Positions 1 through 64,000 of a stretch of 64,000 bases of DNA are shown piece by piece. The stretch's first letter is position 1. Each line of letters starts with the position of its first letter. A program made the translations under genes and the position numbers. The notes beneath the pieces were generated by a model. That model saw nothing but the letters and a program-made list of their open reading frames with translations, ran no database searches and was not told the origin of the DNA. This stretch comes from an uncultured bacterium (GTDB lineage Bacteria; Chloroflexota; UBA5177; JANWHV01), in assembly GCA_963729625.1 (NCBI GenBank), contig CAVSOU010000011.1:96001-160000 (forward strand), in the 5' to 3' direction.

Positions 1-123
1 TTTCGTTGCATGTGCACCTTCGTGTAGCTTCAAGATCGGCGAGGCACGAGATCTGGCCCGCCCTTCGCACAAGGATACCTTTGTCGCGCGCTCCTTGATT
101 GACGGTGATGTCTGTGGCAGGGT

Positions 124-990
124 GTGATCATGAGCGGTATGCGCATCACGGCGGAGCGTTGGCCCTGGCTTCGCCTCTTTCATCCTTTTCCGTCGATCCT
201 GGTTACAGCTTCGTGCGCCGCGTTCGCCGAGATCGCCGCGGGCGGTCACGCCGCGCCCGATCGCTTGGCTCGCCTGATAGCCTCCGTCCTCTGCTCGCAG
301 TTTGCCATCGGTAGCGCGAACGACGTGAAAGATCGTCACCTGGACCGCGCAACCAAGCCGTGGAAGCCGGTAGCGCGCGGCGTGGTAAGCGCCCGCGTGG
401 CCGCGATGCTGGCGCTGGCCCTCTCGCTGGCCTGCCTCGGGTCCTCCCTGTCACTGCCGTGGCCGACGGCGCTGGCCGCGGCACTCGGGCTTGGCTGTGG
501 CCTGTCGTACGATCTTTGGCTGAAGCGAAGCCGATGGAGTTGGCTGCCGTATGGCTTCGCCATACCCACGTTGCCGTTATGGTCCTGGCTGGCAATGGGC
601 AGGTTCAATGCGATCTTGCTGCTGGCCTATCCACTGGGCTTGCTCCTTGGGCTCTCGTTGCACCTGGCGAATACCCTGCCCGACCTCGAAGCCGACTCCG
701 CGTTCGGCGTGGCTGGACTGGCCCACGGCCTTGGCGCGCGCCGAAGCCAGATCGTATGCTGGGCCACCCTGCTGCTGGCACAGTTGATTACATTGGCCTT
801 GGCTCCCGTGCTCAGCTATAGCGGCGTCTGGTACCCGTTGGGACTGGGCGCCTCGGTCGCCTTGCTTGCAGCGGCGATGATCTTGTACCGCATCCGCCCA
901 ACGAGCACCACACAACAAATCAACTTCGGGCTCGTGGCGCTCTCATCCCTGTCGCTTGCCGTCGGTTGGCTCGCAGGTGCGGTCGCCTAA
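124..990 (+). CDS. UbiA-family prenyltransferase
   Basis: Multi-TM hydrophobic ORF with UbiA motifs NDVKDRHLDRATKPWKP and NTLPDLEAD; start may be ATG at 130. Confidence 0.85.
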   Translation: MIMSGMRITAERWPWLRLFHPFPSILVTASCAAFAEIAAGGHAAPDRLARLIASVLCSQFAIGSANDVKDRHLDRATKPWKPVARGVVSARVAAMLALALSLACLGSSLSLPWPTALAAALGLGCGLSYDLWLKRSRWSWLPYGFAIPTLPLWSWLAMGRFNAILLLAYPLGLLLGLSLHLANTLPDLEADSAFGVAGLAHGLGARRSQIVCWATLLLAQLITLALAPVLSYSGVWYPLGLGASVALLAAAMILYRIRPTSTTQQINFGLVALSSLSLAVGWLAGAVA

Positions 991-1035
991 GTCAGACTTG
1001 GTCCGGCGCCGGAAGCATACGCCTGGTAATGGCGG

Positions 1036-1755
1036 TCAGGCCTGCTCGTTCCTGAGCCTTGCCAGCTCCCTGCGCAGCCGGTCGTTGTCCGCTTCGGCTG
1101 CCCGGCGCGCGGCGGCTTCCGCCCGGCGCGCAGCGGCTTCCTGCTGAGGCGAAAGCAGTCGTTCTCCCTCGGCCGTCTCCGCCACGAGCAGACTGCCATC
1201 CACGATCAGCCGCAATTCAAGCACGGCGCTCCACAGACCGCCTTCCGGCTCAGCCCGCCAGGGTACTAGCCGGCAGGACTGATCGCGCCGAAAGCCCGCC
1301 AGCAGCGAGGGAGCATCCTCATGGGGCGTGAAGAGGGCATATTCGGTCGCTCCGAGTGCCCCGTACGCCTGCAACTTGTCTTCCTCATCCCGCTCCACGC
1401 TGGCAGGAGAGACCACTTCCAGCACGAAGGGCGGAAAAGCCCCCTCCACCTCCAGGTCGTATGATCCGCGCGGATGGTCGGGGACAAAGGCGACGAAGCA
1501 ATCCGGCGAGAGCTGCCGCTTCCGCCGGGATCCTTTCCAACGATAGCGTATTGGCAACATGCTGGCCACGAACCATGGGAGGTCATGGGCCAGGGCGTGA
1601 TTGCGCAGGCTGTGGGCGAAGCTGCTCGCCGACCAGAACTGCTGCGTGCCCATCACCATCCAGGGAGCATCCTCCGTATCGTCTTCCAGCGTCAGCATGA
1701 AGAGGTCGTCCTCTTCCGCCTGGGTCAGTGGAGGCTTGCGCCACGAGAGTGCCAT
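1036..1755 (-). CDS. Uma2/DUF820-family PD-(D/E)xK endonuclease-fold protein
   Basis: SPDCFVAF...PPFVLEVVSP...KLQAY...EYALFTP motifs; C-terminal coiled coil (EAAARRA x2); GGAGG RBS. Confidence 0.85.
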   Translation of the reverse strand: MALSWRKPPLTQAEEDDLFMLTLEDDTEDAPWMVMGTQQFWSASSFAHSLRNHALAHDLPWFVASMLPIRYRWKGSRRKRQLSPDCFVAFVPDHPRGSYDLEVEGAFPPFVLEVVSPASVERDEEDKLQAYGALGATEYALFTPHEDAPSLLAGFRRDQSCRLVPWRAEPEGGLWSAVLELRLIVDGSLLVAETAEGERLLSPQQEAAARRAEAAARRAAEADNDRLRRELARLRNEQA

Positions 1756-1856
1756 TGCTGCCCTTACCTCCCAGAACCTGCGCTCGATGCGTGCATTGTA
1801 CCACTGCCCACTGGGTTACTTTGCGGCCGTCACCGATAACTAGCCTGGTCCCCCTT

Positions 1857-1878
1857 GGCAGCGCCCGCGGGCGCTGCC
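1857..1878. terminator. Perfect 22-bp palindrome/hairpin downstream of mannitol dehydrogenase
   Basis: GGCAGCGCCCGCGGGCGCTGCC is its own reverse complement; no clear U-tract, so the terminator role is inferred. Confidence 0.45.
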
Positions 1879-1975
1879 GCCCCCGCACATGAAAACACCG
1901 CTCATCCGGCCACAACTGGCTGGCCCCGACCGCAGTGGGGATCGACTGCCATCCGCAGCTGGAGGCGTTTTCAGT

Positions 1976-3490
1976 CTAGCGCTCGAGATAGTGCTCGAGT
2001 GTCGCCCGCGCGCCTTGGCTGTACAGCATACCGAGAGCTTCTTCCAGCGCCGCGATGAAGTGGGGATTGTCCAGCAGCGCGCCGAAGAGGCTTCGCATCT
2101 CGAGCAGCGGACGCGGATCTTCTTTGCCTTGCAGGGCACGCCTGGTCAGCTCGGATTTCATCCGATCCTCGATCGGGATCGGCTGGCCCTGCTCGTCCAC
2201 TCCGTCAAGGAATCGGAACCACCCGGCTACCGACAGGGTCAGCAGTGCTGTGGGCTGGCCCGTGGCCAGGCCCTCTGCCAGTGTGGGCAGCAGGAACTTC
2301 GGCATGCGTGCCGACGCGTCAAAGCACAGTCGCAGCACCTGGTCCCGCACTTTTGGATTCGAGAATCGCTCGATCAGCGACCGTTTGTACGCTGTCAGAT
2401 CCACGCCAGGAACCGGCGCGAGATGCTGTGTGATCTCTTCGTCCATCAATCGCGCGATGAACGTCCGGAGTTGCGCGTTGCTCATAAGGTCATCGACGTA
2501 GCGGTAGCCGCAGAGATATCCGAGGTACGCCATGGCCTGGTGGCTGGCGTTCAGCAACCGCATCTTCATCAGCTCATACGGGTGAACGTCTTCCACGAAC
2601 TGCACGCCGACTTCCTCAAGCGGTGGCCGGCCATTGCAGAAGTGGTCTTCAATAACCCACTGCCGGAACGGCTCACACATGACCGGCCAGGCATCGCGGA
2701 TGCCGAAACGCGTGGCCACCATCTCGCGGTCCGCGTCGGCGGTCGCCGGCGTGATGCGGTCCACCATGGCGCTGGGGAAGGCAACGTTGGCGTCTATCCA
2801 GTTGGCCAGCGATGGGTCCCGGAGCGTGGCAAAGGCCACGATCACGCGTTTGGCGATAGCGCCGTTGCGCTCCACGTTGTCGCAAGAGAGCACCGTGAAT
2901 GGTGGCTTTCCCGATAGACGGCGGCGATTCAGCGCCTCGCACAGGTAGCCAAACACGGTCGAAGGCATAGCTGGATGCTCCAGGTCGGCCACGACGTCTG
3001 GATTCGACGCTTCGAACTCGCCGGTGATCTGGTTGAAGTTGTATCCACCCTCGGTAATGGTGAGGCTCACGATGCGCGTCCGATCGCTCGCCAGCGTATC
3101 CAGCACCTCGTCACGGTGCTCGGGTGCGAACATGTACTGCGTGATGGACCCGATTACTCGCGGGTGTTCGAGCTCGGCGCTGCGCTCAACCAGCGTGTAG
3201 AGGCAATCCTGAGACTGCAGCGCTACTTCCATGCGCTTGTCTTGGGGCAGCAGCCCGATGCCGCACACCCCCCAGTCTAGCGACGCGCCCGAGCTCGCCA
3301 GGTCGTCGAGATAGAGCGCCTGGTGCGCGCGGTGAAACCCTCCGACCCCGATATGTGCGATCGCGGGAACGAGGTCCTGCCTTGCATAGGACGGAGTCCT
3401 GACACGCCCAGAAATGGCGTGAAGTCCAGAGTTGCTCAGTGGAATTGCGCGCACGGCCGCGGCCGACTGTGGGTCGCTCGGAGGAGTCAT
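1976..3490 (-). CDS. Mannitol dehydrogenase family protein (mannitol 2-dehydrogenase-like)
   Basis: HIGVGGFHRAHQA, SLTITEGGY, VLSCDN, MVDRITP, CEPFRQWVIED, KMRLLNASH motifs. Confidence 0.92.
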   Translation of the reverse strand: MTPPSDPQSAAAVRAIPLSNSGLHAISGRVRTPSYARQDLVPAIAHIGVGGFHRAHQALYLDDLASSGASLDWGVCGIGLLPQDKRMEVALQSQDCLYTLVERSAELEHPRVIGSITQYMFAPEHRDEVLDTLASDRTRIVSLTITEGGYNFNQITGEFEASNPDVVADLEHPAMPSTVFGYLCEALNRRRLSGKPPFTVLSCDNVERNGAIAKRVIVAFATLRDPSLANWIDANVAFPSAMVDRITPATADADREMVATRFGIRDAWPVMCEPFRQWVIEDHFCNGRPPLEEVGVQFVEDVHPYELMKMRLLNASHQAMAYLGYLCGYRYVDDLMSNAQLRTFIARLMDEEITQHLAPVPGVDLTAYKRSLIERFSNPKVRDQVLRLCFDASARMPKFLLPTLAEGLATGQPTALLTLSVAGWFRFLDGVDEQGQPIPIEDRMKSELTRRALQGKEDPRPLLEMRSLFGALLDNPHFIAALEEALGMLYSQGARATLEHYLER

Positions 3491-3683
3491 AGCCGAATGG
3501 TCTCCTATCTCTCGAAATCTTCATGCACAACTGCAGCTAGCCAGCGTGCTTCCTGTCCGCGGCAGTGCCGCGGTATACCCTCGCGTCCTGGCAGCAGCTC
3601 CTGAATGAATGCGAAGAAGGAAGCCAGCCGGCAGTATTGTATACCAGACAGTCGCGTGTTGGGTGCATTATTGCGGCTGCACT

Positions 3684-3893
3684 TCGTGGAACGAGTTCTT
3701 CTTCGCCTACATGCTCATGGCCGGAAATGCCGGCACGCTGCCGATCTACCTGGTGCGTTTCATGAGCAGTCACGGCCAAAGTCTCGCGAGCATGTCCGCG
3801 GCCTCGACAATCGCGGTTGCGCCGGTCTTTGCCGCGGGCTGGATCGCCCAGCGCTCGCTCGTCCGCGGGCTCACCATGGGCGCCGTGAAGTAA
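3684..3893 (+). pseudogene. C-terminal remnant of a carbohydrate (polyol-type) ABC permease
   Basis: SWNEFFFA...TLPIYL...QRSLVRGLTMGAVK* is a MalG-type permease C-terminus; no N-terminal part present. Confidence 0.75.
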
Positions 3894-3952
3894 CACTGCG
3901 CGCGGTGCCCATGCGCCGGTCTCAGTCATGGTCTCGACCCAGCGAGCGGCTT

Positions 3953-6910
3953 CTAGTCGCCCGCCCAGTCATCATCCGCATCGCCGTCGCGATTCGTGGA
4001 AGATGGCGACCTCCACGCGCTCAGTTCCGTTCTCAGTGGTTTAGGGACCGACTCGGCAGGGTGCGCGAGCTGCCAATCGACGACCTCCAGGAGCGGGCCG
4101 GCAGCGTCGACGACCGTGAGATTGAGGGTGCTGGACTCGGCCGCGGGCAGCAACGAAAGCACCGGATTCGCAGCCTTGTACTGTGCTGATGTCTCGTCGA
4201 TGAACGGCGGCGCCGGCTGCAGCGCGTAGGGCCGTAAGTCTGCCGCTGTGAGGCTTGACACGGTGTTCTTGTCCTGGAACAGGTTATAGAGGGCGGCGGC
4301 GTTTTGGTCGTATGTGCTCAGGTACGGGAGGTCGAGCATCAGCTCGATGGTTTTCAGTACCGATGCCTGGCTGTAGCGCACATGGCTGACGAAGCCCGCC
4401 TTCCCGTCCGTTCCCACGTGCTTGGCGTACGGGCTGATCACGTACAGCAGGTTGCGATGGCCGTCGCGATGATCCAACCCGTCCTGACTGTCGTCCTCCA
4501 TCACGAAGACCGCGGTCGTGGGCCAGTACGACGAGTGACTCAGCGCCTGCACGATGAGACCCAGACCGGCGTCGTTCTGGGCCACGCGCGACCTTGGCGT
4601 GTTCGTGAAGGCCAATCCACCGGTGTGATCGCCCGGGAGAATGACGTAGCTGAAATTGTTGAGACGCGCCGACGAACCCCGGATTTGCACGCCTCGGGTA
4701 TCAAGTCCGTTGTCGGTCAAGAAGGCCGCGGCATCCTTGCGATTGTCGACGTCGAAGGTGAAGATACTGCCGCCTTTGAGGTCGATGTTCGCGCTGGGCA
4801 CCGGCGTGCAGTGCTCGGGAACCCCTGGCGACGCATTGCCGGGTATGGGAGCGACCTCGCCGATTGCGCTCGGATTGGCGATTCCGATGATCTCTCCATA
4901 GTCCTTGAAGGTGAACGCGCCGTGGGTGGCCTGCTGGCGGGCCAACGCCGCCTGGAAGATAGAGCAGGCCCGCGGCTCCGCCAGTGAGGACAGCGGATCC
5001 TCAAGATGGTGGCGGGGTGAGTAGTACAGGCGCCAGGACTTCTCGACATAATCTGAGACATTGGCGCTGGAGGTCCAGTAATGGCCCTGGATGCTTGCCT
5101 CGCCGTCCGAGAAGAAGTTGTCGCTTGTGGCGTATGCCGGGTCGGACGTTCCCGGCATCGGATCCCCGACGAGCGCGTGGGCATTCGGCGTCACGGAGCG
5201 GCCGAAAACGGTGAAGGCGGGCTCGCCGTCGATCACGGTCCGGCTTCGCCCCTGGTCAACGCCGGCGTCGCCGAGCACCTGGTCGAAAGTGCGGTTCTCT
5301 CGCACGATCAGCACGACATGCGAGATTGGGCTGGGATCGCCGGCCACGGCCGGGATAGGATTGTGGAGTGAACGCGTCGTATCGGCTGCCGCGGCGTACT
5401 CGATGTCCTGCCGCGCCGTCGTGCCGCCGGCGCGCAATGCCTGCGCATCCGGGGCCGGCACCGCCTGCAGCAGGCCCGGCATGTTGTTGCCAACGTATTG
5501 GTACGTGGAGGTTATCGGCGCGGGGCGGCTTCCCAGTCCCTTCGCGTCGACGATGTACACGGTGCGGCCATCGCGGCTAACGGCGACGGCGCTCGGATAC
5601 CAGCCGGCCGGCAGGAAGCCGGTCACCTTGAAGGCACCCGGCGCTGGGCTCACCGCCCGCCTGGCTGATGGGGCCGCCGCCAGTGCGGCAGCGTCGAGCA
5701 CGGCCACCGCGTTGTCGCCCGCGAGCGCCACATAGAGCCGGCGCCCATCGGGGCTGACGGCCACGGAGTTCGGCACGGCGCCAAGGGCCTCATGCTGCAG
5801 CACGTGGAGCGGAATGGCAACAGCCTGGCGCTGACCGGCAGTGGTGACGATGGAGAGCGTATCGTCGTTGGCGTTTGCCACGTAGAGTTGGGAGCCATCT
5901 GGACTGAGGGCCACGGCGGTCGGATGGTCGCCTACCGCGATGTAGCCGTGCACGCTGCCCTGGCCGTCGCGCAGATCCACCACCGCGATCTCTCCCGCGC
6001 CCTGCAGGGCGACATATGCCGTTCGGCTGTCGGAGCTGACGGCGACGCCGTACGGGTAGCCACCCCCGAGCACCGGTAGGCCAAAGCGTATGCTGGTGAT
6101 CGCGTACGTCGTGGTATTGACGATGTCGAGCGAATCATCCAGCTCGTGCGTGACGAGCAGATAGCGGCCATCAGGAGTCACGGCGACGTCTTTGGTCATG
6201 CCCGAGCCGAGGAGTGAGGGCACGCTACTCGGCAGCACGATCGTGCGGAGCGGATGCGAGGCCACGACATCCCCGGACACGGCGAAATCATACACCGAGT
6301 CGTTTCCGCCCCCGGCCGCGTAGAGGTGCCGTCCGTCGGGCGAAAAGGCAACACCGCTGTAGAAGTCGTTGAACGTACCGGCGCCGTGATTCGCGCGATT
6401 GTACGTGGTAGGAACTGCCGTGACTACCTCGCTCCTTCCCATTTGCAGATTGACAACGGACAGCGATTCGTCCGGCGCATGCGTGGAAGGATCACCGGCT
6501 GACTTCGAGAGGGCCGGGTCCGGCGGATTCGCATAGGGGCAGGGCTGTCCGCCCTGACCGCCAACATCGCAGTAGCTGCTGAAGCCGTTGTTCAGGCCGA
6601 ATCCCTGCCCGCTATTGATGGCCGCGGCAAGCACGCCGTCGGGAGAGATAGCCAGGCCCAGCGGGAAATCGCCGAGGTCATACAGCCTGCCTGCGGGGGT
6701 GACAAGCCTGCCGTTCGGCAGTACGGTGCCCGTGCCGACGCTGCGAAGCGGCGCGGCCACAGCCGCCGGCAGGCTGCCTGGCACGGAGCCGCTACGCGAG
6801 TAACTCAGACTTCCGGACAGGAGGAGCACGGCGACGAGGAGGCCACCGGCGAGCGAAGGGCGAGATCGGCTGGCGACGAACATCATCCTGACCTCCCGCA
6901 TACGGGACAA
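3953..6910 (-). CDS. Secreted YncE/YVTN beta-propeller plus alkaline-phosphatase-superfamily phosphoesterase
   Basis: Signal peptide; repeated SPDGxxLYV blades; ENRTFDQVLGD, SDNFFSDGEAS, GDHT, EDDSQDGLDHRDGHR motifs; exact start uncertain. Confidence 0.85.
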   Translation of the reverse strand: MSRMREVRMMFVASRSRPSLAGGLLVAVLLLSGSLSYSRSGSVPGSLPAAVAAPLRSVGTGTVLPNGRLVTPAGRLYDLGDFPLGLAISPDGVLAAAINSGQGFGLNNGFSSYCDVGGQGGQPCPYANPPDPALSKSAGDPSTHAPDESLSVVNLQMGRSEVVTAVPTTYNRANHGAGTFNDFYSGVAFSPDGRHLYAAGGGNDSVYDFAVSGDVVASHPLRTIVLPSSVPSLLGSGMTKDVAVTPDGRYLLVTHELDDSLDIVNTTTYAITSIRFGLPVLGGGYPYGVAVSSDSRTAYVALQGAGEIAVVDLRDGQGSVHGYIAVGDHPTAVALSPDGSQLYVANANDDTLSIVTTAGQRQAVAIPLHVLQHEALGAVPNSVAVSPDGRRLYVALAGDNAVAVLDAAALAAAPSARRAVSPAPGAFKVTGFLPAGWYPSAVAVSRDGRTVYIVDAKGLGSRPAPITSTYQYVGNNMPGLLQAVPAPDAQALRAGGTTARQDIEYAAAADTTRSLHNPIPAVAGDPSPISHVVLIVRENRTFDQVLGDAGVDQGRSRTVIDGEPAFTVFGRSVTPNAHALVGDPMPGTSDPAYATSDNFFSDGEASIQGHYWTSSANVSDYVEKSWRLYYSPRHHLEDPLSSLAEPRACSIFQAALARQQATHGAFTFKDYGEIIGIANPSAIGEVAPIPGNASPGVPEHCTPVPSANIDLKGGSIFTFDVDNRKDAAAFLTDNGLDTRGVQIRGSSARLNNFSYVILPGDHTGGLAFTNTPRSRVAQNDAGLGLIVQALSHSSYWPTTAVFVMEDDSQDGLDHRDGHRNLLYVISPYAKHVGTDGKAGFVSHVRYSQASVLKTIELMLDLPYLSTYDQNAAALYNLFQDKNTVSSLTAADLRPYALQPAPPFIDETSAQYKAANPVLSLLPAAESSTLNLTVVDAAGPLLEVVDWQLAHPAESVPKPLRTELSAWRSPSSTNRDGDADDDWAGD

Positions 6911-6961
6911 CTCTCCCCATAGCGTACGAGGTTTTGCCGGGCGGAGGACACGCGTGCTGCT

Positions 6962-8224
6962 CTACCCCGCGGCTTCCGCGTGCGCGCCCTCGGGCTGGCC
7001 TGCAGCTGCCGGCAGGTAGCTATCGGCGTGGCCGAGAGCCGTGAACGAAAATGACAAGGGGATCACGATGGTGATAGCGCCGATGATGCCGTAGATCAGG
7101 GCGACGTTGCCCGTCACCTGAATGGCCACGCCTCCGAGCAACGTGCCCACCGGAATGGCGGACCAGGCAAGCACCCCCGCGACGCTTATCACTCTGCCCA
7201 GCATGTGGTTTGGCACGATTGCCTGGCGCAGGCTGCCGGTGTTGATGTTGAAGAGAATGCCCAGACCGGCGGCCAGGCCCCAGCAGAGCAGTGCCAGGGG
7301 ATACCAGCTCACCAGAGCCATGGCGACCGTGCAGAGTCCGCTCAGCATCAGCGCGGAGAGCGCGACCTTGCTGAATGAGTAGCGCTTTCGCAACGGGCCC
7401 GCCGCGAGGGATAGCACGACGATGCCGATGCTCTCGACGGAGTACAGCACGCCGATCTGTGCCGTACCGGCGTGCAAGTGCTGCCGCCCGTACAGGACGA
7501 GCTGCGCGTACGTCGTCGAGCCGAAGAAATTAACGAGAGCCATCATAGCCGAGATGTTCCGCAACACCGGATGGGACAGTACATAACGCAGTCCCTCGCC
7601 GATGTCGCGAAGAATGCTTGCCGTGTGATCTCTCTCGGCCGTATTGAAGGGCGCACGGATCAGGGCGAGCGAGCCGGCAGCGATCAGGAATGACGCGGCA
7701 TCGAAATACAGCACCCGTTCAATGGGCATGACCGCCGCGAGCATACCGGCCAGCAGAGGACCGGCTATCTGCACGGTCGAGTAGCTTGCCTGGATGCGGC
7801 CGTTGGCGCTCACCAGGTCGTCCGGGCGCACCAGACTGGGCACAACCGCGAATTCCGCACTGCTGAAGCAGATACCCAGTGTTGAGCCGACAAAGCCCAT
7901 GGCATAGATCCACCAGATCACCAGATGGCCAGAGGCGGCCAGGGTCGGGATAGAGCCGACGACCAGTGCCTGCAGCACGTTCGTGACGAGCATGAGACGC
8001 CGCCGGTCCGTGCGGTCCACCCAGGCGCCGATGATCAGGCCAAACAGCAAATATGGAAGGAAGGCGGCGGCGCTGGTGAGAGCGAGATTCACCGCGGAGC
8101 CCGTGAGCCGGTATACGAGCAGGGGCAGAGCCAGGTTCGTGAATGAGGTTCCCAGGGTCGAGATAGCCTGACCGCTCCAGAAGATCCAGAAATCGCGGCT
8201 CAGGCCGGACCGCGTACCTGTCAT
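6962..8224 (-). CDS. MFS transporter (H+ antiporter/macrolide-efflux-like family)
   Basis: RDFWIFWSGQAISTLG, GAWVDRTDRRRLM motif A, about 12 TM; ATG at 8224 overlaps the upstream stop (ATGA). Confidence 0.9.
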   Translation of the reverse strand: MTGTRSGLSRDFWIFWSGQAISTLGTSFTNLALPLLVYRLTGSAVNLALTSAAAFLPYLLFGLIIGAWVDRTDRRRLMLVTNVLQALVVGSIPTLAASGHLVIWWIYAMGFVGSTLGICFSSAEFAVVPSLVRPDDLVSANGRIQASYSTVQIAGPLLAGMLAAVMPIERVLYFDAASFLIAAGSLALIRAPFNTAERDHTASILRDIGEGLRYVLSHPVLRNISAMMALVNFFGSTTYAQLVLYGRQHLHAGTAQIGVLYSVESIGIVVLSLAAGPLRKRYSFSKVALSALMLSGLCTVAMALVSWYPLALLCWGLAAGLGILFNINTGSLRQAIVPNHMLGRVISVAGVLAWSAIPVGTLLGGVAIQVTGNVALIYGIIGAITIVIPLSFSFTALGHADSYLPAAAGQPEGAHAEAAG

Positions 8225-9972
8225 GATGTCACCGCGTACACCTGCGTGCCGTCGGGGAAGCGCTTGACCAATGGCAGGTGAGCGGCATCCGGTGGCGACG
8301 GCCGTCCGATCCAATCGGGATGCCAGATCACGTAGCGTACACCCCACCGCAGCAGCAGCCGTTCGGCGGCGGCATCGGGCCAGCGATTGAGCGTGGCGGC
8401 GTCGCTTTCGTAGGAGGCCGGTGTGTAGCCGCCCAGGCCGTTGACGATCGGCCGCCAGTGGTACGCCGCGTAGTACGTCATCAGCGCCTGCTGGGACCAA
8501 ATTGTCTTGTTCTGTTGTCCGATTGGAAGCTCGAGCACTGCCGTGCCGGCCGGCTGGCTCTTCAGCCAGTGGTAGACCTGAGGCACATTCTCGCCTGTCG
8601 CCACGGACGGGGTGTCGATCGGCGCGATCCAGTATTCAGCCAGAATCGCGACGCAGAGCATGGCGGCAATCAGGCGCCTGCGGCGAGGCAGTGCATCGGC
8701 CAGGCGACTCTCCACGATCGCCGTGCCCCAGGCGGCGAGGAGGGCAAGCGCCACGAAGCCGATGAAGAAGAAGCGCGCGATGTCCCGAAAGCTGTTGAAG
8801 CCAGGCACATGATCGTAGAGCAGCACGAATGGCAGTGGGAGGCTGTAGAGCCGATCGAATGCCTTGAGCTGCACTCCCAGAGCCAGGATGCCGGCAAGCA
8901 GTGCCATGCCGCCGTACATGCGTATCTCCCACGACCCGCCGCGGTGCCGCCACGCCAGCCAGGCAAGCGCAAGGGCCACCACGCCGGGGAACAGATACTG
9001 CTGGGCATCCTGACCGGCCACGCCCAACACGTGCTCGGTCCAGCCGTAGAGCGCGCTGGACGGCGGCATGCGCAGGAAATCACGGAGATCCGCGGCGAAG
9101 TAGATGGCCTGATCGCGGCTTCGCTGGGACGTGGCAGCGCCCTGAAGCCGCAGGTACGGCACGATCACCGGCAGGAGCAGCATGGATAGCCCGGCGGCCG
9201 CGGCCACGACGCCGATCGCAAAGCGCCTCGCTCGATGCCAACCGGCATGCAGGACGTACGCGAGCAGGTAGACCAGCAGGCATGTTGCCAGGAACGCGGC
9301 ATAGTAGATGCTGCAAAGCGCCAACAGGGCGTAGAACGCTACCATGCACGCCAGCTCGCGTGCCAGTCTTACGCGGTTGCCCGCGGACGCCGCCGTCCTG
9401 GCGCGTTCCCAGAACAGCAGAACCAGGGGCAGCCACTGTCCGGACAGCTGGTTGAGATGGCCGAGGTGGGACATGCGATATGGGCAGAAGGCCACGATAA
9501 TGCCGGCCACGAGCGCGCCTGCCGCGTTCCCGGTCATGTAGAGCGCGAGGAGATAGGCAAACGCGCCGCACATCACGAACGAGAGGAGAAACAGCATGTT
9601 GTAGGTGAATGCCGCGTTGGCGCCACTCAGCAAGTACAGCGGCGTGGAAAGCGGCAGCAGCCCGATCAGCGTATCGTTGTAGATCAGCGCATTGGCATGC
9701 GGATAATAGATGTTGCCCTGAAGCAGCTGCGAGGGCGCCGTGGTGAGGGCGTGAACCGACCAGGCGACCAGCCATGATTCATTGGGCGGATCGCCGAGGT
9801 CCGCTGGGAAACTGTTCCCGATGTGCCGCACCACGGGCCGGAACAGCACCGCGGTAATCGCGGTGTAGACCAGGACAGCGACAAGGAAGCACGCCCATGT
9901 CGGCCCGGCGCTGCTCCCGGCCGCGCGTGCTGAACGATCTGCGAGCGCCGCATTTGTCGGAGAAATGGCCAC
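8221..9972 (-). CDS. Polytopic membrane protein, GT-C/YfhO-like glycosyltransferase
   Basis: GDPPNESWLVAW, GNIYYPHANAL, FCPYRMSHLGHL, VLELP, HWRPIVNGLGGY; many TMs; GTG start at 9972 inferred. Confidence 0.65.
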   Translation of the reverse strand: MAISPTNAALADRSARAAGSSAGPTWACFLVAVLVYTAITAVLFRPVVRHIGNSFPADLGDPPNESWLVAWSVHALTTAPSQLLQGNIYYPHANALIYNDTLIGLLPLSTPLYLLSGANAAFTYNMLFLLSFVMCGAFAYLLALYMTGNAAGALVAGIIVAFCPYRMSHLGHLNQLSGQWLPLVLLFWERARTAASAGNRVRLARELACMVAFYALLALCSIYYAAFLATCLLVYLLAYVLHAGWHRARRFAIGVVAAAAGLSMLLLPVIVPYLRLQGAATSQRSRDQAIYFAADLRDFLRMPPSSALYGWTEHVLGVAGQDAQQYLFPGVVALALAWLAWRHRGGSWEIRMYGGMALLAGILALGVQLKAFDRLYSLPLPFVLLYDHVPGFNSFRDIARFFFIGFVALALLAAWGTAIVESRLADALPRRRRLIAAMLCVAILAEYWIAPIDTPSVATGENVPQVYHWLKSQPAGTAVLELPIGQQNKTIWSQQALMTYYAAYHWRPIVNGLGGYTPASYESDAATLNRWPDAAAERLLLRWGVRYVIWHPDWIGRPSPPDAAHLPLVKRFPDGTQVYAVTS

Positions 9973-9986
9973 CGAAGGCGCCCGGC

Positions 9987-10346
9987 CTACTTGCGGTATC
10001 GGTGGAGCGCGTACGTTTGATCCTGGGTCTTCGGCGCGTCCGATTTCTCCCGGATGGTGCTGCTGGAGTGGCAGAGCCCGCACTCAACCATAAGCACCTC
10101 CACACCGCCGAACCGCATCCTGGACTTGATGTGGTCCTTCGTGAGCTGGGCCGAGCGGCAGTGCGGGCAACGAATGCCCGCCTCTTCGAAATACTCGACG
10201 TTCATGGTGATCGTCATGTGTTGCAGGCCAATCTGCTTCAGGCCGCGAAGCCACGGGGTTGAGTCAGTTTGGTCGCGCTTGCCGTATCTTTCCCGAAATC
10301 CTGCTGAGCGGTAGTCGTTTCGAATATCCCGTTTCTTCCGTAGCAT
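9987..10346 (-). CDS. Small basic zinc-ribbon protein (CPHC...CGLC)
   Basis: Two CxxC pairs; purine-rich RBS; ends 14 nt before the inferred start of the next gene. Confidence 0.65.
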   Translation of the reverse strand: MLRKKRDIRNDYRSAGFRERYGKRDQTDSTPWLRGLKQIGLQHMTITMNVEYFEEAGIRCPHCRSAQLTKDHIKSRMRFGGVEVLMVECGLCHSSSTIREKSDAPKTQDQTYALHRYRK

Positions 10347-10480
10347 CTCTACCCTATCATGCCGATACGCTGCCTGTCGAACGCTTGGAGCAGGGCGTGC
10401 GCTCCTTCCAATGCCCGATCATAGCAGGCGTCGGAGCCGGCGATGGCCGGCATGGTCGCTAACAAGTCTGCCGCCGGTCA

Positions 10481-10511
10481 GCGGGGCCGCTCGCCTTCCG
10501 AGCGGCCCCGC
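10481..10511 (-). terminator. 13-bp GC stem-loop after SBBP gene
   Basis: GCGGGGCCGCTCG-CCTTC-CGAGCGGCCCCGC, 27 nt past the stop. Confidence 0.65.
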
Positions 10512-10538
10512 AACCGATATTTCAGGTTGTTCGATTGG

Positions 10539-13286
10539 TCACGGTCCCACCGTGAGCGGCAGCTTGTCGAAGACCTTGCTACGCGACCCTGCCGCGCTGA
10601 CGATCAGCACCGCCGGCTCCACCACGGTCAAAGCCGCTTTAGGATGAAGAACGCCGATATACAGCCCATAGGCGTCGGCGGTCCCGCCGACATGCAACGT
10701 ATATATCGTCTCTCCCACCTTTGGATAGTGCGGAAGCTTGATCTTGACCGGCTTTTCCCCAGGCAACGGCGTCGGCGTCGCCGGCGGAGGCGGCGGTGCC
10801 ACGGTGTTCGTCACCGCCAGCGTCAGATCGACTTTGGCAAACGGCGCCGTGTGGATGGTTGCCGTGAGCGGCACGGTGCTTGCCACCGACAGGGCCGTCG
10901 ACGATAGTTCCAGGATAAGTGGGATCGGGCAGATCCCAGGCGCGGGCTCCGGCAGACCGGGAATCCTGGCCACGAACGCGTTCGGGTTTGGCGGGATATA
11001 CTTCCGACCGCCCGGCAGGTAAGACCCGATCTCTCCCGCGAGGAAGTTCGGTGATGACGTCACGCCCCCGAGATAGACGCTTCCGGCGCCGTCGACCGCG
11101 ATGTCCTGCGCGCTCTCGGCAAACGTGCCGCCCAGGTACGTCGAATACAGCATCTTTGTGCCGCAGCTGTTGATCTTGACCACGAACGCGTCGCTCATGC
11201 CAAACCCGCCGCGGTTGCTGCCCAGGCGGGGCTGCAGTGGCTTCACCAGCGGGAAACTGGGGCTGCTGAACTCGGCGGAAGTAGTGGAGCCGGCTACGTA
11301 GGCGTTGGTCCGGCCATCCACTGCCACGGCGTTTGCAATGTCGACGCCGCTGCCACCAATGTACGTCGCGTAGACTAGTACGCCCCGGGCACTGAACTTG
11401 GCGATGAAGCCGTGGGTTGCTCCGGAAACCACCTGGGCCAGGCCGACAGTAGGATGTATGCCGCCATTGGTCTCGCCCACGACGTATGCGCTGCCGGCCG
11501 TATCCACGGCAATACCATGAGCCTTGTCCGCGGCGCTCGCACCGAAGTAGGTGGCGTACACCAATCGATTGCCGTTAGCGTTGAGCTTGGCGATGAACGA
11601 GTTCAGATCGGTGCCGGCCAGGTGCGGCTGCAAGGAATGGGTTGGAATCTGGAAGTCGATCGAATTGGTCTGGCCGATCACGTAGGCGTCGCCGCTCGGG
11701 TCCAGCGCAATGCCATAGCCGTAGTCGGTACCGCTGCCGCCGAGATAGGTACTGTAGATCAACTTGGATCCTGACGGATTGAACTTCGTCACGAAGGCGT
11801 CCACCTGCGTGCCGAGCGCACCCTTCCCGTAGCCAAGGCTGCCGAGGAGCCCGTTCTTGACTGGAAAATTCCACGCATAGGTGTACCCGGTGAGATAGGC
11901 AGCACCCATGCGGTCGACGACGATACCGGTACCGATGTTGTCGCCCGCCGAGCAGTTGTTATCCGTGGCGCCGCCCAGCAGCGTGGAATAGATGAGCGAA
12001 TGGCCGTCTGGGCTGATCTTCGAGAGGAAGGCATCGTTGGCGCCGCAGAAGGACCGCTGGAAGGCGCCATTAGTCACCGGGAACGTCGTACCCCTGACCC
12101 CCTTGACTGCCTCGAGTCCGGCGTTCGTGTAGCCTACGACGTAGGCAAAGCCCAGCGAATCTACAGCGATGCCAGACGCATAGTTCGCCGTGCCATACGC
12201 GCCGGCAAGAAACGTGCCGAACAGGTATCTGTCGCCCTTCGGGTTTATCTTCTCCACGTAGACTACCGGACAGGGACTGGTGGAGTTTGAAGGGCAGTAT
12301 CCAGGATTGTATGCTGGTTGGAGTGCGTTCGTGCTGGTGATGACCGCTGTATACGTGGTGCCGGTGATGTACGAGTCACCCGCTTTGTCCACGGCGACTC
12401 CCGCAACGGTCGTATTTGACCCGAGGATCGCCCAGTAAGGCACCACCGGATCAATCACGAGCGGTAGACGCGGGTCATAGCTCCCGATAACAAATCCCAC
12501 CGTTTGCTTGCCGGATATCTGATACCGGCTGGAGATGATGCGGCGTTGGCGACCAGCCTGTTGGTAAACCGTGGGCGGTGTCTGAACGATGCCGCCCGCG
12601 GCGGTCGCGATAATCAAGTTTCCGTGCGCATCGATCGTCAGGCCGCTGGCGCCGGAAATGGCCAACCGGATGATGCCGGGCTTCGCGCCGGGCGCCAGCT
12701 GGAAGTCGTATTCCAGGCGATCCTGCGTTCCGTAGTACACGAGGTTGACACCAGGATAGACGTTTCTATATACCACGCCGCCATACGTGGGGACTCCCGT
12801 GCGCCAGTTTTGGCTGTTGGAGCCAACGAAATAGTTCACGGTAGTTTGTTGTCGATCCAGCCCAGAAATGCTCGGATGCGCGTTGGCGCCTGCGAGGTGG
12901 AAGCGCAGCGTGGCGGTCTGCTTGCCTGTCGAATGGCCACTTGCCGTGGATTGGTTGCCGGCCCCGGCTAGCAGGATGGCGTCGGTGTCCGTGAGGTACA
13001 GCGCGTAGCCGTTGCCGCGTGACAGGAAGCGCACGCCCGCCGCCGACGTGCCTCCGGCTGCCTCGAAGACCATCGGCAGACGGTCAATCGTCGCTCTGGC
13101 GGCGGACAGCTGAGCCGCCGAGCTCGCCGTCGGAGCGGCTTGAGATATGTGCGGAGCATTCGCGCGCGCGACCGCAACCGTCGCCGCGGTGAAGGGAACG
13201 CCGCCGCCAGTAAGGCCGATCGCGACGAGCAAGCAGATCGCGAGACTGATATTCGTCCAGGATCTCGATCGACGCGCCAATCTCAT
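10539..13286 (-). CDS. Secreted SBBP beta-propeller repeat protein
   Basis: Signal peptide; VNYFVG...WRTGVPTY, LEYDF, LVIDP N-domain; repeats YSTYLGGSGTDYGYGIALD/AYVxGxT; GGAAGGA RBS before ATG 13286. Confidence 0.88.
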   Translation of the reverse strand: MRLARRSRSWTNISLAICLLVAIGLTGGGVPFTAATVAVARANAPHISQAAPTASSAAQLSAARATIDRLPMVFEAAGGTSAAGVRFLSRGNGYALYLTDTDAILLAGAGNQSTASGHSTGKQTATLRFHLAGANAHPSISGLDRQQTTVNYFVGSNSQNWRTGVPTYGGVVYRNVYPGVNLVYYGTQDRLEYDFQLAPGAKPGIIRLAISGASGLTIDAHGNLIIATAAGGIVQTPPTVYQQAGRQRRIISSRYQISGKQTVGFVIGSYDPRLPLVIDPVVPYWAILGSNTTVAGVAVDKAGDSYITGTTYTAVITSTNALQPAYNPGYCPSNSTSPCPVVYVEKINPKGDRYLFGTFLAGAYGTANYASGIAVDSLGFAYVVGYTNAGLEAVKGVRGTTFPVTNGAFQRSFCGANDAFLSKISPDGHSLIYSTLLGGATDNNCSAGDNIGTGIVVDRMGAAYLTGYTYAWNFPVKNGLLGSLGYGKGALGTQVDAFVTKFNPSGSKLIYSTYLGGSGTDYGYGIALDPSGDAYVIGQTNSIDFQIPTHSLQPHLAGTDLNSFIAKLNANGNRLVYATYFGASAADKAHGIAVDTAGSAYVVGETNGGIHPTVGLAQVVSGATHGFIAKFSARGVLVYATYIGGSGVDIANAVAVDGRTNAYVAGSTTSAEFSSPSFPLVKPLQPRLGSNRGGFGMSDAFVVKINSCGTKMLYSTYLGGTFAESAQDIAVDGAGSVYLGGVTSSPNFLAGEIGSYLPGGRKYIPPNPNAFVARIPGLPEPAPGICPIPLILELSSTALSVASTVPLTATIHTAPFAKVDLTLAVTNTVAPPPPPATPTPLPGEKPVKIKLPHYPKVGETIYTLHVGGTADAYGLYIGVLHPKAALTVVEPAVLIVSAAGSRSKVFDKLPLTVGP

Positions 13287-13451
13287 GAGCTTTCTATCCT
13301 TCCCGATCTCCGTCCCAGCACCGACTCCCGCGCAAACGCGGCATCCGCGGTCGATGATGTATCGACCCGCGACTGGACGTGCCGGTACCACACGAACACT
13401 ACGCCATGCGCGGCCGCAACGCAAGCGACCTGTTAGGGGTAGCTCGGGCGC

Positions 13452-14285
13452 TCAGGATCCGGCGCGCTGCCGCTCGTCCGTGCCGAGCCAGACCGCAAGA
13501 CGCCGCGCGATCTGGCGCAACAACGCGCTGCGTCGCCGGCCGTACCCGGAGGCCCACTCGTTCACCGTCGCCGCGAAGCCGACGTCGTGTCCCCGGTCCT
13601 TGGAGGTCATGTACTTGAGGTCGCTGAGCTGCAGGTAGAGGTCAGCCGCGGCCGTGGAATCGGCGTCGAGCGATCCATGTTCCGCTACCGCCTGGACGAT
13701 GACCGGACGATACACGGTGTGATACCAATCATTCGCAGCTTCGCGCATCGGCACCAGATCGCCGGGCTCACACAGATACCAGCGATGTTCGTAGATCTGC
13801 TCGAGGGCCTGATCGTATCCGGCAGGCGTGCTGAACGCCGGCGATCGCAACCCGGTGTGCAGAGAGAAGCGGGCTCGCGCCGCTTCGAGCGGGTCCACGG
13901 CCGGCTCGTTCTGCTCGATGCAGTCGATGACGACGGCATCCATGTAGAGCTGCCCGACGACATGCGCCGCGCCAACACGATGGTGACCGTCGATCACATA
14001 GTACCCTCCGTGCAAACGGTACAGCTCGATCGGTGGGAAGATGACGCCTTCCGCCATCGCCTTGCATATTGCTCGAAAGCGGAAGGTACTCGCGGCAGTC
14101 GGCCGGAAAAGCCCGTCCAGCTGGTCGTGGCGGTTGACCGACCCCACGACTGCCTGAACGGGGATGGTCTCCAGGCGAGGCGGCAGCATGCTCAGTGTCG
14201 GATCGCCGGGCGAGCCAATGGGGAATCTCAATGGCTTGTTGCGCGGGTTCCGCTGCCAGCACGGCCGAAGTCGTTTACGATGCAT
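13452..14285 (-). CDS. ParB-like N-terminal domain plus DUF4032-like protein
   Basis: VVGSVNR...FRP, PPIELY...YYVIDGHHRV, EHRWYL, WYHTVYRPV, ADLYL; start uncertain. Confidence 0.75.
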   Translation of the reverse strand: MHRKRLRPCWQRNPRNKPLRFPIGSPGDPTLSMLPPRLETIPVQAVVGSVNRHDQLDGLFRPTAASTFRFRAICKAMAEGVIFPPIELYRLHGGYYVIDGHHRVGAAHVVGQLYMDAVVIDCIEQNEPAVDPLEAARARFSLHTGLRSPAFSTPAGYDQALEQIYEHRWYLCEPGDLVPMREAANDWYHTVYRPVIVQAVAEHGSLDADSTAAADLYLQLSDLKYMTSKDRGHDVGFAATVNEWASGYGRRRSALLRQIARRLAVWLGTDERQRAGS

Positions 14286-14366
14286 GAGAATCCTGACGAT
14301 TGTGATGCCTGTAAGAATTCATGCTTTGATCGTACCGGCTTCAGCCGAGGGTTTGGGGACGGCCCT

Positions 14367-14386
14367 GTTAAGGTTTGGTTAAGGTT
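14367..14386 (-). promoter_or_regulatory. 11-bp-period direct repeat, OmpR/PhoB-family-like binding site
   Basis: GTTAAGGTT-TG-GTTAAGGTT about 80 bp upstream of the DUF4032-like gene. Confidence 0.5.
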
Positions 14387-14458
14387 CGCCGGCCGTGTCA
14401 GCCATTTTACAGCGCCACGCTGCCCGGCCAAGGCGTATCGAATCCTGACACCGCAGTA

Positions 14459-15742
14459 TCAGGCTCGCCTGCCAAGCGTCTCCACGTGTTCCAACAGGCG
14501 ATCTATCTCCGCAGCCGTATTGTAGTGGACAGGACCTACCCGGACCACGCCGCCCGTTCGCTCCAGGTCGAGCCTTTCGGTGAGCGACAGCGCGTAGTTG
14601 TTTCCGCTCCACACGTAGATCTCTTGCTCTGCCAGTGAATCCGCGACGTCGCCGGGATGATGCCCGGCCAGCGTGAAGGCGACCGTGGGCACGCGCTCGG
14701 CCATCCGAGCAGGGTCGGCGATGCCCCAAATGTGCACGCCGGGAATCCGCGCCAGTCCCTCGAGGAGCCGCCGCCCGAGTGTCGCCTCGTAGCCGCGGAT
14801 TGCCCGCAGCGCCCGCAAGATCAGTTCGCGCCGGCCGGAGTCCGTGCCGCCGGTTGACGTTTCCGCGATTGAGCCGGCGTGCTGCAGATAGGCCATTGTC
14901 CCGAGCAAGGCCGCGCACCCTTCCACGCTGGGCGCGCCCGTTTCGAACCTGCCCGGAAGCTTCTCGGTGGCCGGCCGGACCTTGTACGGGTGGATCGCCT
15001 CCAGCCGCTCGCGTTTGCCGTAGAGAATGCCGAGGTGGGGTCCAAAGAACTTGTACGACGAACAGACCAGGAAGTCGCAGTCGAGTGCCCGCACGTCGAT
15101 CGTGCCGTGGGCTGCGTACTGTACCGCATCGATATACGAGATGGCCCCTGCTTGACGCGCCAGGCGACATACCGCGGCGACGTCGACAATCGAGCCGACA
15201 AGGTTCGAACAGTGCGTCACCGCTACGACACGCGTGCGCTCGCCGATTTTGGCCGCCAGATCGGCCATGTCGAGCGTGCAGTCCGCGGGGTTGATGTCGA
15301 CCACGCGGATCACCACGCCTCGTTCCTCGAGCGCGCGCCAGGGAGCCACGTTGCCGTCATGGTCCAGATTGGTGACGACAATCTCGTCGCCTGCGGAGAG
15401 GCCGCGCCCGATGGCACGGCTCATGGCAAACGTGAGACTCGTCATGTTCGGGCCGATGACGATTTCGTCCGGCGAGGCGGCGCCCAGCATGTCTGCCATG
15501 GCGGCGTGCGCCCCGTCCACGGCGTCGCTCGATCGCGCGCTCGCAGAGAAGTTCCCGTGCGGATATGAATTGGAGGTGGTCAGCATGGTATGTACGGCGT
15601 CGATCGTGTCTCGCGGCACTTGTGTCCCGGCGGGATTGTCGAAGAAGGCGGGCACGCGGCCTCGGACCACCTGCTGAAGCGCGGGGAACCGTTCACGCAG
15701 CTGTGCCACGTCGAAGGGCGCCTTTGTGGTCGTGTCGATCAT
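14459..15742 (-). CDS. Cysteine desulfurase-like class V PLP aminotransferase
   Basis: FFDNPAGTQVP, LDHDGNVAPW, DAVQYAAH, CSSYKFFGPH, RFETG; GAAGGAG RBS before ATG 15742. Confidence 0.9.
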   Translation of the reverse strand: MIDTTTKAPFDVAQLRERFPALQQVVRGRVPAFFDNPAGTQVPRDTIDAVHTMLTTSNSYPHGNFSASARSSDAVDGAHAAMADMLGAASPDEIVIGPNMTSLTFAMSRAIGRGLSAGDEIVVTNLDHDGNVAPWRALEERGVVIRVVDINPADCTLDMADLAAKIGERTRVVAVTHCSNLVGSIVDVAAVCRLARQAGAISYIDAVQYAAHGTIDVRALDCDFLVCSSYKFFGPHLGILYGKRERLEAIHPYKVRPATEKLPGRFETGAPSVEGCAALLGTMAYLQHAGSIAETSTGGTDSGRRELILRALRAIRGYEATLGRRLLEGLARIPGVHIWGIADPARMAERVPTVAFTLAGHHPGDVADSLAEQEIYVWSGNNYALSLTERLDLERTGGVVRVGPVHYNTAAEIDRLLEHVETLGRRA

Positions 15743-16145
15743 CGGTACTGCTCCTTCAAGGCTCAAGACTACACTGTATTCAGCGCGACTGGGGCAACCG
15801 CTCCGGCGCGGTTTACACTCACCAAGGATAACTCCCAGCCGGTATTGACCTGTGGTCTCGAGCGAACGGAACGGCCGGGGGCGGAGACCGCATGACGATT
15901 GGGGTTCATCTGTGCCGATCGCATGTGCCGGGACGCTGTATCGTAGACATGTTGTCAGCCTCGGGTGTAGCACACTGTCAACAGTCGTTCATTGCGGTGG
16001 TAGTAACCGGCCGTGGCCGGCAGTGCCACGACCCGAGACGACCCGCCCTTCGGGCAGGTACCCCGGCGGTGCCCGGTGTACCGCGCCTTCCATCCAGCAG
16101 TGGCCGGAGGGCAATGAAAGCTCTCCAGGCGGAGAGGAGCACGCA

Positions 16146-16952
16146 ATGCAGCTTGTTCTGCGAGCATATGACGCCAAGGGCGTTCTCAGGGCGGAGTCAC
16201 TCCCTGTAAAGCGCCTCTGGACGCTGATGGAGGCCGGTGGGCTCTGGGATCGCTCAAAGGCGCGTGCCGGCTTGCACGAGCATGCGGACGTGTATGCGCG
16301 CGAAACCGTGGTGGCGCGTCTGGAGTCGCTTGTGCAAGAAGGGTATGGTGACCAGAGTCTCTATTACCTGCGCGGCGCCAATCCGCCCACGCTTGCCACG
16401 CTGCGCCGGCCGCACTGGCCGGTCATCGGCGAGGACGAGGCAATCCAGCTTCGCGAGGACCTGGTGCGCTATCTCACTTACGGCCTGTGGCAGGCGCCGG
16501 AGGAAGTCGTGGCTCATGCCATCGCTTTGCTTACCGGCCGCGGCGACGCAGCAGTGCTGATAGGCGGTCTCCAGGGCACGGGAGAGCTGCAGGCAGTTCT
16601 GAGCACCGTCGAAGACGAAAACGCGTTTGCCGATGCATATGGTCCTACCGTCCGCGAGGGACTTCGGCAAGCCGGCGTGCCGGTGGACGACGCGGCGCTG
16701 GCTCAGGAGCTTGCCCGGCTCGTGCAGCTACTTGCTCCAGTGCGGCGACTGGTGCGTGGTGCGGCCGATGCCGGCCTGGCCGTTATCGTGTACCACGAAG
16801 AGGCGAAGCGAAGTGATGCGCTCACTCGCCACATTGCCGCGGCCATGCAGGTCGAGGAACCTCAAATGCCGGTCAACGATGAGCCCGCTACGGATGCTCC
16901 CGATGGTGTCGTGTATAGTAACGGGTACGGGGAATCGCCCGATGACCGCTAA
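16146..16952 (+). CDS. Hypothetical cytoplasmic protein
   Basis: GAGGAG RBS before ATG 16146; 268-codon ORF with protein-like composition; no recognised motif. Confidence 0.7.
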   Translation: MQLVLRAYDAKGVLRAESLPVKRLWTLMEAGGLWDRSKARAGLHEHADVYARETVVARLESLVQEGYGDQSLYYLRGANPPTLATLRRPHWPVIGEDEAIQLREDLVRYLTYGLWQAPEEVVAHAIALLTGRGDAAVLIGGLQGTGELQAVLSTVEDENAFADAYGPTVREGLRQAGVPVDDAALAQELARLVQLLAPVRRLVRGAADAGLAVIVYHEEAKRSDALTRHIAAAMQVEEPQMPVNDEPATDAPDGVVYSNGYGESPDDR

Positions 16953-17066
16953 AGGGCTGACATGGGTGGCTGAACTCACGGCGGCGGTCTCCGGTCGTGG
17001 CTGCCACATACAGGTAGCGGGTGGCGACGTGGCCATTTCGGGCGTTTCGAGCGAACCGCGCAATGA

Positions 17067-17819
17067 TTGCAGGTGTGTGACGACGTGCTAGGGCAGCCGA
17101 CTGAGACGATTACGCCCCAGGGTACTCGCATACTGATCATCGACGATGAGCCAAGCATCGTGCGCCTCCTTCAGGCTTACCTGGAGCACGAGGGCTTCGA
17201 GGTAGCAACTGCGGCGGACGGCGCGGATGCCTTGCTGGCATCTCGCAGCTTCAAGCCGCAGCTCGTTCTCCTGGACCTGCTGCTGCCCGAGATTGACGGC
17301 CTCGAAGTGTGCCGGCGGCTTCGCCAGGAATCCGACGTCTACATCATCATGCTTACCGCCCGATCGGAGGAGACCGACATTATCGTCGGTCTGACGCTCG
17401 GCGCGGACGATTATGTGACGAAGCCATTCAGCCCGCGAGAGATTGTGGCGCGCGTCAAAGCGGTGTTGCGCCGCGCGCGACGCCCGGCAGTGAGCCAGGA
17501 ATCCGAGGTTCTCAGCTTTCCTGACATTACGATCGACACGGGACGCCATAGGGTGGTCGCGTACGGCGATCCAGTCGATCTCACCGCCCTTGACTTCGAC
17601 ATTCTGCGCACGCTCGCGATGCAGCCGGGAATGGTATACACGCGGGCACAACTGCTCGAGCGGGTCTGGGGATATGACCACCTTGGAGACGAGCGCGTGG
17701 TCGACGTCCATATCGGCCTCTTGCGCAAGAAGATCGAGCGTGATGCACAGGAGCCGCGGTTCGTCAAGACCGTGCGCGGCGTGGGCTACAAGTTCGACGA
17801 CGGTGAGGCCGACCCGTGA
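17067..17819 (+). CDS. OmpR/PhoB-family response regulator
   Basis: ILIIDDE, LLDLLLP, MLTAR, GADDYVTKPFS, VDVHIGLLRKKIE, KTVRGVGYKF; start may be GTG 17085. Confidence 0.95.
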   Translation: MQVCDDVLGQPTETITPQGTRILIIDDEPSIVRLLQAYLEHEGFEVATAADGADALLASRSFKPQLVLLDLLLPEIDGLEVCRRLRQESDVYIIMLTARSEETDIIVGLTLGADDYVTKPFSPREIVARVKAVLRRARRPAVSQESEVLSFPDITIDTGRHRVVAYGDPVDLTALDFDILRTLAMQPGMVYTRAQLLERVWGYDHLGDERVVDVHIGLLRKKIERDAQEPRFVKTVRGVGYKFDDGEADP

Positions 17820-18913
17820 GCGCCTTCCGCCGCCTCTGGCATCTGCTGTGGAGGCAAATTACCTGGCGGCTTTTCGTTTCTTACCTGGTGGTTGGACTTG
17901 CGGCGATAGCCCTGCTTGGCTTGTTCATCCTCATCCTCGCGGAAAACTACTCGCACACGCATCCCGGCAGCTCTGGATTCCGGCTTGAGGTGTTGCAGGG
18001 CGTGGGGATCGCGGCTCTCGCTGCGATCGCGGCTTCTGCCGGTGCGAGCCTCTTCGTCTCGCGCCGAATTGTCGGGCCTCTGCGACTGCTGATGGATGCC
18101 AGCCAGCGCATCGCAGGCGGGCAGTACCACGAGCGAGTTCCGGTCGACGACGACTTCGAGATCACCCGGCTGGCGGCCAGCTTCAACCAGATGGCGCGGG
18201 CGCTTGAGTGCACCGAGGCGCTGCGGCAGGCGCTGATCGCCGACGTGGCACATGAGCTCCGCACGCCATTGACCACTATCAAGGGGTACATGGAAGCGCT
18301 GCTGGACGGCGTGATGCCACCCGGGAGCGAGACATTCGCGCTTGTGCACGACGAGGCGGACCGGCTTTACCACCTGGTGGAGGACCTCCAGGAGCTGTCG
18401 CGAATCGAGGCCGGGCAGGCGCCCATCGATCCGCATCCGGTCGACCTGGTCCCACTCATGCAAGGAATTGCCAGGCGCGTGCAGCCGCAGTTTGAGGCTA
18501 AGGGTGTACGGCTCGCCGTCCCAAGCGCCTGTGGCGCAGGACGGGTGCTGGGCGATGACGATCGTCTTTGTCAGATATTCCTCAACTTGCTCAGCAACGC
18601 CCTGCGCTACACTCCTCCCGGCGGCAGCGTGGAGGTGCGGGGCTACCGTGACCAGGACCAGGTCTGCGTGGTCGTGCAGGACTCAGGCATCGGTATCGCG
18701 CCCGAGCATCTCCAGCACATCTTCGACCGATTCTACAGGGCCGACAAGTCGCGATCCCGATCTCAGGGGGGCACAGGCATTGGGCTCACGATAGCCAAGC
18801 ACCTGGTGGATTTGCATGGGGGCGGAATAACGGTCAGCAGTGTGCCGGGCTCCGGCAGCACGTTCACCGTGTCGCTTCCTTCCGCGCCCGTGGCCGCAGA
18901 TGCCAAAGGTTAG
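17816..18913 (+). CDS. HAMP sensor histidine kinase (BaeS-like)
   Basis: 2 TM, HAMP, DVAHELRTPL H-box, NLLSNALRY, DSGIGI, GTGIGL; GTGA overlap with the regulator. Confidence 0.95.
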   Translation: MSAFRRLWHLLWRQITWRLFVSYLVVGLAAIALLGLFILILAENYSHTHPGSSGFRLEVLQGVGIAALAAIAASAGASLFVSRRIVGPLRLLMDASQRIAGGQYHERVPVDDDFEITRLAASFNQMARALECTEALRQALIADVAHELRTPLTTIKGYMEALLDGVMPPGSETFALVHDEADRLYHLVEDLQELSRIEAGQAPIDPHPVDLVPLMQGIARRVQPQFEAKGVRLAVPSACGAGRVLGDDDRLCQIFLNLLSNALRYTPPGGSVEVRGYRDQDQVCVVVQDSGIGIAPEHLQHIFDRFYRADKSRSRSQGGTGIGLTIAKHLVDLHGGGITVSSVPGSGSTFTVSLPSAPVAADAKG

Positions 18914-18914
18914 C

Positions 18915-19076
18915 CTAACTTCCTGCCTCATGCGACGAGGATGCCCATCCGCGCTTTTCTACCAGGCGAAGGAGCTTGAGCGCCGCCCCGGTAGGCCGCT
19001 TCTGGCCGATCTTCCACTTTTGCACTGTGGAGACACTCGTATTGAGTAGCGCTGCGAACAGCACCTTCGACTGGCG
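18915..19076 (-). pseudogene. Remnant of XRE/HigA(YiaG)-like HTH regulator
   Basis: SKVLFAALLNTSVSTVQKWKIGQKRPTGAALKLLRLVEKRG matches the SQxxFAxxLNxSxSTVQKWExGxKxPxGxxLKLL pattern; no start codon. Confidence 0.7.
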
Positions 19077-19078
19077 CG

Positions 19079-19690
19079 CTACACCTCGGCTCGTGACTGG
19101 AGTACAAACGCGATGAACGGCGGGAACACGAGCAACATCATCACCGGCAGCCATTCGAGCCAGTGACTGGCCGAAAAGCTGAACATCAGGATCACCGCAG
19201 CGAACGTGAGCAGGCAGAAGCCGGCGATGGGGAGGTTGGAGCGATCGCGCCTCCATAACGCCACCGGTGCGAGGAGCATCGCGGCCGCGAAAGCATTGAA
19301 GATCAGCCCGGCCCAGAAGTGATGTGGCGCGTAGTCGTTCTCCGGGAAGACCGCGTTCATGATCAGGCCGAGGCCGCTCACGGCTCCCAGTGTCTGGACG
19401 ATCACGAGAAGGCGCCGCTGGTTTTGTGTGCCGCTCTGCCGCCAGCGAGACAGGTTGAGGAAGAAGAATATCGCCAGCACGCCGGTGAGAGCGCAGCCGG
19501 TCAAGTAGAAGATCGCCCCGTGTGGATTGAGCGTGGAGTTCCCAAGCTGGCTCAGCGTGTTGTTGTACCACGGGCCGTACGGGCGGGGGAAGCGTGAAGC
19601 AGCCAGCACGGCGAACAACACGTAGGCTGCGGTCATACTCAACCCCAGCATCAGAGGGAGCCGGGCGCTGCTCCTGGTTCGCCGTGTCAT
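19079..19690 (-). CDS. DUF998-like membrane protein
   Basis: NTLSQLG, AVFPE...HHFWA, WLEW; 5-6 TM; ATGA overlap with the upstream gene. Confidence 0.7.
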   Translation of the reverse strand: MTRRTRSSARLPLMLGLSMTAAYVLFAVLAASRFPRPYGPWYNNTLSQLGNSTLNPHGAIFYLTGCALTGVLAIFFFLNLSRWRQSGTQNQRRLLVIVQTLGAVSGLGLIMNAVFPENDYAPHHFWAGLIFNAFAAAMLLAPVALWRRDRSNLPIAGFCLLTFAAVILMFSFSASHWLEWLPVMMLLVFPPFIAFVLQSRAEV

Positions 19691-20892
19691 AGGATGCTGC
19701 CGATGCCCGGCAGCTTGACGAGGTAGTAGGCGAGCGTGAACGAGGCGGCGATGCCTAGCGGTGCTACCAGCAGGAATTTCAGCTCGGAGGGCATAGCCGC
19801 CGCCCTGAGCGCCAGGGCCAGGCCCATCACCACCGGCGCCTGGATCACGTAGGCGGCGTAGTAACTGCGCGCGAGCGGCTTCCCCAGCGGCAGCACGGCA
19901 TGCACGTGGCGCCGGAAGAAGCCCAGCATCCACACCGAGCCGCAGACCGCCAGAGTGCCCTCCACGGCCGGGGCAAACAGCGCCTCCCAGTGCCAGCCCC
20001 CGCCATACAGCCCCGGATCGCTGGGCAGCACCTTATAATATACGGCCAGCACCATCACGCCGCCCGCCGCCGCGGCCACCAGCACCGCGTAGCCGCAGCC
20101 GCGCCACACTCTGTCGGTGAGCACGGGCCAGCCACGCTCGGCCGCCCAGGCCCCGGTCCAGAACAGCAGGACGTACTGCGGCCATTGCCACAGGTGCAAC
20201 CCGAGGAACTGGCTGCTATAGATCGGCCACTCCAGGCGGAACAGGAAAGAGAACACAGCGATCGCCGCGGCCAGCAGAATCATGGCGCGCGTGGTGACCG
20301 TCGCGGCCCCTCGAGGACGAGTGGGCCAGAGCCGGTCGTAGATCGCGTAGGCCACCGAAAACACCAGCAAGGCGCCTACAAACCAGAGCGGCCCGGCATC
20401 CAGTGGCCTGACCTGCTGCAAGGCACCGCTCCAGGGTGGCTCTGTCGTCTGCCCCATGGCGCGCACGACCGCATACTTGGTCAGCGGCATGATCACCAGG
20501 ACGTAGACGGCAAGCGGGATGCCCAGGCGGACAATCCTGTCCTGGGAGAATGCGCGCGGCCCCTTTTCCTGCAGCGACTTGGGCACGAACATCCCGGCGA
20601 TGAGAAAGAATACGCCCAGCCAGAACAGGCCGCCGAGCAGACCTGGAACGCCCAGGATCAGCGTCTCCACCACGCCGGGGTGCCCCTCGTGATAGGAGAG
20701 CCAGCCGCCTCCGGGACCGTAGATGAGCGTGGCGTGGCAAGCTATGACGCCGGCGGTGAGGACGATCTTCAGGTTGTCCAGGTAGACCAGGCGTTGTCTG
20801 ACAGCGGGCCGTGCGGGCGCCGCATAGTCCGCTGAGGTGGCGGCGCCCGTCTGGATTCCGGCGCCGGGGAGCGCACCAGGGACCACCGTCAT
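19687..20892 (-). CDS. Acyltransferase-3 (OpgC/MdoC-like) membrane acyltransferase
   Basis: RLVYLDNLK...H, FFLIAG, DRIVRLGIP, GPLWFV, YAAYVIQAPV. Confidence 0.88.
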   Translation of the reverse strand: MTVVPGALPGAGIQTGAATSADYAAPARPAVRQRLVYLDNLKIVLTAGVIACHATLIYGPGGGWLSYHEGHPGVVETLILGVPGLLGGLFWLGVFFLIAGMFVPKSLQEKGPRAFSQDRIVRLGIPLAVYVLVIMPLTKYAVVRAMGQTTEPPWSGALQQVRPLDAGPLWFVGALLVFSVAYAIYDRLWPTRPRGAATVTTRAMILLAAAIAVFSFLFRLEWPIYSSQFLGLHLWQWPQYVLLFWTGAWAAERGWPVLTDRVWRGCGYAVLVAAAAGGVMVLAVYYKVLPSDPGLYGGGWHWEALFAPAVEGTLAVCGSVWMLGFFRRHVHAVLPLGKPLARSYYAAYVIQAPVVMGLALALRAAAMPSELKFLLVAPLGIAASFTLAYYLVKLPGIGSIL

Positions 20893-20896
20893 CGCA

Positions 20897-23446
20897 TCAC
20901 CCTTCCTCTGTTAGCGACCGGAGCCCTGCCTGTAGGGATGCTTCGACGTCGAGGTAGGATCCGCCCGGCCGGCTGGCGATGGGCTGCCCGAACCGCACCG
21001 TGACCGTGCCTCGACGCGGGATGCGCCAGAAGGCACGTTTGCCATCCAGGCCCACGATGCGGGCCGGGACGACCGGTACCCCGAACTCGGCAGCCAGCAG
21101 CCCGATGCTAGTGTCGATGCTGACGCCCTGTTCACGTCGCGCCGGATCGTCCCGGAGCAGGAAGAGAATCGACCAACCGTGATCCAAGAGACCGGAGGCA
21201 TGGACAAGGGTCGCGTGCCGCGACCCGGACTGCGAGTAGCGGAACGAATTGAAGAAGAACGCCACGGCAGCAGCGATCCACTTGCTCGTGCGGTCTGTCT
21301 TCCAGCTGGTGGAGATGCCGATTCGCTCTCTGATCGGCGGCGGCATCGCCGCGAGCGCGAACGGTGCATCGAGCACGCTCCTATAATCCATGACGAAGAT
21401 CGCGGGCAACCGCAGTCCATCCAGGTGTTCTCGGCCGAAGACGTGTGGCCGCACCACGATGCGCTCGGCGGCGAAAACGGGCGCCTGCAGCAGCACGCGC
21501 AGTGAGCGGATGCGGTGGGAGAAGGGCCACAGCGGGTAGAGGTGCTCCCCACCGGGGTTCTCGGCGCAGAGCAGCGACTCCAGCTCCGCGACCGTCGTCT
21601 CGGGCCCGATCCGGGACTCGTCCATGAACTTGCCCAAGCGGTCCTCCACCGCCCTGCCGAGCTGGATCCGCCCCGCCGCTTCCAGCCCAATGTCTGCCAG
21701 TCTCGTATCCGGGGCGATCTGCTCGGCGGGCTTGCCCACCACGCCGGCCAGCACGTGAGTGAGGGTGGGCTTCGTCGAGGCTTGCAGGGTCTGTGGTGGG
21801 GTAGACACCTTCTCACCTCGCCGCCCTGCCAGGACGGCTTTTGCCACCTCCGCGCGCTTGATCTTGATCGTGTGCGTGCGCGGGAAGTCGGGGTCCGGCC
21901 AGAGCTCATAGGAGCGGATGTGCTGGTGCAGAGCAAGCCGCTCGTTCGCGGCACGCACGATGGCGCCAGGGTCGGGATGGTCTGGCTCGCACAGCAGGAC
22001 CACATGGATCTGCGGTCCGTGCGCCGAGGGCACGGCCATCACCACCGATTCCACCACGCCCGGCACCCGCCTCAGCGCGTCCTCGACGTCCTCGGGATAG
22101 ACGTTCAGCCCGTTCGCCAGCACGATCAGGTCCTTCTTGCGCCCCTTGAGGTAGAGCCGCCCCTCCGCGTCCATCTCGCCGAGGTCGCCGGTGTTGTACC
22201 AGCCATCTTCCAGCGCAGCGGCGGTAGCTTCGGGATTCTTCCAGTAGCCCTGCATCACGCTAGGCCCCCGCACCAGGATCTCGCCTTCAGCGGTCAACCG
22301 GACCTCTGTGCCCGGAATCGCCTTGCCGACGGAGCGGGGCTTTCGGTCGCCGAGCGAGGTCCCGGTGATGATCGGCGAGGTCTCGGTGGATCCGTAGCCC
22401 TGCAGAATGGCGATGCCCAGCAGCTCCCACTTGTGCTCCAGCTCCGGCTCCAGCGGCGCCCCGCCGGCCACCAGGAACTCGAGCCGTCCGCCGAAGCGCC
22501 GAATCACGCTGCGGAAGAGGAGCCTGCGGGCAGACATCGGCAGGTATCGCGCGACGCTGCAGGCCAGACTCCACGTCTTCTCCTTGCCCTCTTGGCGCAC
22601 CCCGCGCTCGATGGCTTCCATGAACATGCTGAGGACGCGCGGCACGAGGACCATGACGGTGACCCGGTATTCGGCCATGTCCCGCTGGATCGCCGCGGGC
22701 TGGATTGCCGTGGCATAGGCGATGGCCGCGCCGCCATGCAGCGCCAGGAGCAGGCAGCAGGTCTGCTCGAGCAGGTGGCTCAGTGGCAGGATGGACAGCG
22801 GCCGGAAGTGGGGGCCGCAGGGGACGATCAGGTTGACCGCCTCGACGTTCGAGCGCAGGTTGCCGTGGCTGAGCATCACGCCCTTCGGCGCCCCGGTGGT
22901 GCCGGAGGTGAAGACGATCTCGGCGAGGTCGTCCGGGACGATCACCGGCAGGGTCGCTGGGCCGCCCGCAGGCAGGAGATGGTGAAGATCGTCGATGGCG
23001 AACACCGGCACGTCGTAGCGCCACGCGCGGGCCACGCCAGTCGCGGCGATCGCCAGTCGCGGCTCCGACTGCCCGATGACGCGCTCCACGAAATCGGGGC
23101 TGCTGCGGGCGTCGAGCGGGACGAGGACGGAGCCGTTGCGCAGGATGCCGAAGAAGCAGGCTACCCACCACGGACTGTTGGGCGCCCATATGACTACTCG
23201 GTCGCCCTTGCCCACGCCCTGGTCTTGCAGCCAACGGGCGACGCGGTGCGCCGCCTCCCCCAGATCCCGGTAGGTCCAGGTCTCCGTCTTGAGACTGGTC
23301 TTGTACAGCAGCGCGGGCCGGGAGGAGTAGGTTGTGGTGATCCACTCCAGGAAAGCGGCCAGGGTCTGATCGGCCGCCATCGTCCGCGAAGTCTGCTGGA
23401 CCGGCGTGCCGCGCTCCCCCGTTGTGGGACTCTGCTGTGCGATCAT
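20897..23446 (-). CDS. Long-chain acyl-CoA/AMP ligase fused to degenerate ACP and PlsC-like domains (Aas-like)
   Basis: FTSGTTGAPKG, QGYGSTE, TGDLG, GRKKD intact; ACP-like DIGLEAAGRIQL; LPLAT-like IFVMDYRSVLD; GAAGGAGG RBS. Confidence 0.88.
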   Translation of the reverse strand: MIAQQSPTTGERGTPVQQTSRTMAADQTLAAFLEWITTTYSSRPALLYKTSLKTETWTYRDLGEAAHRVARWLQDQGVGKGDRVVIWAPNSPWWVACFFGILRNGSVLVPLDARSSPDFVERVIGQSEPRLAIAATGVARAWRYDVPVFAIDDLHHLLPAGGPATLPVIVPDDLAEIVFTSGTTGAPKGVMLSHGNLRSNVEAVNLIVPCGPHFRPLSILPLSHLLEQTCCLLLALHGGAAIAYATAIQPAAIQRDMAEYRVTVMVLVPRVLSMFMEAIERGVRQEGKEKTWSLACSVARYLPMSARRLLFRSVIRRFGGRLEFLVAGGAPLEPELEHKWELLGIAILQGYGSTETSPIITGTSLGDRKPRSVGKAIPGTEVRLTAEGEILVRGPSVMQGYWKNPEATAAALEDGWYNTGDLGEMDAEGRLYLKGRKKDLIVLANGLNVYPEDVEDALRRVPGVVESVVMAVPSAHGPQIHVVLLCEPDHPDPGAIVRAANERLALHQHIRSYELWPDPDFPRTHTIKIKRAEVAKAVLAGRRGEKVSTPPQTLQASTKPTLTHVLAGVVGKPAEQIAPDTRLADIGLEAAGRIQLGRAVEDRLGKFMDESRIGPETTVAELESLLCAENPGGEHLYPLWPFSHRIRSLRVLLQAPVFAAERIVVRPHVFGREHLDGLRLPAIFVMDYRSVLDAPFALAAMPPPIRERIGISTSWKTDRTSKWIAAAVAFFFNSFRYSQSGSRHATLVHASGLLDHGWSILFLLRDDPARREQGVSIDTSIGLLAAEFGVPVVPARIVGLDGKRAFWRIPRRGTVTVRFGQPIASRPGGSYLDVEASLQAGLRSLTEEG

Positions 23447-23516
23447 GGGAGCCCCTCCTTCGTATCGAACTACCTCATCACGTCTGCTGACCATAGCGTG
23501 CCTGCGGCCACCAGCA

Positions 23517-23574
23517 GGGGCGGCGATCCGGCGGGGACTGGGCGAGTGGCTGCTCCCCTTCGGATCGCCGCCCC
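23517..23574. other. Intra-operon stem-loop (14-bp perfect outer stem)
   Basis: GGGGCGGCGATCCG...CGGATCGCCGCCCC between the 145-aa gene and the ligase. Confidence 0.6.
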
Positions 23575-23583
23575 GCGTCTGCG

Positions 23584-24021
23584 CTACGGAGCAGGGTGTT
23601 GCGGGATTACCACGGCCAGGATCACCGGAAGCAGTACGAGGAGAGCGGTAAGGCCCACCGCCGCCAGGCCGCCGATGGCGCTCGCGATCTCGCCCCCCTC
23701 CTGCCACCGCGCCACTCGGCGGAGCGCCCGCTTGCACATCACCGCATAGAGGGCGACCGTTACGATAAGGCCCACGACGGCGATAGCCATCGAGATGTCC
23801 CGCCGTGCGAAAAAACCAAGCCCCGACGTCAGCTGCCATGCCAGGATGGTGAGTCCGGCGGTCGAGCCGCCAGTGAGCGCCAAGCCCAGCAGCGGGAGCA
23901 GACCTCTGGCTACGCCGCGACCTAGCGCGGCCCTGGTCGACGCGCGGCCGCCCGTGGAAGGTCGCGGCGTCACCGCGGGGACCGTTGACGCCGGCGACAT
24001 GGTGTGTCCGTTCGCGTTCAT
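23584..24021 (-). CDS. Small 3-TM membrane protein
   Basis: Three hydrophobic segments; ATGA overlap with the hydrolase stop. Confidence 0.7.
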   Translation of the reverse strand: MNANGHTMSPASTVPAVTPRPSTGGRASTRAALGRGVARGLLPLLGLALTGGSTAGLTILAWQLTSGLGFFARRDISMAIAVVGLIVTVALYAVMCKRALRRVARWQEGGEIASAIGGLAAVGLTALLVLLPVILAVVIPQHPAP

Positions 24022-25070
24022 GCCTGCCCCCTTCCGGTGTCAGGCCCTAGGGCTCCATCGAAGAAGCCGATGACCCGGCGTACATACTCCTGCCCGGCGA
24101 CGTGAAAGGACTGGGCGTGCGTCGCCTCCGGCACGAGCCAGACCTGCACGGGCGACCCGGCCGCACGCGCGGCGGCCGCAAGGCGCAGCGTATTCGCCGT
24201 GGGCACATAGTCGTCCTTCAGGCCGTGGATGAAGAGGACAGGACGGGGCGCCAGGCGCGCGATGACGTCGATGGGCCGGGCGCTGTAGAAGTCCACGCCG
24301 AAGAGCACCCGTGCGGCGACGAGGATTCCCGGCGTGAAAGCCGCGGGCAGGCCCCCCTTCTTCGGCACCTCACGCTCCAGCAGCGGTGCCGCGTCCGCAT
24401 AGGGGCAATCGGCCACCACCGCCCGTATCGCAGGCTCCTGGGAGGCTGCCATGATCAGGGTGCTGGCCCCCATGGAGACGCCCCAGCCGCCGATGATGCG
24501 CGGCCGCCCGAGGGCCGGGTAGGGTAGCGGGCCGGTGCGCAGGAAGTCCACGGCGCCGAGTACGTCGCGCTGCTCATAGATGCCCATGGAGATCGGCGTG
24601 GCGGCCGACTGGCCCATCCCTTGCATATCGAAAGCCAGGACGGCGAAGCCGTGGCGCGCCAACTGAGCGCTCACGTCCAGCACGCCCGCGTCCCGGTCCT
24701 CGCGATTCGTTCGAAGGCCATGCACCACGATGATCGCGCGCTCTGCGGTCAGTGTCTTACCCGGGAGGACGGCGGGTATGAACCATCCCTGCAGGCGCAC
24801 GTGATCGCCGCGGCTCTCGAAGGTGACCGGGTGGTAATCCAATCCCAGGGTCGCGGGCGTGCGTGTAATCGGCTTCGGCGTCTCGTAGACCAGTCTACCG
24901 GCAGCGTACACCGAGATGCCGGCATAGGCCGTGGTAAGCACGCCAGACAACACCAGGAGCAGCGCGACCAGCCGGCGGACAAGGTAGAGGCGTCTAATGT
25001 TGCACCTGATATCTTTGCCGCTTTCTCGGCCCTCAGATGCGCCGAGTATGAAAAACCGGCGCACAACCAA
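24018..25070 (-). CDS. Membrane-anchored alpha/beta hydrolase
   Basis: LQGWFIP, VVHG, FDMQGMGQS, GVSMG nucleophile elbow, IHGLKDD, THA; true start probably near 24998. Confidence 0.88.
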   Translation of the reverse strand: MVVRRFFILGASEGRESGKDIRCNIRRLYLVRRLVALLLVLSGVLTTAYAGISVYAAGRLVYETPKPITRTPATLGLDYHPVTFESRGDHVRLQGWFIPAVLPGKTLTAERAIIVVHGLRTNREDRDAGVLDVSAQLARHGFAVLAFDMQGMGQSAATPISMGIYEQRDVLGAVDFLRTGPLPYPALGRPRIIGGWGVSMGASTLIMAASQEPAIRAVVADCPYADAAPLLEREVPKKGGLPAAFTPGILVAARVLFGVDFYSARPIDVIARLAPRPVLFIHGLKDDYVPTANTLRLAAAARAAGSPVQVWLVPEATHAQSFHVAGQEYVRRVIGFFDGALGPDTGRGQA

Positions 25071-25088
25071 ACGGTCGTGGCCGGTTTC
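25050..25088 (-). terminator. Intrinsic-terminator-like hairpin in the leader of the acylation operon
   Basis: Minus strand AAACCGGC-CACGACC-GTTT-GGTTGTG-C-GCCGGTTT-TT. Confidence 0.55.
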
Positions 25089-25216
25089 ACCAGTCGCTCG
25101 CTGCAGTCCATGGTGGCCAGGTCGGGGCCAGGCGTCAGAAGTAGGGGAGTGGCATGTTCACTCTCGGCTCTTGAGGCGTGGTACCCTTTCTACGGCTGCA
25201 GGTCGTCGCATCCATG

Positions 25217-25244
25217 ACAATACAATCATACGGCCTGGTGTCAA
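25217..25244 (-). promoter_or_regulatory. Putative sigma70 promoter
   Basis: TTGACA-N16-TATTGT on the minus strand. Confidence 0.5.
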
Positions 25245-25340
25245 GGGCATTGGACTCTTATATCCTCTTGCTCGCGCTCGGCCTCGTCACGCTGCGGCGA
25301 CAGGAAGCCCGGGTCAGAACCGCGGATCTGCAGCAACCCA

Positions 25341-26684
25341 ATGCCCGTGGCACATGACGAGATAATGAGCACAGGGGAGGGTTGGCCAACCGTGACCGAT
25401 ACGCGGCAAGGCGGCTCTGCGGACTCAGTCTGGACGCCGCCGCTGCCCGACGCGCTGCGCCTGCGCCGGTACGTGCAGCCACGAAGGGGCGCACCGCAGA
25501 AGAGGCGTTCGAAGCGCCGGCTGTGGCTGGTCGCGGTGTCCGGAGTCTTGCTGGCCTACATTCTGCTGCTGCTGACCGCGCTCGGCGTGCGGCAGCTGCT
25601 CGCCCAGCAGGCGCGGCAGCAGCATGTTCTTGGTTCCGGTCAGGTTGGGTCTCCGGACGGTGGCTGGATGCGAAGCTGGATGCTTGGCCAGTTCACATTC
25701 GCACCGGCAGGCCGCCTCAAGCCGGCAGCGGCCCCCACCGAAACCGCGAGCTGGTCGCCGGACGGGCTCTGGCTCGCCACCGGGTCGGGCGATGGCACGA
25801 TCGCTGTTTGGCGCGCGCGCGATGGTCGATTGCGGTGGGCAGTACGTCCATTCAGTGGTCGTGTGAGCTCGTTGACGTGGTCCACGGATGGGAATCAGCT
25901 GGTGGCCGGTATTGCCGGTGCGGTGGTGGTGTGGCTTGATGTGCATGCGGCTCACGTGGTGACGCTGCTACCCGCTGCGCGCTTCGTGGCGCCCAGCGCG
26001 GCGTTCGCGCCCCATGGCAACCGGCTCGCGATTGCCTCGGGTCGCGGCGACGTGCAACTTTGGGCGGCAATCGGCACGCAGCAGCCCCACTTTCTGCGCA
26101 GCCTGAGTACCGGCACGGCAACGACGACCCTGGGCTGGTCGCCGGACGGCCGTTCGCTGGCGGTGGGCGCCATGAGTGGCGCGCTTCAGATTTGGAACGT
26201 AGAGACGGGTCGCATCGTACGCCGGCTGCCCGCGGGGCAGCACGGCCCCCTCTGGTCGCTGCAATGGTCACCCCTGCCCTTGCAGCTCGCACTTGGCTGG
26301 GCGGATGGCGACGTGGAGATCTTTTCGGGACCGGGCCTGGTCCCAGCGCGACGGTTTCAGGCCGGAGGTGCCGTCAATACCCTGGCCTGGTCGGCCGACG
26401 GCTCACTTCTGGCAGTCACGGCGGTCGGCATGCCGATCTGGCTGTGGGACGTGCGGAGCGGTGCGCTCATCGGACATGTCTCCACGGGCTGGGACACCAA
26501 CCAGGTCGCCTGGTCGCCGGACGGGAAGACGCTTGCAGTCGGCACCGACGGGCATGATCTGCGCCTGTGGCATGTCCAGCCGCCGGCTGCCGGCCTCGGC
26601 CACCAGGTCTGTCTTCTGATGCCGGGAGCCTGCGCGGGCCTGGCCGGACAGCCTGCCAGCGTGCCCAGCTACATGGGGCGCTGA
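25341..26684 (+). CDS. WD40-repeat protein with N-terminal TM anchor
   Basis: About 7 repeats of WSPDG..LAxG..DG.I.xW; basic stretch plus TM; start may be 25365 or 25392. Confidence 0.88.
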   Translation: MPVAHDEIMSTGEGWPTVTDTRQGGSADSVWTPPLPDALRLRRYVQPRRGAPQKRRSKRRLWLVAVSGVLLAYILLLLTALGVRQLLAQQARQQHVLGSGQVGSPDGGWMRSWMLGQFTFAPAGRLKPAAAPTETASWSPDGLWLATGSGDGTIAVWRARDGRLRWAVRPFSGRVSSLTWSTDGNQLVAGIAGAVVVWLDVHAAHVVTLLPAARFVAPSAAFAPHGNRLAIASGRGDVQLWAAIGTQQPHFLRSLSTGTATTTLGWSPDGRSLAVGAMSGALQIWNVETGRIVRRLPAGQHGPLWSLQWSPLPLQLALGWADGDVEIFSGPGLVPARRFQAGGAVNTLAWSADGSLLAVTAVGMPIWLWDVRSGALIGHVSTGWDTNQVAWSPDGKTLAVGTDGHDLRLWHVQPPAAGLGHQVCLLMPGACAGLAGQPASVPSYMGR

Positions 26685-26974
26685 CCGATCGCGATGCCGC
26701 GCGGTCTCCCTGTACGAGGCGAATCGACAGCCTCACCGGCCTGACCGGGACGCCTCCTGGAGTCTATGGACCACCTGTCGTATTCCTGGCTGGTCGTCGC
26801 GTAGAATGCGATCACCGACACGGCAGCGTGCGCCACGTGCAGGGGCCGTGAGCCAATAAGCGTTAACGCTACCAGCAGCAAGGCCAGGAAACGCCATGGG
26901 ACGAACGATCCTCTGGACGCACGCACGATTCTCGTCTCGTCGCTTGCCGTCTGTTCACTGCCGTGCTTTGCCAT
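26669..26974 (-). pseudogene. Signal-peptide-bearing short ORF, probable 5' remnant of a secreted protein
   Basis: WRFLALLLVALTLIG...AHA signal-peptide-like segment followed by a short tail that overlaps the convergent gene. Confidence 0.35.
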
Positions 26975-27272
26975 CTACCCGTGCCGCGTTGCAGGCTCCT
27001 GCGTTCCGCCTTCCCGAGAGGATGGCGCCTTACGAAAGCACGCCCTCTCGCCTCACCGGGCATCGTCGAGCCGTAAATGGCAACTGCGGTGGCTCGCCGG
27101 AAGTCGGAGCCTGCCCTTCTCTCCAGCGTACCTGAGCCGGCGCAGCTGGAAGCAGCGGGCTCGAGCAGGCCGCGCTTGTGGCGGCTAGGACCGGCTGACC
27201 CCGACATGAGAGTACTGTGGCACTCTGCCGAACTGGGTACACGGTTGGGCTACAACTGCCATAGTGCCAGCA

Positions 27273-27301
27273 TTGCGATGTCAACGACGATAGGATAGTA
27301 T
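27273..27301 (+). promoter_or_regulatory. Putative sigma70 promoter
   Basis: TTGCGA-N17-TAGTAT. Confidence 0.4.
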
Positions 27302-27641
27302 CTGATCAGAAAGCGATGCCCGTGGGGCACGCGCATTGTTCATTGGAGGCAGCGAAGAATCGGCGAAACTCGTCCCGCGGCCGACAACGCAGCAGCGGTT
27401 GTGTTTCGCTCCGAACCAAGCCTGTCTGTTCACTTGTAGGACGAGCATCACACTACACGGATTTTGGGCGGCTGACAATCACCCAGTGGGCGCCCAGTTG
27501 GGGGAAGGGCTCGACAAATCCAGCGAAGCAGGCATGCTAGAAATGGGTGAGTCGGCGTACTGCCTGGTACGGTAGACGGCCAATCGGCATAGTGTGGTTG
27601 CGGTTCGATTTCTCGGCCGTGTACGGGAGGACGTTCAGTCT

Positions 27642-28241
27642 ATGCGACAGGTTTCAGTGCTACTTGCCATCGCGTCGTCTATGCTCCACGCGAAGGTTCG
27701 GTCTGAGGTGATGGCGGACCCTGCGTTGGAGCTCGTGGGCGACGCAAGCACGCCACTGCAGGCCATCGCGCAGACAAGGCGCCTTGAGCCGAGGATCGTG
27801 TTATGCGATCAGGATATGCTTGCCGGCGGCCAGATGGCCGTCCTCGCGCAGCAGACCGTGGTGGTATCGCTGCTGGTGTTGGTCACGCCGGACGATGAAA
27901 CCTGGCTGCCGCGATTGTCCGTGCCGGTCGCGGGAACGGTGTCGGCGCACCACAGGCCCGGCGACCTGGCCAACAAGCTGAAGGCGATCATCGACGCTCC
28001 GGCCGCGTCCGTTGAGCCCGCATTGCTGCAGCCCAAAAGCGCTGGACCGCTGGACAAAGCGCAGGATCTCAAGCCGCTCCCCTACGACCCAAGCCAATTG
28101 CCGAGTCTCCCCGCCGAACTGGCTCCGTGGGCGTCACTCAGTCACTTCCAGATACCCGCGCCGGCTGGTGCATATGGGTTTCCCGCGCCGAAGGACACGT
28201 CACTGCTGAAGAGGGTATTCGGGGAGTCCGGCAAGTTGTAG
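27642..28241 (+). CDS. Atypical receiver (REC)-domain protein with Pro-rich tail
   Basis: ELVGDASTPLQAIAQTRRLEPRIVLCD is a NarL-type REC pattern lacking the N-terminal DD; GGGAGG RBS. Confidence 0.6.
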   Translation: MRQVSVLLAIASSMLHAKVRSEVMADPALELVGDASTPLQAIAQTRRLEPRIVLCDQDMLAGGQMAVLAQQTVVVSLLVLVTPDDETWLPRLSVPVAGTVSAHHRPGDLANKLKAIIDAPAASVEPALLQPKSAGPLDKAQDLKPLPYDPSQLPSLPAELAPWASLSHFQIPAPAGAYGFPAPKDTSLLKRVFGESGKL

Positions 28242-28319
28242 AGCTGATCGTTCTGCGCGCCCTGATCGCGATACGGAGTCCGTTTCGACGACTGAGCTGA
28301 TGCATCGCCTTGGTGCTCG

Positions 28320-28652
28320 ATGGACGACTGGATGCCGTTGGCGCTGCGCATGGCAAGTGGCGCGCTCCGAGCCAACGTGCGCCAGGGGGACGTGGCGTGC
28401 CGCCTTGAAGGTTTGGGCTTCGCGCTGGTGCTTCCAGGTGTCGAGGTGAGCTCGATCTCGGAACCGCTTCAGCGCCTGCACGCCGCGCTCAGGCTCGTCC
28501 GTGCCCATCACAACAGTGGCGGTGAAGCTCTCGACGCGGGGGTCGGCATGGGATTCTGGACCCCCGACGTCGCTCCGTCACTCGCGCTCCGGACGGCATT
28601 GCAAGAGACTGCGGCTATTCGCGCCCGCGAACGGGCCGGTACGGCGTTATAG
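28320..28652 (+). pseudogene. C-terminal half of a degenerate GGDEF domain
   Basis: LRANVRQGDVACRLEGLGFALVLPG aligns to RxxD-xxxR-xGGDEF-xxLLP; the N-terminal half is missing. Confidence 0.6.
28346..28396 (+). repeat. 51-bp exact direct repeat, copy 1 (copy 2 at 38293-38343)
   Basis: GCGCATGGCAAGTGGCGCGCTCCGAGCCAACGTGCGCCAGGGGGACGTGGC at both sites. Confidence 0.95.
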
Positions 28653-28656
28653 ATCA

Positions 28657-28723
28657 TCGGCGAGTCCCACCTTCATCGTGTACCAGAGCGCATTGCCCTC
28701 CTGGGACGCGCACCGACGGACTC
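28657..28723 (+). repeat. 67-bp near-identical direct repeat, copy 1 (copy 2 at 38948-39014)
   Basis: 64/67 identical by hand alignment to an internal part of the gene at 38392-39393. Confidence 0.92.
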
Positions 28724-28984
28724 CTCGAGCCCTGAAGCGGTTCTGCCACGCAAGCATCACTCTCCGGCCGGGAGCCACGAGCGTAGCCGCCCGTGTTGTT
28801 CATTAATCCCGCAGGACGCACCCATCATCCAAAGCCGGATGCACCACGTTCAGGCATGCGGCCAAGTGGGACGGTGGCGTCACATTCGATTTCGCCAACG
28901 ACGCATATGCCAGGCTGTGTGCCGAGGCGAACGGCGGGAGTTGTTCTCCTACACCAAGCAAAGAGGCAGCCCGCCTCATTGGTT

Positions 28985-29053
28985 GAGTGCGGTGCGCACG
29001 TCGGCAATATCCATCAATGCCATGTTGCAGACAACCCGATCAAATCCCGCATC
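28985..29053 (-). pseudogene. Class I SAM methyltransferase fragment
   Basis: Hand translation DAGFDRVVCNMALMDIADVRTAL. Confidence 0.55.
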
Positions 29054-29065
29054 CGGGAACACGGC

Positions 29066-29363
29066 CAGGCACTGGCTCAAATGCGTGCACGGTCAGGGCA
29101 GGGTTCTGCAGCTTGGCGAAGAGCGAGAACAACCCGACGTTGGCGCCCACGTCAAAGACGTAGCGGCAGTCGGCGAGCGAGAGGCCGGAGCCCAGGTAGT
29201 CCTGCCAAAGAAAGATCTCGTTGTAGATAGCGGCCGTCTCGATATGTCCTTCGCGGCTGTAGCAGCGGAAGCCGTCCGGAAAGGTGAGCAGGCTGAGCCC
29301 GTCAGCGGCTGCATCGATCGCACACGGCATGGCGGCGATGTACAGTTCCTTGGGGCGATGCAA
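29066..29363 (-). pseudogene. N-terminal fragment of FkbM-family methyltransferase
   Basis: IYNEIF...VFDVGANVGLFSLF...VHAFEPVP, then truncated. Confidence 0.75.
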
Positions 29364-29440
29364 GGCCAGGCTGACAGGATCTCAAGCACGACGACGACGA
29401 ACCAACGCGCGAAGGCCAGAGCTGCCCATGCACCTCTGGC

Positions 29441-29998
29441 CTACCACGTCTCCTCGCCGAAGTACAACGGCGTGCTCCCGAACGCATCGCGGGCACGTTG
29501 ACCCTTGGACGAAAGGACGAGCAGCATCATGACTTCCCGGCTTCGCTCAGGAGCATTCATGTCCCCTATGAGGGTCGTCACTTCATCCATGGCTATCCAG
29601 CCGCTTGCCGCGTAGAAGTCGCAGAGCGGGTGAGCGCAATACAAGATGCCGAGATCGGCGTCGGTCGCCCGGATGTACGCCGTGCCTGCCTCGACAATCC
29701 GCCGACCATAGCCCAGATCGCGGAAGGACGGATACGTGAACACGTCGCACAGTCCCGCCACCGTGTACGTCTCGCCGGCGTGCTCGAGGGTCTTCCATCG
29801 CACCTCGGTATGGCCGATCAACACGCCTTCCTCCACGAGCACGATGTGCCGCGTCCGTGCAGGGTCGGAGCTGATCCAGGTGCGCAGTCGATTCGGACCG
29901 CAGAACCCCTCCGGCCAGACCACGCGCAGGAATGAGACGATCTGGCAGTGCAGCGCGGCCGGCAACGTCTCGCTAGTATACAGCTGCTGCTCGACCAT
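29441..29998 (-). CDS. GNAT-family N-acetyltransferase
   Basis: VFTYPSFRDLGYGRRIV motif A, DFYAASGW; GGAGG RBS. Confidence 0.85.
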   Translation of the reverse strand: MVEQQLYTSETLPAALHCQIVSFLRVVWPEGFCGPNRLRTWISSDPARTRHIVLVEEGVLIGHTEVRWKTLEHAGETYTVAGLCDVFTYPSFRDLGYGRRIVEAGTAYIRATDADLGILYCAHPLCDFYAASGWIAMDEVTTLIGDMNAPERSREVMMLLVLSSKGQRARDAFGSTPLYFGEETW

Positions 29999-30581
29999 GG
30001 TCCTCCGCTTGGGGCAAGCACGACGGGCCGTCGGCATCCTAAGGCTCAGTATAGCCACACCCGCGAAGCGAGCTGGACCACGACCCCCTGTGTGTGGCAC
30101 AGGCACGTTTCACGGAGAATTGATCAGGCGACTCGGTGGAAATCACATTGGATCGAACGCCTCGGCCAGTGCCGGAAAGACCTCTCCAACCTTGGTGCAA
30201 CATGCCTTTGCCCTAAACGGCACTGTGCTTGCTCCGCCGGCCACTGCATTTCTATTCGGCAACCTCAGGCATACGAGTTGCCCTGTTTTGGGCAGACGGA
30301 TGCTACACATGGTCATCGAATGCACAACGCGTGATGACGGCGCAAAGCCTTACATGGCATGACCTCACTGGCCACCGAGATCGTGCAGGCTGGCCGTTCC
30401 AAGGCCTGTGCAAGATCACGCTACCCAAAACACGCTCAACGCCTCAACTTGGACATGTCGCTTGATCCTGCATGTTACGCTATCAGTGGTCAAGCCGGTA
30501 CGCTCTCGCCGTGTGTGCGGCGAAAGAATCGTTGTGCTTGTCGCGCTGCCGGAGATTGGCACGCGAGCTGGAGGTATGTCC

Positions 30582-31457
30582 ATGCTGGTCGGCACGGCGT
30601 CTGTCAATTGGGGCTTCGACCCACTGTACTACTGGACCAATCCACCCTCGTTCGAGCAGATGCTGGGCGAGATGGCCGAGAGCGGCTACGCCGGCACCGA
30701 GATAAGCTACCATTTCCCTACCGATATACCTGCGCTGACGGCGGATCTCGCCCGGCACGGGCTCCTGGCGGGAGCCACGTTCCACGAAGTCGAATTGCTG
30801 GATCCCGCACGGCATGATGCCGAGCTTGCACGTGTCGTTCCCGTGGCCGATCGGCTACAGGCGTTGGGCTGCGATGTGCTAATTCTGGCCGACCACACCT
30901 CACCGGAGCGCTTGGCCGTAGCGGGCCGAGTCAATCCCGATGGCAGCGACGGGCTCGATGAAGACCGCTGGCAGAGCCTCGCGACAGGCTTGAACCGCAT
31001 CGGGAAGCTGCTGCGTGATCGCCACATGCGCGCCGTGTTCCATCCGCATGTGGGCACCTACGTGGAGACGCGCGAGGAGATCGACCGCCTCTGCGCGTTC
31101 ACCGATCCGGAGCTGCTCGGCCTGTGCCCGGATACGGGCCACCTCGCGTACGCCGGAGCCGACGCCGAGTCGGTCTTCGTGGACTATGCATCGCGAGTCT
31201 GGTACGTGCACCTCAAGGATGTCGACGCCGGGAAGCTCGACTACGTGCGTGCCGAACGCATGGACTTTGCCGCAGCGGTCAAGAGCGAGCTCTTCGTTCC
31301 TCTCGGCGATGGGTGTGTGGACATGGATCGCATCTTCGGCTCCCTGCGAGAGGTGAGCTATGACGGGTGGATCATCGTCGAGCAGGATGCGCCGTCCGAT
31401 CCGCTGTACGCCGCGAAGAAGAGCAGAGCGTTTCTGAGGGATAGGTTCGGGCTTTAG
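30582..31457 (+). CDS. IolE-like sugar-phosphate isomerase/epimerase (TIM barrel)
   Basis: GYAGTE, FHPHVGTYVE, CPDTGH, VHLKD, FVPLGDG, WIIVEQD; GGAGG RBS. Confidence 0.85.
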   Translation: MLVGTASVNWGFDPLYYWTNPPSFEQMLGEMAESGYAGTEISYHFPTDIPALTADLARHGLLAGATFHEVELLDPARHDAELARVVPVADRLQALGCDVLILADHTSPERLAVAGRVNPDGSDGLDEDRWQSLATGLNRIGKLLRDRHMRAVFHPHVGTYVETREEIDRLCAFTDPELLGLCPDTGHLAYAGADAESVFVDYASRVWYVHLKDVDAGKLDYVRAERMDFAAAVKSELFVPLGDGCVDMDRIFGSLREVSYDGWIIVEQDAPSDPLYAAKKSRAFLRDRFGL

Positions 31458-31687
31458 GCATAGCAACGCCGCCGATGCTCGTGAGCGTGAGCAACCGGAG
31501 GTCCGGTTCCTGCTGCAGCGCCCGTCCGGCCCCGCTCCCCTGTTCTCATCCCGGCAGTGCGTTAAGCGCCACCGGCGGCGCTGCGAACGAATCCGGGACC
31601 TTGCCGACCGCTCGCGGAGCGCAGCGGCCGGGAGCGTCGCGATTGGAAGACCTTCGCTGCTCACCCCGTTCAGTGCAGTCAGAGGAG

Positions 31688-31737
31688 CAGCACATGGTGG
31701 GCACCGAGCAAGGAGTTCCCGGGTGCCCACCGTGCTG
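31688..31737. terminator. Long hairpin between convergent genes
   Basis: CAGCAC..GGTGGGCACC...GGTGCCCACCGTGCTG. Confidence 0.55.
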
Positions 31738-31748
31738 TGATGAGCGCC

Positions 31749-32696
31749 TCAGGATGCGGGCGGGGCGAAGACGATGGGGCGGAGGAATTCGGCCGCCTTG
31801 CGCGTCCCTTCCTCAAGGCCCATCAGCGGATCCTCGTGCTCGATGCTCAGCACCCCGTCATAGCCGGTCATGGCCAGCACGCTAATGAAGTCCCGCCACC
31901 AGCCGGCGTCGTGCCCGTAGCCCACGGCGCGGAAGACCCACGACATGCGATCGGGCACCGCGGGAAGTGTGGTATCCAGGCAGCCGTTGACGGCGGTGTT
32001 GCGCGGATCGACCCGCGTATCCTTGGCATGCACGTGGGCAATGGCAGAACCGAGCGCGCGCACAACCTCCAACGGATCCATCCCCTGCCACCACAGATGA
32101 CTGGGATCGAGATTGGCACAGATGGTCTTGCCCACAGCCTCGCGCAGGCGCAGCATCGAGGCGGTGTTGTAGACGCTCATGCCGGGATGCATCTCGAAGC
32201 ACAGGAGGACGCCGTGCTCTCGGGCGAGGACAGCAGTCTCAGTCCAGAAGGGCAGGATCACCTCATTCCATTGCCAGGCCAAGAGCTCGGCGAAGTGGTC
32301 CGGCCAGGTGAACGTGACCCAGTTTGGGTGGTCGGCACCACCCGGTGCGCCGGGACAGCCGCTCATGGTCACGACGCGATCCAGGCCAAGTGCTCCAGCG
32401 AGCCGGACGGTGTCGCGGATAACCTCGGCATCGTGCCGCGCCATCTCCGCAACGGGGTGAAGCGGGTTACCGCTGCAATTGAGGGCACTGAGCACCAGGC
32501 CGCGCCGGCTGAGATCGTCGAGCAGGTGCTTGCGCGCACCAGCGTCCTCGAGCATGTGGCGCAGATCGAGGTGCGGGGCGGGCGAGAAGTTTCCGGCGCC
32601 GATCTCCACGGCCTCAATGCCCCATTCGACGTAGCGGTCGAGCGATTCGTCCAGCGAGAGGTTCAGGGTGCTGTCGGTGAACACGCCGATGCGCAT
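31749..32696 (-). CDS. Sugar-phosphate isomerase/epimerase (xylose isomerase-like TIM barrel)
   Basis: NCSGNPLHP, MSGCPG, EMHPG, NLDPSHLWWQG, HVHAKD, SIEHED; GAAGGAG RBS. Confidence 0.88.
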   Translation of the reverse strand: MRIGVFTDSTLNLSLDESLDRYVEWGIEAVEIGAGNFSPAPHLDLRHMLEDAGARKHLLDDLSRRGLVLSALNCSGNPLHPVAEMARHDAEVIRDTVRLAGALGLDRVVTMSGCPGAPGGADHPNWVTFTWPDHFAELLAWQWNEVILPFWTETAVLAREHGVLLCFEMHPGMSVYNTASMLRLREAVGKTICANLDPSHLWWQGMDPLEVVRALGSAIAHVHAKDTRVDPRNTAVNGCLDTTLPAVPDRMSWVFRAVGYGHDAGWWRDFISVLAMTGYDGVLSIEHEDPLMGLEEGTRKAAEFLRPIVFAPPAS

Positions 32697-32750
32697 GTGG
32701 GTCTCCTTCTCATTCACTTGGCGACGTAGCCAGCAATGGCCGGCGCCATT

Positions 32751-33821
32751 TCAGCAGCGAAGCGCTTTGAGCATGGCAATGGCCTGGGCCACGTCCTCTT
32801 TGCCCTCGGCGCCGTCAGTCAGCGGGTGAGTGCCGTGAACCACGCAGTCGTGGAAGTGCAGCAGCTCCTGCTTGAATGCCTCCTCGAAGTTGGCAAGGTG
32901 CTCGCTCCGGGTATAGACGCCCTCGTCCATGACCTCCAGCACCACCGGAGTGGGCACGCTCTTGAGGAACGGCGAGGGGAAGTGGATACCCAGTCTGCCG
33001 TCGATCGCCAGGAGCGATATGTCCTCCCGGTAGTTGCGCACATCGTCCAGGAAAGTCCAGGTGAGCACGGCCCTCACGTCCTTGCCGTAGCGGAGCATGC
33101 TCATCACCGCGTTGCCATCGGCCCATATCTCCGTGCTCAGGACCTCGTCGGGCGCGCCCAGCAGCCCGCGCAGGGCATTGATGTCGTGGATGATGCTGCC
33201 CAGCAACACCTCCGCGTAGGCAAACTCGATGGACGCTGGCACCTCTCCCACTGCCTCGCGCACCAGAGCCGACTGCTCGGCCCGCAGCCGATCCAGGGTG
33301 GTCGTCGGCACGTCGGCGGCGCGGCGTAGCCCGTGGTGCTCCAAATACTGCGGCTCCGATGGATGCCAGATGTGCACCTCCACCGCGCGCAACCCGCGCA
33401 GACGCGGCAGCACTCGTTGCGCGAAACGGTAGCCAGGATCGTAGCGCTTCATGTAGGCCACCATGAGCGTCACGCGGGCGGCCTCGGCGGCGGTGATCAT
33501 CTCGTCGGCTTCGCGCAGGGTGAAGCACATCGGCTTCTCCACCAGGATATGTCTGCCGGCCTGAGCGGCGGCGACTGCCGCGGCCGCGTGCGAGCCGGGC
33601 GTCAGGATCAGCACGGCATCCAGATCGTGGCGCACCAACTCCCGAAAGTCGGCGTAGCGAGCGGACACGCCATAGTGGTCGCCGACGGCATCGAGCACGC
33701 CGGGCGAGATATCGCAGAGAGCGGTAATGGCGAACCTATCGTCCAGCTCCCGCAGGTAAGGCAGGTGCATAACCTGCGCAACGCCGCCGCAGCCGATCAC
33801 GCCCACGCGCACACGATCCAT
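32751..33821 (-). CDS. Gfo/Idh/MocA-family oxidoreductase
   Basis: VGVIGCGGVAQ..HLP, VEKP, MVAYMKRYDP, SIIHD. Confidence 0.9.
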   Translation of the reverse strand: MDRVRVGVIGCGGVAQVMHLPYLRELDDRFAITALCDISPGVLDAVGDHYGVSARYADFRELVRHDLDAVLILTPGSHAAAAVAAAQAGRHILVEKPMCFTLREADEMITAAEAARVTLMVAYMKRYDPGYRFAQRVLPRLRGLRAVEVHIWHPSEPQYLEHHGLRRAADVPTTTLDRLRAEQSALVREAVGEVPASIEFAYAEVLLGSIIHDINALRGLLGAPDEVLSTEIWADGNAVMSMLRYGKDVRAVLTWTFLDDVRNYREDISLLAIDGRLGIHFPSPFLKSVPTPVVLEVMDEGVYTRSEHLANFEEAFKQELLHFHDCVVHGTHPLTDGAEGKEDVAQAIAMLKALRC

Positions 33822-34233
33822 CAAGATACTCCCTCTTGCTTCTCCACTGCCGGCATCGGGACGGCGGTACAGCCGCACGAGTGCCGGATAATCAGCTCCA
33901 TTGGTAACAGGGTCTTTCACTCTCGCGGTCCCCACGCTCCTCGGTGTCGCACACCAACACGGTGTAGCCGTGCCGGCTCAGGACAGAGGCAGCGCCGCGC
34001 AGCGCCGCGGCGTAGAAGGGGCTGGAGATGTCGCGTACGATCATGCCGATAGTCTGGCTGCGCCGAGCCCGCAGCCCCCGCGCCAGCGAGGATGGCTGGA
34101 AGCGAAGACGCTCTGCCGCTTGCAATACGCGAGCACGGGCCTCGTTGCTGACGTAGGGTCTCCCGTTGATGGTGCGCAAAGCCGTGGCGACCGAGACTTC
34201 GGCCGCTCGGGCCACGTCGAGCAGGGTGGCCAT
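33821..34233 (-). pseudogene. LacI-family regulator with large internal deletion
   Basis: HTH MATLLDVARAAEVSVAT..., hinge FQPSSLARGL, TIGMIV; then the out-of-frame LacI C-terminus LLPMELIIRHSCG, whose TGA overlaps the Gfo ATG. Confidence 0.85.
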
Positions 34234-34362
34234 CGCTCCGGCGCCGTGCGCGGTGCACGTCCGCGTGGCGGGAGCGGTGCTGGGGGGGCAACCGGGCGCA
34301 CGATGAGCGGCATGCCGGGACCCTGCAGGCGGCATGGCCGGACCGCTCACGTCTGCCACTTC

Positions 34363-35268
34363 TTACCCCTTGATGCCTGTGAGGGCGATGCCCTGTACGA
34401 AGGCCCGCTGCGCCACCAGGAAGAGCAAGATGACCGGCAGCATGAACATCACTGATGCTGCCATCAGCGGCCCCCACGAGATGAAGTGCGCAGACTGGAA
34501 GTCGCGCATGCCGAGCGACAGCGTCCACAGGTCGTTGTTGCCCTGCAGGTAGATCAGGGGGCCGAAGAAGTCGGTCCAGGTGGCGAGGAAGGTCAGCAGT
34601 GAGACCACGGCGATCACCGGGCCGGAGAGCGGGAGGATGACTCCGAGGAAGATGCGAAACTCCGAGGCCCCGTCGACGGTGCCGGCGTCGTTCAGCTCGG
34701 CCGGGATACCCCGGAAGAACTGACGCAGCAGGAAGATGTAGAAGGCATTGCCGCCAAAAGCCGGAATGATAAGCGGCCAGAAGGTGTTGACCAGCCCGAG
34801 ATTGGCGAAGATCACGTAGACCGGGATGATCGTGACCGGATAGGGCAGTAGCATCGTGCACAGCACGATAAAGAAGAGCATGTCACGCCCCGGCCACCGC
34901 AGACGTGCCAGGGCGTAGGCGGGAGGCGTGCAAGAGATGAGCGTGCCCACCACGTTGGCCACGGACAGAATGACCGTGTTGGCCGTGTAGCGAAAGAAGG
35001 GCACGGTGCTCAGCGCTTTCGGGTAGTTGGAGAAGTCCCAGACCAACGGCAGGAAGGTCATCTTGTGGAATGTCTCATCCGCCGTCTTGAACGAGGAGAG
35101 CAGCATCCAGATGAAAGGAAACAGCCAGAACGCGGCCAGGATCAGCAGCGTGATGTGCACGGCGAGCCGGCCGAGCAGCTTCCGGCGGCGCAGCCGTGTG
35201 CCCACGCCCGACGTAGGTGGCACCGCGCGGCTCATCTCGGCGATCTTTGCAGGCGTGGCGTTACTCAC
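34363..35268 (-). CDS. Carbohydrate ABC transporter permease (MalG-type)
   Basis: FLLRQFFRGIPAELNDAGTVDGA EAA loop; QRAFVQGIALTGIKG end. Confidence 0.93.
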   Translation of the reverse strand: MSNATPAKIAEMSRAVPPTSGVGTRLRRRKLLGRLAVHITLLILAAFWLFPFIWMLLSSFKTADETFHKMTFLPLVWDFSNYPKALSTVPFFRYTANTVILSVANVVGTLISCTPPAYALARLRWPGRDMLFFIVLCTMLLPYPVTIIPVYVIFANLGLVNTFWPLIIPAFGGNAFYIFLLRQFFRGIPAELNDAGTVDGASEFRIFLGVILPLSGPVIAVVSLLTFLATWTDFFGPLIYLQGNNDLWTLSLGMRDFQSAHFISWGPLMAASVMFMLPVILLFLVAQRAFVQGIALTGIKG

Positions 35269-35271
35269 CGC

Positions 35272-36201
35272 TCACGTCGATTCGTAATAGACCCAACGCC
35301 GCGCCCCCAGGATGAGAATCAGCGTGGCCACCAGGATCAGCAGGAAGAGCAGCGTGGCCTGCGCGCTGGCATAGCCGAAGCGCGCGTAGGCAAAGAGGCT
35401 ATTCCACATGTACATCACCGGGAACATCAGTGATCCTTCGGGTGCTCCAACCGAGCTGCCGTAGGCCGTGGACGACAGGACCAGGCCCTGCGTGAAAATC
35501 TGGAAGGTATTGATCATGCCCACCATGAGGTTGAAGAAGGTTGCGGGCGACACCATGGGAATGGTGACATGCCAGAGGCGGCCCCAGAGACCTGCTCCGT
35601 CGACCTGCGCCGCCTCGTAGAGGTGCGCGGGCACTTCCTGCAACGCGGCCATATAGATAATCGTCGTGGTGCCCACGGTCCAGAGAAGGAGAAGCACCAG
35701 GCACGGTTTGGACCACGTGGCGTCGGTGAGCCAGTTCGGCTGCGGCAGGCCGACCTTGCTCAGCCCGACGTCCACCACGCCCAGCTCCGGGTTGAAGAGC
35801 CAGGTCCAGATCAGCGTGACCGCCACTAGCGGCATGAAGGCGGGCAGTACCAGTGCCGCGCGGTATAGGGCCCTGCCTCGGATAGGGAAATTGAGCAGCC
35901 AGGCATGCAGGAACGCCACGATAAGCGTCAGGGGCACCGACACCACCACCATGTAGGCCATGTTGAAGAGTGCTTGCTGGTACATGTCGTCGGATGTGAG
36001 CATGAAGCGGAAGTTGTTGGTGCCAATCCAGCGTGGCGGATCGGCGCCGTTGTAGTGCGTGAATCCCAGATAGGTCGTTCCCACCATTGGATAGAGGGTG
36101 AAGGCGACCAGGCCGAACAGGAACGGGGTCATGAACAGCAAGCCGGTGACCAGGTTACGTCGCATGAGCCGGCTCATGTTCCTCCTGCCAGCGCTGTGCA
36201 T
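35272..36201 (-). CDS. Carbohydrate ABC transporter permease (MalF-type)
   Basis: LYEAAQVDGA EAA loop; GYASA; start may be ATG at 36177. Confidence 0.93.
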   Translation of the reverse strand: MHSAGRRNMSRLMRRNLVTGLLFMTPFLFGLVAFTLYPMVGTTYLGFTHYNGADPPRWIGTNNFRFMLTSDDMYQQALFNMAYMVVVSVPLTLIVAFLHAWLLNFPIRGRALYRAALVLPAFMPLVAVTLIWTWLFNPELGVVDVGLSKVGLPQPNWLTDATWSKPCLVLLLLWTVGTTTIIYMAALQEVPAHLYEAAQVDGAGLWGRLWHVTIPMVSPATFFNLMVGMINTFQIFTQGLVLSSTAYGSSVGAPEGSLMFPVMYMWNSLFAYARFGYASAQATLLFLLILVATLILILGARRWVYYEST

Positions 36202-36202
36202 G

Positions 36203-36232
36203 GCCGGGGCGAGCCGAGCGGCTCGCCCCGGC
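36203..36232. other. Stem-loop between SBP and permease genes (mRNA stabiliser-type)
   Basis: GCCGGGGCGAGCCG-AG-CGGCTCGCCCCGGC. Confidence 0.6.
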
Positions 36233-36238
36233 TCTCTG

Positions 36239-37579
36239 TCAGATGCCTGAGGCCTGTTGATCGAGCAGTGCCTGCATATCCTTGGTCACCTTATCCAAGC
36301 CGTCCTTCGCCGACATCCGGCCGTGGAGGACCTTGTCCTCGGTGGTGGCCAGCTCAGCGGCAAACTGCGCGGAGATGGGCAGGTTGGGGAAGATTTGGAT
36401 CTGCGCGACACCGGCCTGGTGCACGAACGTGCGGTAGTAGGGGTTCGGATCGAGGTTGTTGCTGGTCAGCGCTGCCTTGACCTGAGGCACGTTGTTGAGC
36501 ACATTGGCGAAGCTCACCGTGGGATCGACGTTCTGGATCCAGAGCAGGTACTGGAAGGCAGCCTCCGGATGCGGTGCCTTGCGCATAATGAAGCCCATGT
36601 TGCCACCGGCCTCCGCGACGTTCGTGTTGCCGCGGGCCGCGGGCACGGGCAGCGGCGCCACGCCGTAGTCGAACGTCTTGGGATTGCCGTACTGCTTGAT
36701 AAACTGCGGGTTCCACTCGCCCGAGATGTACATGGCCAGCTTGTTGCTCAAGAAGAGATTCTGGGGTGTGCCGACGGCCGGGTTATTGTAGGCGCCGAAG
36801 TGATCGACGTTCGACACGCCGACGGTCTGGTAGTACTTCGCCTCCCAGGCCAGCGCTTGCACGCACTGGCTGCAGTTGGCTGTGATCGTCTTGCCGTCGG
36901 AGCTGACGAGCTGGCCGCCGAACATGTTGATGTACACGGGGAGGTATGTGCCCACGAAGTCGGGCCCGCCGTAGGTCGGCAGCATCGCCAGCGAAGTGAT
37001 TTTGCCGGAGGAATCCCGCAGCGTCAGCTTGTTCCAGAGCGCCTGCACCTCCTCAATGGTGCGCGGCGGCTTGTTGGGGTCCAGTCCCGCCTTGCGGAAC
37101 AGGTTCTTGTTGTAGAGCATCATGTAGCAGTCGGTCAGGTACGGCATGGCCCACACGTGGCCGTTGTACGTGATCAACTGGCGGGCCGAGGACGTGAGGC
37201 GATTGAGGTCGAAATGGCTCTGCTGTATGAACGAGTCCAGGTTATGGACCACGCCGTTGCTCGCCCAGGTACCGACTTCGGCATTGCCGCAATCGAAATA
37301 GATATCCGGCGGTTTGCCACCGCTCTCGGCGGTCAACACCTGCTGCACGGTGGCGCCGTAGGTGGCCTTGACCACGATATCCTTCTGCACCTGATTGAAG
37401 CTCTCAGCGATCTTGACGAACTGGGTGCCCTGGTAGCGGTCCGGCCAGCATCCCGCCACGTTGATCACCACAGGCGCCTTGGCGCGCTGGCCCAGAACGG
37501 GGCCGGCGTGGACCTGCGGCACGATCAGGAGAGCGGCGATGAGTGCAGCGCGTAGTAGCCGTGAGTTGCGTGCCATCAC
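36239..37579 (-). CDS. Sugar ABC transporter substrate-binding protein
   Basis: Signal peptide; PPDI, MLYNKNLFRKAGLDP..PPRT, AMYISGEW, YGVAPLP; AGGAGG RBS. Confidence 0.92.
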   Translation of the reverse strand: MMARNSRLLRAALIAALLIVPQVHAGPVLGQRAKAPVVINVAGCWPDRYQGTQFVKIAESFNQVQKDIVVKATYGATVQQVLTAESGGKPPDIYFDCGNAEVGTWASNGVVHNLDSFIQQSHFDLNRLTSSARQLITYNGHVWAMPYLTDCYMMLYNKNLFRKAGLDPNKPPRTIEEVQALWNKLTLRDSSGKITSLAMLPTYGGPDFVGTYLPVYINMFGGQLVSSDGKTITANCSQCVQALAWEAKYYQTVGVSNVDHFGAYNNPAVGTPQNLFLSNKLAMYISGEWNPQFIKQYGNPKTFDYGVAPLPVPAARGNTNVAEAGGNMGFIMRKAPHPEAAFQYLLWIQNVDPTVSFANVLNNVPQVKAALTSNNLDPNPYYRTFVHQAGVAQIQIFPNLPISAQFAAELATTEDKVLHGRMSAKDGLDKVTKDMQALLDQQASGI

Positions 37580-37767
37580 AGAACCTCCTGTATGGGTCGA
37601 TCAATGACATCGCTCGACGACCAGGTCAGGTTTTACTGCTGCCGCTGACCTCCTTCCTGTGGGGTGCCACCTCCAGTGCCCTCACCAGCGCCGGGATGTC
37701 CCGGGCGTTCGACGCTCCCAGCGGCGGCGCAAGAGCGGACGCTAGCGGCCAAAGCCCGCCCGGGCAC

Positions 37768-37789
37768 TCTCTGGAAACGTTCTCAGAGA
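37768..37789. promoter_or_regulatory. LacI-family operator-like palindrome
   Basis: TCTCTG-GAAACGTTCT-CAGAGA with central CG, directly downstream of the predicted TSS. Confidence 0.7.
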
Positions 37790-37797
37790 TGACTCGG

Positions 37798-37826
37798 ATA
37801 GTAGCATAGGCCCTATGCGCTGTCAA
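37798..37826 (-). promoter_or_regulatory. Near-consensus sigma70 promoter of the sugar operon
   Basis: TTGACA-N17-TACTAT with extended -10 TG. Confidence 0.8.
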
Positions 37827-38292
37827 GACGGCCGCTACCCCAGCCCGGACCCGGAAAAGGTGATAACGTATAAGCACTGGAGCAAGGCCATGATGTATAT
37901 GGAAATCGCGCGCCCGAGCACGCCGTCTCCTGGCGGAGCCATCGGTCGCAAGGGTCAGCACGTGAAGGAACGACCGCGCTATGGCTCGGCGACCTGCTGC
38001 ATGGCGCGCGATCGCGCACGCCGCAAAGCGGACTCATCAAAGACATCGGCCCCGGTATCAAGTGCGACGTCACATCCACGCAATGACAGACAGCTTCCAG
38101 TGCCCCACGGTGCGTGGCCTCTTGACGAGTTTCCATGCACGAAGCCGCATGACCTTTCAGCTGCGGCACGGTTCCTTCGCGCTCCCAGTGTAAGGCGCAG
38201 CTACACGTTGCACACAAATTGGCGCGCGGGCGACTTGCCGGTCGTCTGCCGGACCGTGCCCCGCACTCTGCGGCCGATCGTTGGACAGCGCC

Positions 38293-38343
38293 GCGCATGG
38301 CAAGTGGCGCGCTCCGAGCCAACGTGCGCCAGGGGGACGTGGC
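38293..38343 (+). repeat. 51-bp exact direct repeat, copy 2 (isolated GGDEF-gene fragment)
   Basis: Identical to 28346-28396. Confidence 0.95.
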
Positions 38344-38391
38344 CATAACCTGAAGTCGGTCGAGATCTTGTCACTGAAGCTGGGACACTGC

Positions 38392-39393
38392 CTACAACCT
38401 GCCGGCGGCCTTCAGCACGTACAACGCGTCGACGGACACGAAAGGGTTTTGCTGCGTCCTGCCGCCCGGTCCCCAGTCTGCGAAGCTGCCACGGCTCGTT
38501 ATCATTGGCGAATGCGCGCAGGTCCTGATCTCCAGCGGGAAGCCCCCATCCGGCAACTGCTTTGCGGCAAGCAGGTCGAGGGCGGCACCACATCGCGGAT
38601 CGCCGAGCATGCCGCATTCCGCCATGACCGTGAGCGCGAAGAGGACGTCGTAGAACTGGATCGGGTACTGAATGGCGGTAATCTCCTTACCCCAGTCTGG
38701 GCGAATGAGGGCGCCGTCATGCACGCGATACAGGAGCCGTCTGCGCAAGAGATACTCTGCGGCCCGTTCCGCACAGGCCAAAGCCGGCGCATGTCCATAT
38801 GCACGGCCATAGTGCCGGAGTGCGCGCAGTGGGATGAGCGTCTCCTGCACCGAGGAGGTGCGCGCCTGCGGCCGCTTGTCACAGTTCCAGCCGCCATCGG
38901 GCCATTGCCAGACTACTAACCGCCGGGCGAGCTGGTGGATAGGCTCGTCGGCGAGTCCCAGCTTCATCGCGTACCAGAGCGCATTGCCCTCCTGGGACGC
39001 GCACCGACGCACTCGGTCCTCCTGGCCAGGAAGAACGAGGGTGCTGGGGAAACGCAGGTGCGTGGGCGCAAACAGCCAAGCCCATATCTGGTCCTGCAGG
39101 GGCACCAACCCGTCGTTGTCACTGTCCGGATAGGCGATGAGCGCCAGGCTGTACAGGGTCCAGTGCGGACCCTGCCACTTCTTGTAGGGATGCGTACGGA
39201 TGGTGCCGTCCTCCTGCCGGTGGCCGAGCAACCGGCGCGCCATCTCGCAGGTCCGGATTGACCCGCGCAACCGCACCATCGCTGGAGAGGCAGGCGGCTC
39301 GTCGAGGAGCAGATATCGCGCGCGGAAGGCCACAACTGGATTGGCGGATGCGCCCAGTTGCGATATCAGGCGTTCTATCGTCGCGCTGCGCAT
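38392..39393 (-). CDS. Hypothetical alpha/alpha-barrel protein (prenyltransferase/squalene-cyclase repeat-like)
   Basis: QEDG, WQWPDGGWNCD, KQLPDGGFP QW-like repeats; YKKWQGPHW. Confidence 0.75.
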   Translation of the reverse strand: MRSATIERLISQLGASANPVVAFRARYLLLDEPPASPAMVRLRGSIRTCEMARRLLGHRQEDGTIRTHPYKKWQGPHWTLYSLALIAYPDSDNDGLVPLQDQIWAWLFAPTHLRFPSTLVLPGQEDRVRRCASQEGNALWYAMKLGLADEPIHQLARRLVVWQWPDGGWNCDKRPQARTSSVQETLIPLRALRHYGRAYGHAPALACAERAAEYLLRRRLLYRVHDGALIRPDWGKEITAIQYPIQFYDVLFALTVMAECGMLGDPRCGAALDLLAAKQLPDGGFPLEIRTCAHSPMITSRGSFADWGPGGRTQQNPFVSVDALYVLKAAGRL

Positions 39394-39518
39394 ACCGGTC
39401 CAGCTCTCACCCGGGGGTCACAGGGCTCTCGCCAGTCCTCCGATAGTGTCTTCACCGACTGTCTTCTTCGAGCGGACGCGTCAAGAAGACGGGCGCCGTG
39501 GATACGCATGGTGTCCCA

Positions 39519-40217
39519 TCAGGCGGCACCTTTCCGCACAAGATATACGCCCGTCGTCCCGCCTGCAGCGACCCTGGCGTCGGCGACGCGAAGGTGCGCG
39601 GCGGCAAAGAGCGGCGGTAGCCCGCGCTGGGCGATGAAGTGCCGGTAGTGCGCGAAGTGCTGGCGGCCGCCGATGATCAGCTCCAGGGCCAGGATGACGC
39701 CTTCGTAAATCCACCCGGTGGGGAATGCGTACGGGCCGGCGCGGAAGTCGGCGACGACGATCGCGCCGTCCTCGCGCACCACGCGCGCGCACTCGTCGAG
39801 CACGGCCCCGCGCAGCCTGGCCGGCAGCTCATGGAGGACCAGCACGACGTTGACCAGATCGAAGGTGCCGCTGGCGAAGCTGGTCTGCGCCGCGCTCTCC
39901 CGGCGGAGATCGGCATCTTGGCCTAGCTTCCTCCTGGCGAGTGCGAGCATGGCGGGCGACGTGTCCACGCCGGCGACCGGGCAGCCGGCCCGCTGGTAGA
40001 CGGCCAGTTGGGTGCCGGTGCCGCAGCCCATGTCTAGGACACGCAGCCCAGGTCGGGGCGGACACAGGGCATAGCCGATGGCTCTATTCCTTCCGGCGGC
40101 GGGTTCGACGAGCCAATCGTACCACCGGCCCACCTTCCTGTACGGGTCACGGTCCAGTGCGGCAGTCGGCTGAGATCCGGCAGGCACGGCCTCGGCGCGT
40201 CGGCGTGAGTGACTCAC
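39519..40217 (-). CDS. Class I SAM-dependent methyltransferase
   Basis: VLDMGCGTG, GVDTSPAML, FDLV..LVLHE, RVVREDG; GTG start at 40217 with GGGAG RBS inferred. Confidence 0.85.
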   Translation of the reverse strand: MSHSRRRAEAVPAGSQPTAALDRDPYRKVGRWYDWLVEPAAGRNRAIGYALCPPRPGLRVLDMGCGTGTQLAVYQRAGCPVAGVDTSPAMLALARRKLGQDADLRRESAAQTSFASGTFDLVNVVLVLHELPARLRGAVLDECARVVREDGAIVVADFRAGPYAFPTGWIYEGVILALELIIGGRQHFAHYRHFIAQRGLPPLFAAAHLRVADARVAAGGTTGVYLVRKGAA

Positions 40218-40902
40218 GGAATCTCTCCCGAATCGGGCGGCGTTACTGCGCACGCTCTCGGGTTGCTGGACGCTGGCTGGTTCAAGAGCGCCGCGTTCGC
40301 GCCTGACTCTAGGAGTACTGTAAGGCACCGGCCTCAACCGTGCAACAGAGTCGCCCGTGTCTACGGTGACTCGGCGACCGGTGCGAGCTGCTCAGCGCCT
40401 CTTAGCCGCCTGTCACAAAGCGGGGCTCCAATAATTGACCGTGCAGCTGACCCACGTGGGCAACCTGACAGGCCTGCGCCACGCTGCCCGAAAACGCCTG
40501 CCTGTCTCGAACAAATACCGCCGTTGGGACTGCATGGATATGCGGGAAATAGGTGCGCACCGTGGCGTCCGCGTTGCGCTACGCCAGGAACAAGCGTGCG
40601 TCTCCGCATGTCCGGGGCCCGGCTCAGAAGCCCCGCGATGCAACCTGTTTCTGCCCGAAACACACTACATCCATAAGGGAGTAAGCGCTCGGCTCTGGGC
40701 AGCGTCATCGGCGCCGATTTGGCAGCCGCCATCCACAAGCAGGTTGGTATGCTGGGCCGTGAGGACCCCGCATCAAGCACAGGATCCACCGACGTGCTAG
40801 GGTAGAGCTGGGCTGGCCCGGCTACGGGTATGGACCATCAACCCGGGGTGGGGTAGAGCCATCGTTCCCGCGGCAGGCAGAGTGTAAGAAGGGAAGACGG
40901 CG

Positions 40903-41350
40903 ATGTCTGATCATGACCCGTGACGAGCGGGAAGCGTTCTGGCAGCGCTGCATGACGGCGCGACCAGCACGAGAAGCCAGACCACGGGGGTCGTAGTGCG
41001 GTGGGAACAGAGCGATAGGCGGCAGCAGCGCCTACGCGTTACGACGGTAGGCCAGCGCTGCGGCTGGTCAGCCTGCGCGCATTGCGTTTCCCTACGCGTA
41101 CTGTCGGTGCAAGGCGTGGTCCTGACCATAGGTCGTGGATGCCACATTCACCGTTGCCCTCTTACCCTACGCCATGAAGGTGCTTATCAAACGCCGGACT
41201 GTAGGCAGCACGCGGGATCAAGGCGCGCTCGTCCGGAAGACGGGGACAGACACGCGAAGGCTGTTGAGGAAACAGATCGCTATCTGTCGCGGCAAACGAG
41301 TACGTGGATGCGGCACATGGCGTCACCGTGGCGCGCTGCGCCGTGAAGTC
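40903..41350 (+). pseudogene. Degraded pyridoxamine 5'-phosphate oxidase-family gene
   Basis: RBS plus MS..MTRDEREAF(L)AALH and later PYAY.SVQG fragments in shifting frames. Confidence 0.4.
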
Positions 41351-41498
41351 GGGATGATCGAGCGGGGAGGGGATGATGGCAGAGAACGGCCGGTGACGGT
41401 CAGGTCTTGGCGGGGTTCGTGGCAGCCATGGGCGCTTTCTATGTCCTCACAACCACCGCAAATGTGGCACGGGAATACGCACTGACCAACCATCGGAA

Positions 41499-41724
41499 GT
41501 GAAGCTAGCGACTGATCTGCGTTTATCCATGCTCGCTCACCTTCAGCGGCTCGGCATGGATACCACGGGGCGGGTACGGAGCATCGATCTGCAGGCACGG
41601 TTCTCCACGGACGTGACGACAATCAAGCTTGCCCGCACGAGGTCTGCTTCCCACGGTCATTCGCTATGGCCTCCAGGTGTTCGCGGATCGTCGTGCTCCT
41701 GTTCTTCCTGGCGTGGCAACTGAA
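41499..41724 (+). pseudogene. ABC exporter transmembrane-domain fragment
   Basis: DLRLSMLAHLQRLGMD...DLQARFSTDVTTI, then frameshifted LLFFLAWQL. Confidence 0.6.
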
Positions 41725-42306
41725 AGAGCAGAACGCTACTGGGCGCCTTGGGCAGACGACCCATTGCGGCGAGGAGATCGGCGCGGCAGCGACACTGGAC
41801 ATGGCATTCTGCGAGGTGGGGATGCGCTGATCGCGGCGCTCTCGTCGTGGTGCCACACTATGCGAAGCTGACGGCGGTCGCCGTGTGGATCTTTACTTTG
41901 GCATTGTCAACCCCTTGCAGCCTGCTCGCCTTGTGCCCGCTCCATGCGCGAGCCGACGAGCGCCCGCCAGCTACGGCAGCGTCTTCCGCGCAGGCCATGG
42001 CGCGGCCGCGCAAATATCGTGAAGCCGTTGATGCCGGCAGAACATCTGGTCAGCGGGAGCCGAGCACCTCGTCCAGGCAAGTCGAGAAGCAGGTATAGAT
42101 AGCCAGATTCAGGAGGCGATGTTCGCGTGCTTCAGGAAGGCTGTGAACGTCGGACAGGCTTGCCCGATTTCGCGTTGTAGGATGCTTCAGCGGGAGCGAA
42201 TCGAGGACCATCGCATGATTACGCGAGTCATCGCGATGGTGGCTTTTCACTGAGAAACGGAGTTTGCGCTTGCTCGCGCGAAGCGGCGCAGCAAAAGAGG
42301 TGCAGC

Positions 42307-43483
42307 ATGAAGGTGGTGATCGTGGCTGGCACCAGGCGCGTGGCTCATATTCCATGCGCGCTTTGATCGTGGCGAGCCCTGACGGGACGAGGTGCAGTTT
42401 ATCGGCCGCACCAGGCGTCCTCGGACGACTGGCGCTTATCTGGGTTCACAAGGCCTTCCGGTGTGGCCGTTGATGTGCGGCACCACGACCGTCAGGTGGA
42501 CCTTGCAGCGCGTGGACGCTGTGCTGGCCAATACGGCGGGACCCGACTTTGAGATGCAGCTTCCCGCCGTCAAGGCAGCGATCGCGGCCGGCGTCGATTA
42601 CGCCGACATCGCCGCGGACGGCCGTGCGACCGATGAGGTGCTTGCCCTCGACGGCGAGATGCGTGTCAAGCGTAGAACGGCGCTGATTGGAGTGGGAGCA
42701 GCCCACGGGTGACGGACCGCACCGATACAGGCTCTGCGGCCACTCGACGTGGTCAGGGAGATCCAATTCGGTACCTGTGGGGAAGCTTGGCTGGTGGCGT
42801 GATGCGGGCCCACGTCGGCTATGTCGCTACTCCGGCAGCATAACTTCTGGCAGATGCGTGATGGCGTTTGTGCGGGGTCCGGTGCGGATCTATCGCGACG
42901 GGCAGCCCCAGACGGTCGACCCATTCACCCATGGAGTGACGGTTACCTGGCCGACCGGTGAGTCCTGTCGCCATCCGGTGGACAGTCGCCGAGACCCGAC
43001 GCTGCCGTTGCATCTTCCCGGAGCGCTGTCGTTCACCAGCCTGGTGTCGTTGTGGCCCCGCGGCTCAATGAGTTGTGGAGGGAGCAGAGCAGTCACATGC
43101 TGGTTGGGATCATGGGCCCGGCAGAAGCGGCACAGGCACTGTACGAGGCTGTCGCAGCGCGGCCGGGGCACTGGCTGGCCAAGCAGGCCAGGAGCCGGAG
43201 CGCTCGTGGGGCGGATTGCTCGCGGCAAGTCGGCGGACGGCCCGCCCGCTATGCCTGATGGCCACGGCGATGGTTCTATTCGACGACAGAAAGTCTCCTC
43301 GCGGTGGCTACTCTGGCGATGGTGCGTGGTGAAGTGCGAGCCAGAGGGGTGGTGCCGCCGGAGGTCGCCTTCGAACCGTCAGATGCCCTGTTTGCTACGT
43401 TGGCGGGCTTCGCAGGGACAGACGCGTCGCAAGAACCCCTGTTTGACGAGTCGATTGTGTATGAGGACAGCGTGAGCGGGTGA
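42307..43483 (+). pseudogene. Saccharopine dehydrogenase-family pseudogene
   Basis: RBS plus MKVVIVAG; NTAGP...AAIAAGVDYADI..., ALIGVGAAHG; C-terminal RGVVPPEVAF; multiple frameshifts and stops. Confidence 0.7.
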
Positions 43484-43545
43484 GCGGGCGGAAAAGCGGC
43501 GTGCTGACCTGCCAGGGCGTGAGTCTCATTGGCGAGGAGGTCAGA

Positions 43546-43965
43546 ATGACTACGCGAAGTGCGCGGTTCGATGTGCATGCGCCACAGGTGGTGCCCTGGG
43601 CACCCATGCCGACAACGGCGGACGGAGACGCGAGACGGAACGCGGCGGCGACACACGCGGGGCCAGCCAAGCGACGCGCGGAAGCGGACACCGCGGCCCG
43701 CGCGAGACCACGCGGGGCGCTGGGCACGGACACAACGTGGCTCTGCGGCACCGGCAGCTGGGAAGCAGGCGGCAACAGTGGACTGCATCTCGGTGGGAAG
43801 TCGGTAGCGCTCGTGGGGGCAGAGGAATGGACTCGGGCAAGCGGTCCTGATGGAAAGAGAAGACTATTAACATTGCGAACTGGGAGCCGCCTTCTATCTT
43901 GCTGTGGCGGCGTGTGCGGGCTACACTTCACGCGTCGACTACCAGCGAATGAGTCTTGGCGGTAG
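43546..43965 (+). CDS. Possible small hypothetical protein
   Basis: Strong GAGGAGG RBS before ATG 43546; low-complexity product with no motif. Confidence 0.25.
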   Translation: MTTRSARFDVHAPQVVPWAPMPTTADGDARRNAAATHAGPAKRRAEADTAARARPRGALGTDTTWLCGTGSWEAGGNSGLHLGGKSVALVGAEEWTRASGPDGKRRLLTLRTGSRLLSCCGGVCGLHFTRRLPANESWR

Positions 43966-44017
43966 GCGACCGAAGAGTAGCCCCGCGTGCCGCCGGCGAA
44001 TCGCTGGAGGGTAGCAG

Positions 44018-44506
44018 TTGAACGGGTGCATTGTGGCAGTTGGTCGCATCCGAGGCGTGACCCTCCTGTGCTTCGCGGCAGCATCGGTCGCCATCGGTCT
44101 GGCAGGCTGTGGCAGCAGCTCGACCAGCGGACCACGGACAACGGTCGCTCCCAGCGCGACTGCCGGTACCGTGAACCTCGCAGGCTGTGTTCCGGCGTCG
44201 ACGGATGGGAATGGCGGCCCCTACCCAGCCGCCACCTCAAGCGATTGCACGCGGCAGAAGACCGTGGAGATCGACGTCGTGAACGATCCAAAGACGATTG
44301 GCGGATTCTCGCCCAGTAACGTCCTGGTGTCTCGCGGGACCACGGTGACGTTCGTCTGGAAGTCTTCGGGCCACAATCTCAGCCCGTTCCATACCGATAT
44401 TGAAGACACAGGCTACGTGTTCCGCAAGACTTTCGATCGCGCCGGAGAGTACGACTACAATTGCCAGGTCCACCCGGGCCAGAACGGCGTGATATTCGTC
44501 CGGTAG
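44018..44506 (+). CDS. Cupredoxin (plastocyanin/amicyanin-like) lipoprotein
   Basis: Lipobox LAGC; FSPSNVLVSRGTTVTF, GHN, GEYDYNCQVHPGQNGVIFV. Confidence 0.85.
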   Translation: MNGCIVAVGRIRGVTLLCFAAASVAIGLAGCGSSSTSGPRTTVAPSATAGTVNLAGCVPASTDGNGGPYPAATSSDCTRQKTVEIDVVNDPKTIGGFSPSNVLVSRGTTVTFVWKSSGHNLSPFHTDIEDTGYVFRKTFDRAGEYDYNCQVHPGQNGVIFVR

Positions 44507-44707
44507 CGGCAAGCGATGCAGTATTGTATGCTAACGACAGGGGCAGCTCGATCGGTCCCCGGATTCGACGACGGTGCGTGAACTATGCTCGTTCATTAGA
44601 AGGCCGCGAGGAGAGACAGTGTCCGCGGTGTTGCCATCGGTGTGCGCGGACAAGCCACGGCGTGTTTTGACACCTGTGCCTGCCAGTGCGGGAGGTTATC
44701 CAATACT

Positions 44708-46138
44708 ATGACTCAGACATGCGCCCGCTGCGGCCTCTTCCATCCGCAGAATGTGCCGTGCGTCTCGCAGGCATTGGCACTGGTCGAACAACCCGATGAG
44801 CTGGTCGTCGATTCTCTCCTGGCCGGTCGCTACCGTATGCTGCGGACGCTGCATCACGGCGGCATGAGCGTCGTGTATCTGGCCGAAGATATTCTGCTTG
44901 GGAACCGCCACGTGGCTATCAAGGAGCTGCGGGTGCCGGCCTCTTCCGGGCCTGAGGAGCGGCGTGAAGCCGAGGCATGGTTTGCCCGCGAGGCATACAT
45001 TCTCAGCGCCTTGAATCATCCTCTCGTCCCGGAGTTCTACAGCTCGTTCCCGGAAGGCGGCACAAGCTATATCGTCCAGGAGTACGCCGACGGCGAGAAC
45101 TTGAATGACGTGGTGCGCGCGCGCGGACCGCTGCCCGAAGCCACCGTGCTGGAGTGGGCAATATCGCTCTGCGGACTCCTCAGCCACCTGCACGGGCTGG
45201 ACGAGCCGGTGCTGTTCCGTGATCTGAAGCCCGCGAACATCGTGCTTCGGAACGCTGCGTCGACGAATCCAGACCGGGCGTGCCCGCTCAAGGTCGTGGA
45301 CTTCGGCATCGCCAGGCACTATGAGCCGAAGACGGTTGGCACGGTCATAGGCACTCCGGGTTACGCACCCCCAGAGCAATACCAGGGCCTCGCCACACCG
45401 CAGAGCGACATCTACGCGCTGGGTGCGACGCTGCACAGGTTGCTCACCGGCTACGATCCCGAGCACGGCACCACATTCTGCTACCCGAGCATTCGCTCGC
45501 TGAATCCGTTGGTCTCAAGTGAGCTTGCCGATATCGTCGAGAGAGCTATCCGCCTGGACCCGGCCCAGCGCTATGCCACGGCCGGTGAGTTTGGCGATGC
45601 CCTGCTTGACCTTGCCTGGGACCGTGGCCAGATCGGCGTTTCCGACGTGGCATCGCCGGGCGGTCACTGGTACCACGGACCGTCGACCAGGTCGCGACAG
45701 GCGTTCCGTTGGACGGCCCTCGTAGTATGCCTGATGATGGTTGCGCCCGGCGTGTTCTCAGTGCTTGCCGGCATGAGCGTGAGCTCCCCGAGCGCGACGA
45801 TCGGCTTGGGAGACTACGCGTGTCCTCCAGCCTACTCTGATGGGGCCGGGGGTCCTTATCCTGCCCAGTCCCGATCGTCGTGCCTCGGTCAATCCCGGGT
45901 CTGGATTCAGGTCGTGCCGGACGCCAACCAAGGCGTCGGCTTCGCGCCGAGTAACGTCAGCGTCAGCGTGGGAACCACGGTAGAGTTTTGGAGCAGTAGT
46001 ATCGGCTGCAAGGTCGCATGGTCGCCGAATACGGTCGGCGTGCGGACTCTGTCCGGAATCCAGTTCACGCGCACGGGTGACTATATGTACTCCTGCCAGG
46101 AAATGCCAAACGTGTTTGGGGTTGTGCATGTCGAGTAG
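44708..46138 (+). CDS. Membrane Hanks-type Ser/Thr kinase with C-terminal cupredoxin-like ectodomain
   Basis: GGMSVVY, VAIKE, FRDLKPAN, DFGIA, GTPGYAPPEQ, SDIYALG; one TM; ectodomain similar to the upstream gene; GGGAGG RBS. Confidence 0.9.
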   Translation: MTQTCARCGLFHPQNVPCVSQALALVEQPDELVVDSLLAGRYRMLRTLHHGGMSVVYLAEDILLGNRHVAIKELRVPASSGPEERREAEAWFAREAYILSALNHPLVPEFYSSFPEGGTSYIVQEYADGENLNDVVRARGPLPEATVLEWAISLCGLLSHLHGLDEPVLFRDLKPANIVLRNAASTNPDRACPLKVVDFGIARHYEPKTVGTVIGTPGYAPPEQYQGLATPQSDIYALGATLHRLLTGYDPEHGTTFCYPSIRSLNPLVSSELADIVERAIRLDPAQRYATAGEFGDALLDLAWDRGQIGVSDVASPGGHWYHGPSTRSRQAFRWTALVVCLMMVAPGVFSVLAGMSVSSPSATIGLGDYACPPAYSDGAGGPYPAQSRSSCLGQSRVWIQVVPDANQGVGFAPSNVSVSVGTTVEFWSSSIGCKVAWSPNTVGVRTLSGIQFTRTGDYMYSCQEMPNVFGVVHVE

Positions 46139-46198
46139 GAGTCGGCACGGCAGGTTCTCCAGCAGTGCAGCTGATTTTCTGGGAGTGACGGCAACTGG

Positions 46199-47476
46199 GT
46201 GACTGAACCAAGGCGAGACGGCGACACCTCGGCGCCCGCACCGGCCGTGGACACGCTCCTCTCCAAGAGCGTGATAGTCGTGCCCACGTACTGGAGTCGG
46301 TCGCACGGATTTCGTCGCCCTGGAGACAGTACGGAGGATCATCCGACTCCCGCCAACGAGTCGGGCACTATGGCCCGCCTGCTTGCCAGTCTGCAGCGGC
46401 TGGCGGAGAAACCCAGTCTGGTTCTGATACTCATCTCTAGCTCCGCGCCGGACGTGGCAACCAGTGCGTCGTGGCAGGCAGACACTATTCGAGACAGATA
46501 CCCCGATCTCCCGATCGCGCTTTGGCTGCCGACGCATGTGCAGATTCTGCATGGCCGGCTCCGTTCGCTGGGTCACGACGCGTGGATCTCCTGGTTTGAT
46601 TCTCGCGGCTACCCGCTCATCCGGAATATGCAGCTTCTGGTGCCTTTCGTGCTTGGCATGGAGCTGGTCGTGGCGCTCGATGACGACGAGATCGTCGAGG
46701 ACCCCCATTTCTTGCGGCGTTCCGCCGAGGCAATCGCGTGGGGTGACGCCCGCGGCGAACGCGTGTTCGGTGCCGGCGGGCACTACCTCGATGATGCCGG
46801 CCGGCGTTGGCACGAGGTCGGGGAGTCGGAGAAGATGCAAACCAACCCGTTCGAGAAGAAGCCCCACCTCATGAACGGGATCCTCGAACGTATTGCCGCG
46901 ATGCCCGGAGAGATCGTGCCGAGCGCGTTCGCGCTCGGCGGAAACATGAGCTTCAGCCGTGAGCTCATGTGCCGGGTGGGGTTCGACCCTTCGATCGCGC
47001 GGGGAGAAGATATCGACTACGTGCTCAACGCAGCGCTCGCTGGCATTCCCTATCACTTTGACAAGGAGCGACCAATCCGGCACCTTCCGCCCCAAGGACG
47101 GTCCTACAAGGACTTCGATTATGCGAAGCTTCAGCAGGACGTGAGACGCTTCCTTTACGAGCGCGAGAAGCTACGCGCCGCGGCGGAGGCCGGTGGCTTT
47201 GCAGCAGTGCGGCCCGAGGATCTTGATCCATACCCGGGCGCCTTCTTGCATGACGACCTGGAGGTCGACGCGGTCGATTCGCTGACGCTGCACAGACCGA
47301 AGCTCTTCGACGTGAGCATCCAACAGCCCGACGTGTTCGTTCAGAACGCGCTGCACTTCGCGCGCGCCGCCGCCGAACGCTACATCACGTTTGCCCGAGC
47401 ATGGCCTCAGGCGATGGATCGGCTTGCCGACGATCGCGTGCTGCGGCACGTCATCCGGGGTATTCTTCCCGGGTAG
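46199..47476 (+). CDS. GT-A-fold glycosyltransferase-like protein
   Basis: VIVVPTYW, RN, VALDDDE DxD motif, GGNM, RGEDIDY. Confidence 0.65.
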   Translation: MTEPRRDGDTSAPAPAVDTLLSKSVIVVPTYWSRSHGFRRPGDSTEDHPTPANESGTMARLLASLQRLAEKPSLVLILISSSAPDVATSASWQADTIRDRYPDLPIALWLPTHVQILHGRLRSLGHDAWISWFDSRGYPLIRNMQLLVPFVLGMELVVALDDDEIVEDPHFLRRSAEAIAWGDARGERVFGAGGHYLDDAGRRWHEVGESEKMQTNPFEKKPHLMNGILERIAAMPGEIVPSAFALGGNMSFSRELMCRVGFDPSIARGEDIDYVLNAALAGIPYHFDKERPIRHLPPQGRSYKDFDYAKLQQDVRRFLYEREKLRAAAEAGGFAAVRPEDLDPYPGAFLHDDLEVDAVDSLTLHRPKLFDVSIQQPDVFVQNALHFARAAAERYITFARAWPQAMDRLADDRVLRHVIRGILPG

Positions 47477-47509
47477 TCTGTCCTGAAGGGCCTCAGCCCG
47501 GCGATCTTG

Positions 47510-49078
47510 CTACAAGCCTTGAGGCGCGGACGCGCGTCTCCACCTCAGGTCTGGCTTCCGTGCCGCGAGAGCTTCGTCGATGCGCGATACCGGCGCATGG
47601 TGCGGCGCGCCGCGGACCTCGTCGCTCCCCGCTTCGACTTCCCGGGCAACCGCCAGCAGCGCCTCGGCAAAGCCCTCGAGAGTGGCTCGATCTTCCGTCT
47701 CAGTCGGCTCGATCATCAGGCACTCGTCGACGATGTGCGGGAAATAGATGGTCGGCGGATGGTAGCCGAAGTCGATCAGGCGCTTCACCATGTCTATCGT
47801 CTTCACGCCTTGTTGCTTCTGCCGCGTGCCCGACACCACGAATTCATGCATGCAGCTGCCCGGGAAGGGCGCCTCGAACGCGCTGATCAGCAAGGAACGC
47901 AGGTAGTTGGCATTGAGCACGGCGTCGCGGCTTGCCAGCGTCAGGCCGTCGGGACCCATGGAGCGAACGTACACGTATGCTCGAATGAGCAGGCCAACGT
48001 TGCCGAAGAAGCTGCGCACACGGCCGATGCTGAGCGGCCGGTCGCTCGTGAGCGTGTAGAGCTCCGCGCCATCGGCACCGGCTCCCCGCTCGATCTGCGG
48101 CACGGGCAGGAAGGGCGCCAGCGCGGCCTTCACCCCGACGGGACCCGTGCCTGGTCCGCCGCCGCCATGTGGCGTGGTCATCGTCTTGTGCAGGTTGAAG
48201 TGCACTACGTCGAAGCCCATGTCGCCGGGACGCGCGGTGCCCATGATCGCATTGAGGTTCGCTCCGTCATAGTAGAGACGTCCACCGGCATCGTGTACGA
48301 TGCCGGCTATCTCCACGATGTCCTTCTCGAAAAGACCGCACGTATTCGGATTGGTGAGCATCAACGCCGCGGTTCGCGGTCCGGTTAGCCGGCGCAGATC
48401 GTCGACGTCGACCGTGCCCCGAGCATTGGATTTCACTTGCACGACGCTGTATCCTGCGGCAGCCGCACTCGCCGGGTTGGTTCCGTGGGCCGTGTCCGGC
48501 ACCAGGACCTCGCTCCGGCGATCGCCGCGACTCTCATGGAAGGCGCGGATGATCATCAGACCCGTGAGCTCGCCATGCGCCCCCGCTGCCGGCTGCAGCG
48601 TGAAGGCGTCCATGCCGCCTATCTCACAGAGATACTCCTGCAAGCGGAAGAGAAGCGCGAGCACGCCCTGGACTGTGGAGTCGGGCTGGTGTGGATGGAG
48701 ACCGGACCAGCGTGGATCGGCGACTAGGTCCTCGTGCAGTTTTGGATTGTACTTCATGGTGCACGAGCCAAGTGGGTAGAATCCGCCGTCGATGCTGTAA
48801 TTCAGCTGCGAGAGCCTGGTGAAGTGCCTCACGACCTGCAGTTCACTCATTTCGGGCAGCTCAGCAGTTGTAGATCGCTGGAGTTGCGATGGGATGAGTG
48901 CCGCGATCGGTTGCTCAGGCACGTCACAGGCCGGAAGGGAGAAAGCCGATCGACCGGGAGACGATAGCTCAAACACGGTCGGCTCGAGGACCTTGCGGTC
49001 GGCGGTTGTCGCGGCGGAGCTTGGCCGTGCTGGCGCCGCGTCCTGCATATCTTTCAAGGGCTGGCCTATCGCCATCAT
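47510..49078 (-). CDS. gcvPB: Glycine dehydrogenase (decarboxylating) subunit 2
   Basis: [42 protein letters not shown]; ATGA overlap with gcvPA. Confidence 0.96.
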
Positions 49079-50418
49079 GCGCGCACCTCTCCCAGTGCCT
49101 GAGCCAGGGCATCGATATCTTCTCTGCCGTTCAGCTCCGTGCAACACACGAGCAGTCCTTGCGGAATGCCCGCCTGTCCATCCAGCGGGATTCCGGCGAG
49201 GATGCCACGCGTGACCAGGGCGTCGCGAATCTCCGCTCCCGGCAGAGGCGTGCGGACCGCGAACTCATGGAAGAAGGGCCGGTGAAAAGCCAGTTCATAG
49301 CCGGCGACCCTGCCGATCTGGTCGGCCGCGTAGTGCGCCTTCTGCACGCACAGATTGGCCACGTGGCGCAGACCCTGCTTGCCCATGTAGCTGAGGTACA
49401 TGGTGGCCGTCGTGGCGCAGAGCGCATGGTTGGAGCAAATATTGCTGGTAGCCTTCTCCCGTCGAATGTCTTGTTCGCGCGTGCGCAGCGTCATGACGTA
49501 GGCACGGCGCCCCCGCGAGTCGACGCTGGCGCCCACGATGCGTCCCGGCAAGCGACGCACGAGCGATTCCTTGCAGGCGATGAACCCTGCGTACGGTCCG
49601 CCATACGCGAGCGGCATGCCAAACGGCTGGGCATCACCCACCGCGATGTCCGCGCCCACTTCACCGGGCGTGCTCAACAGTGCCAGCGACAGCGGGTTTA
49701 CACACGCGACATACAGTGCGCCGGCCCCGTGCGCGGCTTCGGCCAGAACCGCCTGGTCTTCGACAATCCCGAAATAGTTCGGCGACTGAGCGATCACGAC
49801 CGCGCTGCGATCGTCGAGGGCCGCGGCCACCCGCGCGGCGTCCACGCTGCCATTCAGGGCCGGCACTTCAGTCAATGTAAGGCCCTGGCTCCAGCAGTAC
49901 GTCCGGAGCACCTGCAGATAGTCGGGATTGAGTGTGCCGGGCACAATCACCCCACGACGCCCCGTGGCGTTCACGGCCATCATCGCCGCTTCCGCACATG
50001 CCGTGGCGGCGTCATAGAGCGAGGCGTTGGAGACGTCGAGCCCGGTTAGCTCGCAGATCATGCTCTGCCACTCGTAGGTCACTTGCAGCGTGCCCTGGCT
50101 AACCTCCGGCTGGTACGGCGTGTACGCTGTGACAAACTCGCCACGGGACGCCAATGCCGAGACAACGGCCGGAATGTGGTGATGGTAAGCGCCGCCCCCA
50201 AGGAAGGAGCGTGGCCCGGCACGCAGGCTATTGCGGTCGGCCAGTCTCTCCATCTCCTGGATGATCTCGGGTTCCGAGACCGCAACTGGCAGGTCGAGCG
50301 GACCAGAGCGCAGTCCTGATGGGATGTCGGCGAGCAGGTCCTCCATGCTGGAGACGCCAAGCGAATCGAGCATCGCGCCGCGATCGGCATCGGTGTGAGG
50401 GAGATATGGTGTGGGCAT
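49075..50418 (-). CDS. gcvPA: Glycine dehydrogenase (decarboxylating) subunit 1
   Basis: [36 protein letters not shown]. Confidence 0.96.
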
Positions 50419-50461
50419 TCTGCGGTGATCCTTTGAACTCGTCAATCTCGATGTGTCCCCG

Positions 50462-50621
50462 CGCTGCCCTGATGCCGCAGCTTCAGGCCCACGGGCGCCA
50501 TATCTCGTAGCCGCCGCAGCCGCGGGGTACGCATACAGTGGGTCGCCTTCCATTCTGCTGCAGCTGGAGGTCAATCAAGTGGAAGCCCCCCGTGCGCTCC
50601 CCTGATGCCGCAGCTTCAGGC
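50462..50621. repeat. Two copies of a 22-bp hairpin repeat in the gcvH-gcvPA spacer
   Basis: CCCTGATGCCGCAGCTTCAGGC at 50467-50488 and 50600-50621. Confidence 0.85.
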
Positions 50622-50662
50622 TTGGAACACATCGCGACGACTCCCCCCTTCACGTATCAGCC

Positions 50663-51034
50663 TCAGTGCGCGGCGGTCTCCTGGTACGTGGCCCGATCCA
50701 TCAACAGTTCCCGATCGGCGACATTCCCTGAGATCTTTAGTAGCCAGCCGTCGCCGAACGGGCTGTTGTTCACGAGCTCGGGCTTGTCCACCAGCGCGGT
50801 GTTCACCTCCACCACGGTGAAATCGATGGGTGCGTACAGATCTGAAGCAGTCTTCACCGACTCGATGGTCCCGAAAGTCTCGCCGGCCTTGAACGCCTTG
50901 CCGACCGGCGGAAGCTCGACGTACACGACGTCGCCCAGCTGTTCCTGCGCGAAGTCGCTGATGCCAATGGTCATGGGGTCGCCATCGCTTGTCCACTCGT
51001 GGCTGCTCGCATAGCGGAGAAGATCCGGATTCAC
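50663..51034 (-). CDS. gcvH: Glycine cleavage system H protein
   Basis: [23 protein letters not shown], lipoyl site IESVKTASD; AGGAGG RBS plus GTG. Confidence 0.96.
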
Positions 51035-51252
51035 GTCTGTCCCTCCTATGTGCTTCATCGGTGTACGGTCAACTGGCGAAACGATCGTCGACTCGGGCGC
51101 GCCCGGGAATCGCGATCTGTGCTGATGAGTCAAATGTCCTGCCTGTGGCCTTTCCAGTGGCCGGGCCTCGGCCCGCGCGTCTGATACTCCCGCCTTCAGG
51201 CCGCCTCTGCTGTTGTGCCCTGGGAAACGTTACGAACGTGACAAGTGCCCCT

Positions 51253-52476
51253 CTAGGTTTGCTTTTGGCGTCGATAGAACGGTGTCTTGACTACCGTGGC
51301 TCGGTGCGGCTGGTCGCGCACCCGCACGGCAACCGTGGTGCCGATTGGCGACTCCGCGACCGGCAGATAGGCAAGGGCGATTCCCTTGCCGAGCGTGGGC
51401 GAGAAGCCGCCGCTCGTCACCTCGCCAAGCTGATTGCCTGCGCTATCGACGACAGCGTAGTGGGCGCGCGGCACAGCCCGATCATCCATGGCGAGCCCGG
51501 CAAGCACGCGTGTGAGACCTTCTCGCTGCTGCGCTGCCAGCGCATCGCGGCCTCTGAACTTCGGCTTCTCAAGCTTGACCCAGCGGCCAAGTCCGGCTTC
51601 CAGCGGCGTCGTATCGTCGGTGATGTCATTGCCGTAAAGGGGTAGCCTCGCCTCGAGACGAAGCGTGTCGCGCGCGCCGAGGCCAACCGGTCGCAGCCCA
51701 TAATCGACGCCGGCCCCGCGCAGAGCGTTCCACAGATTCACCGCCTGCGCGGCGTCGACCAGCAGCTCAAAACCGTCCTCGCCCGTGTAACCGGTCCGCG
51801 CAATGGTGACCGCGAGTCCAGCCACCACAGACGTTGCCAGCCCGAAGAAAGGAAGCGCTTCGAGCGGCTCATCCGTCAGCGCCTGGAGGATGATTTCCGC
51901 ATTCGGACCCTGGATGGCGATCAACGCGGTCTCGAAACTGCGATCTTCGATCGTCGTGACGCCTTGCAGCCGTTCCTCTCCTTGAACCTGATTCAGCCAG
52001 GCCCAATCCTTCTCGGTGTTGGCGGCGTTCACGATCAGGAGGTAATGGGCGTCCTCCGCTCCCGGCAGGTGGTAGGCGATAATGTCGTCCACGATCGTGC
52101 CGTCGTCCCGACACATCGGCGAATAGACCGCGCGCGACGCCGGCACCATGCTGATGTCGTTGGTTATCAGCGTGTTGACGAGACATAAGGCGCCCGGGCC
52201 GCCCACGTAGAACTCGCCCATGTGCGAGAGGTCAAAAAGACCGGCGGTGGTTCGCGTGGCGTTGTGTTCCTCGACGATGCTGCCGTAATCGATCGGCATG
52301 TGCCAGCCGCCGAAGGGCGCCATGCGCGCCCCTAGCGCCACATGCTGGGCATGCAGAGGCGTTTCACGCAACGTTTCCGTTGCGGGAGCCACGTCCCGCC
52401 ACGGGCTCGGCCTCGCCGCGCGATCCGTGCCTGGCACGTCGTGCCCGGGCCGCGCCGGAGTAGCGTCCTCGCTCAT
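51253..52476 (-). CDS. gcvT: Glycine cleavage system aminomethyltransferase T
   Basis: FDLSHMG, RTGYTGEDGFE, GLGARDTLRLEA, VTSG.FSPTL. Confidence 0.96.
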   Translation of the reverse strand: MSEDATPARPGHDVPGTDRAARPSPWRDVAPATETLRETPLHAQHVALGARMAPFGGWHMPIDYGSIVEEHNATRTTAGLFDLSHMGEFYVGGPGALCLVNTLITNDISMVPASRAVYSPMCRDDGTIVDDIIAYHLPGAEDAHYLLIVNAANTEKDWAWLNQVQGEERLQGVTTIEDRSFETALIAIQGPNAEIILQALTDEPLEALPFFGLATSVVAGLAVTIARTGYTGEDGFELLVDAAQAVNLWNALRGAGVDYGLRPVGLGARDTLRLEARLPLYGNDITDDTTPLEAGLGRWVKLEKPKFRGRDALAAQQREGLTRVLAGLAMDDRAVPRAHYAVVDSAGNQLGEVTSGGFSPTLGKGIALAYLPVAESPIGTTVAVRVRDQPHRATVVKTPFYRRQKQT

Positions 52477-52513
52477 CTCGTCACCCTTCTCAAGGCTCCA
52501 GTTCCGGCACCAC

Positions 52514-52566
52514 AAAACAGAAAGAGCGGAGACTATGGGGTATCATCGCCCGCATAGCTCCGCTCT
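52514..52566 (-). terminator. Riboswitch expression-platform intrinsic terminator
   Basis: Minus strand AGAGCGGAG-CTATG...CATAG-T-CTCCGCTCT followed by TTCTGTTTT. Confidence 0.8.
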
Positions 52567-52724
52567 GTTCTCGTCCAGCCCGCCTCGCAAGAGACGGCCG
52601 GGTCCCGTTCAGAGCACCGTCCAGCCGGAATCCTGTTGCCTGAGAGATTCACCCGCCTTGCGAGCTTTCCCCTTCGGCGCCGCGCCTAGCTTGACGCGAT
52701 CTCTTTTCCTGCCTTCTCCCGGTA
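52563..52724 (-). promoter_or_regulatory. Glycine riboswitch (one aptamer plus ghost aptamer)
   Basis: GAGA...CGCCGAAGGGGAAAG...AATCTCTCAGGCAACAGGA, then GGACGGTGCTCTG linker; directly upstream of gcvT. Confidence 0.88.
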
Positions 52725-52733
52725 GCTAGTCAC

Positions 52734-52763
52734 AGTGTAGGCGGGGTGAGAGGGAAAAATCAA
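52734..52763 (-). promoter_or_regulatory. Putative sigma70 promoter of the gcv operon
   Basis: TTGATT-N18-TACACT just upstream of the riboswitch. Confidence 0.5.
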
Positions 52764-52843
52764 ATTCACAGAAAGTTTACAACTGGAAACACAACGTTTA
52801 TCAATGCATAACGACCTGCAAACATTTCGCGCCTACCCTTGGA

Positions 52844-53356
52844 GTGTGCGCAGGCAGATCGGCCCCCGGCCTCGGAAGGCGGAGCAATCCGCGAGGGCCT
52901 GCGGAAAACGGCAGGGAGAGAAACGCTGTGGCTACCGCGGTTGAGCAGCTTGGACTTCTACGACGCATTCCCCTTTCGAGCATTGTCATTGCCAGCACCG
53001 ACGCGGCCGGCGTTCCGACGGGGTTGACGGGCGCCGCCGGCTCGCGATCGGGCACAGGCCTCGCCGACCGCATAGCCGCTCAACGACGGACGTCGCTGCC
53101 GCCGGCGGGGAAGGCTGCGATCCGGGTCATGCAGTCCGCCGCGGTCGAGGTCGCCGTGAGGAACGAGGGCGCTCTGATCTGGGATCTGCGATCGTGCCCG
53201 GCAAGCAGCTACCTCACGGTCGAGGCCGGCACTTACGATATCGAAGTGCGAACGACCGGTTCAACGGCTGACCCCCTTCATCTTCCCGGGATCACGCTGC
53301 GAGCCGGGAAGATCTACACGGTCTACGGATATGGCGACCGCTCACTGCAAGGCTAG
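52844..53356 (+). pseudogene. Degraded DUF4397-like gene
   Basis: AAIRVMQS...ASSYLTVEAGTYDIEVR...LRAGKIYTVY resembles a DUF4397 repeat; the 5' part is unrecognisable. Confidence 0.55.
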
Positions 53357-53424
53357 GCGTATTTCATGGAGGTCGGAGGCCGCCCCATCAATACCGCACA
53401 CCCAGCGTGGAAGCATTCAGGCCG

Positions 53425-54657
53425 TCACGTCACCGCGACCGGCTGCACCGCGGGCAGACCGGCGTTGGGCACGAGGACCGTTACCCGACCGGAACCGTCC
53501 ACCTGTTCAATATTCACGTGAGGCTGGTTGAGTCTTCGCGATGTCGCATCGAGCGAATCGGCCGGCTTCAGCAGAGTCGTTAACCGAGAGTCGTTTCCGA
53601 CCACGCTGAATATCACCACCCTGCTGCCGGGCACCTGGCTGAATCCGCCGAGGTAGTAGGCGCTGAGCTGCACAACCACGCTGCGCCCCGAGCCATCGGA
53701 GGTCGCGCGGCAGATGCTCGCAAGATACCTGGTCGACGTCAGCGTGGCAGTGCCATGACCGATCTCTACTGTCGTCTGCACGGTCCGCTGCTCGAAGTAG
53801 AGGGATTTGCCGTCCGTGGACCAGCTTGGCGCCTCTCCCGGACCGACACTCGCCAGGATGGCGCCCGTGCGTGCGCGTAGAAGTTGGACGGACGGCACGC
53901 TACCTGCGCCGGCGGACTGGCCGACGAGGGCCAGCACACCAGTGCGCGAAAGCGCCGGGCTGCGCCACGACCGCGCGGCGCCGAATACCGACGTCTTTCC
54001 CGTGGGCAAGTTGATCACTTGCAGGCCGGGTGCGCACGGCGAAGCATAGACGGCAATGCCGGAGCGAGCGCTCCAGCGCAGCGATCGCTCGGGGTTGGAT
54101 TCGCGCAGGTAGAGACTACCGGCCGGGTCGGAGACGCCTTCGCCAATACCGCAGAACTGGGCGTTCGTCGACCGCCACAGGTGGCTCGTGCGTCCCTGCA
54201 TATCCACTGCAGTGACGTCGAAATAGGCGCGGCCGTGGTCGTATCCCGAATCCGAAATGTAGGCAACCTGGTCCGTATCGACGGCCCAACCCGGGTAGAA
54301 ATCCCCGCTGCCGCCGACAAGCGTGTGCAGGACTGTACCGGAGCGATCGAGGACGAGCAGATTCTGGGGCGCCGTCGCACCCGGGCCGTTGTTGCGACGG
54401 AGCAGCGCAAGGTATTTGCCGTCGGGCGACCATGCATACCACGGGTACGAGGCGCCGGAGCCGTTGTCGCGACCCTTGGTAGTCACGACGGTACGATGCC
54501 GCGTCGCAAGGTTGATGAGGAACACGTTGCTGTTCTGCGTGAAGGCCACGAGAACGGGCGACACTGGCGTGGCCGTCTTCGCCTCGACGTGCCAGGGAAC
54601 GATGCAGATAGCCGTGATCAGGGCGCACAGACCGCGAAGACGCATCACCCGCATCAC
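53425..54657 (-). CDS. Secreted TolB/PD40-like beta-propeller protein
   Basis: Signal peptide (VEA); AWSPDGKYLA, PSWSTDGKSLYF repeats. Confidence 0.75.
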   Translation of the reverse strand: MMRVMRLRGLCALITAICIVPWHVEAKTATPVSPVLVAFTQNSNVFLINLATRHRTVVTTKGRDNGSGASYPWYAWSPDGKYLALLRRNNGPGATAPQNLLVLDRSGTVLHTLVGGSGDFYPGWAVDTDQVAYISDSGYDHGRAYFDVTAVDMQGRTSHLWRSTNAQFCGIGEGVSDPAGSLYLRESNPERSLRWSARSGIAVYASPCAPGLQVINLPTGKTSVFGAARSWRSPALSRTGVLALVGQSAGAGSVPSVQLLRARTGAILASVGPGEAPSWSTDGKSLYFEQRTVQTTVEIGHGTATLTSTRYLASICRATSDGSGRSVVVQLSAYYLGGFSQVPGSRVVIFSVVGNDSRLTTLLKPADSLDATSRRLNQPHVNIEQVDGSGRVTVLVPNAGLPAVQPVAVT

Positions 54658-55199
54658 CCCAACGGTACCCTGCTCGCTATTCCTGCACCCTTTGCTTCAG
54701 AGTGTACGACCTTTTCTGCCGGACGCCGGCCCGGCAGAGCGTCGGAGATGCCGCCTCAGTCGCCGCCATCGCGATCGGCATCGTCGGCACAGAGATCGCG
54801 CAAGCCGGTCTCGTCCAGGAAGCCGTCTGCGCCGCCGGAGACCCCGATGCGTGACCTTGCCGGCCCGACCTCGCACACTGCAGCGTGGATTTCGGCTATT
54901 ATTACGAGAACCACCTCGCTACCGAGTTACCATTGATTGATGATGTCCGGACGGAACGCGAGTCCGGCAGCCTCGTTGGTTCAACCGCCGGCATCAGGTC
55001 CACCGCATTCCCACTCAGGTGGCGGTATACGGTATATTCTGGATCTGACCGCAAGATCATGATATCGCCGACGCTCGGTATCTTCAGAGAGCGCGGCCTC
55101 GGCTCCGCCACAACGATCGTGGCACCCTCCGCGGCAAGGTCGCCGGCATTGGGATACAGGCCGGATCACTCCTCGTAGCAGAGAGAACAGAAGGAACAC

Positions 55200-58100
55200 A
55201 TGCACAGATCCCATCCGACTGCCGACCTTCCTCCGGCGCAGGGCCTGTACGATCCACGGAATGAGCATGACGGCTGTGGCATAGGCTTTGTCGCCAGCAT
55301 TCGTGGAGAGAAGAGCCACGACATTATTCTCAGAGGCATTGAGGTCCTGATCAACCTGACTCATCGCGGCGCCAGTGGCGGCGACCCGGAGACGGGTGAT
55401 GGGGCGGGCGTACTGATCCAGATTCCGCACCAGTTCTTTGCGCGCGAGTGCGCCGCCCTTGGCTTTGAGCTGCCCGCGCCCGGAGCGTACGCCGTGGGCA
55501 TGGTATTCCTTCCTGTCGACATGCAAGGCCGCCTGCGTTGCGCGGGAATACTCGAGCGCATCATGAGCGATGAGGGCCTCAGCGTCCTGGGCTGGCGCGA
55601 CACCCCGGTCAATGGCAATGCGATTGGTCGCGTGGCGCGCGCCGAACAACCGTACATCGAGCAGATCTTCGTCGCGCGACCGGACGAGGGTATGGACGAG
55701 GATGCGTTCGAGCGTAGGCTCTACGTCGCTCGCAGGCGCGCCGAGAGGGAGATCGCGGCGTCCGATATCGAAGATAAAGGCATGTTCTACGTGCCCTCGC
55801 TGTCCTCGCGCACGATCATCTATAAGGGACTGCTGCTGGCGCCGCAAATCGCCAGGTTCTACGTCGAGCTTTCCGATCCCGAGGTAGTCAGCGCGCTGTG
55901 CCTGGTGCATCAGCGATTCTCGACCAACACGTTCCCAAGCTGGTCGCTTGCCCATCCGTATCGCTACATCGCGCACAACGGCGAAATCAATACGGTGCGC
56001 GGAAACGTGAACTGGATGCGCGCCCGGCAATCCGTGCTCGCCTCGCCGTTGTTCGGCCAGGACATCGAGAAGCTGTTCCCGATCATCACGCCGGGCGGCA
56101 GCGATTCATGCGCCTTCGATAACGCGGTCGAATTGCTCTTCCTGACGGGTCGAAGTCTTCCACACGTGATGGCCATGCTCATCCCGGAGGCCTGGTCGGG
56201 CAATCCGCACATGAGACCGGAGAAGAAGGCCTTCTACGAGTATCATGCCTCATTGATGGAGCCGTGGGACGGCCCCGCGTCGATAGCGTTCACCGACGGG
56301 CGCGTCATCGGCGCCACGCTGGACCGCAACGGGCTTCGACCAGGTCGCTACCTGATCACGCACGACGACATCGTGGTGCTCGCCTCGGAGACCGGGGTCT
56401 TCGACGTGCCGCCGGAGGAAGTGAAGCTCAAGGGCCGCCTGCAGCCGGGGAAGATGTTCCTGGTAGATACCGTGGCGGGACGAGTCGTCTCGGACCGTGA
56501 GCTCAAGAAGACACTGGCGGAGCGGCAGCCGTATGCAGCGTGGCTCGAGCAGCACCAGATAACGCTAGACGAGCTGGCCGAGCCCACGCGGGTGCATGGG
56601 CCAGACTACTTCACGCTGCTCAGCAGACAGCGGGCCTTTGGTTATACGGAGGAAGATCTGAAGGTGATCCTGGCGCCCATGGCCGAGAAAGGCGAAGAGC
56701 CTGTCGGTTCTATGGGCGCGGATACGCCGCTCGCCTGCCTCTCGGATCGGCCGCAGATGCTGTTCCACTACTTCAAGCAGCTCTTCGCGCAAGTGACAAA
56801 TCCGCCTATCGACGCGTTCCGAGAAGAGATGGTGATGTCGCTGATCAGCTACATCGGCACCGAGCGGAACATTCTCGAAGAGACACCACTCAACTGCCAC
56901 ACGCTCAAGCTGCCGCAGCCCATACTCACCAATCGCGAGCTCGAGAAGCTGCGGCGCGTGTCCAGCGGCGACCTCCTGGCCACTACCTTGCCGGCGCTCT
57001 TCCGCGCCGGCGATGGCGAAGAAGGACTCAAGCGTGGGCTGGACGAGCTATGCCAGCGCGCGTCACACGCGTTGCAGTCCGGCTACACATTGCTGATCCT
57101 CTCCGACCGCGGCGTGGATGTGCATTACGCGCCGATTCCCAGCCTCCTGGCGCTCGCCGCGGTGCACAACATGCTCGTGCGCCAGGGTACGCGCACCCAG
57201 GTCGCGCTCATCATCGAGTCCGGCGAGCCGCGCGAAGTGATGCACTTTGCTCTGCTGATTGGCTATGGCGCCAGCGCCGTCAATCCATATCTCGCTTTGG
57301 AGACTGTTGCGCATCAGGCTCGGCGAGGGTACTACTCGCCAACTATCACGCCCGAGATGGCGGTCAAGAATTTCATCAAGGCCATCGACAAGGGCCTGTT
57401 GAAGACGTTCTCCAAGATGGGTATCTCCACGCTGCAGAGCTATCGAGGCGCTCAGGTGTTCGAAGCCATCGGACTGAATAAGGATCTCATAGAAGCGTAC
57501 TTCACCGGCACGGTCTCGCGCATCGAGGGCGTCGACCTCGGGGTGCTCGCGCGCGAGGCGCAGATGAAGCACGAGTACGCGTTCAAGCCCCCAACGGACT
57601 CGGAGACCTCCCTATCCGTCGGAGGTACGTACAGCTACAGGGTCGGCGGGGAATTCCATCTCTTGAATCCGCTGACGATCAGCACGCTGCAGCATGCAGT
57701 GCAACAGTCGAGCCCCACCACGTTCAAGGAATACACCGAGCTGATCGACGGCGAGAACCGCAGCCTCTGCACGCTGCGCGGACTCATACGCATCAAGAAG
57801 GCAAAGAAGCCGATTCCGATCGAGGACGTCGAGCCGGCCAAGGAGATTGTGAAGCGCTTCACCACCGGCGCCATGTCCTTCGGGTCGATCAGCAAAGAGG
57901 CGCACGAGACACTGGCCGTAGCCATGAATCGCATCGGCGGAATGTCTAACACCGGCGAAGGCGGTGAGGACGAGGGGCGTTTCACGCGCGATGCGGATGG
58001 CGATTTGCGCCGTAGCGCCGTCAAGCAGGTGGCTTCCGGTCGCTTTGGCGTGACGACCAACTACCTGGTCAATGCGGACGAGTTGCAGATCAAAATGGCG

Positions 58101-59795
58101 CAGGGTGCAAAGCCGGGCGAAGGCGGGCAGCTCCCCGGCCACAAGGTCGACGAGGTGATCGCGCGCCTGCGGCACTCTATACCTGGCGTCGGACTGATCT
58201 CGCCCCCGCCTCACCACGACATTTACTCGATCGAAGACCTCGCGCAGTTGATCTACGACCTGAAGAACGTGAATCCGAAGGCGCGCATCGCCGTGAAGCT
58301 CGTGGCTGAAGTGGGAGTCGGCACCGTCGCCGCGGGCGTCGCCAAGGCGCACGCGGACGTCGTGCTGATCAGTGGCGATAGCGGCGGAACCGGCGCCTCT
58401 CCAATCAGCTCGATCGTGCATGCCGGTATTCCTTGGGAGCTCGGCCTGGCCGAGACCCAGCAGGTGCTGCTCCTGAACGACCTGCGGAGCCGTATTCGCG
58501 TGCAAACCGACGGGAAGCTGCAGACCGGGCGCGACGTGACTATCGCCGCGCTGCTCGGCGCGGAGGAGTTTGGTTTCGCCACCATGCCGCTCATCTCCAT
58601 GGGTTGCATCATGATCCGGAAATGCCACCTCAATACCTGCCCCGTGGGCATCGCCACGCAGGATCCTGAGCTTCGCAAGCAATTCAAAGGCCAGCCGGAG
58701 CACGTGATCAACTTCTTCTTCTACATTGCCGAGCAGGTCCGCGAGTACATGGCGCAGATGGGCTTCCGAACGGTGGACCAGATGGTCGGCCGGGTGGATA
58801 TGCTGGACGTGCAGGAGGCGGTCGAGCACTGGAAGGCCACCGGGCTCGACCTCTCGGCAATCCTCTACAATCCGCCCCTGCCGTCGCACGTGGCGCGCAG
58901 GCGCACCCAGCCGCAGGATCACGGGCTGGACCAGGCTTTGGATCGCCAGCTGATGGTCTACGCGCGTCAGGCGATTGAATCGAAGCGGCCCATGCAGGCC
59001 ACGCTGCCCATCCGCAACGTGCACCGCACCGTCGGCGCCATGCTGGGCGGCGAGATCGCGCGGCGCTACGGTTCGGAGGGGTTGCCGGACGACACGATTC
59101 GTTTCCATTTCATTGGATCCGCCGGGCAGAGCTTTGGCGCCTTTGTGCCCAAGGGCATCACGCTCAGTCTCGAAGGCGATGCCAACGACTACCTCGGCAA
59201 GGGCCTTTCCGGCGGACGGTTGATCGTCTATCCGCCAAGAAATTCCGGATTCCGGCCTGATGAAAGCGTGCTGGTCGGCAACGTGGTGCTGTACGGCGCC
59301 ACGAGCGGCGAGGTGTTCCTCAACGGCATCGCAGGCGAGCGATTCGCGGTACGTAACTCAGGCGTCACGGCGGTGGTCGAAGGGGTCGGCGACCATGGCT
59401 GCGAGTACATGACCAATGGGCGAGTCGTGGTGCTCGGGCATTGCGGGCGCAATTTCGCAGCCGGCATGAGCGGAGGCATTGCGTACGTATTTGACGAGAG
59501 CGGGGACTTCGCCGAAAAGCGCTGCAACCGGGCGTCGGTCGACCTTGAGCCGCTCGACGACGAAGAGGACATCAGCTTGGTGCACGGCCTGATCACCAAG
59601 CACCTGGAGCTGACCGCGAGCCCACGGGCCCGGTGGCTTCTGGACAGCTGGGCGGATATGCTGCCCAGGTTTATCAAGGTATTCCCACACGAATACAAGC
59701 GCGTGCTCCGCGACATGCGCGAGATGGAGTCATTCGTCCCGCCGGCGCAGGTTCCCGTGGCCGCGGAAGTCGGACAGGTGGTGCGGCATGGGTAA
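55200..59795 (+). CDS. gltB: Glutamate synthase large subunit
   Basis: HDGCGIGF Ntn Cys, [49 protein letters not shown]-terminal domain. Confidence 0.98.
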
Positions 59796-61233
59796 GGTCA
59801 CCGGATTCATGGAGTACGAGCGCGAGCTGCCCGAGCGCCGGCCGGTAGCGGAGCGCGTCGAGGACTACCGCGAGCTCTACCAGGACTTCTCAGCCGAGAG
59901 CACCCAGAGACAGGCTGCGCGGTGCATGGACTGCGGCGTACCGTTCTGCCATACCGGTTGTCCGGTGAACAACATCATCCCGGATTGGAACGACCTGGTC
60001 TATCGCGGTCACTGGCGCGAGGCGGTGCGCAGGCTGCATGCGACGAACAACTTTCCGGAGTTTACGGGACGCATCTGCCCTGCGCCTTGCGAGGCTGCTT
60101 GCGTGCTTGCCATCAACAAGCCGGCGGTGGCGATCAAAGTCGTCGAGAAGAGCGTCGTCGAGCGAGGTTTTGCCGAGGGCTGGATAGAGCCTGAGCTGCC
60201 GTCGGAGAGAACCAGGAAGAAGGTGTCCATCGTCGGTTCGGGCCCCGCCGGGCTCGCGGCGGCGCAGCAGCTCTGCCGTGCCGGCCATCTCGTCACCGTG
60301 TACGAGAAAGCCGACCGTATCGGCGGACTCTTGCGCTACGGTATCCCGGACTTCAAGCTGGAGAAGTCGGTGCTGGATCGACGGCTGCTCCAGATGCAGG
60401 AGGAGGGCGTGGAGTTCGTCACCGGCGCGCACGTGGGCCACAATCTCTCCGTTGCCGACCTGCGCCGAAAATCCAACGCCATTTTGCTGGCCGGCGGCGC
60501 CGAACAGCCGCGCGATCTGCCGTTGACGGGTCGCGATCTCAAGGGAATCCACTTCGCCATGGAGTTCTTGCCGCAGCAAAATCGGCGCGGCTCTGGCGAC
60601 TCTATGGACGGCGTCGAGGAGATCCTCGCCACTGGCAAGCACGTGGTGATTATCGGCGGCGGCGACACGGGCGCCGACTGCCTTGGCACCTGCCACCGCC
60701 AGAAAGCGAAGTCCGTGCAGCAGCTGGAGATCATGCCCCAGCCTCCGCTCGAACGTGCGCCGCAAACGCCCTGGCCGCTGTGGCCGCTGCAGCTGCGCAC
60801 AGAAGGCGCGCACGAAGAGGGTGGTGTTCGCAGCTGGGCCGTAACTGCCACCAGGTTTACCGGCGACGAGTACGGAAACGTCAGTCAGCTTCACGCCGTG
60901 CGCGTCGGGCCGCCGCCGAAGTTCGAGCCGATCGAGGGCAGCGAGTTCGTCATGGACGCCGACCTGGTGCTGCTCGCCATGGGCTTCCTCGGCCCGGTAC
61001 GCACGGGCCTGGTCGAGCAGCTTGGCGTCACGCTGGACGCGCGTGGCAACGTGGCCACGAACAAAGACTACATGACCTCGGTCGAGGCAGTATTTGCTGC
61101 CGGCGACCTCCGTCGCGGCCAATCCCTGGTCGTGTGGGCTATTTCCGAGGGCAGGCAGGCAGCGGCGGCCATCGATCGCTATCTCGGCGCCTCCGTCGAC
61201 GGCCGGTCGCCGGTCGCGGTTTCCGCGCGGTAA
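59788..61233 (+). CDS. gltD: Glutamate synthase small subunit
   Basis: [48 protein letters not shown]; overlaps the gltB end. Confidence 0.97.
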
Positions 61234-61431
61234 CGAGTGGCCCGGAAACACAGATGCCGCCGATGGGAGGAGAGGCCACAGACGACGCCCGATATGCACA
61301 CGAGGGTCTTGGCGAACAAACGCAGCCACACGGCCGGCCAGACGCGGTAGAGCTGGGTATCTGCATCGACACAGTGCATAGTGTTCGCCAAGGGCGGTAC
61401 GCGAGGCGGGCGATAGCGAGCAGTAAGGATA

Positions 61432-61703
61432 CTACGCGCCGAGTAGGCGGGCCAGGACTTCCGCGAGGCCGACGTCGCCGGAGTCACCAGGCAGCACGGG
61501 AGGCGCCGAGACCCGTAATACTTCTGGCAAGCTATCGTCTGGCCGAGTACACTGCTGCCGTCTTCGCTGAAGAAGCGTAGCTCGCTCCCAGGATAGAGAA
61601 TCCAAACTGAGCGTGCGTTGGGGATAGCGTCGCAGTAGGCATGCATCTTGTACAGGTCCGCGCGTTTGAACATGCCGCGGCGTTCCTCGCCTTCTGTAAT
61701 CAT
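61432..61703 (-). pseudogene. C-terminal remnant of DUF2357/PD-(D/E)xK McrC-like nuclease
   Basis: EERRGMFKRADLYKMHAYCDAI...VWILYPG; frameshifted tail PVLPG...LARLLGA*. Confidence 0.65.
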
Positions 61704-61725
61704 GACCGCCGGCCGGGCGACCCGC

Positions 61726-61856
61726 TGCCCCGGACCAGATGGCATGCGATGCCCCGGACCTGGACGCGATCCCGGACGCGGTCGCGATGCGCCGGACCCG
61801 GTCGCGAATGCCCCGGACCCGGTCGCGATGTCGCCGACCCGGTCGCGACGCGCCGG
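61726..61856. repeat. Degenerate ~20-bp tandem repeat (about 6 units)
   Basis: Consensus TGCCCCGGACCCGGTCGCGA, units 18-24 bp; further copies at 62261 and 62311. Confidence 0.85.
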
Positions 61857-61859
61857 GTG

Positions 61860-62824
61860 AGTGCGTCGTTACGCGTCACAACAGGTGAGATGGAGGCCGT
61901 TCTTGGATCGATCTTCCCACACCGTAACAGGTGTTCTCGGGACGGACCTGCACAAGGCACCAGGCCCACAGCGCGCCGACTTGCTCCTACTCGGCAACAA
62001 AGACACAGTCCTTGATGATCGTGGTGTGATGCCCCGGCCGACGACCTGTGTAGCGTTCTGTATCGTGCACCGCTCGATCGTGCCGCCCCCGTCCTGAAGA
62101 ATGTGCACCCACGGCTGCACCGGCGCAGGCGCTACCTGGTGAGCCTTTGCAGGTCCCTCCGACGCTTTCATGCTGCAACGCTGGATGAGAGGCTCCGCGC
62201 CGCTGCCAATGAGCAGATGCGCTCCGTGGCTGTTCTTGAGTGTACAATCTGTGATCACTCCCGGACCCGGTCGCGATGCCCCGGCAAGGAGTCGTCGAGG
62301 CTGATGTCCGCGGACCCGGTCGCGAATTGATACCGGTGTGTGTGTCTGAATCGTGCTCTCTTCAAGGGTGCCGTGGGCGTCGTCGTCAAAGACCACACCC
62401 AAACTGCCCGGGGCGCAACCGCGATCCCCGAACCTGGACGGATGCCCGGGGCGAGAACCACGTACAGATGCCCCGGAAGCTCTGCACATCACAGTTCTCA
62501 AGATGCAGCGTGCCGCTTACATGCTCGATCGTTCGGCACCGATGTGTGATCCTGTGGAGGTCCCCAACAGGGTGAGATTGCGAATCGACACATCCTCAGC
62601 CCGCGGGAGCCTCATTGATCGCCATCCGCCTGGATGATCACATCCTCCCTCTCGTTGCCGCCGAGAATCTCTACGCTCTTCGCCAGCGTAAGGTGCTCCC
62701 GGTAGAAGCCAGCTCTGATTTCGATCTGGTCCCCGGGTTGTGCCTCGCGGAGGGCTTCAGCAACCGTGGGGAAGAAGCCACACTCTCTGCTGGATACGAT
62801 GAGCGTACGCGTGCCGGCGCTCAT
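61860..62824 (-). pseudogene. Right-handed parallel beta-helix protein pseudogene
   Basis: FPTVAEALREAQPGDQIEIRAGFYRE.L.L.KSVEI N-terminus; repeats ITDCTL, LIQRCSM, GTIERCTI; stops and frameshifts. Confidence 0.7.
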
Positions 62825-62886
62825 ACGTCGTGGCTCGATCGCCTTGTCGCGCGCAAGTAGTCCAGGAGTGAGTAGTCGCGAAGCCT

Positions 62887-63633
62887 TTAGGTCCGCTTTT
62901 CGCGCCTTTTCGCAATCGGCCGCCGAGTCGCAGTCTGGAGCCTACGAGTAGGTATTGAGTGCTGCTGCTGTAGGAACGACCAAAGTTTCAGCGTGCAGCC
63001 GTACTTCCGGCAATCGAAGTACACCCATCTGGACTCGTCAACGATCTTGCCGTTCCCACCCTTATTACTGTTCTGCTTCTCGGCGGTCCTGGGCTTGCCA
63101 TTCTTGTCCATCTTTACCAGATTGAGATAGATGCGATAGCCTTCAGGCCACTCGAAGCCGGGCTGCAGAGCAGGGCGAATGTCTTCGCGCGGATCATCTG
63201 GATCCCACTGATCAACGAGAGGTGGGGCTCTATGCACAGCCGCGTTGCGCAGGCATCGCACATCGTCCATCTGCTGAATCGTCCGCGGCTCGTACGCTTT
63301 CAGTTGACCGAACGCGTCAATCAAGTCTCTAAAGCACACATCCAGGAGGCCATGGTTGCCGGCATTTTCGACAATAGCCCTCCAGTTCACTGGGCAATTC
63401 GCATCCGGCAGAAAGTAGAGCGCTCGATCACAGAGCGCACGCATCAGGGCTTCACCGGAGGCAATAGCGGACGCGGTCGGGCAGCCGCTCTCCAGAGCGC
63501 GCTTGGCCTCGAGGAGAAGCTTCAAACATTCTTCGCGATACTCATTCCAGTAGGGATACGCTTGCAGGAGGAATCTGAAGGGGACGTTAGGATCAAAGTT
63601 CAGCTCCGGGCGCGCTTCTGGTTTTGTGCTCAC
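62887..63633 (-). CDS. HEPN/DUF4145-like protein
   Basis: EAKRALESG..TASAI..GEAL N-terminal helices and RNAAVH Rx4H motif; visibly more AT-rich than its neighbours; GGAG RBS plus GTG. Confidence 0.65.
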   Translation of the reverse strand: MSTKPEARPELNFDPNVPFRFLLQAYPYWNEYREECLKLLLEAKRALESGCPTASAIASGEALMRALCDRALYFLPDANCPVNWRAIVENAGNHGLLDVCFRDLIDAFGQLKAYEPRTIQQMDDVRCLRNAAVHRAPPLVDQWDPDDPREDIRPALQPGFEWPEGYRIYLNLVKMDKNGKPRTAEKQNSNKGGNGKIVDESRWVYFDCRKYGCTLKLWSFLQQQHSIPTRRLQTATRRPIAKRREKRT

Positions 63634-63729
63634 TCTCTCCGCTCCATTGCCGCAACACGCGTCAATCGCACATTACCGTTCGACCGAGCGCTAGGGCCCT
63701 ATACGAGTTGCCTGCGGTCAGCCACGTTC

Positions 63730-63999
63730 TCAATCAGCTTCTTGCCCCTCAGGCGACAGCGGCCGCTCGTTGCCATTGCTGCTCGTGGTCGCGGGAGACA
63801 CGGGCTTGGTGGTCGCAAAGATCGCGGTGGGTGCCGAGCGAGGTGTCACGATTACCGGCCACCAGAAAGGAAGGCCGCGCCATCCCCGTGCTTCCTCGCC
63901 ATTCTGGCGAAGGAGCATGAGGACCGGGACATCCATCGCTTTCGACTGGGCGAGATCCTTTTGTTGCTTGGTGTCTGGCGCGTTAGAGAACCTGCCCTC
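63730..63999 (-). CDS. 3' end of a gene running off the window, possibly a Z1-domain protein
   Basis: Open to the window edge: GRFSNAPDT...PVLMLLRQNGEEARGWRGLPFWWPV; the Z1 assignment is from recall only. Confidence 0.45.
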   Translation of the reverse strand, partial: EGRFSNAPDTKQQKDLAQSKAMDVPVLMLLRQNGEEARGWRGLPFWWPVIVTPRSAPTAIFATTKPVSPATTSSNGNERPLSPEGQEAD

Positions 64000-64000
64000 C

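Follow-up and report, generated by a model that had tools for sequence, protein, structure and literature searches.

A predicted blue-copper lipoprotein and a Hanks-type kinase with a paralogous cupredoxin-like ectodomain: a candidate redox or copper sensor in uncultured Chloroflexota

What might a bacterial Ser/Thr receptor kinase sense with an outer domain that resembles the copper protein encoded next to it? Two adjacent genes in the window (the whole 64,000-nucleotide stretch of DNA analyzed here, from an uncultured Chloroflexota bacterium) raise this question, one encoding a predicted blue-copper lipoprotein and the other a Hanks-type kinase with a cupredoxin-like C-terminus (Table 1). 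To our knowledge, the signal has been identified for only a handful of the sensor domains carried by bacterial Hanks kinases. The ancestry of this ectodomain is clear, its likely active site consists of two invariant Cys in the pocket where its sister protein would bind copper, and the two small soluble domains make a sensing hypothesis directly testable. A full-text literature search found no published description of a kinase with a cupredoxin ectodomain. We are highly confident of the anatomy of the two-copy module (the lipoprotein and the kinase fusion), and a role of the ectodomain as a redox or copper sensor is plausible from the sequences compared below.

Table 1. Predicted features of the module and its neighbors, with positions in the window
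Feature	Position	Strand	Evidence
Two-component pair: OmpR-type response regulator (17067-17819) and HAMP/HisKA histidine kinase (17816-18913)	17067..18913	+	Pfam, identity to G004 pair
Lipoprotein gene, 162 aa, predicted type-1 (blue) copper cupredoxin (lipobox Cys31, 44108-44110)	44018..44506	+	ORF call, PF00127, AF2, Foldseek
Lipoprotein N-terminal extension, Cys57-x19-Cys77 loop with DGNGGPYPA	44186..44248	+	22 homologs, AF2 model
Predicted type-1 copper ligand set of lipoprotein (His119, 44372-44374; Cys149, 44462-44464; His152, 44471-44473; axial Gln155, 44480-44482)	44372..44482	+	Alignment of 22 homologs, profile alignments to solved cupredoxins
Hanks-type Ser/Thr receptor kinase gene, 476 aa	44708..46138	+	PF00069, motifs, homolog starts
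Cytoplasmic knuckle of kinase, C5-x2-C8-x3-H12-x5-C18	44720..44761	+	Conserved in full-length homologs
Single predicted transmembrane helix of kinase, W335-G355	45710..45772	+	Sequence
Predicted extracytoplasmic cupredoxin-like domain of kinase (Cys372-x19-Cys392 loop, 45821-45883; Cys434 at former His1 position, 46007-46009; Cys463, former copper Cys, 46094-46096)	45821..46135	+	BLASTP, AF2, Foldseek, VIA-align
Conserved downstream gene, 425 aa, weak glycosyltransferase (GT-A/GT2) likeness	46199..47476	+	Pfam, NCBIfam, synteny

The lipoprotein gene starts with a TTG codon 6 bases 3' of GGAGG and encodes, in order, a signal peptide with the lipobox LAGC, a linker, the Cx19C loop, and a cupredoxin barrel. 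As read from the sequence, ...VAIGLAGC31GSSS fits the lipobox pattern [LVI][ASTG][GA]C and is preceded by a basic n-region and a hydrophobic h-region, and LAGC or near variants occur in the full-length homologs. Pfam matched PF00127 at 29.2 bits (cut-off, 21.2; E 1.3e-6), and a profile of 22 homologs matched solved cupredoxins with E values from 2e-7 to 5e-3. The AF2 model, a Greek-key beta-barrel (pLDDT 91.8, pTM 0.85), had Foldseek PDB matches with probability 1.00 to 9cck, 6hbe, pseudoazurin, 5fc9, amicyanin, and plastocyanin. The ligand motifs read GH119N and C149-x2-H152-x2-Q155; across the 22 homologs, Cys149 and Gln155 were invariant, His119 and His152 occurred in 20, and the full set was kept in 20. 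In the profile alignments, the C-x2-H fell on the corresponding C-x2-H of 9cck, 5fc9, and 1bxu, the GHN His on the 'PHN' His of 5fc9 and 1bxu, and Gln155 on a Met in 9cck, residues that we take to be the copper ligands of those structures. The most conserved residues near the copper site were W114, K115, H125, and E129. In the N-terminal loop, C57, D63, G66-P70, and C77 were invariant or at least 90% conserved in the 22 homologs, and the loop was ordered in the AF2 model without regular secondary structure. Overall, these features mark the protein as a putative lipid-anchored blue-copper protein with a complete predicted type-1 site.

Regarding the kinase, the longest ORF (44642..46138, + strand) opens at an in-frame GTG. 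The true start is almost certainly the ATG at 44708, because full-length homologs open with MTQTC.RCGLFHP; GGGAGG stands upstream of this codon. The protein consists of an N-terminal Cys/His knuckle, a kinase domain, one transmembrane helix, and the cupredoxin-like ectodomain. The kinase domain matched PF00069 at 118.4 bits (Pfam cut-off, 31.7) and appears to be catalytically competent, with VAIK69, F-RDLKP-AN171, DFG198, and APPE220 present and conserved in homologs. Its best NCBIfam match, Stk1/PknB (NF033483), covered residues 36-300 only and scored 171.5 bits, far below the 450-bit cut-off, since the protein has no PASTA repeats. The helix is preceded by an Arg-rich cytoplasmic stretch and is nearly invariant among 8 kinases (A332-G348, L353, and G355); the predicted topology places the kinase domain inside and the C-terminus outside the cell. 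The knuckle, a possible small zinc site, recurs in a paralog in the same genome and in L071, a 55%-identical kinase with a short low-complexity tail and no cupredoxin domain. Kinases sharing the knuckle thus carry other ectodomains or none, and the cupredoxin would therefore be an exchangeable sensor module. L071 came from a contig profile scan with the kinase alignment, in which the best 80 of 584 relatives included no further cupredoxin-bearing member; the scan was swamped by generic kinases from Chloroflexota, Vulcanimicrobiota, and others, and may have omitted records close to the genome of the window.

BLASTP of the lipoprotein against the kinase gave 56 identities over 144 positions (E 2e-21), and comparison of the two domains only gave 46 identical residues among 105 aligned. 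Both copies contain the C-x19-C loop with DGxGGPYPA (C57 to C77 in the lipoprotein and C372 to C392 in the kinase), which was limited to this lipoprotein and kinase-ectodomain family among 178 collected proteins, including the 150 best matches of a profile search of 1.84 billion proteins. Pfam reported no cupredoxin family on the kinase. Foldseek matched the ectodomain model (AF2 pLDDT 86.5, pTM 0.80) to pseudoazurin, NirK, rusticyanin, and plastocyanin with probability 1.00, and VIA-align gave Z scores of 9.0 to 9cck (rmsd 2.6 A over 85 residues) and 8.4 to plastocyanin 1bxu, with cupredoxin-type copper proteins filling all of the best 50 rows. At the nucleotide level, the two domains were 48% identical (36% at third positions), the same codon was used in 20 of the 46 codon pairs for identical residues, and dS was 1.7, that is, saturated; these values point to an old duplication rather than a recent copy. 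The kinase ectodomains formed one clade (support 95/88; recovered in 94% of bootstrap trees), and the gene pair recurs in G001, G002, L023, and L031. The original prediction, which had counted about 45 of 106 identical positions by hand, described the shared loop, called the ectodomain a cupredoxin paralog of the lipoprotein, proposed an old, selected duplication, and made conservation of the pair elsewhere a test, is borne out on all of these points. We conclude that an old tandem duplication in one uncultured Chloroflexota lineage gave two putative extracytoplasmic cupredoxins tethered to the cytoplasmic membrane.

The two copies differ in the copper pocket. The equivalence of His119 and Cys434 holds in multiple alignments and in both AlphaFold models, where each residue lies 5 positions past the preceding strand; pairwise aligners displace it by one position. 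In this genome, the kinase motifs read GC434K and C463-x2-M466-x2-V469, with Met466 and Val469 at the former His2 and axial positions. Across 14 kinase sequences, the His1 position was Cys in 14 of 14, the former copper-ligand Cys was likewise retained in 14 of 14, and the loop Cys were present in 14 and 13, respectively. In contrast to the lipoprotein, none of these 14 ectodomains had the four type-1 ligands (His, Cys, His, and Met or Gln): the His2 position read M/F/Q/Y/V/L/N/I, and the axial position was hydrophobic in 12 of the 14 (10 V and 2 I), with T and D in one sequence each. By these residues, the kinase copy has lost the blue site and is unable to form a type-1 site; what is conserved instead is two Cys within the former copper pocket, together with the Cx19C loop common to both proteins. 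The original prediction had assigned a type-1 set (GHN; C-x2-H-x2-Q) to the lipoprotein and GCK with C-x2-M-x2-V to the matching kinase positions, and both readings agree with the alignments; of the Cys/Cys/Met site proposed from them, the two Cys stand, whereas the Met occurs in 1 of 14 sequences and is peculiar to this genome. In total, four Cys and about ten more positions were invariant across the 14 ectodomains, and L031/P0178, the most divergent member, no longer has DGxGGPYPA and yet retains all four Cys.

Rates of change also distinguish the ectodomain from its surroundings. Between the window and G001, dN reached 0.32 in the ectodomain, compared with 0.12 in the lipoprotein domain and 0.06 in the kinase domain, with dS saturated; the ectodomain, at 2.7 times the dN of the lipoprotein domain, is the fastest-evolving part of the kinase protein. 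Its omega was about 0.1-0.3, a rough value only, since dS was saturated and exceeded 0.9 in the informative comparisons. By these values, the ectodomain is under purifying selection yet changes faster than its neighbors.

The module was detected nowhere outside a single uncultured Chloroflexota lineage of genus rank and related metagenome contigs. In 5 loci, the two genes are adjacent on the same strand and 67-201 bp apart; this spacing suggests an operon, and a promoter and terminator scan of 43600-47700 gave nothing on the + strand. The lipoprotein occurs without the kinase in 2 of the 5 genomes of the genus (G003 and G004) and in 5 metagenome contigs, which speaks against an obligate pairing. 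In such loci, the lipoprotein gene is followed directly by the conserved glycosyltransferase-like gene, which in this genome sits after the kinase; its 425-aa product had no PDB sequence match and only sub-threshold family matches (Glyco_tranf_2_3, E 0.056 in Pfam; EpsD, E 5e-4, far below the cut-off, in NCBIfam). Although the raw loci (7 without and 5 with a kinase) might suggest a late insertion of the kinase, this was rejected, as most kinase-less loci formed one tight clade in the labelled tree, and one subclade has lost the kinase. That tree puts the L031 ectodomain on a very long branch, and its position there should not be relied on.

In G002, G004, and L030, the lipoprotein gene is directly preceded by a two-component system. 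Here, the orthologous pair (75% and 64% identical to the G004 pair) is 25 kb from the lipoprotein, and synteny in the three loci suggests that it belongs to the module. A heavy-metal (CopRS/CusRS type) identity was considered and rejected: the pair scored 166.9 and 182.9 bits against TIGR01387 and TIGR01386 (cut-offs, 279.2 and 292.55, respectively), was matched better by MtrA, RpaB, and PhoB and by WalK, PnpS, and BaeS, none of which reached its cut-off, and is best described as generic. The outer loop of the histidine kinase is very short, roughly 20 residues, and unconserved. Other neighbors of the module are the glycosyltransferase-like gene, a glycine cleavage operon, an ABC transporter, and glutamate synthase. 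Among the neighbors examined, there was no copper-homeostasis, respiratory, phosphatase, or FHA-domain gene, and no gene for CopA, CsoR, CopZ, a multicopper oxidase, or an ATPase. Rfam over the whole window gave a glycine riboswitch only, so the ORF-poor stretch at 40337-44018 was rejected as a candidate rRNA, and no tRNAs were found in the window.

We propose that the lipoprotein would act as a membrane-tethered, auracyanin-like one-electron carrier; it would work alone, because it survives the loss of the kinase. In the kinase, Cys434 and Cys463 would lie near each other, because the parent fold binds one copper atom at both positions, and this pair would be the switch of the ectodomain, as a dithiol or disulfide or as a thiolate-bound metal. 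Its state would alter the conformation or dimerization of the ectodomain and, through this, kinase activity inside the cell, and the kinase would then monitor oxidant or copper status at the cell surface. The Cx19C loop that both copies have is probably a structural staple. We put this switch forward tentatively, as quite possibly the sensing principle of the kinase, and within it thiol/disulfide chemistry is favored over Cu(I). The extension that the two-Cys site exchanges electrons or copper with the blue paralog tethered beside it, so that the redox or copper state of a respiratory-type electron carrier is read out directly as protein phosphorylation, seems unlikely. If this extension is true, evolution has turned a blue-copper electron-transfer site into a two-Cys sensing site on the outside of a receptor kinase, in effect a type-1 site naturally rebuilt by His-to-Cys change, and the kinase would be the first transmembrane sensor based on a cupredoxin. 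The lack of a copper-homeostasis or respiratory gene nearby counts against the switch, and the pair could also be a purely structural disulfide in place of the metal. With the models used, the search of the 87%-complete genome revealed no DsbB, VKOR, or Thioredoxin_4, which counts against a constitutive Cys434-Cys463 disulfide; the single DSBA-family match has no signal peptide and no CxxC and looks cytoplasmic. This gene search is too weak to arbitrate between free thiols and disulfides.

A structural disulfide between Cys434 and Cys463 is central to an alternative that we regard as possible, if somewhat unlikely, in which the ectodomain is a copper-free docking module whose surface binds a protein or small ligand (e.g., proteins that exchange electrons with the lipoprotein, or some unrelated signal) and copper or redox state has no direct part. 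Non-ligand residues at two of the four ligand positions fit such a module, as do the Cx19C pair of both copies, which suggests disulfides in these exported domains, the elevated dN, often seen in ligand-binding sensor domains, and the unrelated ectodomains on other kinases of the family. However, no DsbB, VKOR, or exported DsbA-like protein was found in the 87%-complete genome, W114, K115, H125, and E129 of the lipoprotein are not retained in the kinase copy, which counts against a common docking partner, and an invariant His-to-Cys replacement exactly at a ligand position is a pointed change for mere pocket filling. If the same two thiols instead formed a two-coordinate bis-thiolate site, the kinase would report surface copper, possibly received from, or competed for with, the paralogous lipoprotein; minus the Met, this is the copper reading of the original prediction. 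Two invariant thiols where the parent fold binds copper would suit this, and 4f2e appeared in the Foldseek lists of the ectodomain (rank 25) and the lipoprotein (rank 15). Extracytoplasmic Cu(I) sites usually use Met and His, whereas this predicted extracytoplasmic domain has two Cys without a conserved Met or His, which counts against a copper site. There is precedent in CupA, for which the excerpted text of PMC7558416 describes bis-thiolate Cu(I) binding in a cupredoxin fold, and the two-component system beside the lipoprotein in three relatives resembles cinAQ/cinRS as outlined in part of PMC3056050. Type-1 sites release copper poorly, however, which makes the lipoprotein a poor donor, and with the generic two-component pair and no copper-handling gene found nearby, we consider a Cu(I) sensor of this kind doubtful.

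Two further readings are less probable still. The lipoprotein could be a co-receptor or decoy, with lipoprotein-ectodomain heterodimers, formed through the cupredoxin hydrophobic patch, competing with kinase homodimers, so that kinase activity would depend on how much lipoprotein is present or on its redox state. The close pairing of paralogous genes in 5 loci, the anchoring of both products on one face of the membrane through linkers of comparable length, and a hydrophobic or aromatic residue at the kinase His2 position in most members are all compatible with it. The copies are, however, only 39-44% identical and differ in their conserved surfaces, and the persistence of the lipoprotein where the kinase was lost would make any such role secondary rather than obligate. 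We judge this reading improbable. Complex prediction for lipoprotein 55-162 and kinase 366-476, each with its alignment, gave an ipSAE of 0.00 in both runs, which had no controls, and weighs neither for nor against it. As for the ectodomain being a decaying remnant with no sensing role, on a kinase regulated from inside the cell, its fast evolution, the loss of the GGPYP motif in one member, and the related kinase with only a low-complexity tail might be so explained. This is very hard to reconcile with the invariant positions in 14 sequences, the low omega (at saturated dS), the confident fold prediction, and the survival of the ectodomains as a single clade while the family diversified, and we give it scarcely any weight. 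For bioinorganic chemistry, the locus offers a natural matched pair, one fold with a predicted blue site and with a site rebuilt by His-to-Cys replacement; for evolution, it offers a clean example of a receptor made by copying a neighboring surface protein onto a kinase, followed by kinase loss in one subclade.

Among known systems, the auracyanins of Chloroflexus and Roseiflexus are, by analogy, the best model for the role of the lipoprotein. They have an azurin-like ligand loop, whereas the lipoprotein has a short C-x2-H-x2-Q loop, an axial Gln, which is stellacyanin-like, a unique Cx19C N-terminal extension, and a lipobox anchor. In the excerpted text of PMC3150298, auracyanin B is a membrane-tethered type-1 copper protein of Chloroflexota, proposed as a mobile carrier from alternative complex III, and the auracyanin ligands are His2/Cys/Met. 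The best structural matches were short-loop cupredoxins, including amicyanin, pseudoazurin, plastocyanin, the C-terminal cupredoxin of 9cck, NirK (6hbe), and the purple cupredoxin 5fc9 (VIA-align Z of the ectodomain, 9.0-7.3). The C-x2-H spacing of the lipoprotein equals that of 9cck and 5fc9 in the alignments, and amicyanin has this spacing as well. Unlike these proteins, the lipoprotein has an axial Gln for Met and an extra disulfide-type N-terminal loop, and the kinase copy lacks two of the four ligands. The kinase itself shares the layout of the PASTA and beta-propeller Hanks kinases (PknB/Stk1 and PknD), with the kinase inside, one helix, and an outer sensor, although here the sensor has a cupredoxin fold and PASTA repeats are absent.

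The adjacency of a two-component system and a cupredoxin gene in G002, G004, and L030 recalls Pseudomonas putida, in which, according to the part of PMC3056050 drawn on here, copper-inducible cinAQ lies beside cinRS. In contrast, our pair scored under the heavy-metal cut-offs, has a short, unconserved outer loop, and is 25 kb off in this genome. CupA has no detectable sequence relationship to the module beyond the fold; 4f2e was among the Foldseek matches of both models. In the excerpt of PMC7558416, CupA and CopA are cytoplasmic and supply a P1B ATPase, with an extra Met-rich site on CupA; here, both domains are predicted to lie outside, a Ser/Thr kinase is the partner, a predicted type-1 site remains in the free copy, and no Met is conserved. 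The high-affinity copper site of CupA consists of Cys thiolates and is not a blue His2Cys site, and the two invariant Cys of the kinase pocket may be a parallel to it. As described in the same excerpt, CupA passes Cu(I) to the paralogous N-terminal cupredoxin domain of its membrane partner CopA, and the module of this Chloroflexota lineage likewise appears to combine a membrane-anchored cupredoxin with a membrane protein that bears a paralogous cupredoxin domain.

Three genes follow one another on the plus strand between positions 44018 and 47476 of the window (see the table). The first encodes a lipoprotein. Its signal peptide and lipobox (LAGC, Cys31) lead into a linker rich in Ser, Thr, and Pro; next come the loop Cys57-x19-Cys77, with DGNGGPYPA inside it, and finally the cupredoxin domain. 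The protein scored 29.2 bits against Pfam PF00127 (gathering score, 21.2). The longest frame of the second gene opens at GTG 44642; we numbered the kinase from ATG 44708 because all full-length homologs begin at that residue (MTQTC.RCGLFHP...) and a GGGAGG lies upstream. The kinase has four parts: an N-terminal knuckle, a Hanks kinase domain (PF00069, 118.4 bits; motifs VAIK69, RDLKP171, DFG198, and APPE220), one transmembrane helix, and a 105-residue C-terminal domain (C372–E476), which the single helix would place outside the cytoplasm (hereafter, the ectodomain). The product of gene 3 matched a Pfam glycosyltransferase family at E 0.056 and NCBIfam EpsD at E 5e-4, and had no match among PDB sequences.

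Features of the three-gene locus and its surroundings (window coordinates)
Feature	Position	Strand	Remarks
OmpR-type regulator and HAMP/HisKA kinase	17067–18913		orthologs of the pair found beside the lipoprotein in related loci (75% and 64% identity)
Gene 1, lipoprotein, 162 aa	44018–44506	+	TTG start, six bases past GGAGG
Gene 2, kinase, 476 aa	44708–46138	+	ATG 44708 downstream of GGGAGG
C5-x2-C8-x3-H12-x5-C18 knuckle (MTQTCARCGLFHPQNVPC)	44720–44761		kinase N-terminus, conserved
Transmembrane helix W335–G355 and preceding residues (AFRWTALVVCLMMVAPG)	45701–45772		near-invariant among 8 kinases
Gene 3, 425 aa	46199–47476	+	weak glycosyltransferase similarity only
gcvT	51253–52515	-	followed by gcvPA and gcvPB
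Glycine riboswitch aptamer	52618–52718	-	57.4 bits; upstream of gcvT

The original prediction that the ectodomain is a copy of the lipoprotein was borne out by a BLASTP comparison of the gene 1 and gene 2 products (56/144 identities, E 2e-21), with an alignment spanning the entire mature lipoprotein and the kinase C-terminus. Compared domain to domain, 46 of 105 residues are identical. At the DNA level the identity is 48% (36% at third positions), and only 20 of the 46 identical residues share a codon; thus, the two copies are old. Structure models of the ectodomain and the lipoprotein, built with alignments of 32 and 27 rows, reached pLDDT values of 86.5 and 91.8 and pTM values of 0.80 and 0.85, respectively. 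Foldseek against the PDB returned cupredoxins at probability 1.00 for both models, with 4f2e among the matches of each. For the ectodomain, all 50 matches listed by VIA-align were cupredoxin-type copper proteins, including the C-terminal cupredoxin of 9cck (Z 9.0, rmsd 2.6 Å, 85 residues) and plastocyanin 1bxu (Z 8.4).

In profile alignments, the C-x2-H motif of the lipoprotein falls on the C-x2-H of 9cck and 5fc9, the GHN His falls on the ‘PHN’ His of 5fc9 and 1bxu, and Gln155 stands opposite a Met of 9cck. We take these residues to be the copper ligands of the solved proteins, and on this correspondence the lipoprotein is predicted to be a type-1 copper protein whose ligand loop is short, as in amicyanin, and whose axial ligand is a Gln, comparable to that of stellacyanin; with axial Gln, the site would be expected to have a low potential. 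With its unusual N-terminal loop, the protein adds a new member to the cupredoxins. Cys149 and Gln155 are present in all 22 lipoprotein homologs, and His119 and His152 in 20. In P0014 and P0020, the other two, both His ligands are gone (GGANL, CQLNAGQ) and the Cys and the Gln are retained; these two lack the Cys that the kinases carry at the first His position, and in them the blue site has been lost a second time, independently.

The ligand positions of the ectodomain were compared across 14 sequences (the window, the genomes G001 and G002 of the genus, two loci from metagenomes, and nine proteins from databases, of which three are fragments). The first loop Cys occurs in all 14 and the second in 13, being absent from P0155, which has the GGPYP core. 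The position of the first His is Cys in 14/14, and the copper Cys is likewise invariant. The second His position varies (M, F, Q, Y, V, L, Y, F, Y, Y, L, N, I, F), the axial position is mostly hydrophobic (V in 10, I in 2, T in 1, and D in 1), and no conserved His or Met was found elsewhere in the aligned ectodomains. In the most divergent of them (L031:1414-1752, P0178), the DGxGGPYPA loop sequence is replaced and all four Cys are kept. The Cys/Cys/Met site originally proposed for this domain is therefore not a family feature, since Met at the second His position occurs in the window alone; the family feature is the pair of invariant Cys in the former copper pocket. The equivalence of His119 and Cys434 is supported by multiple alignments, and each residue lies five positions past the preceding strand in its model; pairwise aligners displace it by one position.

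The assembly containing the window consists of 21 contigs (87% complete, 5% contamination). Among 41 genomes (this one and 40 relatives), matches were found in all five of the genus and in none of the 36 others of the same class and phylum. A profile search of 1.84 billion representatives gave 4139 cupredoxin-type matches; among the best 150 of these, Cx19C/GGPYP was confined to small family proteins and the kinases P0025, P0028, and P0076. P0076 and P0155 are kinase fragments starting inside the transmembrane helix, and a word-based search for longer fusions yielded one protein, P0176, also a kinase. NCBI lists one of the lipoprotein homologs as “Chloroflexi bacterium”, and Chloroflexota MAGs are the source of the nearest other kinases.

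Gene order was determined by tblastn. The order lipoprotein–kinase–gene 3 occurs in the window and in G001. The lipoprotein is followed by the kinase in G002 (contig ending 3188 bases beyond the kinase stop, no gene 3 match), in L031 (contig ending just past the kinase), and in L023 (kinase not followed by gene 3). Gene 3 directly follows the lipoprotein in two genomes (G003 and G004) and five metagenome loci (L025, L028, L029, L032, and L033). Neither the kinase gene nor gene 3 was found on the short contigs L024, L026, and L027 or beside the second G002 copy, and the contigs L030 and L034 stop at the lipoprotein. In a tree of 31 domains, limited to rows in which 95 residues or more follow the motif and leaving out P0001 (a near copy of the window), the kinase ectodomains formed one clade on long branches (95/88; 94% of bootstrap trees), and the lipoproteins lay on short branches. 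In a second tree, labelled by gene order, the kinase-less loci except L032 formed one tight clade (100/99), and the kinase-bearing loci branched separately at the base; this second tree has no fixed root, and its row for the L031 ectodomain is unreliable. On our reading, the ancestor of the sampled family had the kinase, and one subclade has since lost it, perhaps on two occasions.

The knuckle, possibly a small zinc site in the cytoplasm and not assigned to any family, also opens related Chloroflexota kinases. One (L071:702-2138, 55% identity) has a short low-complexity tail in place of the cupredoxin, and a paralog on the same contig as the window (about 549900–551900, minus strand; 60% identity) has an unrelated ectodomain of about 170 residues; therefore, the cupredoxin would be an acquired sensor module. 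The helix region is better conserved than the ectodomain among the 8 kinases, which suggests contacts within the membrane.

As for function, the lipoprotein would be a tethered electron carrier, as described for auracyanin B in Chloroflexus (PMC3150298), and the kinase would sense through the Cys434/Cys463 pair. This pair could conceivably be a permanent structural disulfide, a reversible dithiol/disulfide, or a bis-thiolate Cu(I) site. We tentatively favour a switch at the Cys pair, by thiol/disulfide exchange rather than copper, as a possible reading that stays short of probable. If the pair were instead a purely structural disulfide, the ectodomain would bind another ligand, and we consider this rather unlikely. 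A search of the 87%-complete assembly found no DsbB, VKOR, or Thioredoxin_4 family genes, and its sole DSBA-family ORF (C10:390681-391250), with no signal peptide and no CxxC, looks cytoplasmic; this is a weak hint that tips the balance slightly towards thiols free of constitutive oxidation.

Sensing of Cu(I) by the ectodomain has a bis-thiolate precedent in CupA, a cupredoxin-fold chaperone whose described partner is a paralogous cupredoxin domain carried by CopA (PMC7558416). We regard it as improbable here. Control of the kinase through a heterodimer of the two paralogs seems to us quite improbable, the lipoprotein being present without the kinase at several loci. Decay of the ectodomain is very improbable. 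When the window is compared with G001, the ectodomain has a dN of 0.32, the lipoprotein domain 0.12, and the kinase domain 0.06 (dS saturated); the faster-changing ectodomain is still under selection, though less tightly.

The lipoprotein gene has genes for an OmpR-type regulator and a HAMP/HisKA kinase directly upstream of it in three loci (G002, G004, and L030), and in L025 a fragment of this kinase is found 3.6 kb upstream. In the window, 25 kb of unrelated genes separate this pair from the lipoprotein. The outer loop of the HAMP/HisKA kinase is roughly 20 residues long and not conserved, and the window pair scored below the cut-off of every named family, heavy-metal ones included. Pfam scans of neighbouring genes revealed no copper-homeostasis, respiratory, phosphatase, or FHA gene. 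In kinase-less loci (L018, L019, L025, L028, L029, and L033), the gene after gene 3 encodes a Peptidase_S58 protein of about 490 aa; L025 and L028 also encode a 903-aa Fer2/Pyr_redox_2/Rubredoxin_C protein upstream of the lipoprotein. Downstream in the window, glycine cleavage genes behind the riboswitch converge on the three genes. Upstream, 3.7 kb (40337–44018) hold no convincing ORF, only short Arg-rich frames; one of 106 aa, presumably resembling a dehydrogenase fragment, had no Pfam match, and no Rfam family or tRNA was found in this stretch. Short pieces of it recur on contigs C8, C10, and C11, and nucleotide similarity to G001 starts only at about 43898. Contig C6 of the same assembly (13,626 bases) duplicates C11:134206-147534 (window about 38206–51534) at 90–99% identity with many indels and with the kinase and gene 3 frames broken; most probably it represents strain variation or an assembly duplicate, not a true second locus.

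Our full-text literature search found no paper on a Hanks kinase with a cupredoxin ectodomain; other such kinases may be annotated without description. Gene 2 encodes a Hanks receptor kinase that is not one of the PASTA kinases, scoring 171.5 bits against their cut-off of 450.
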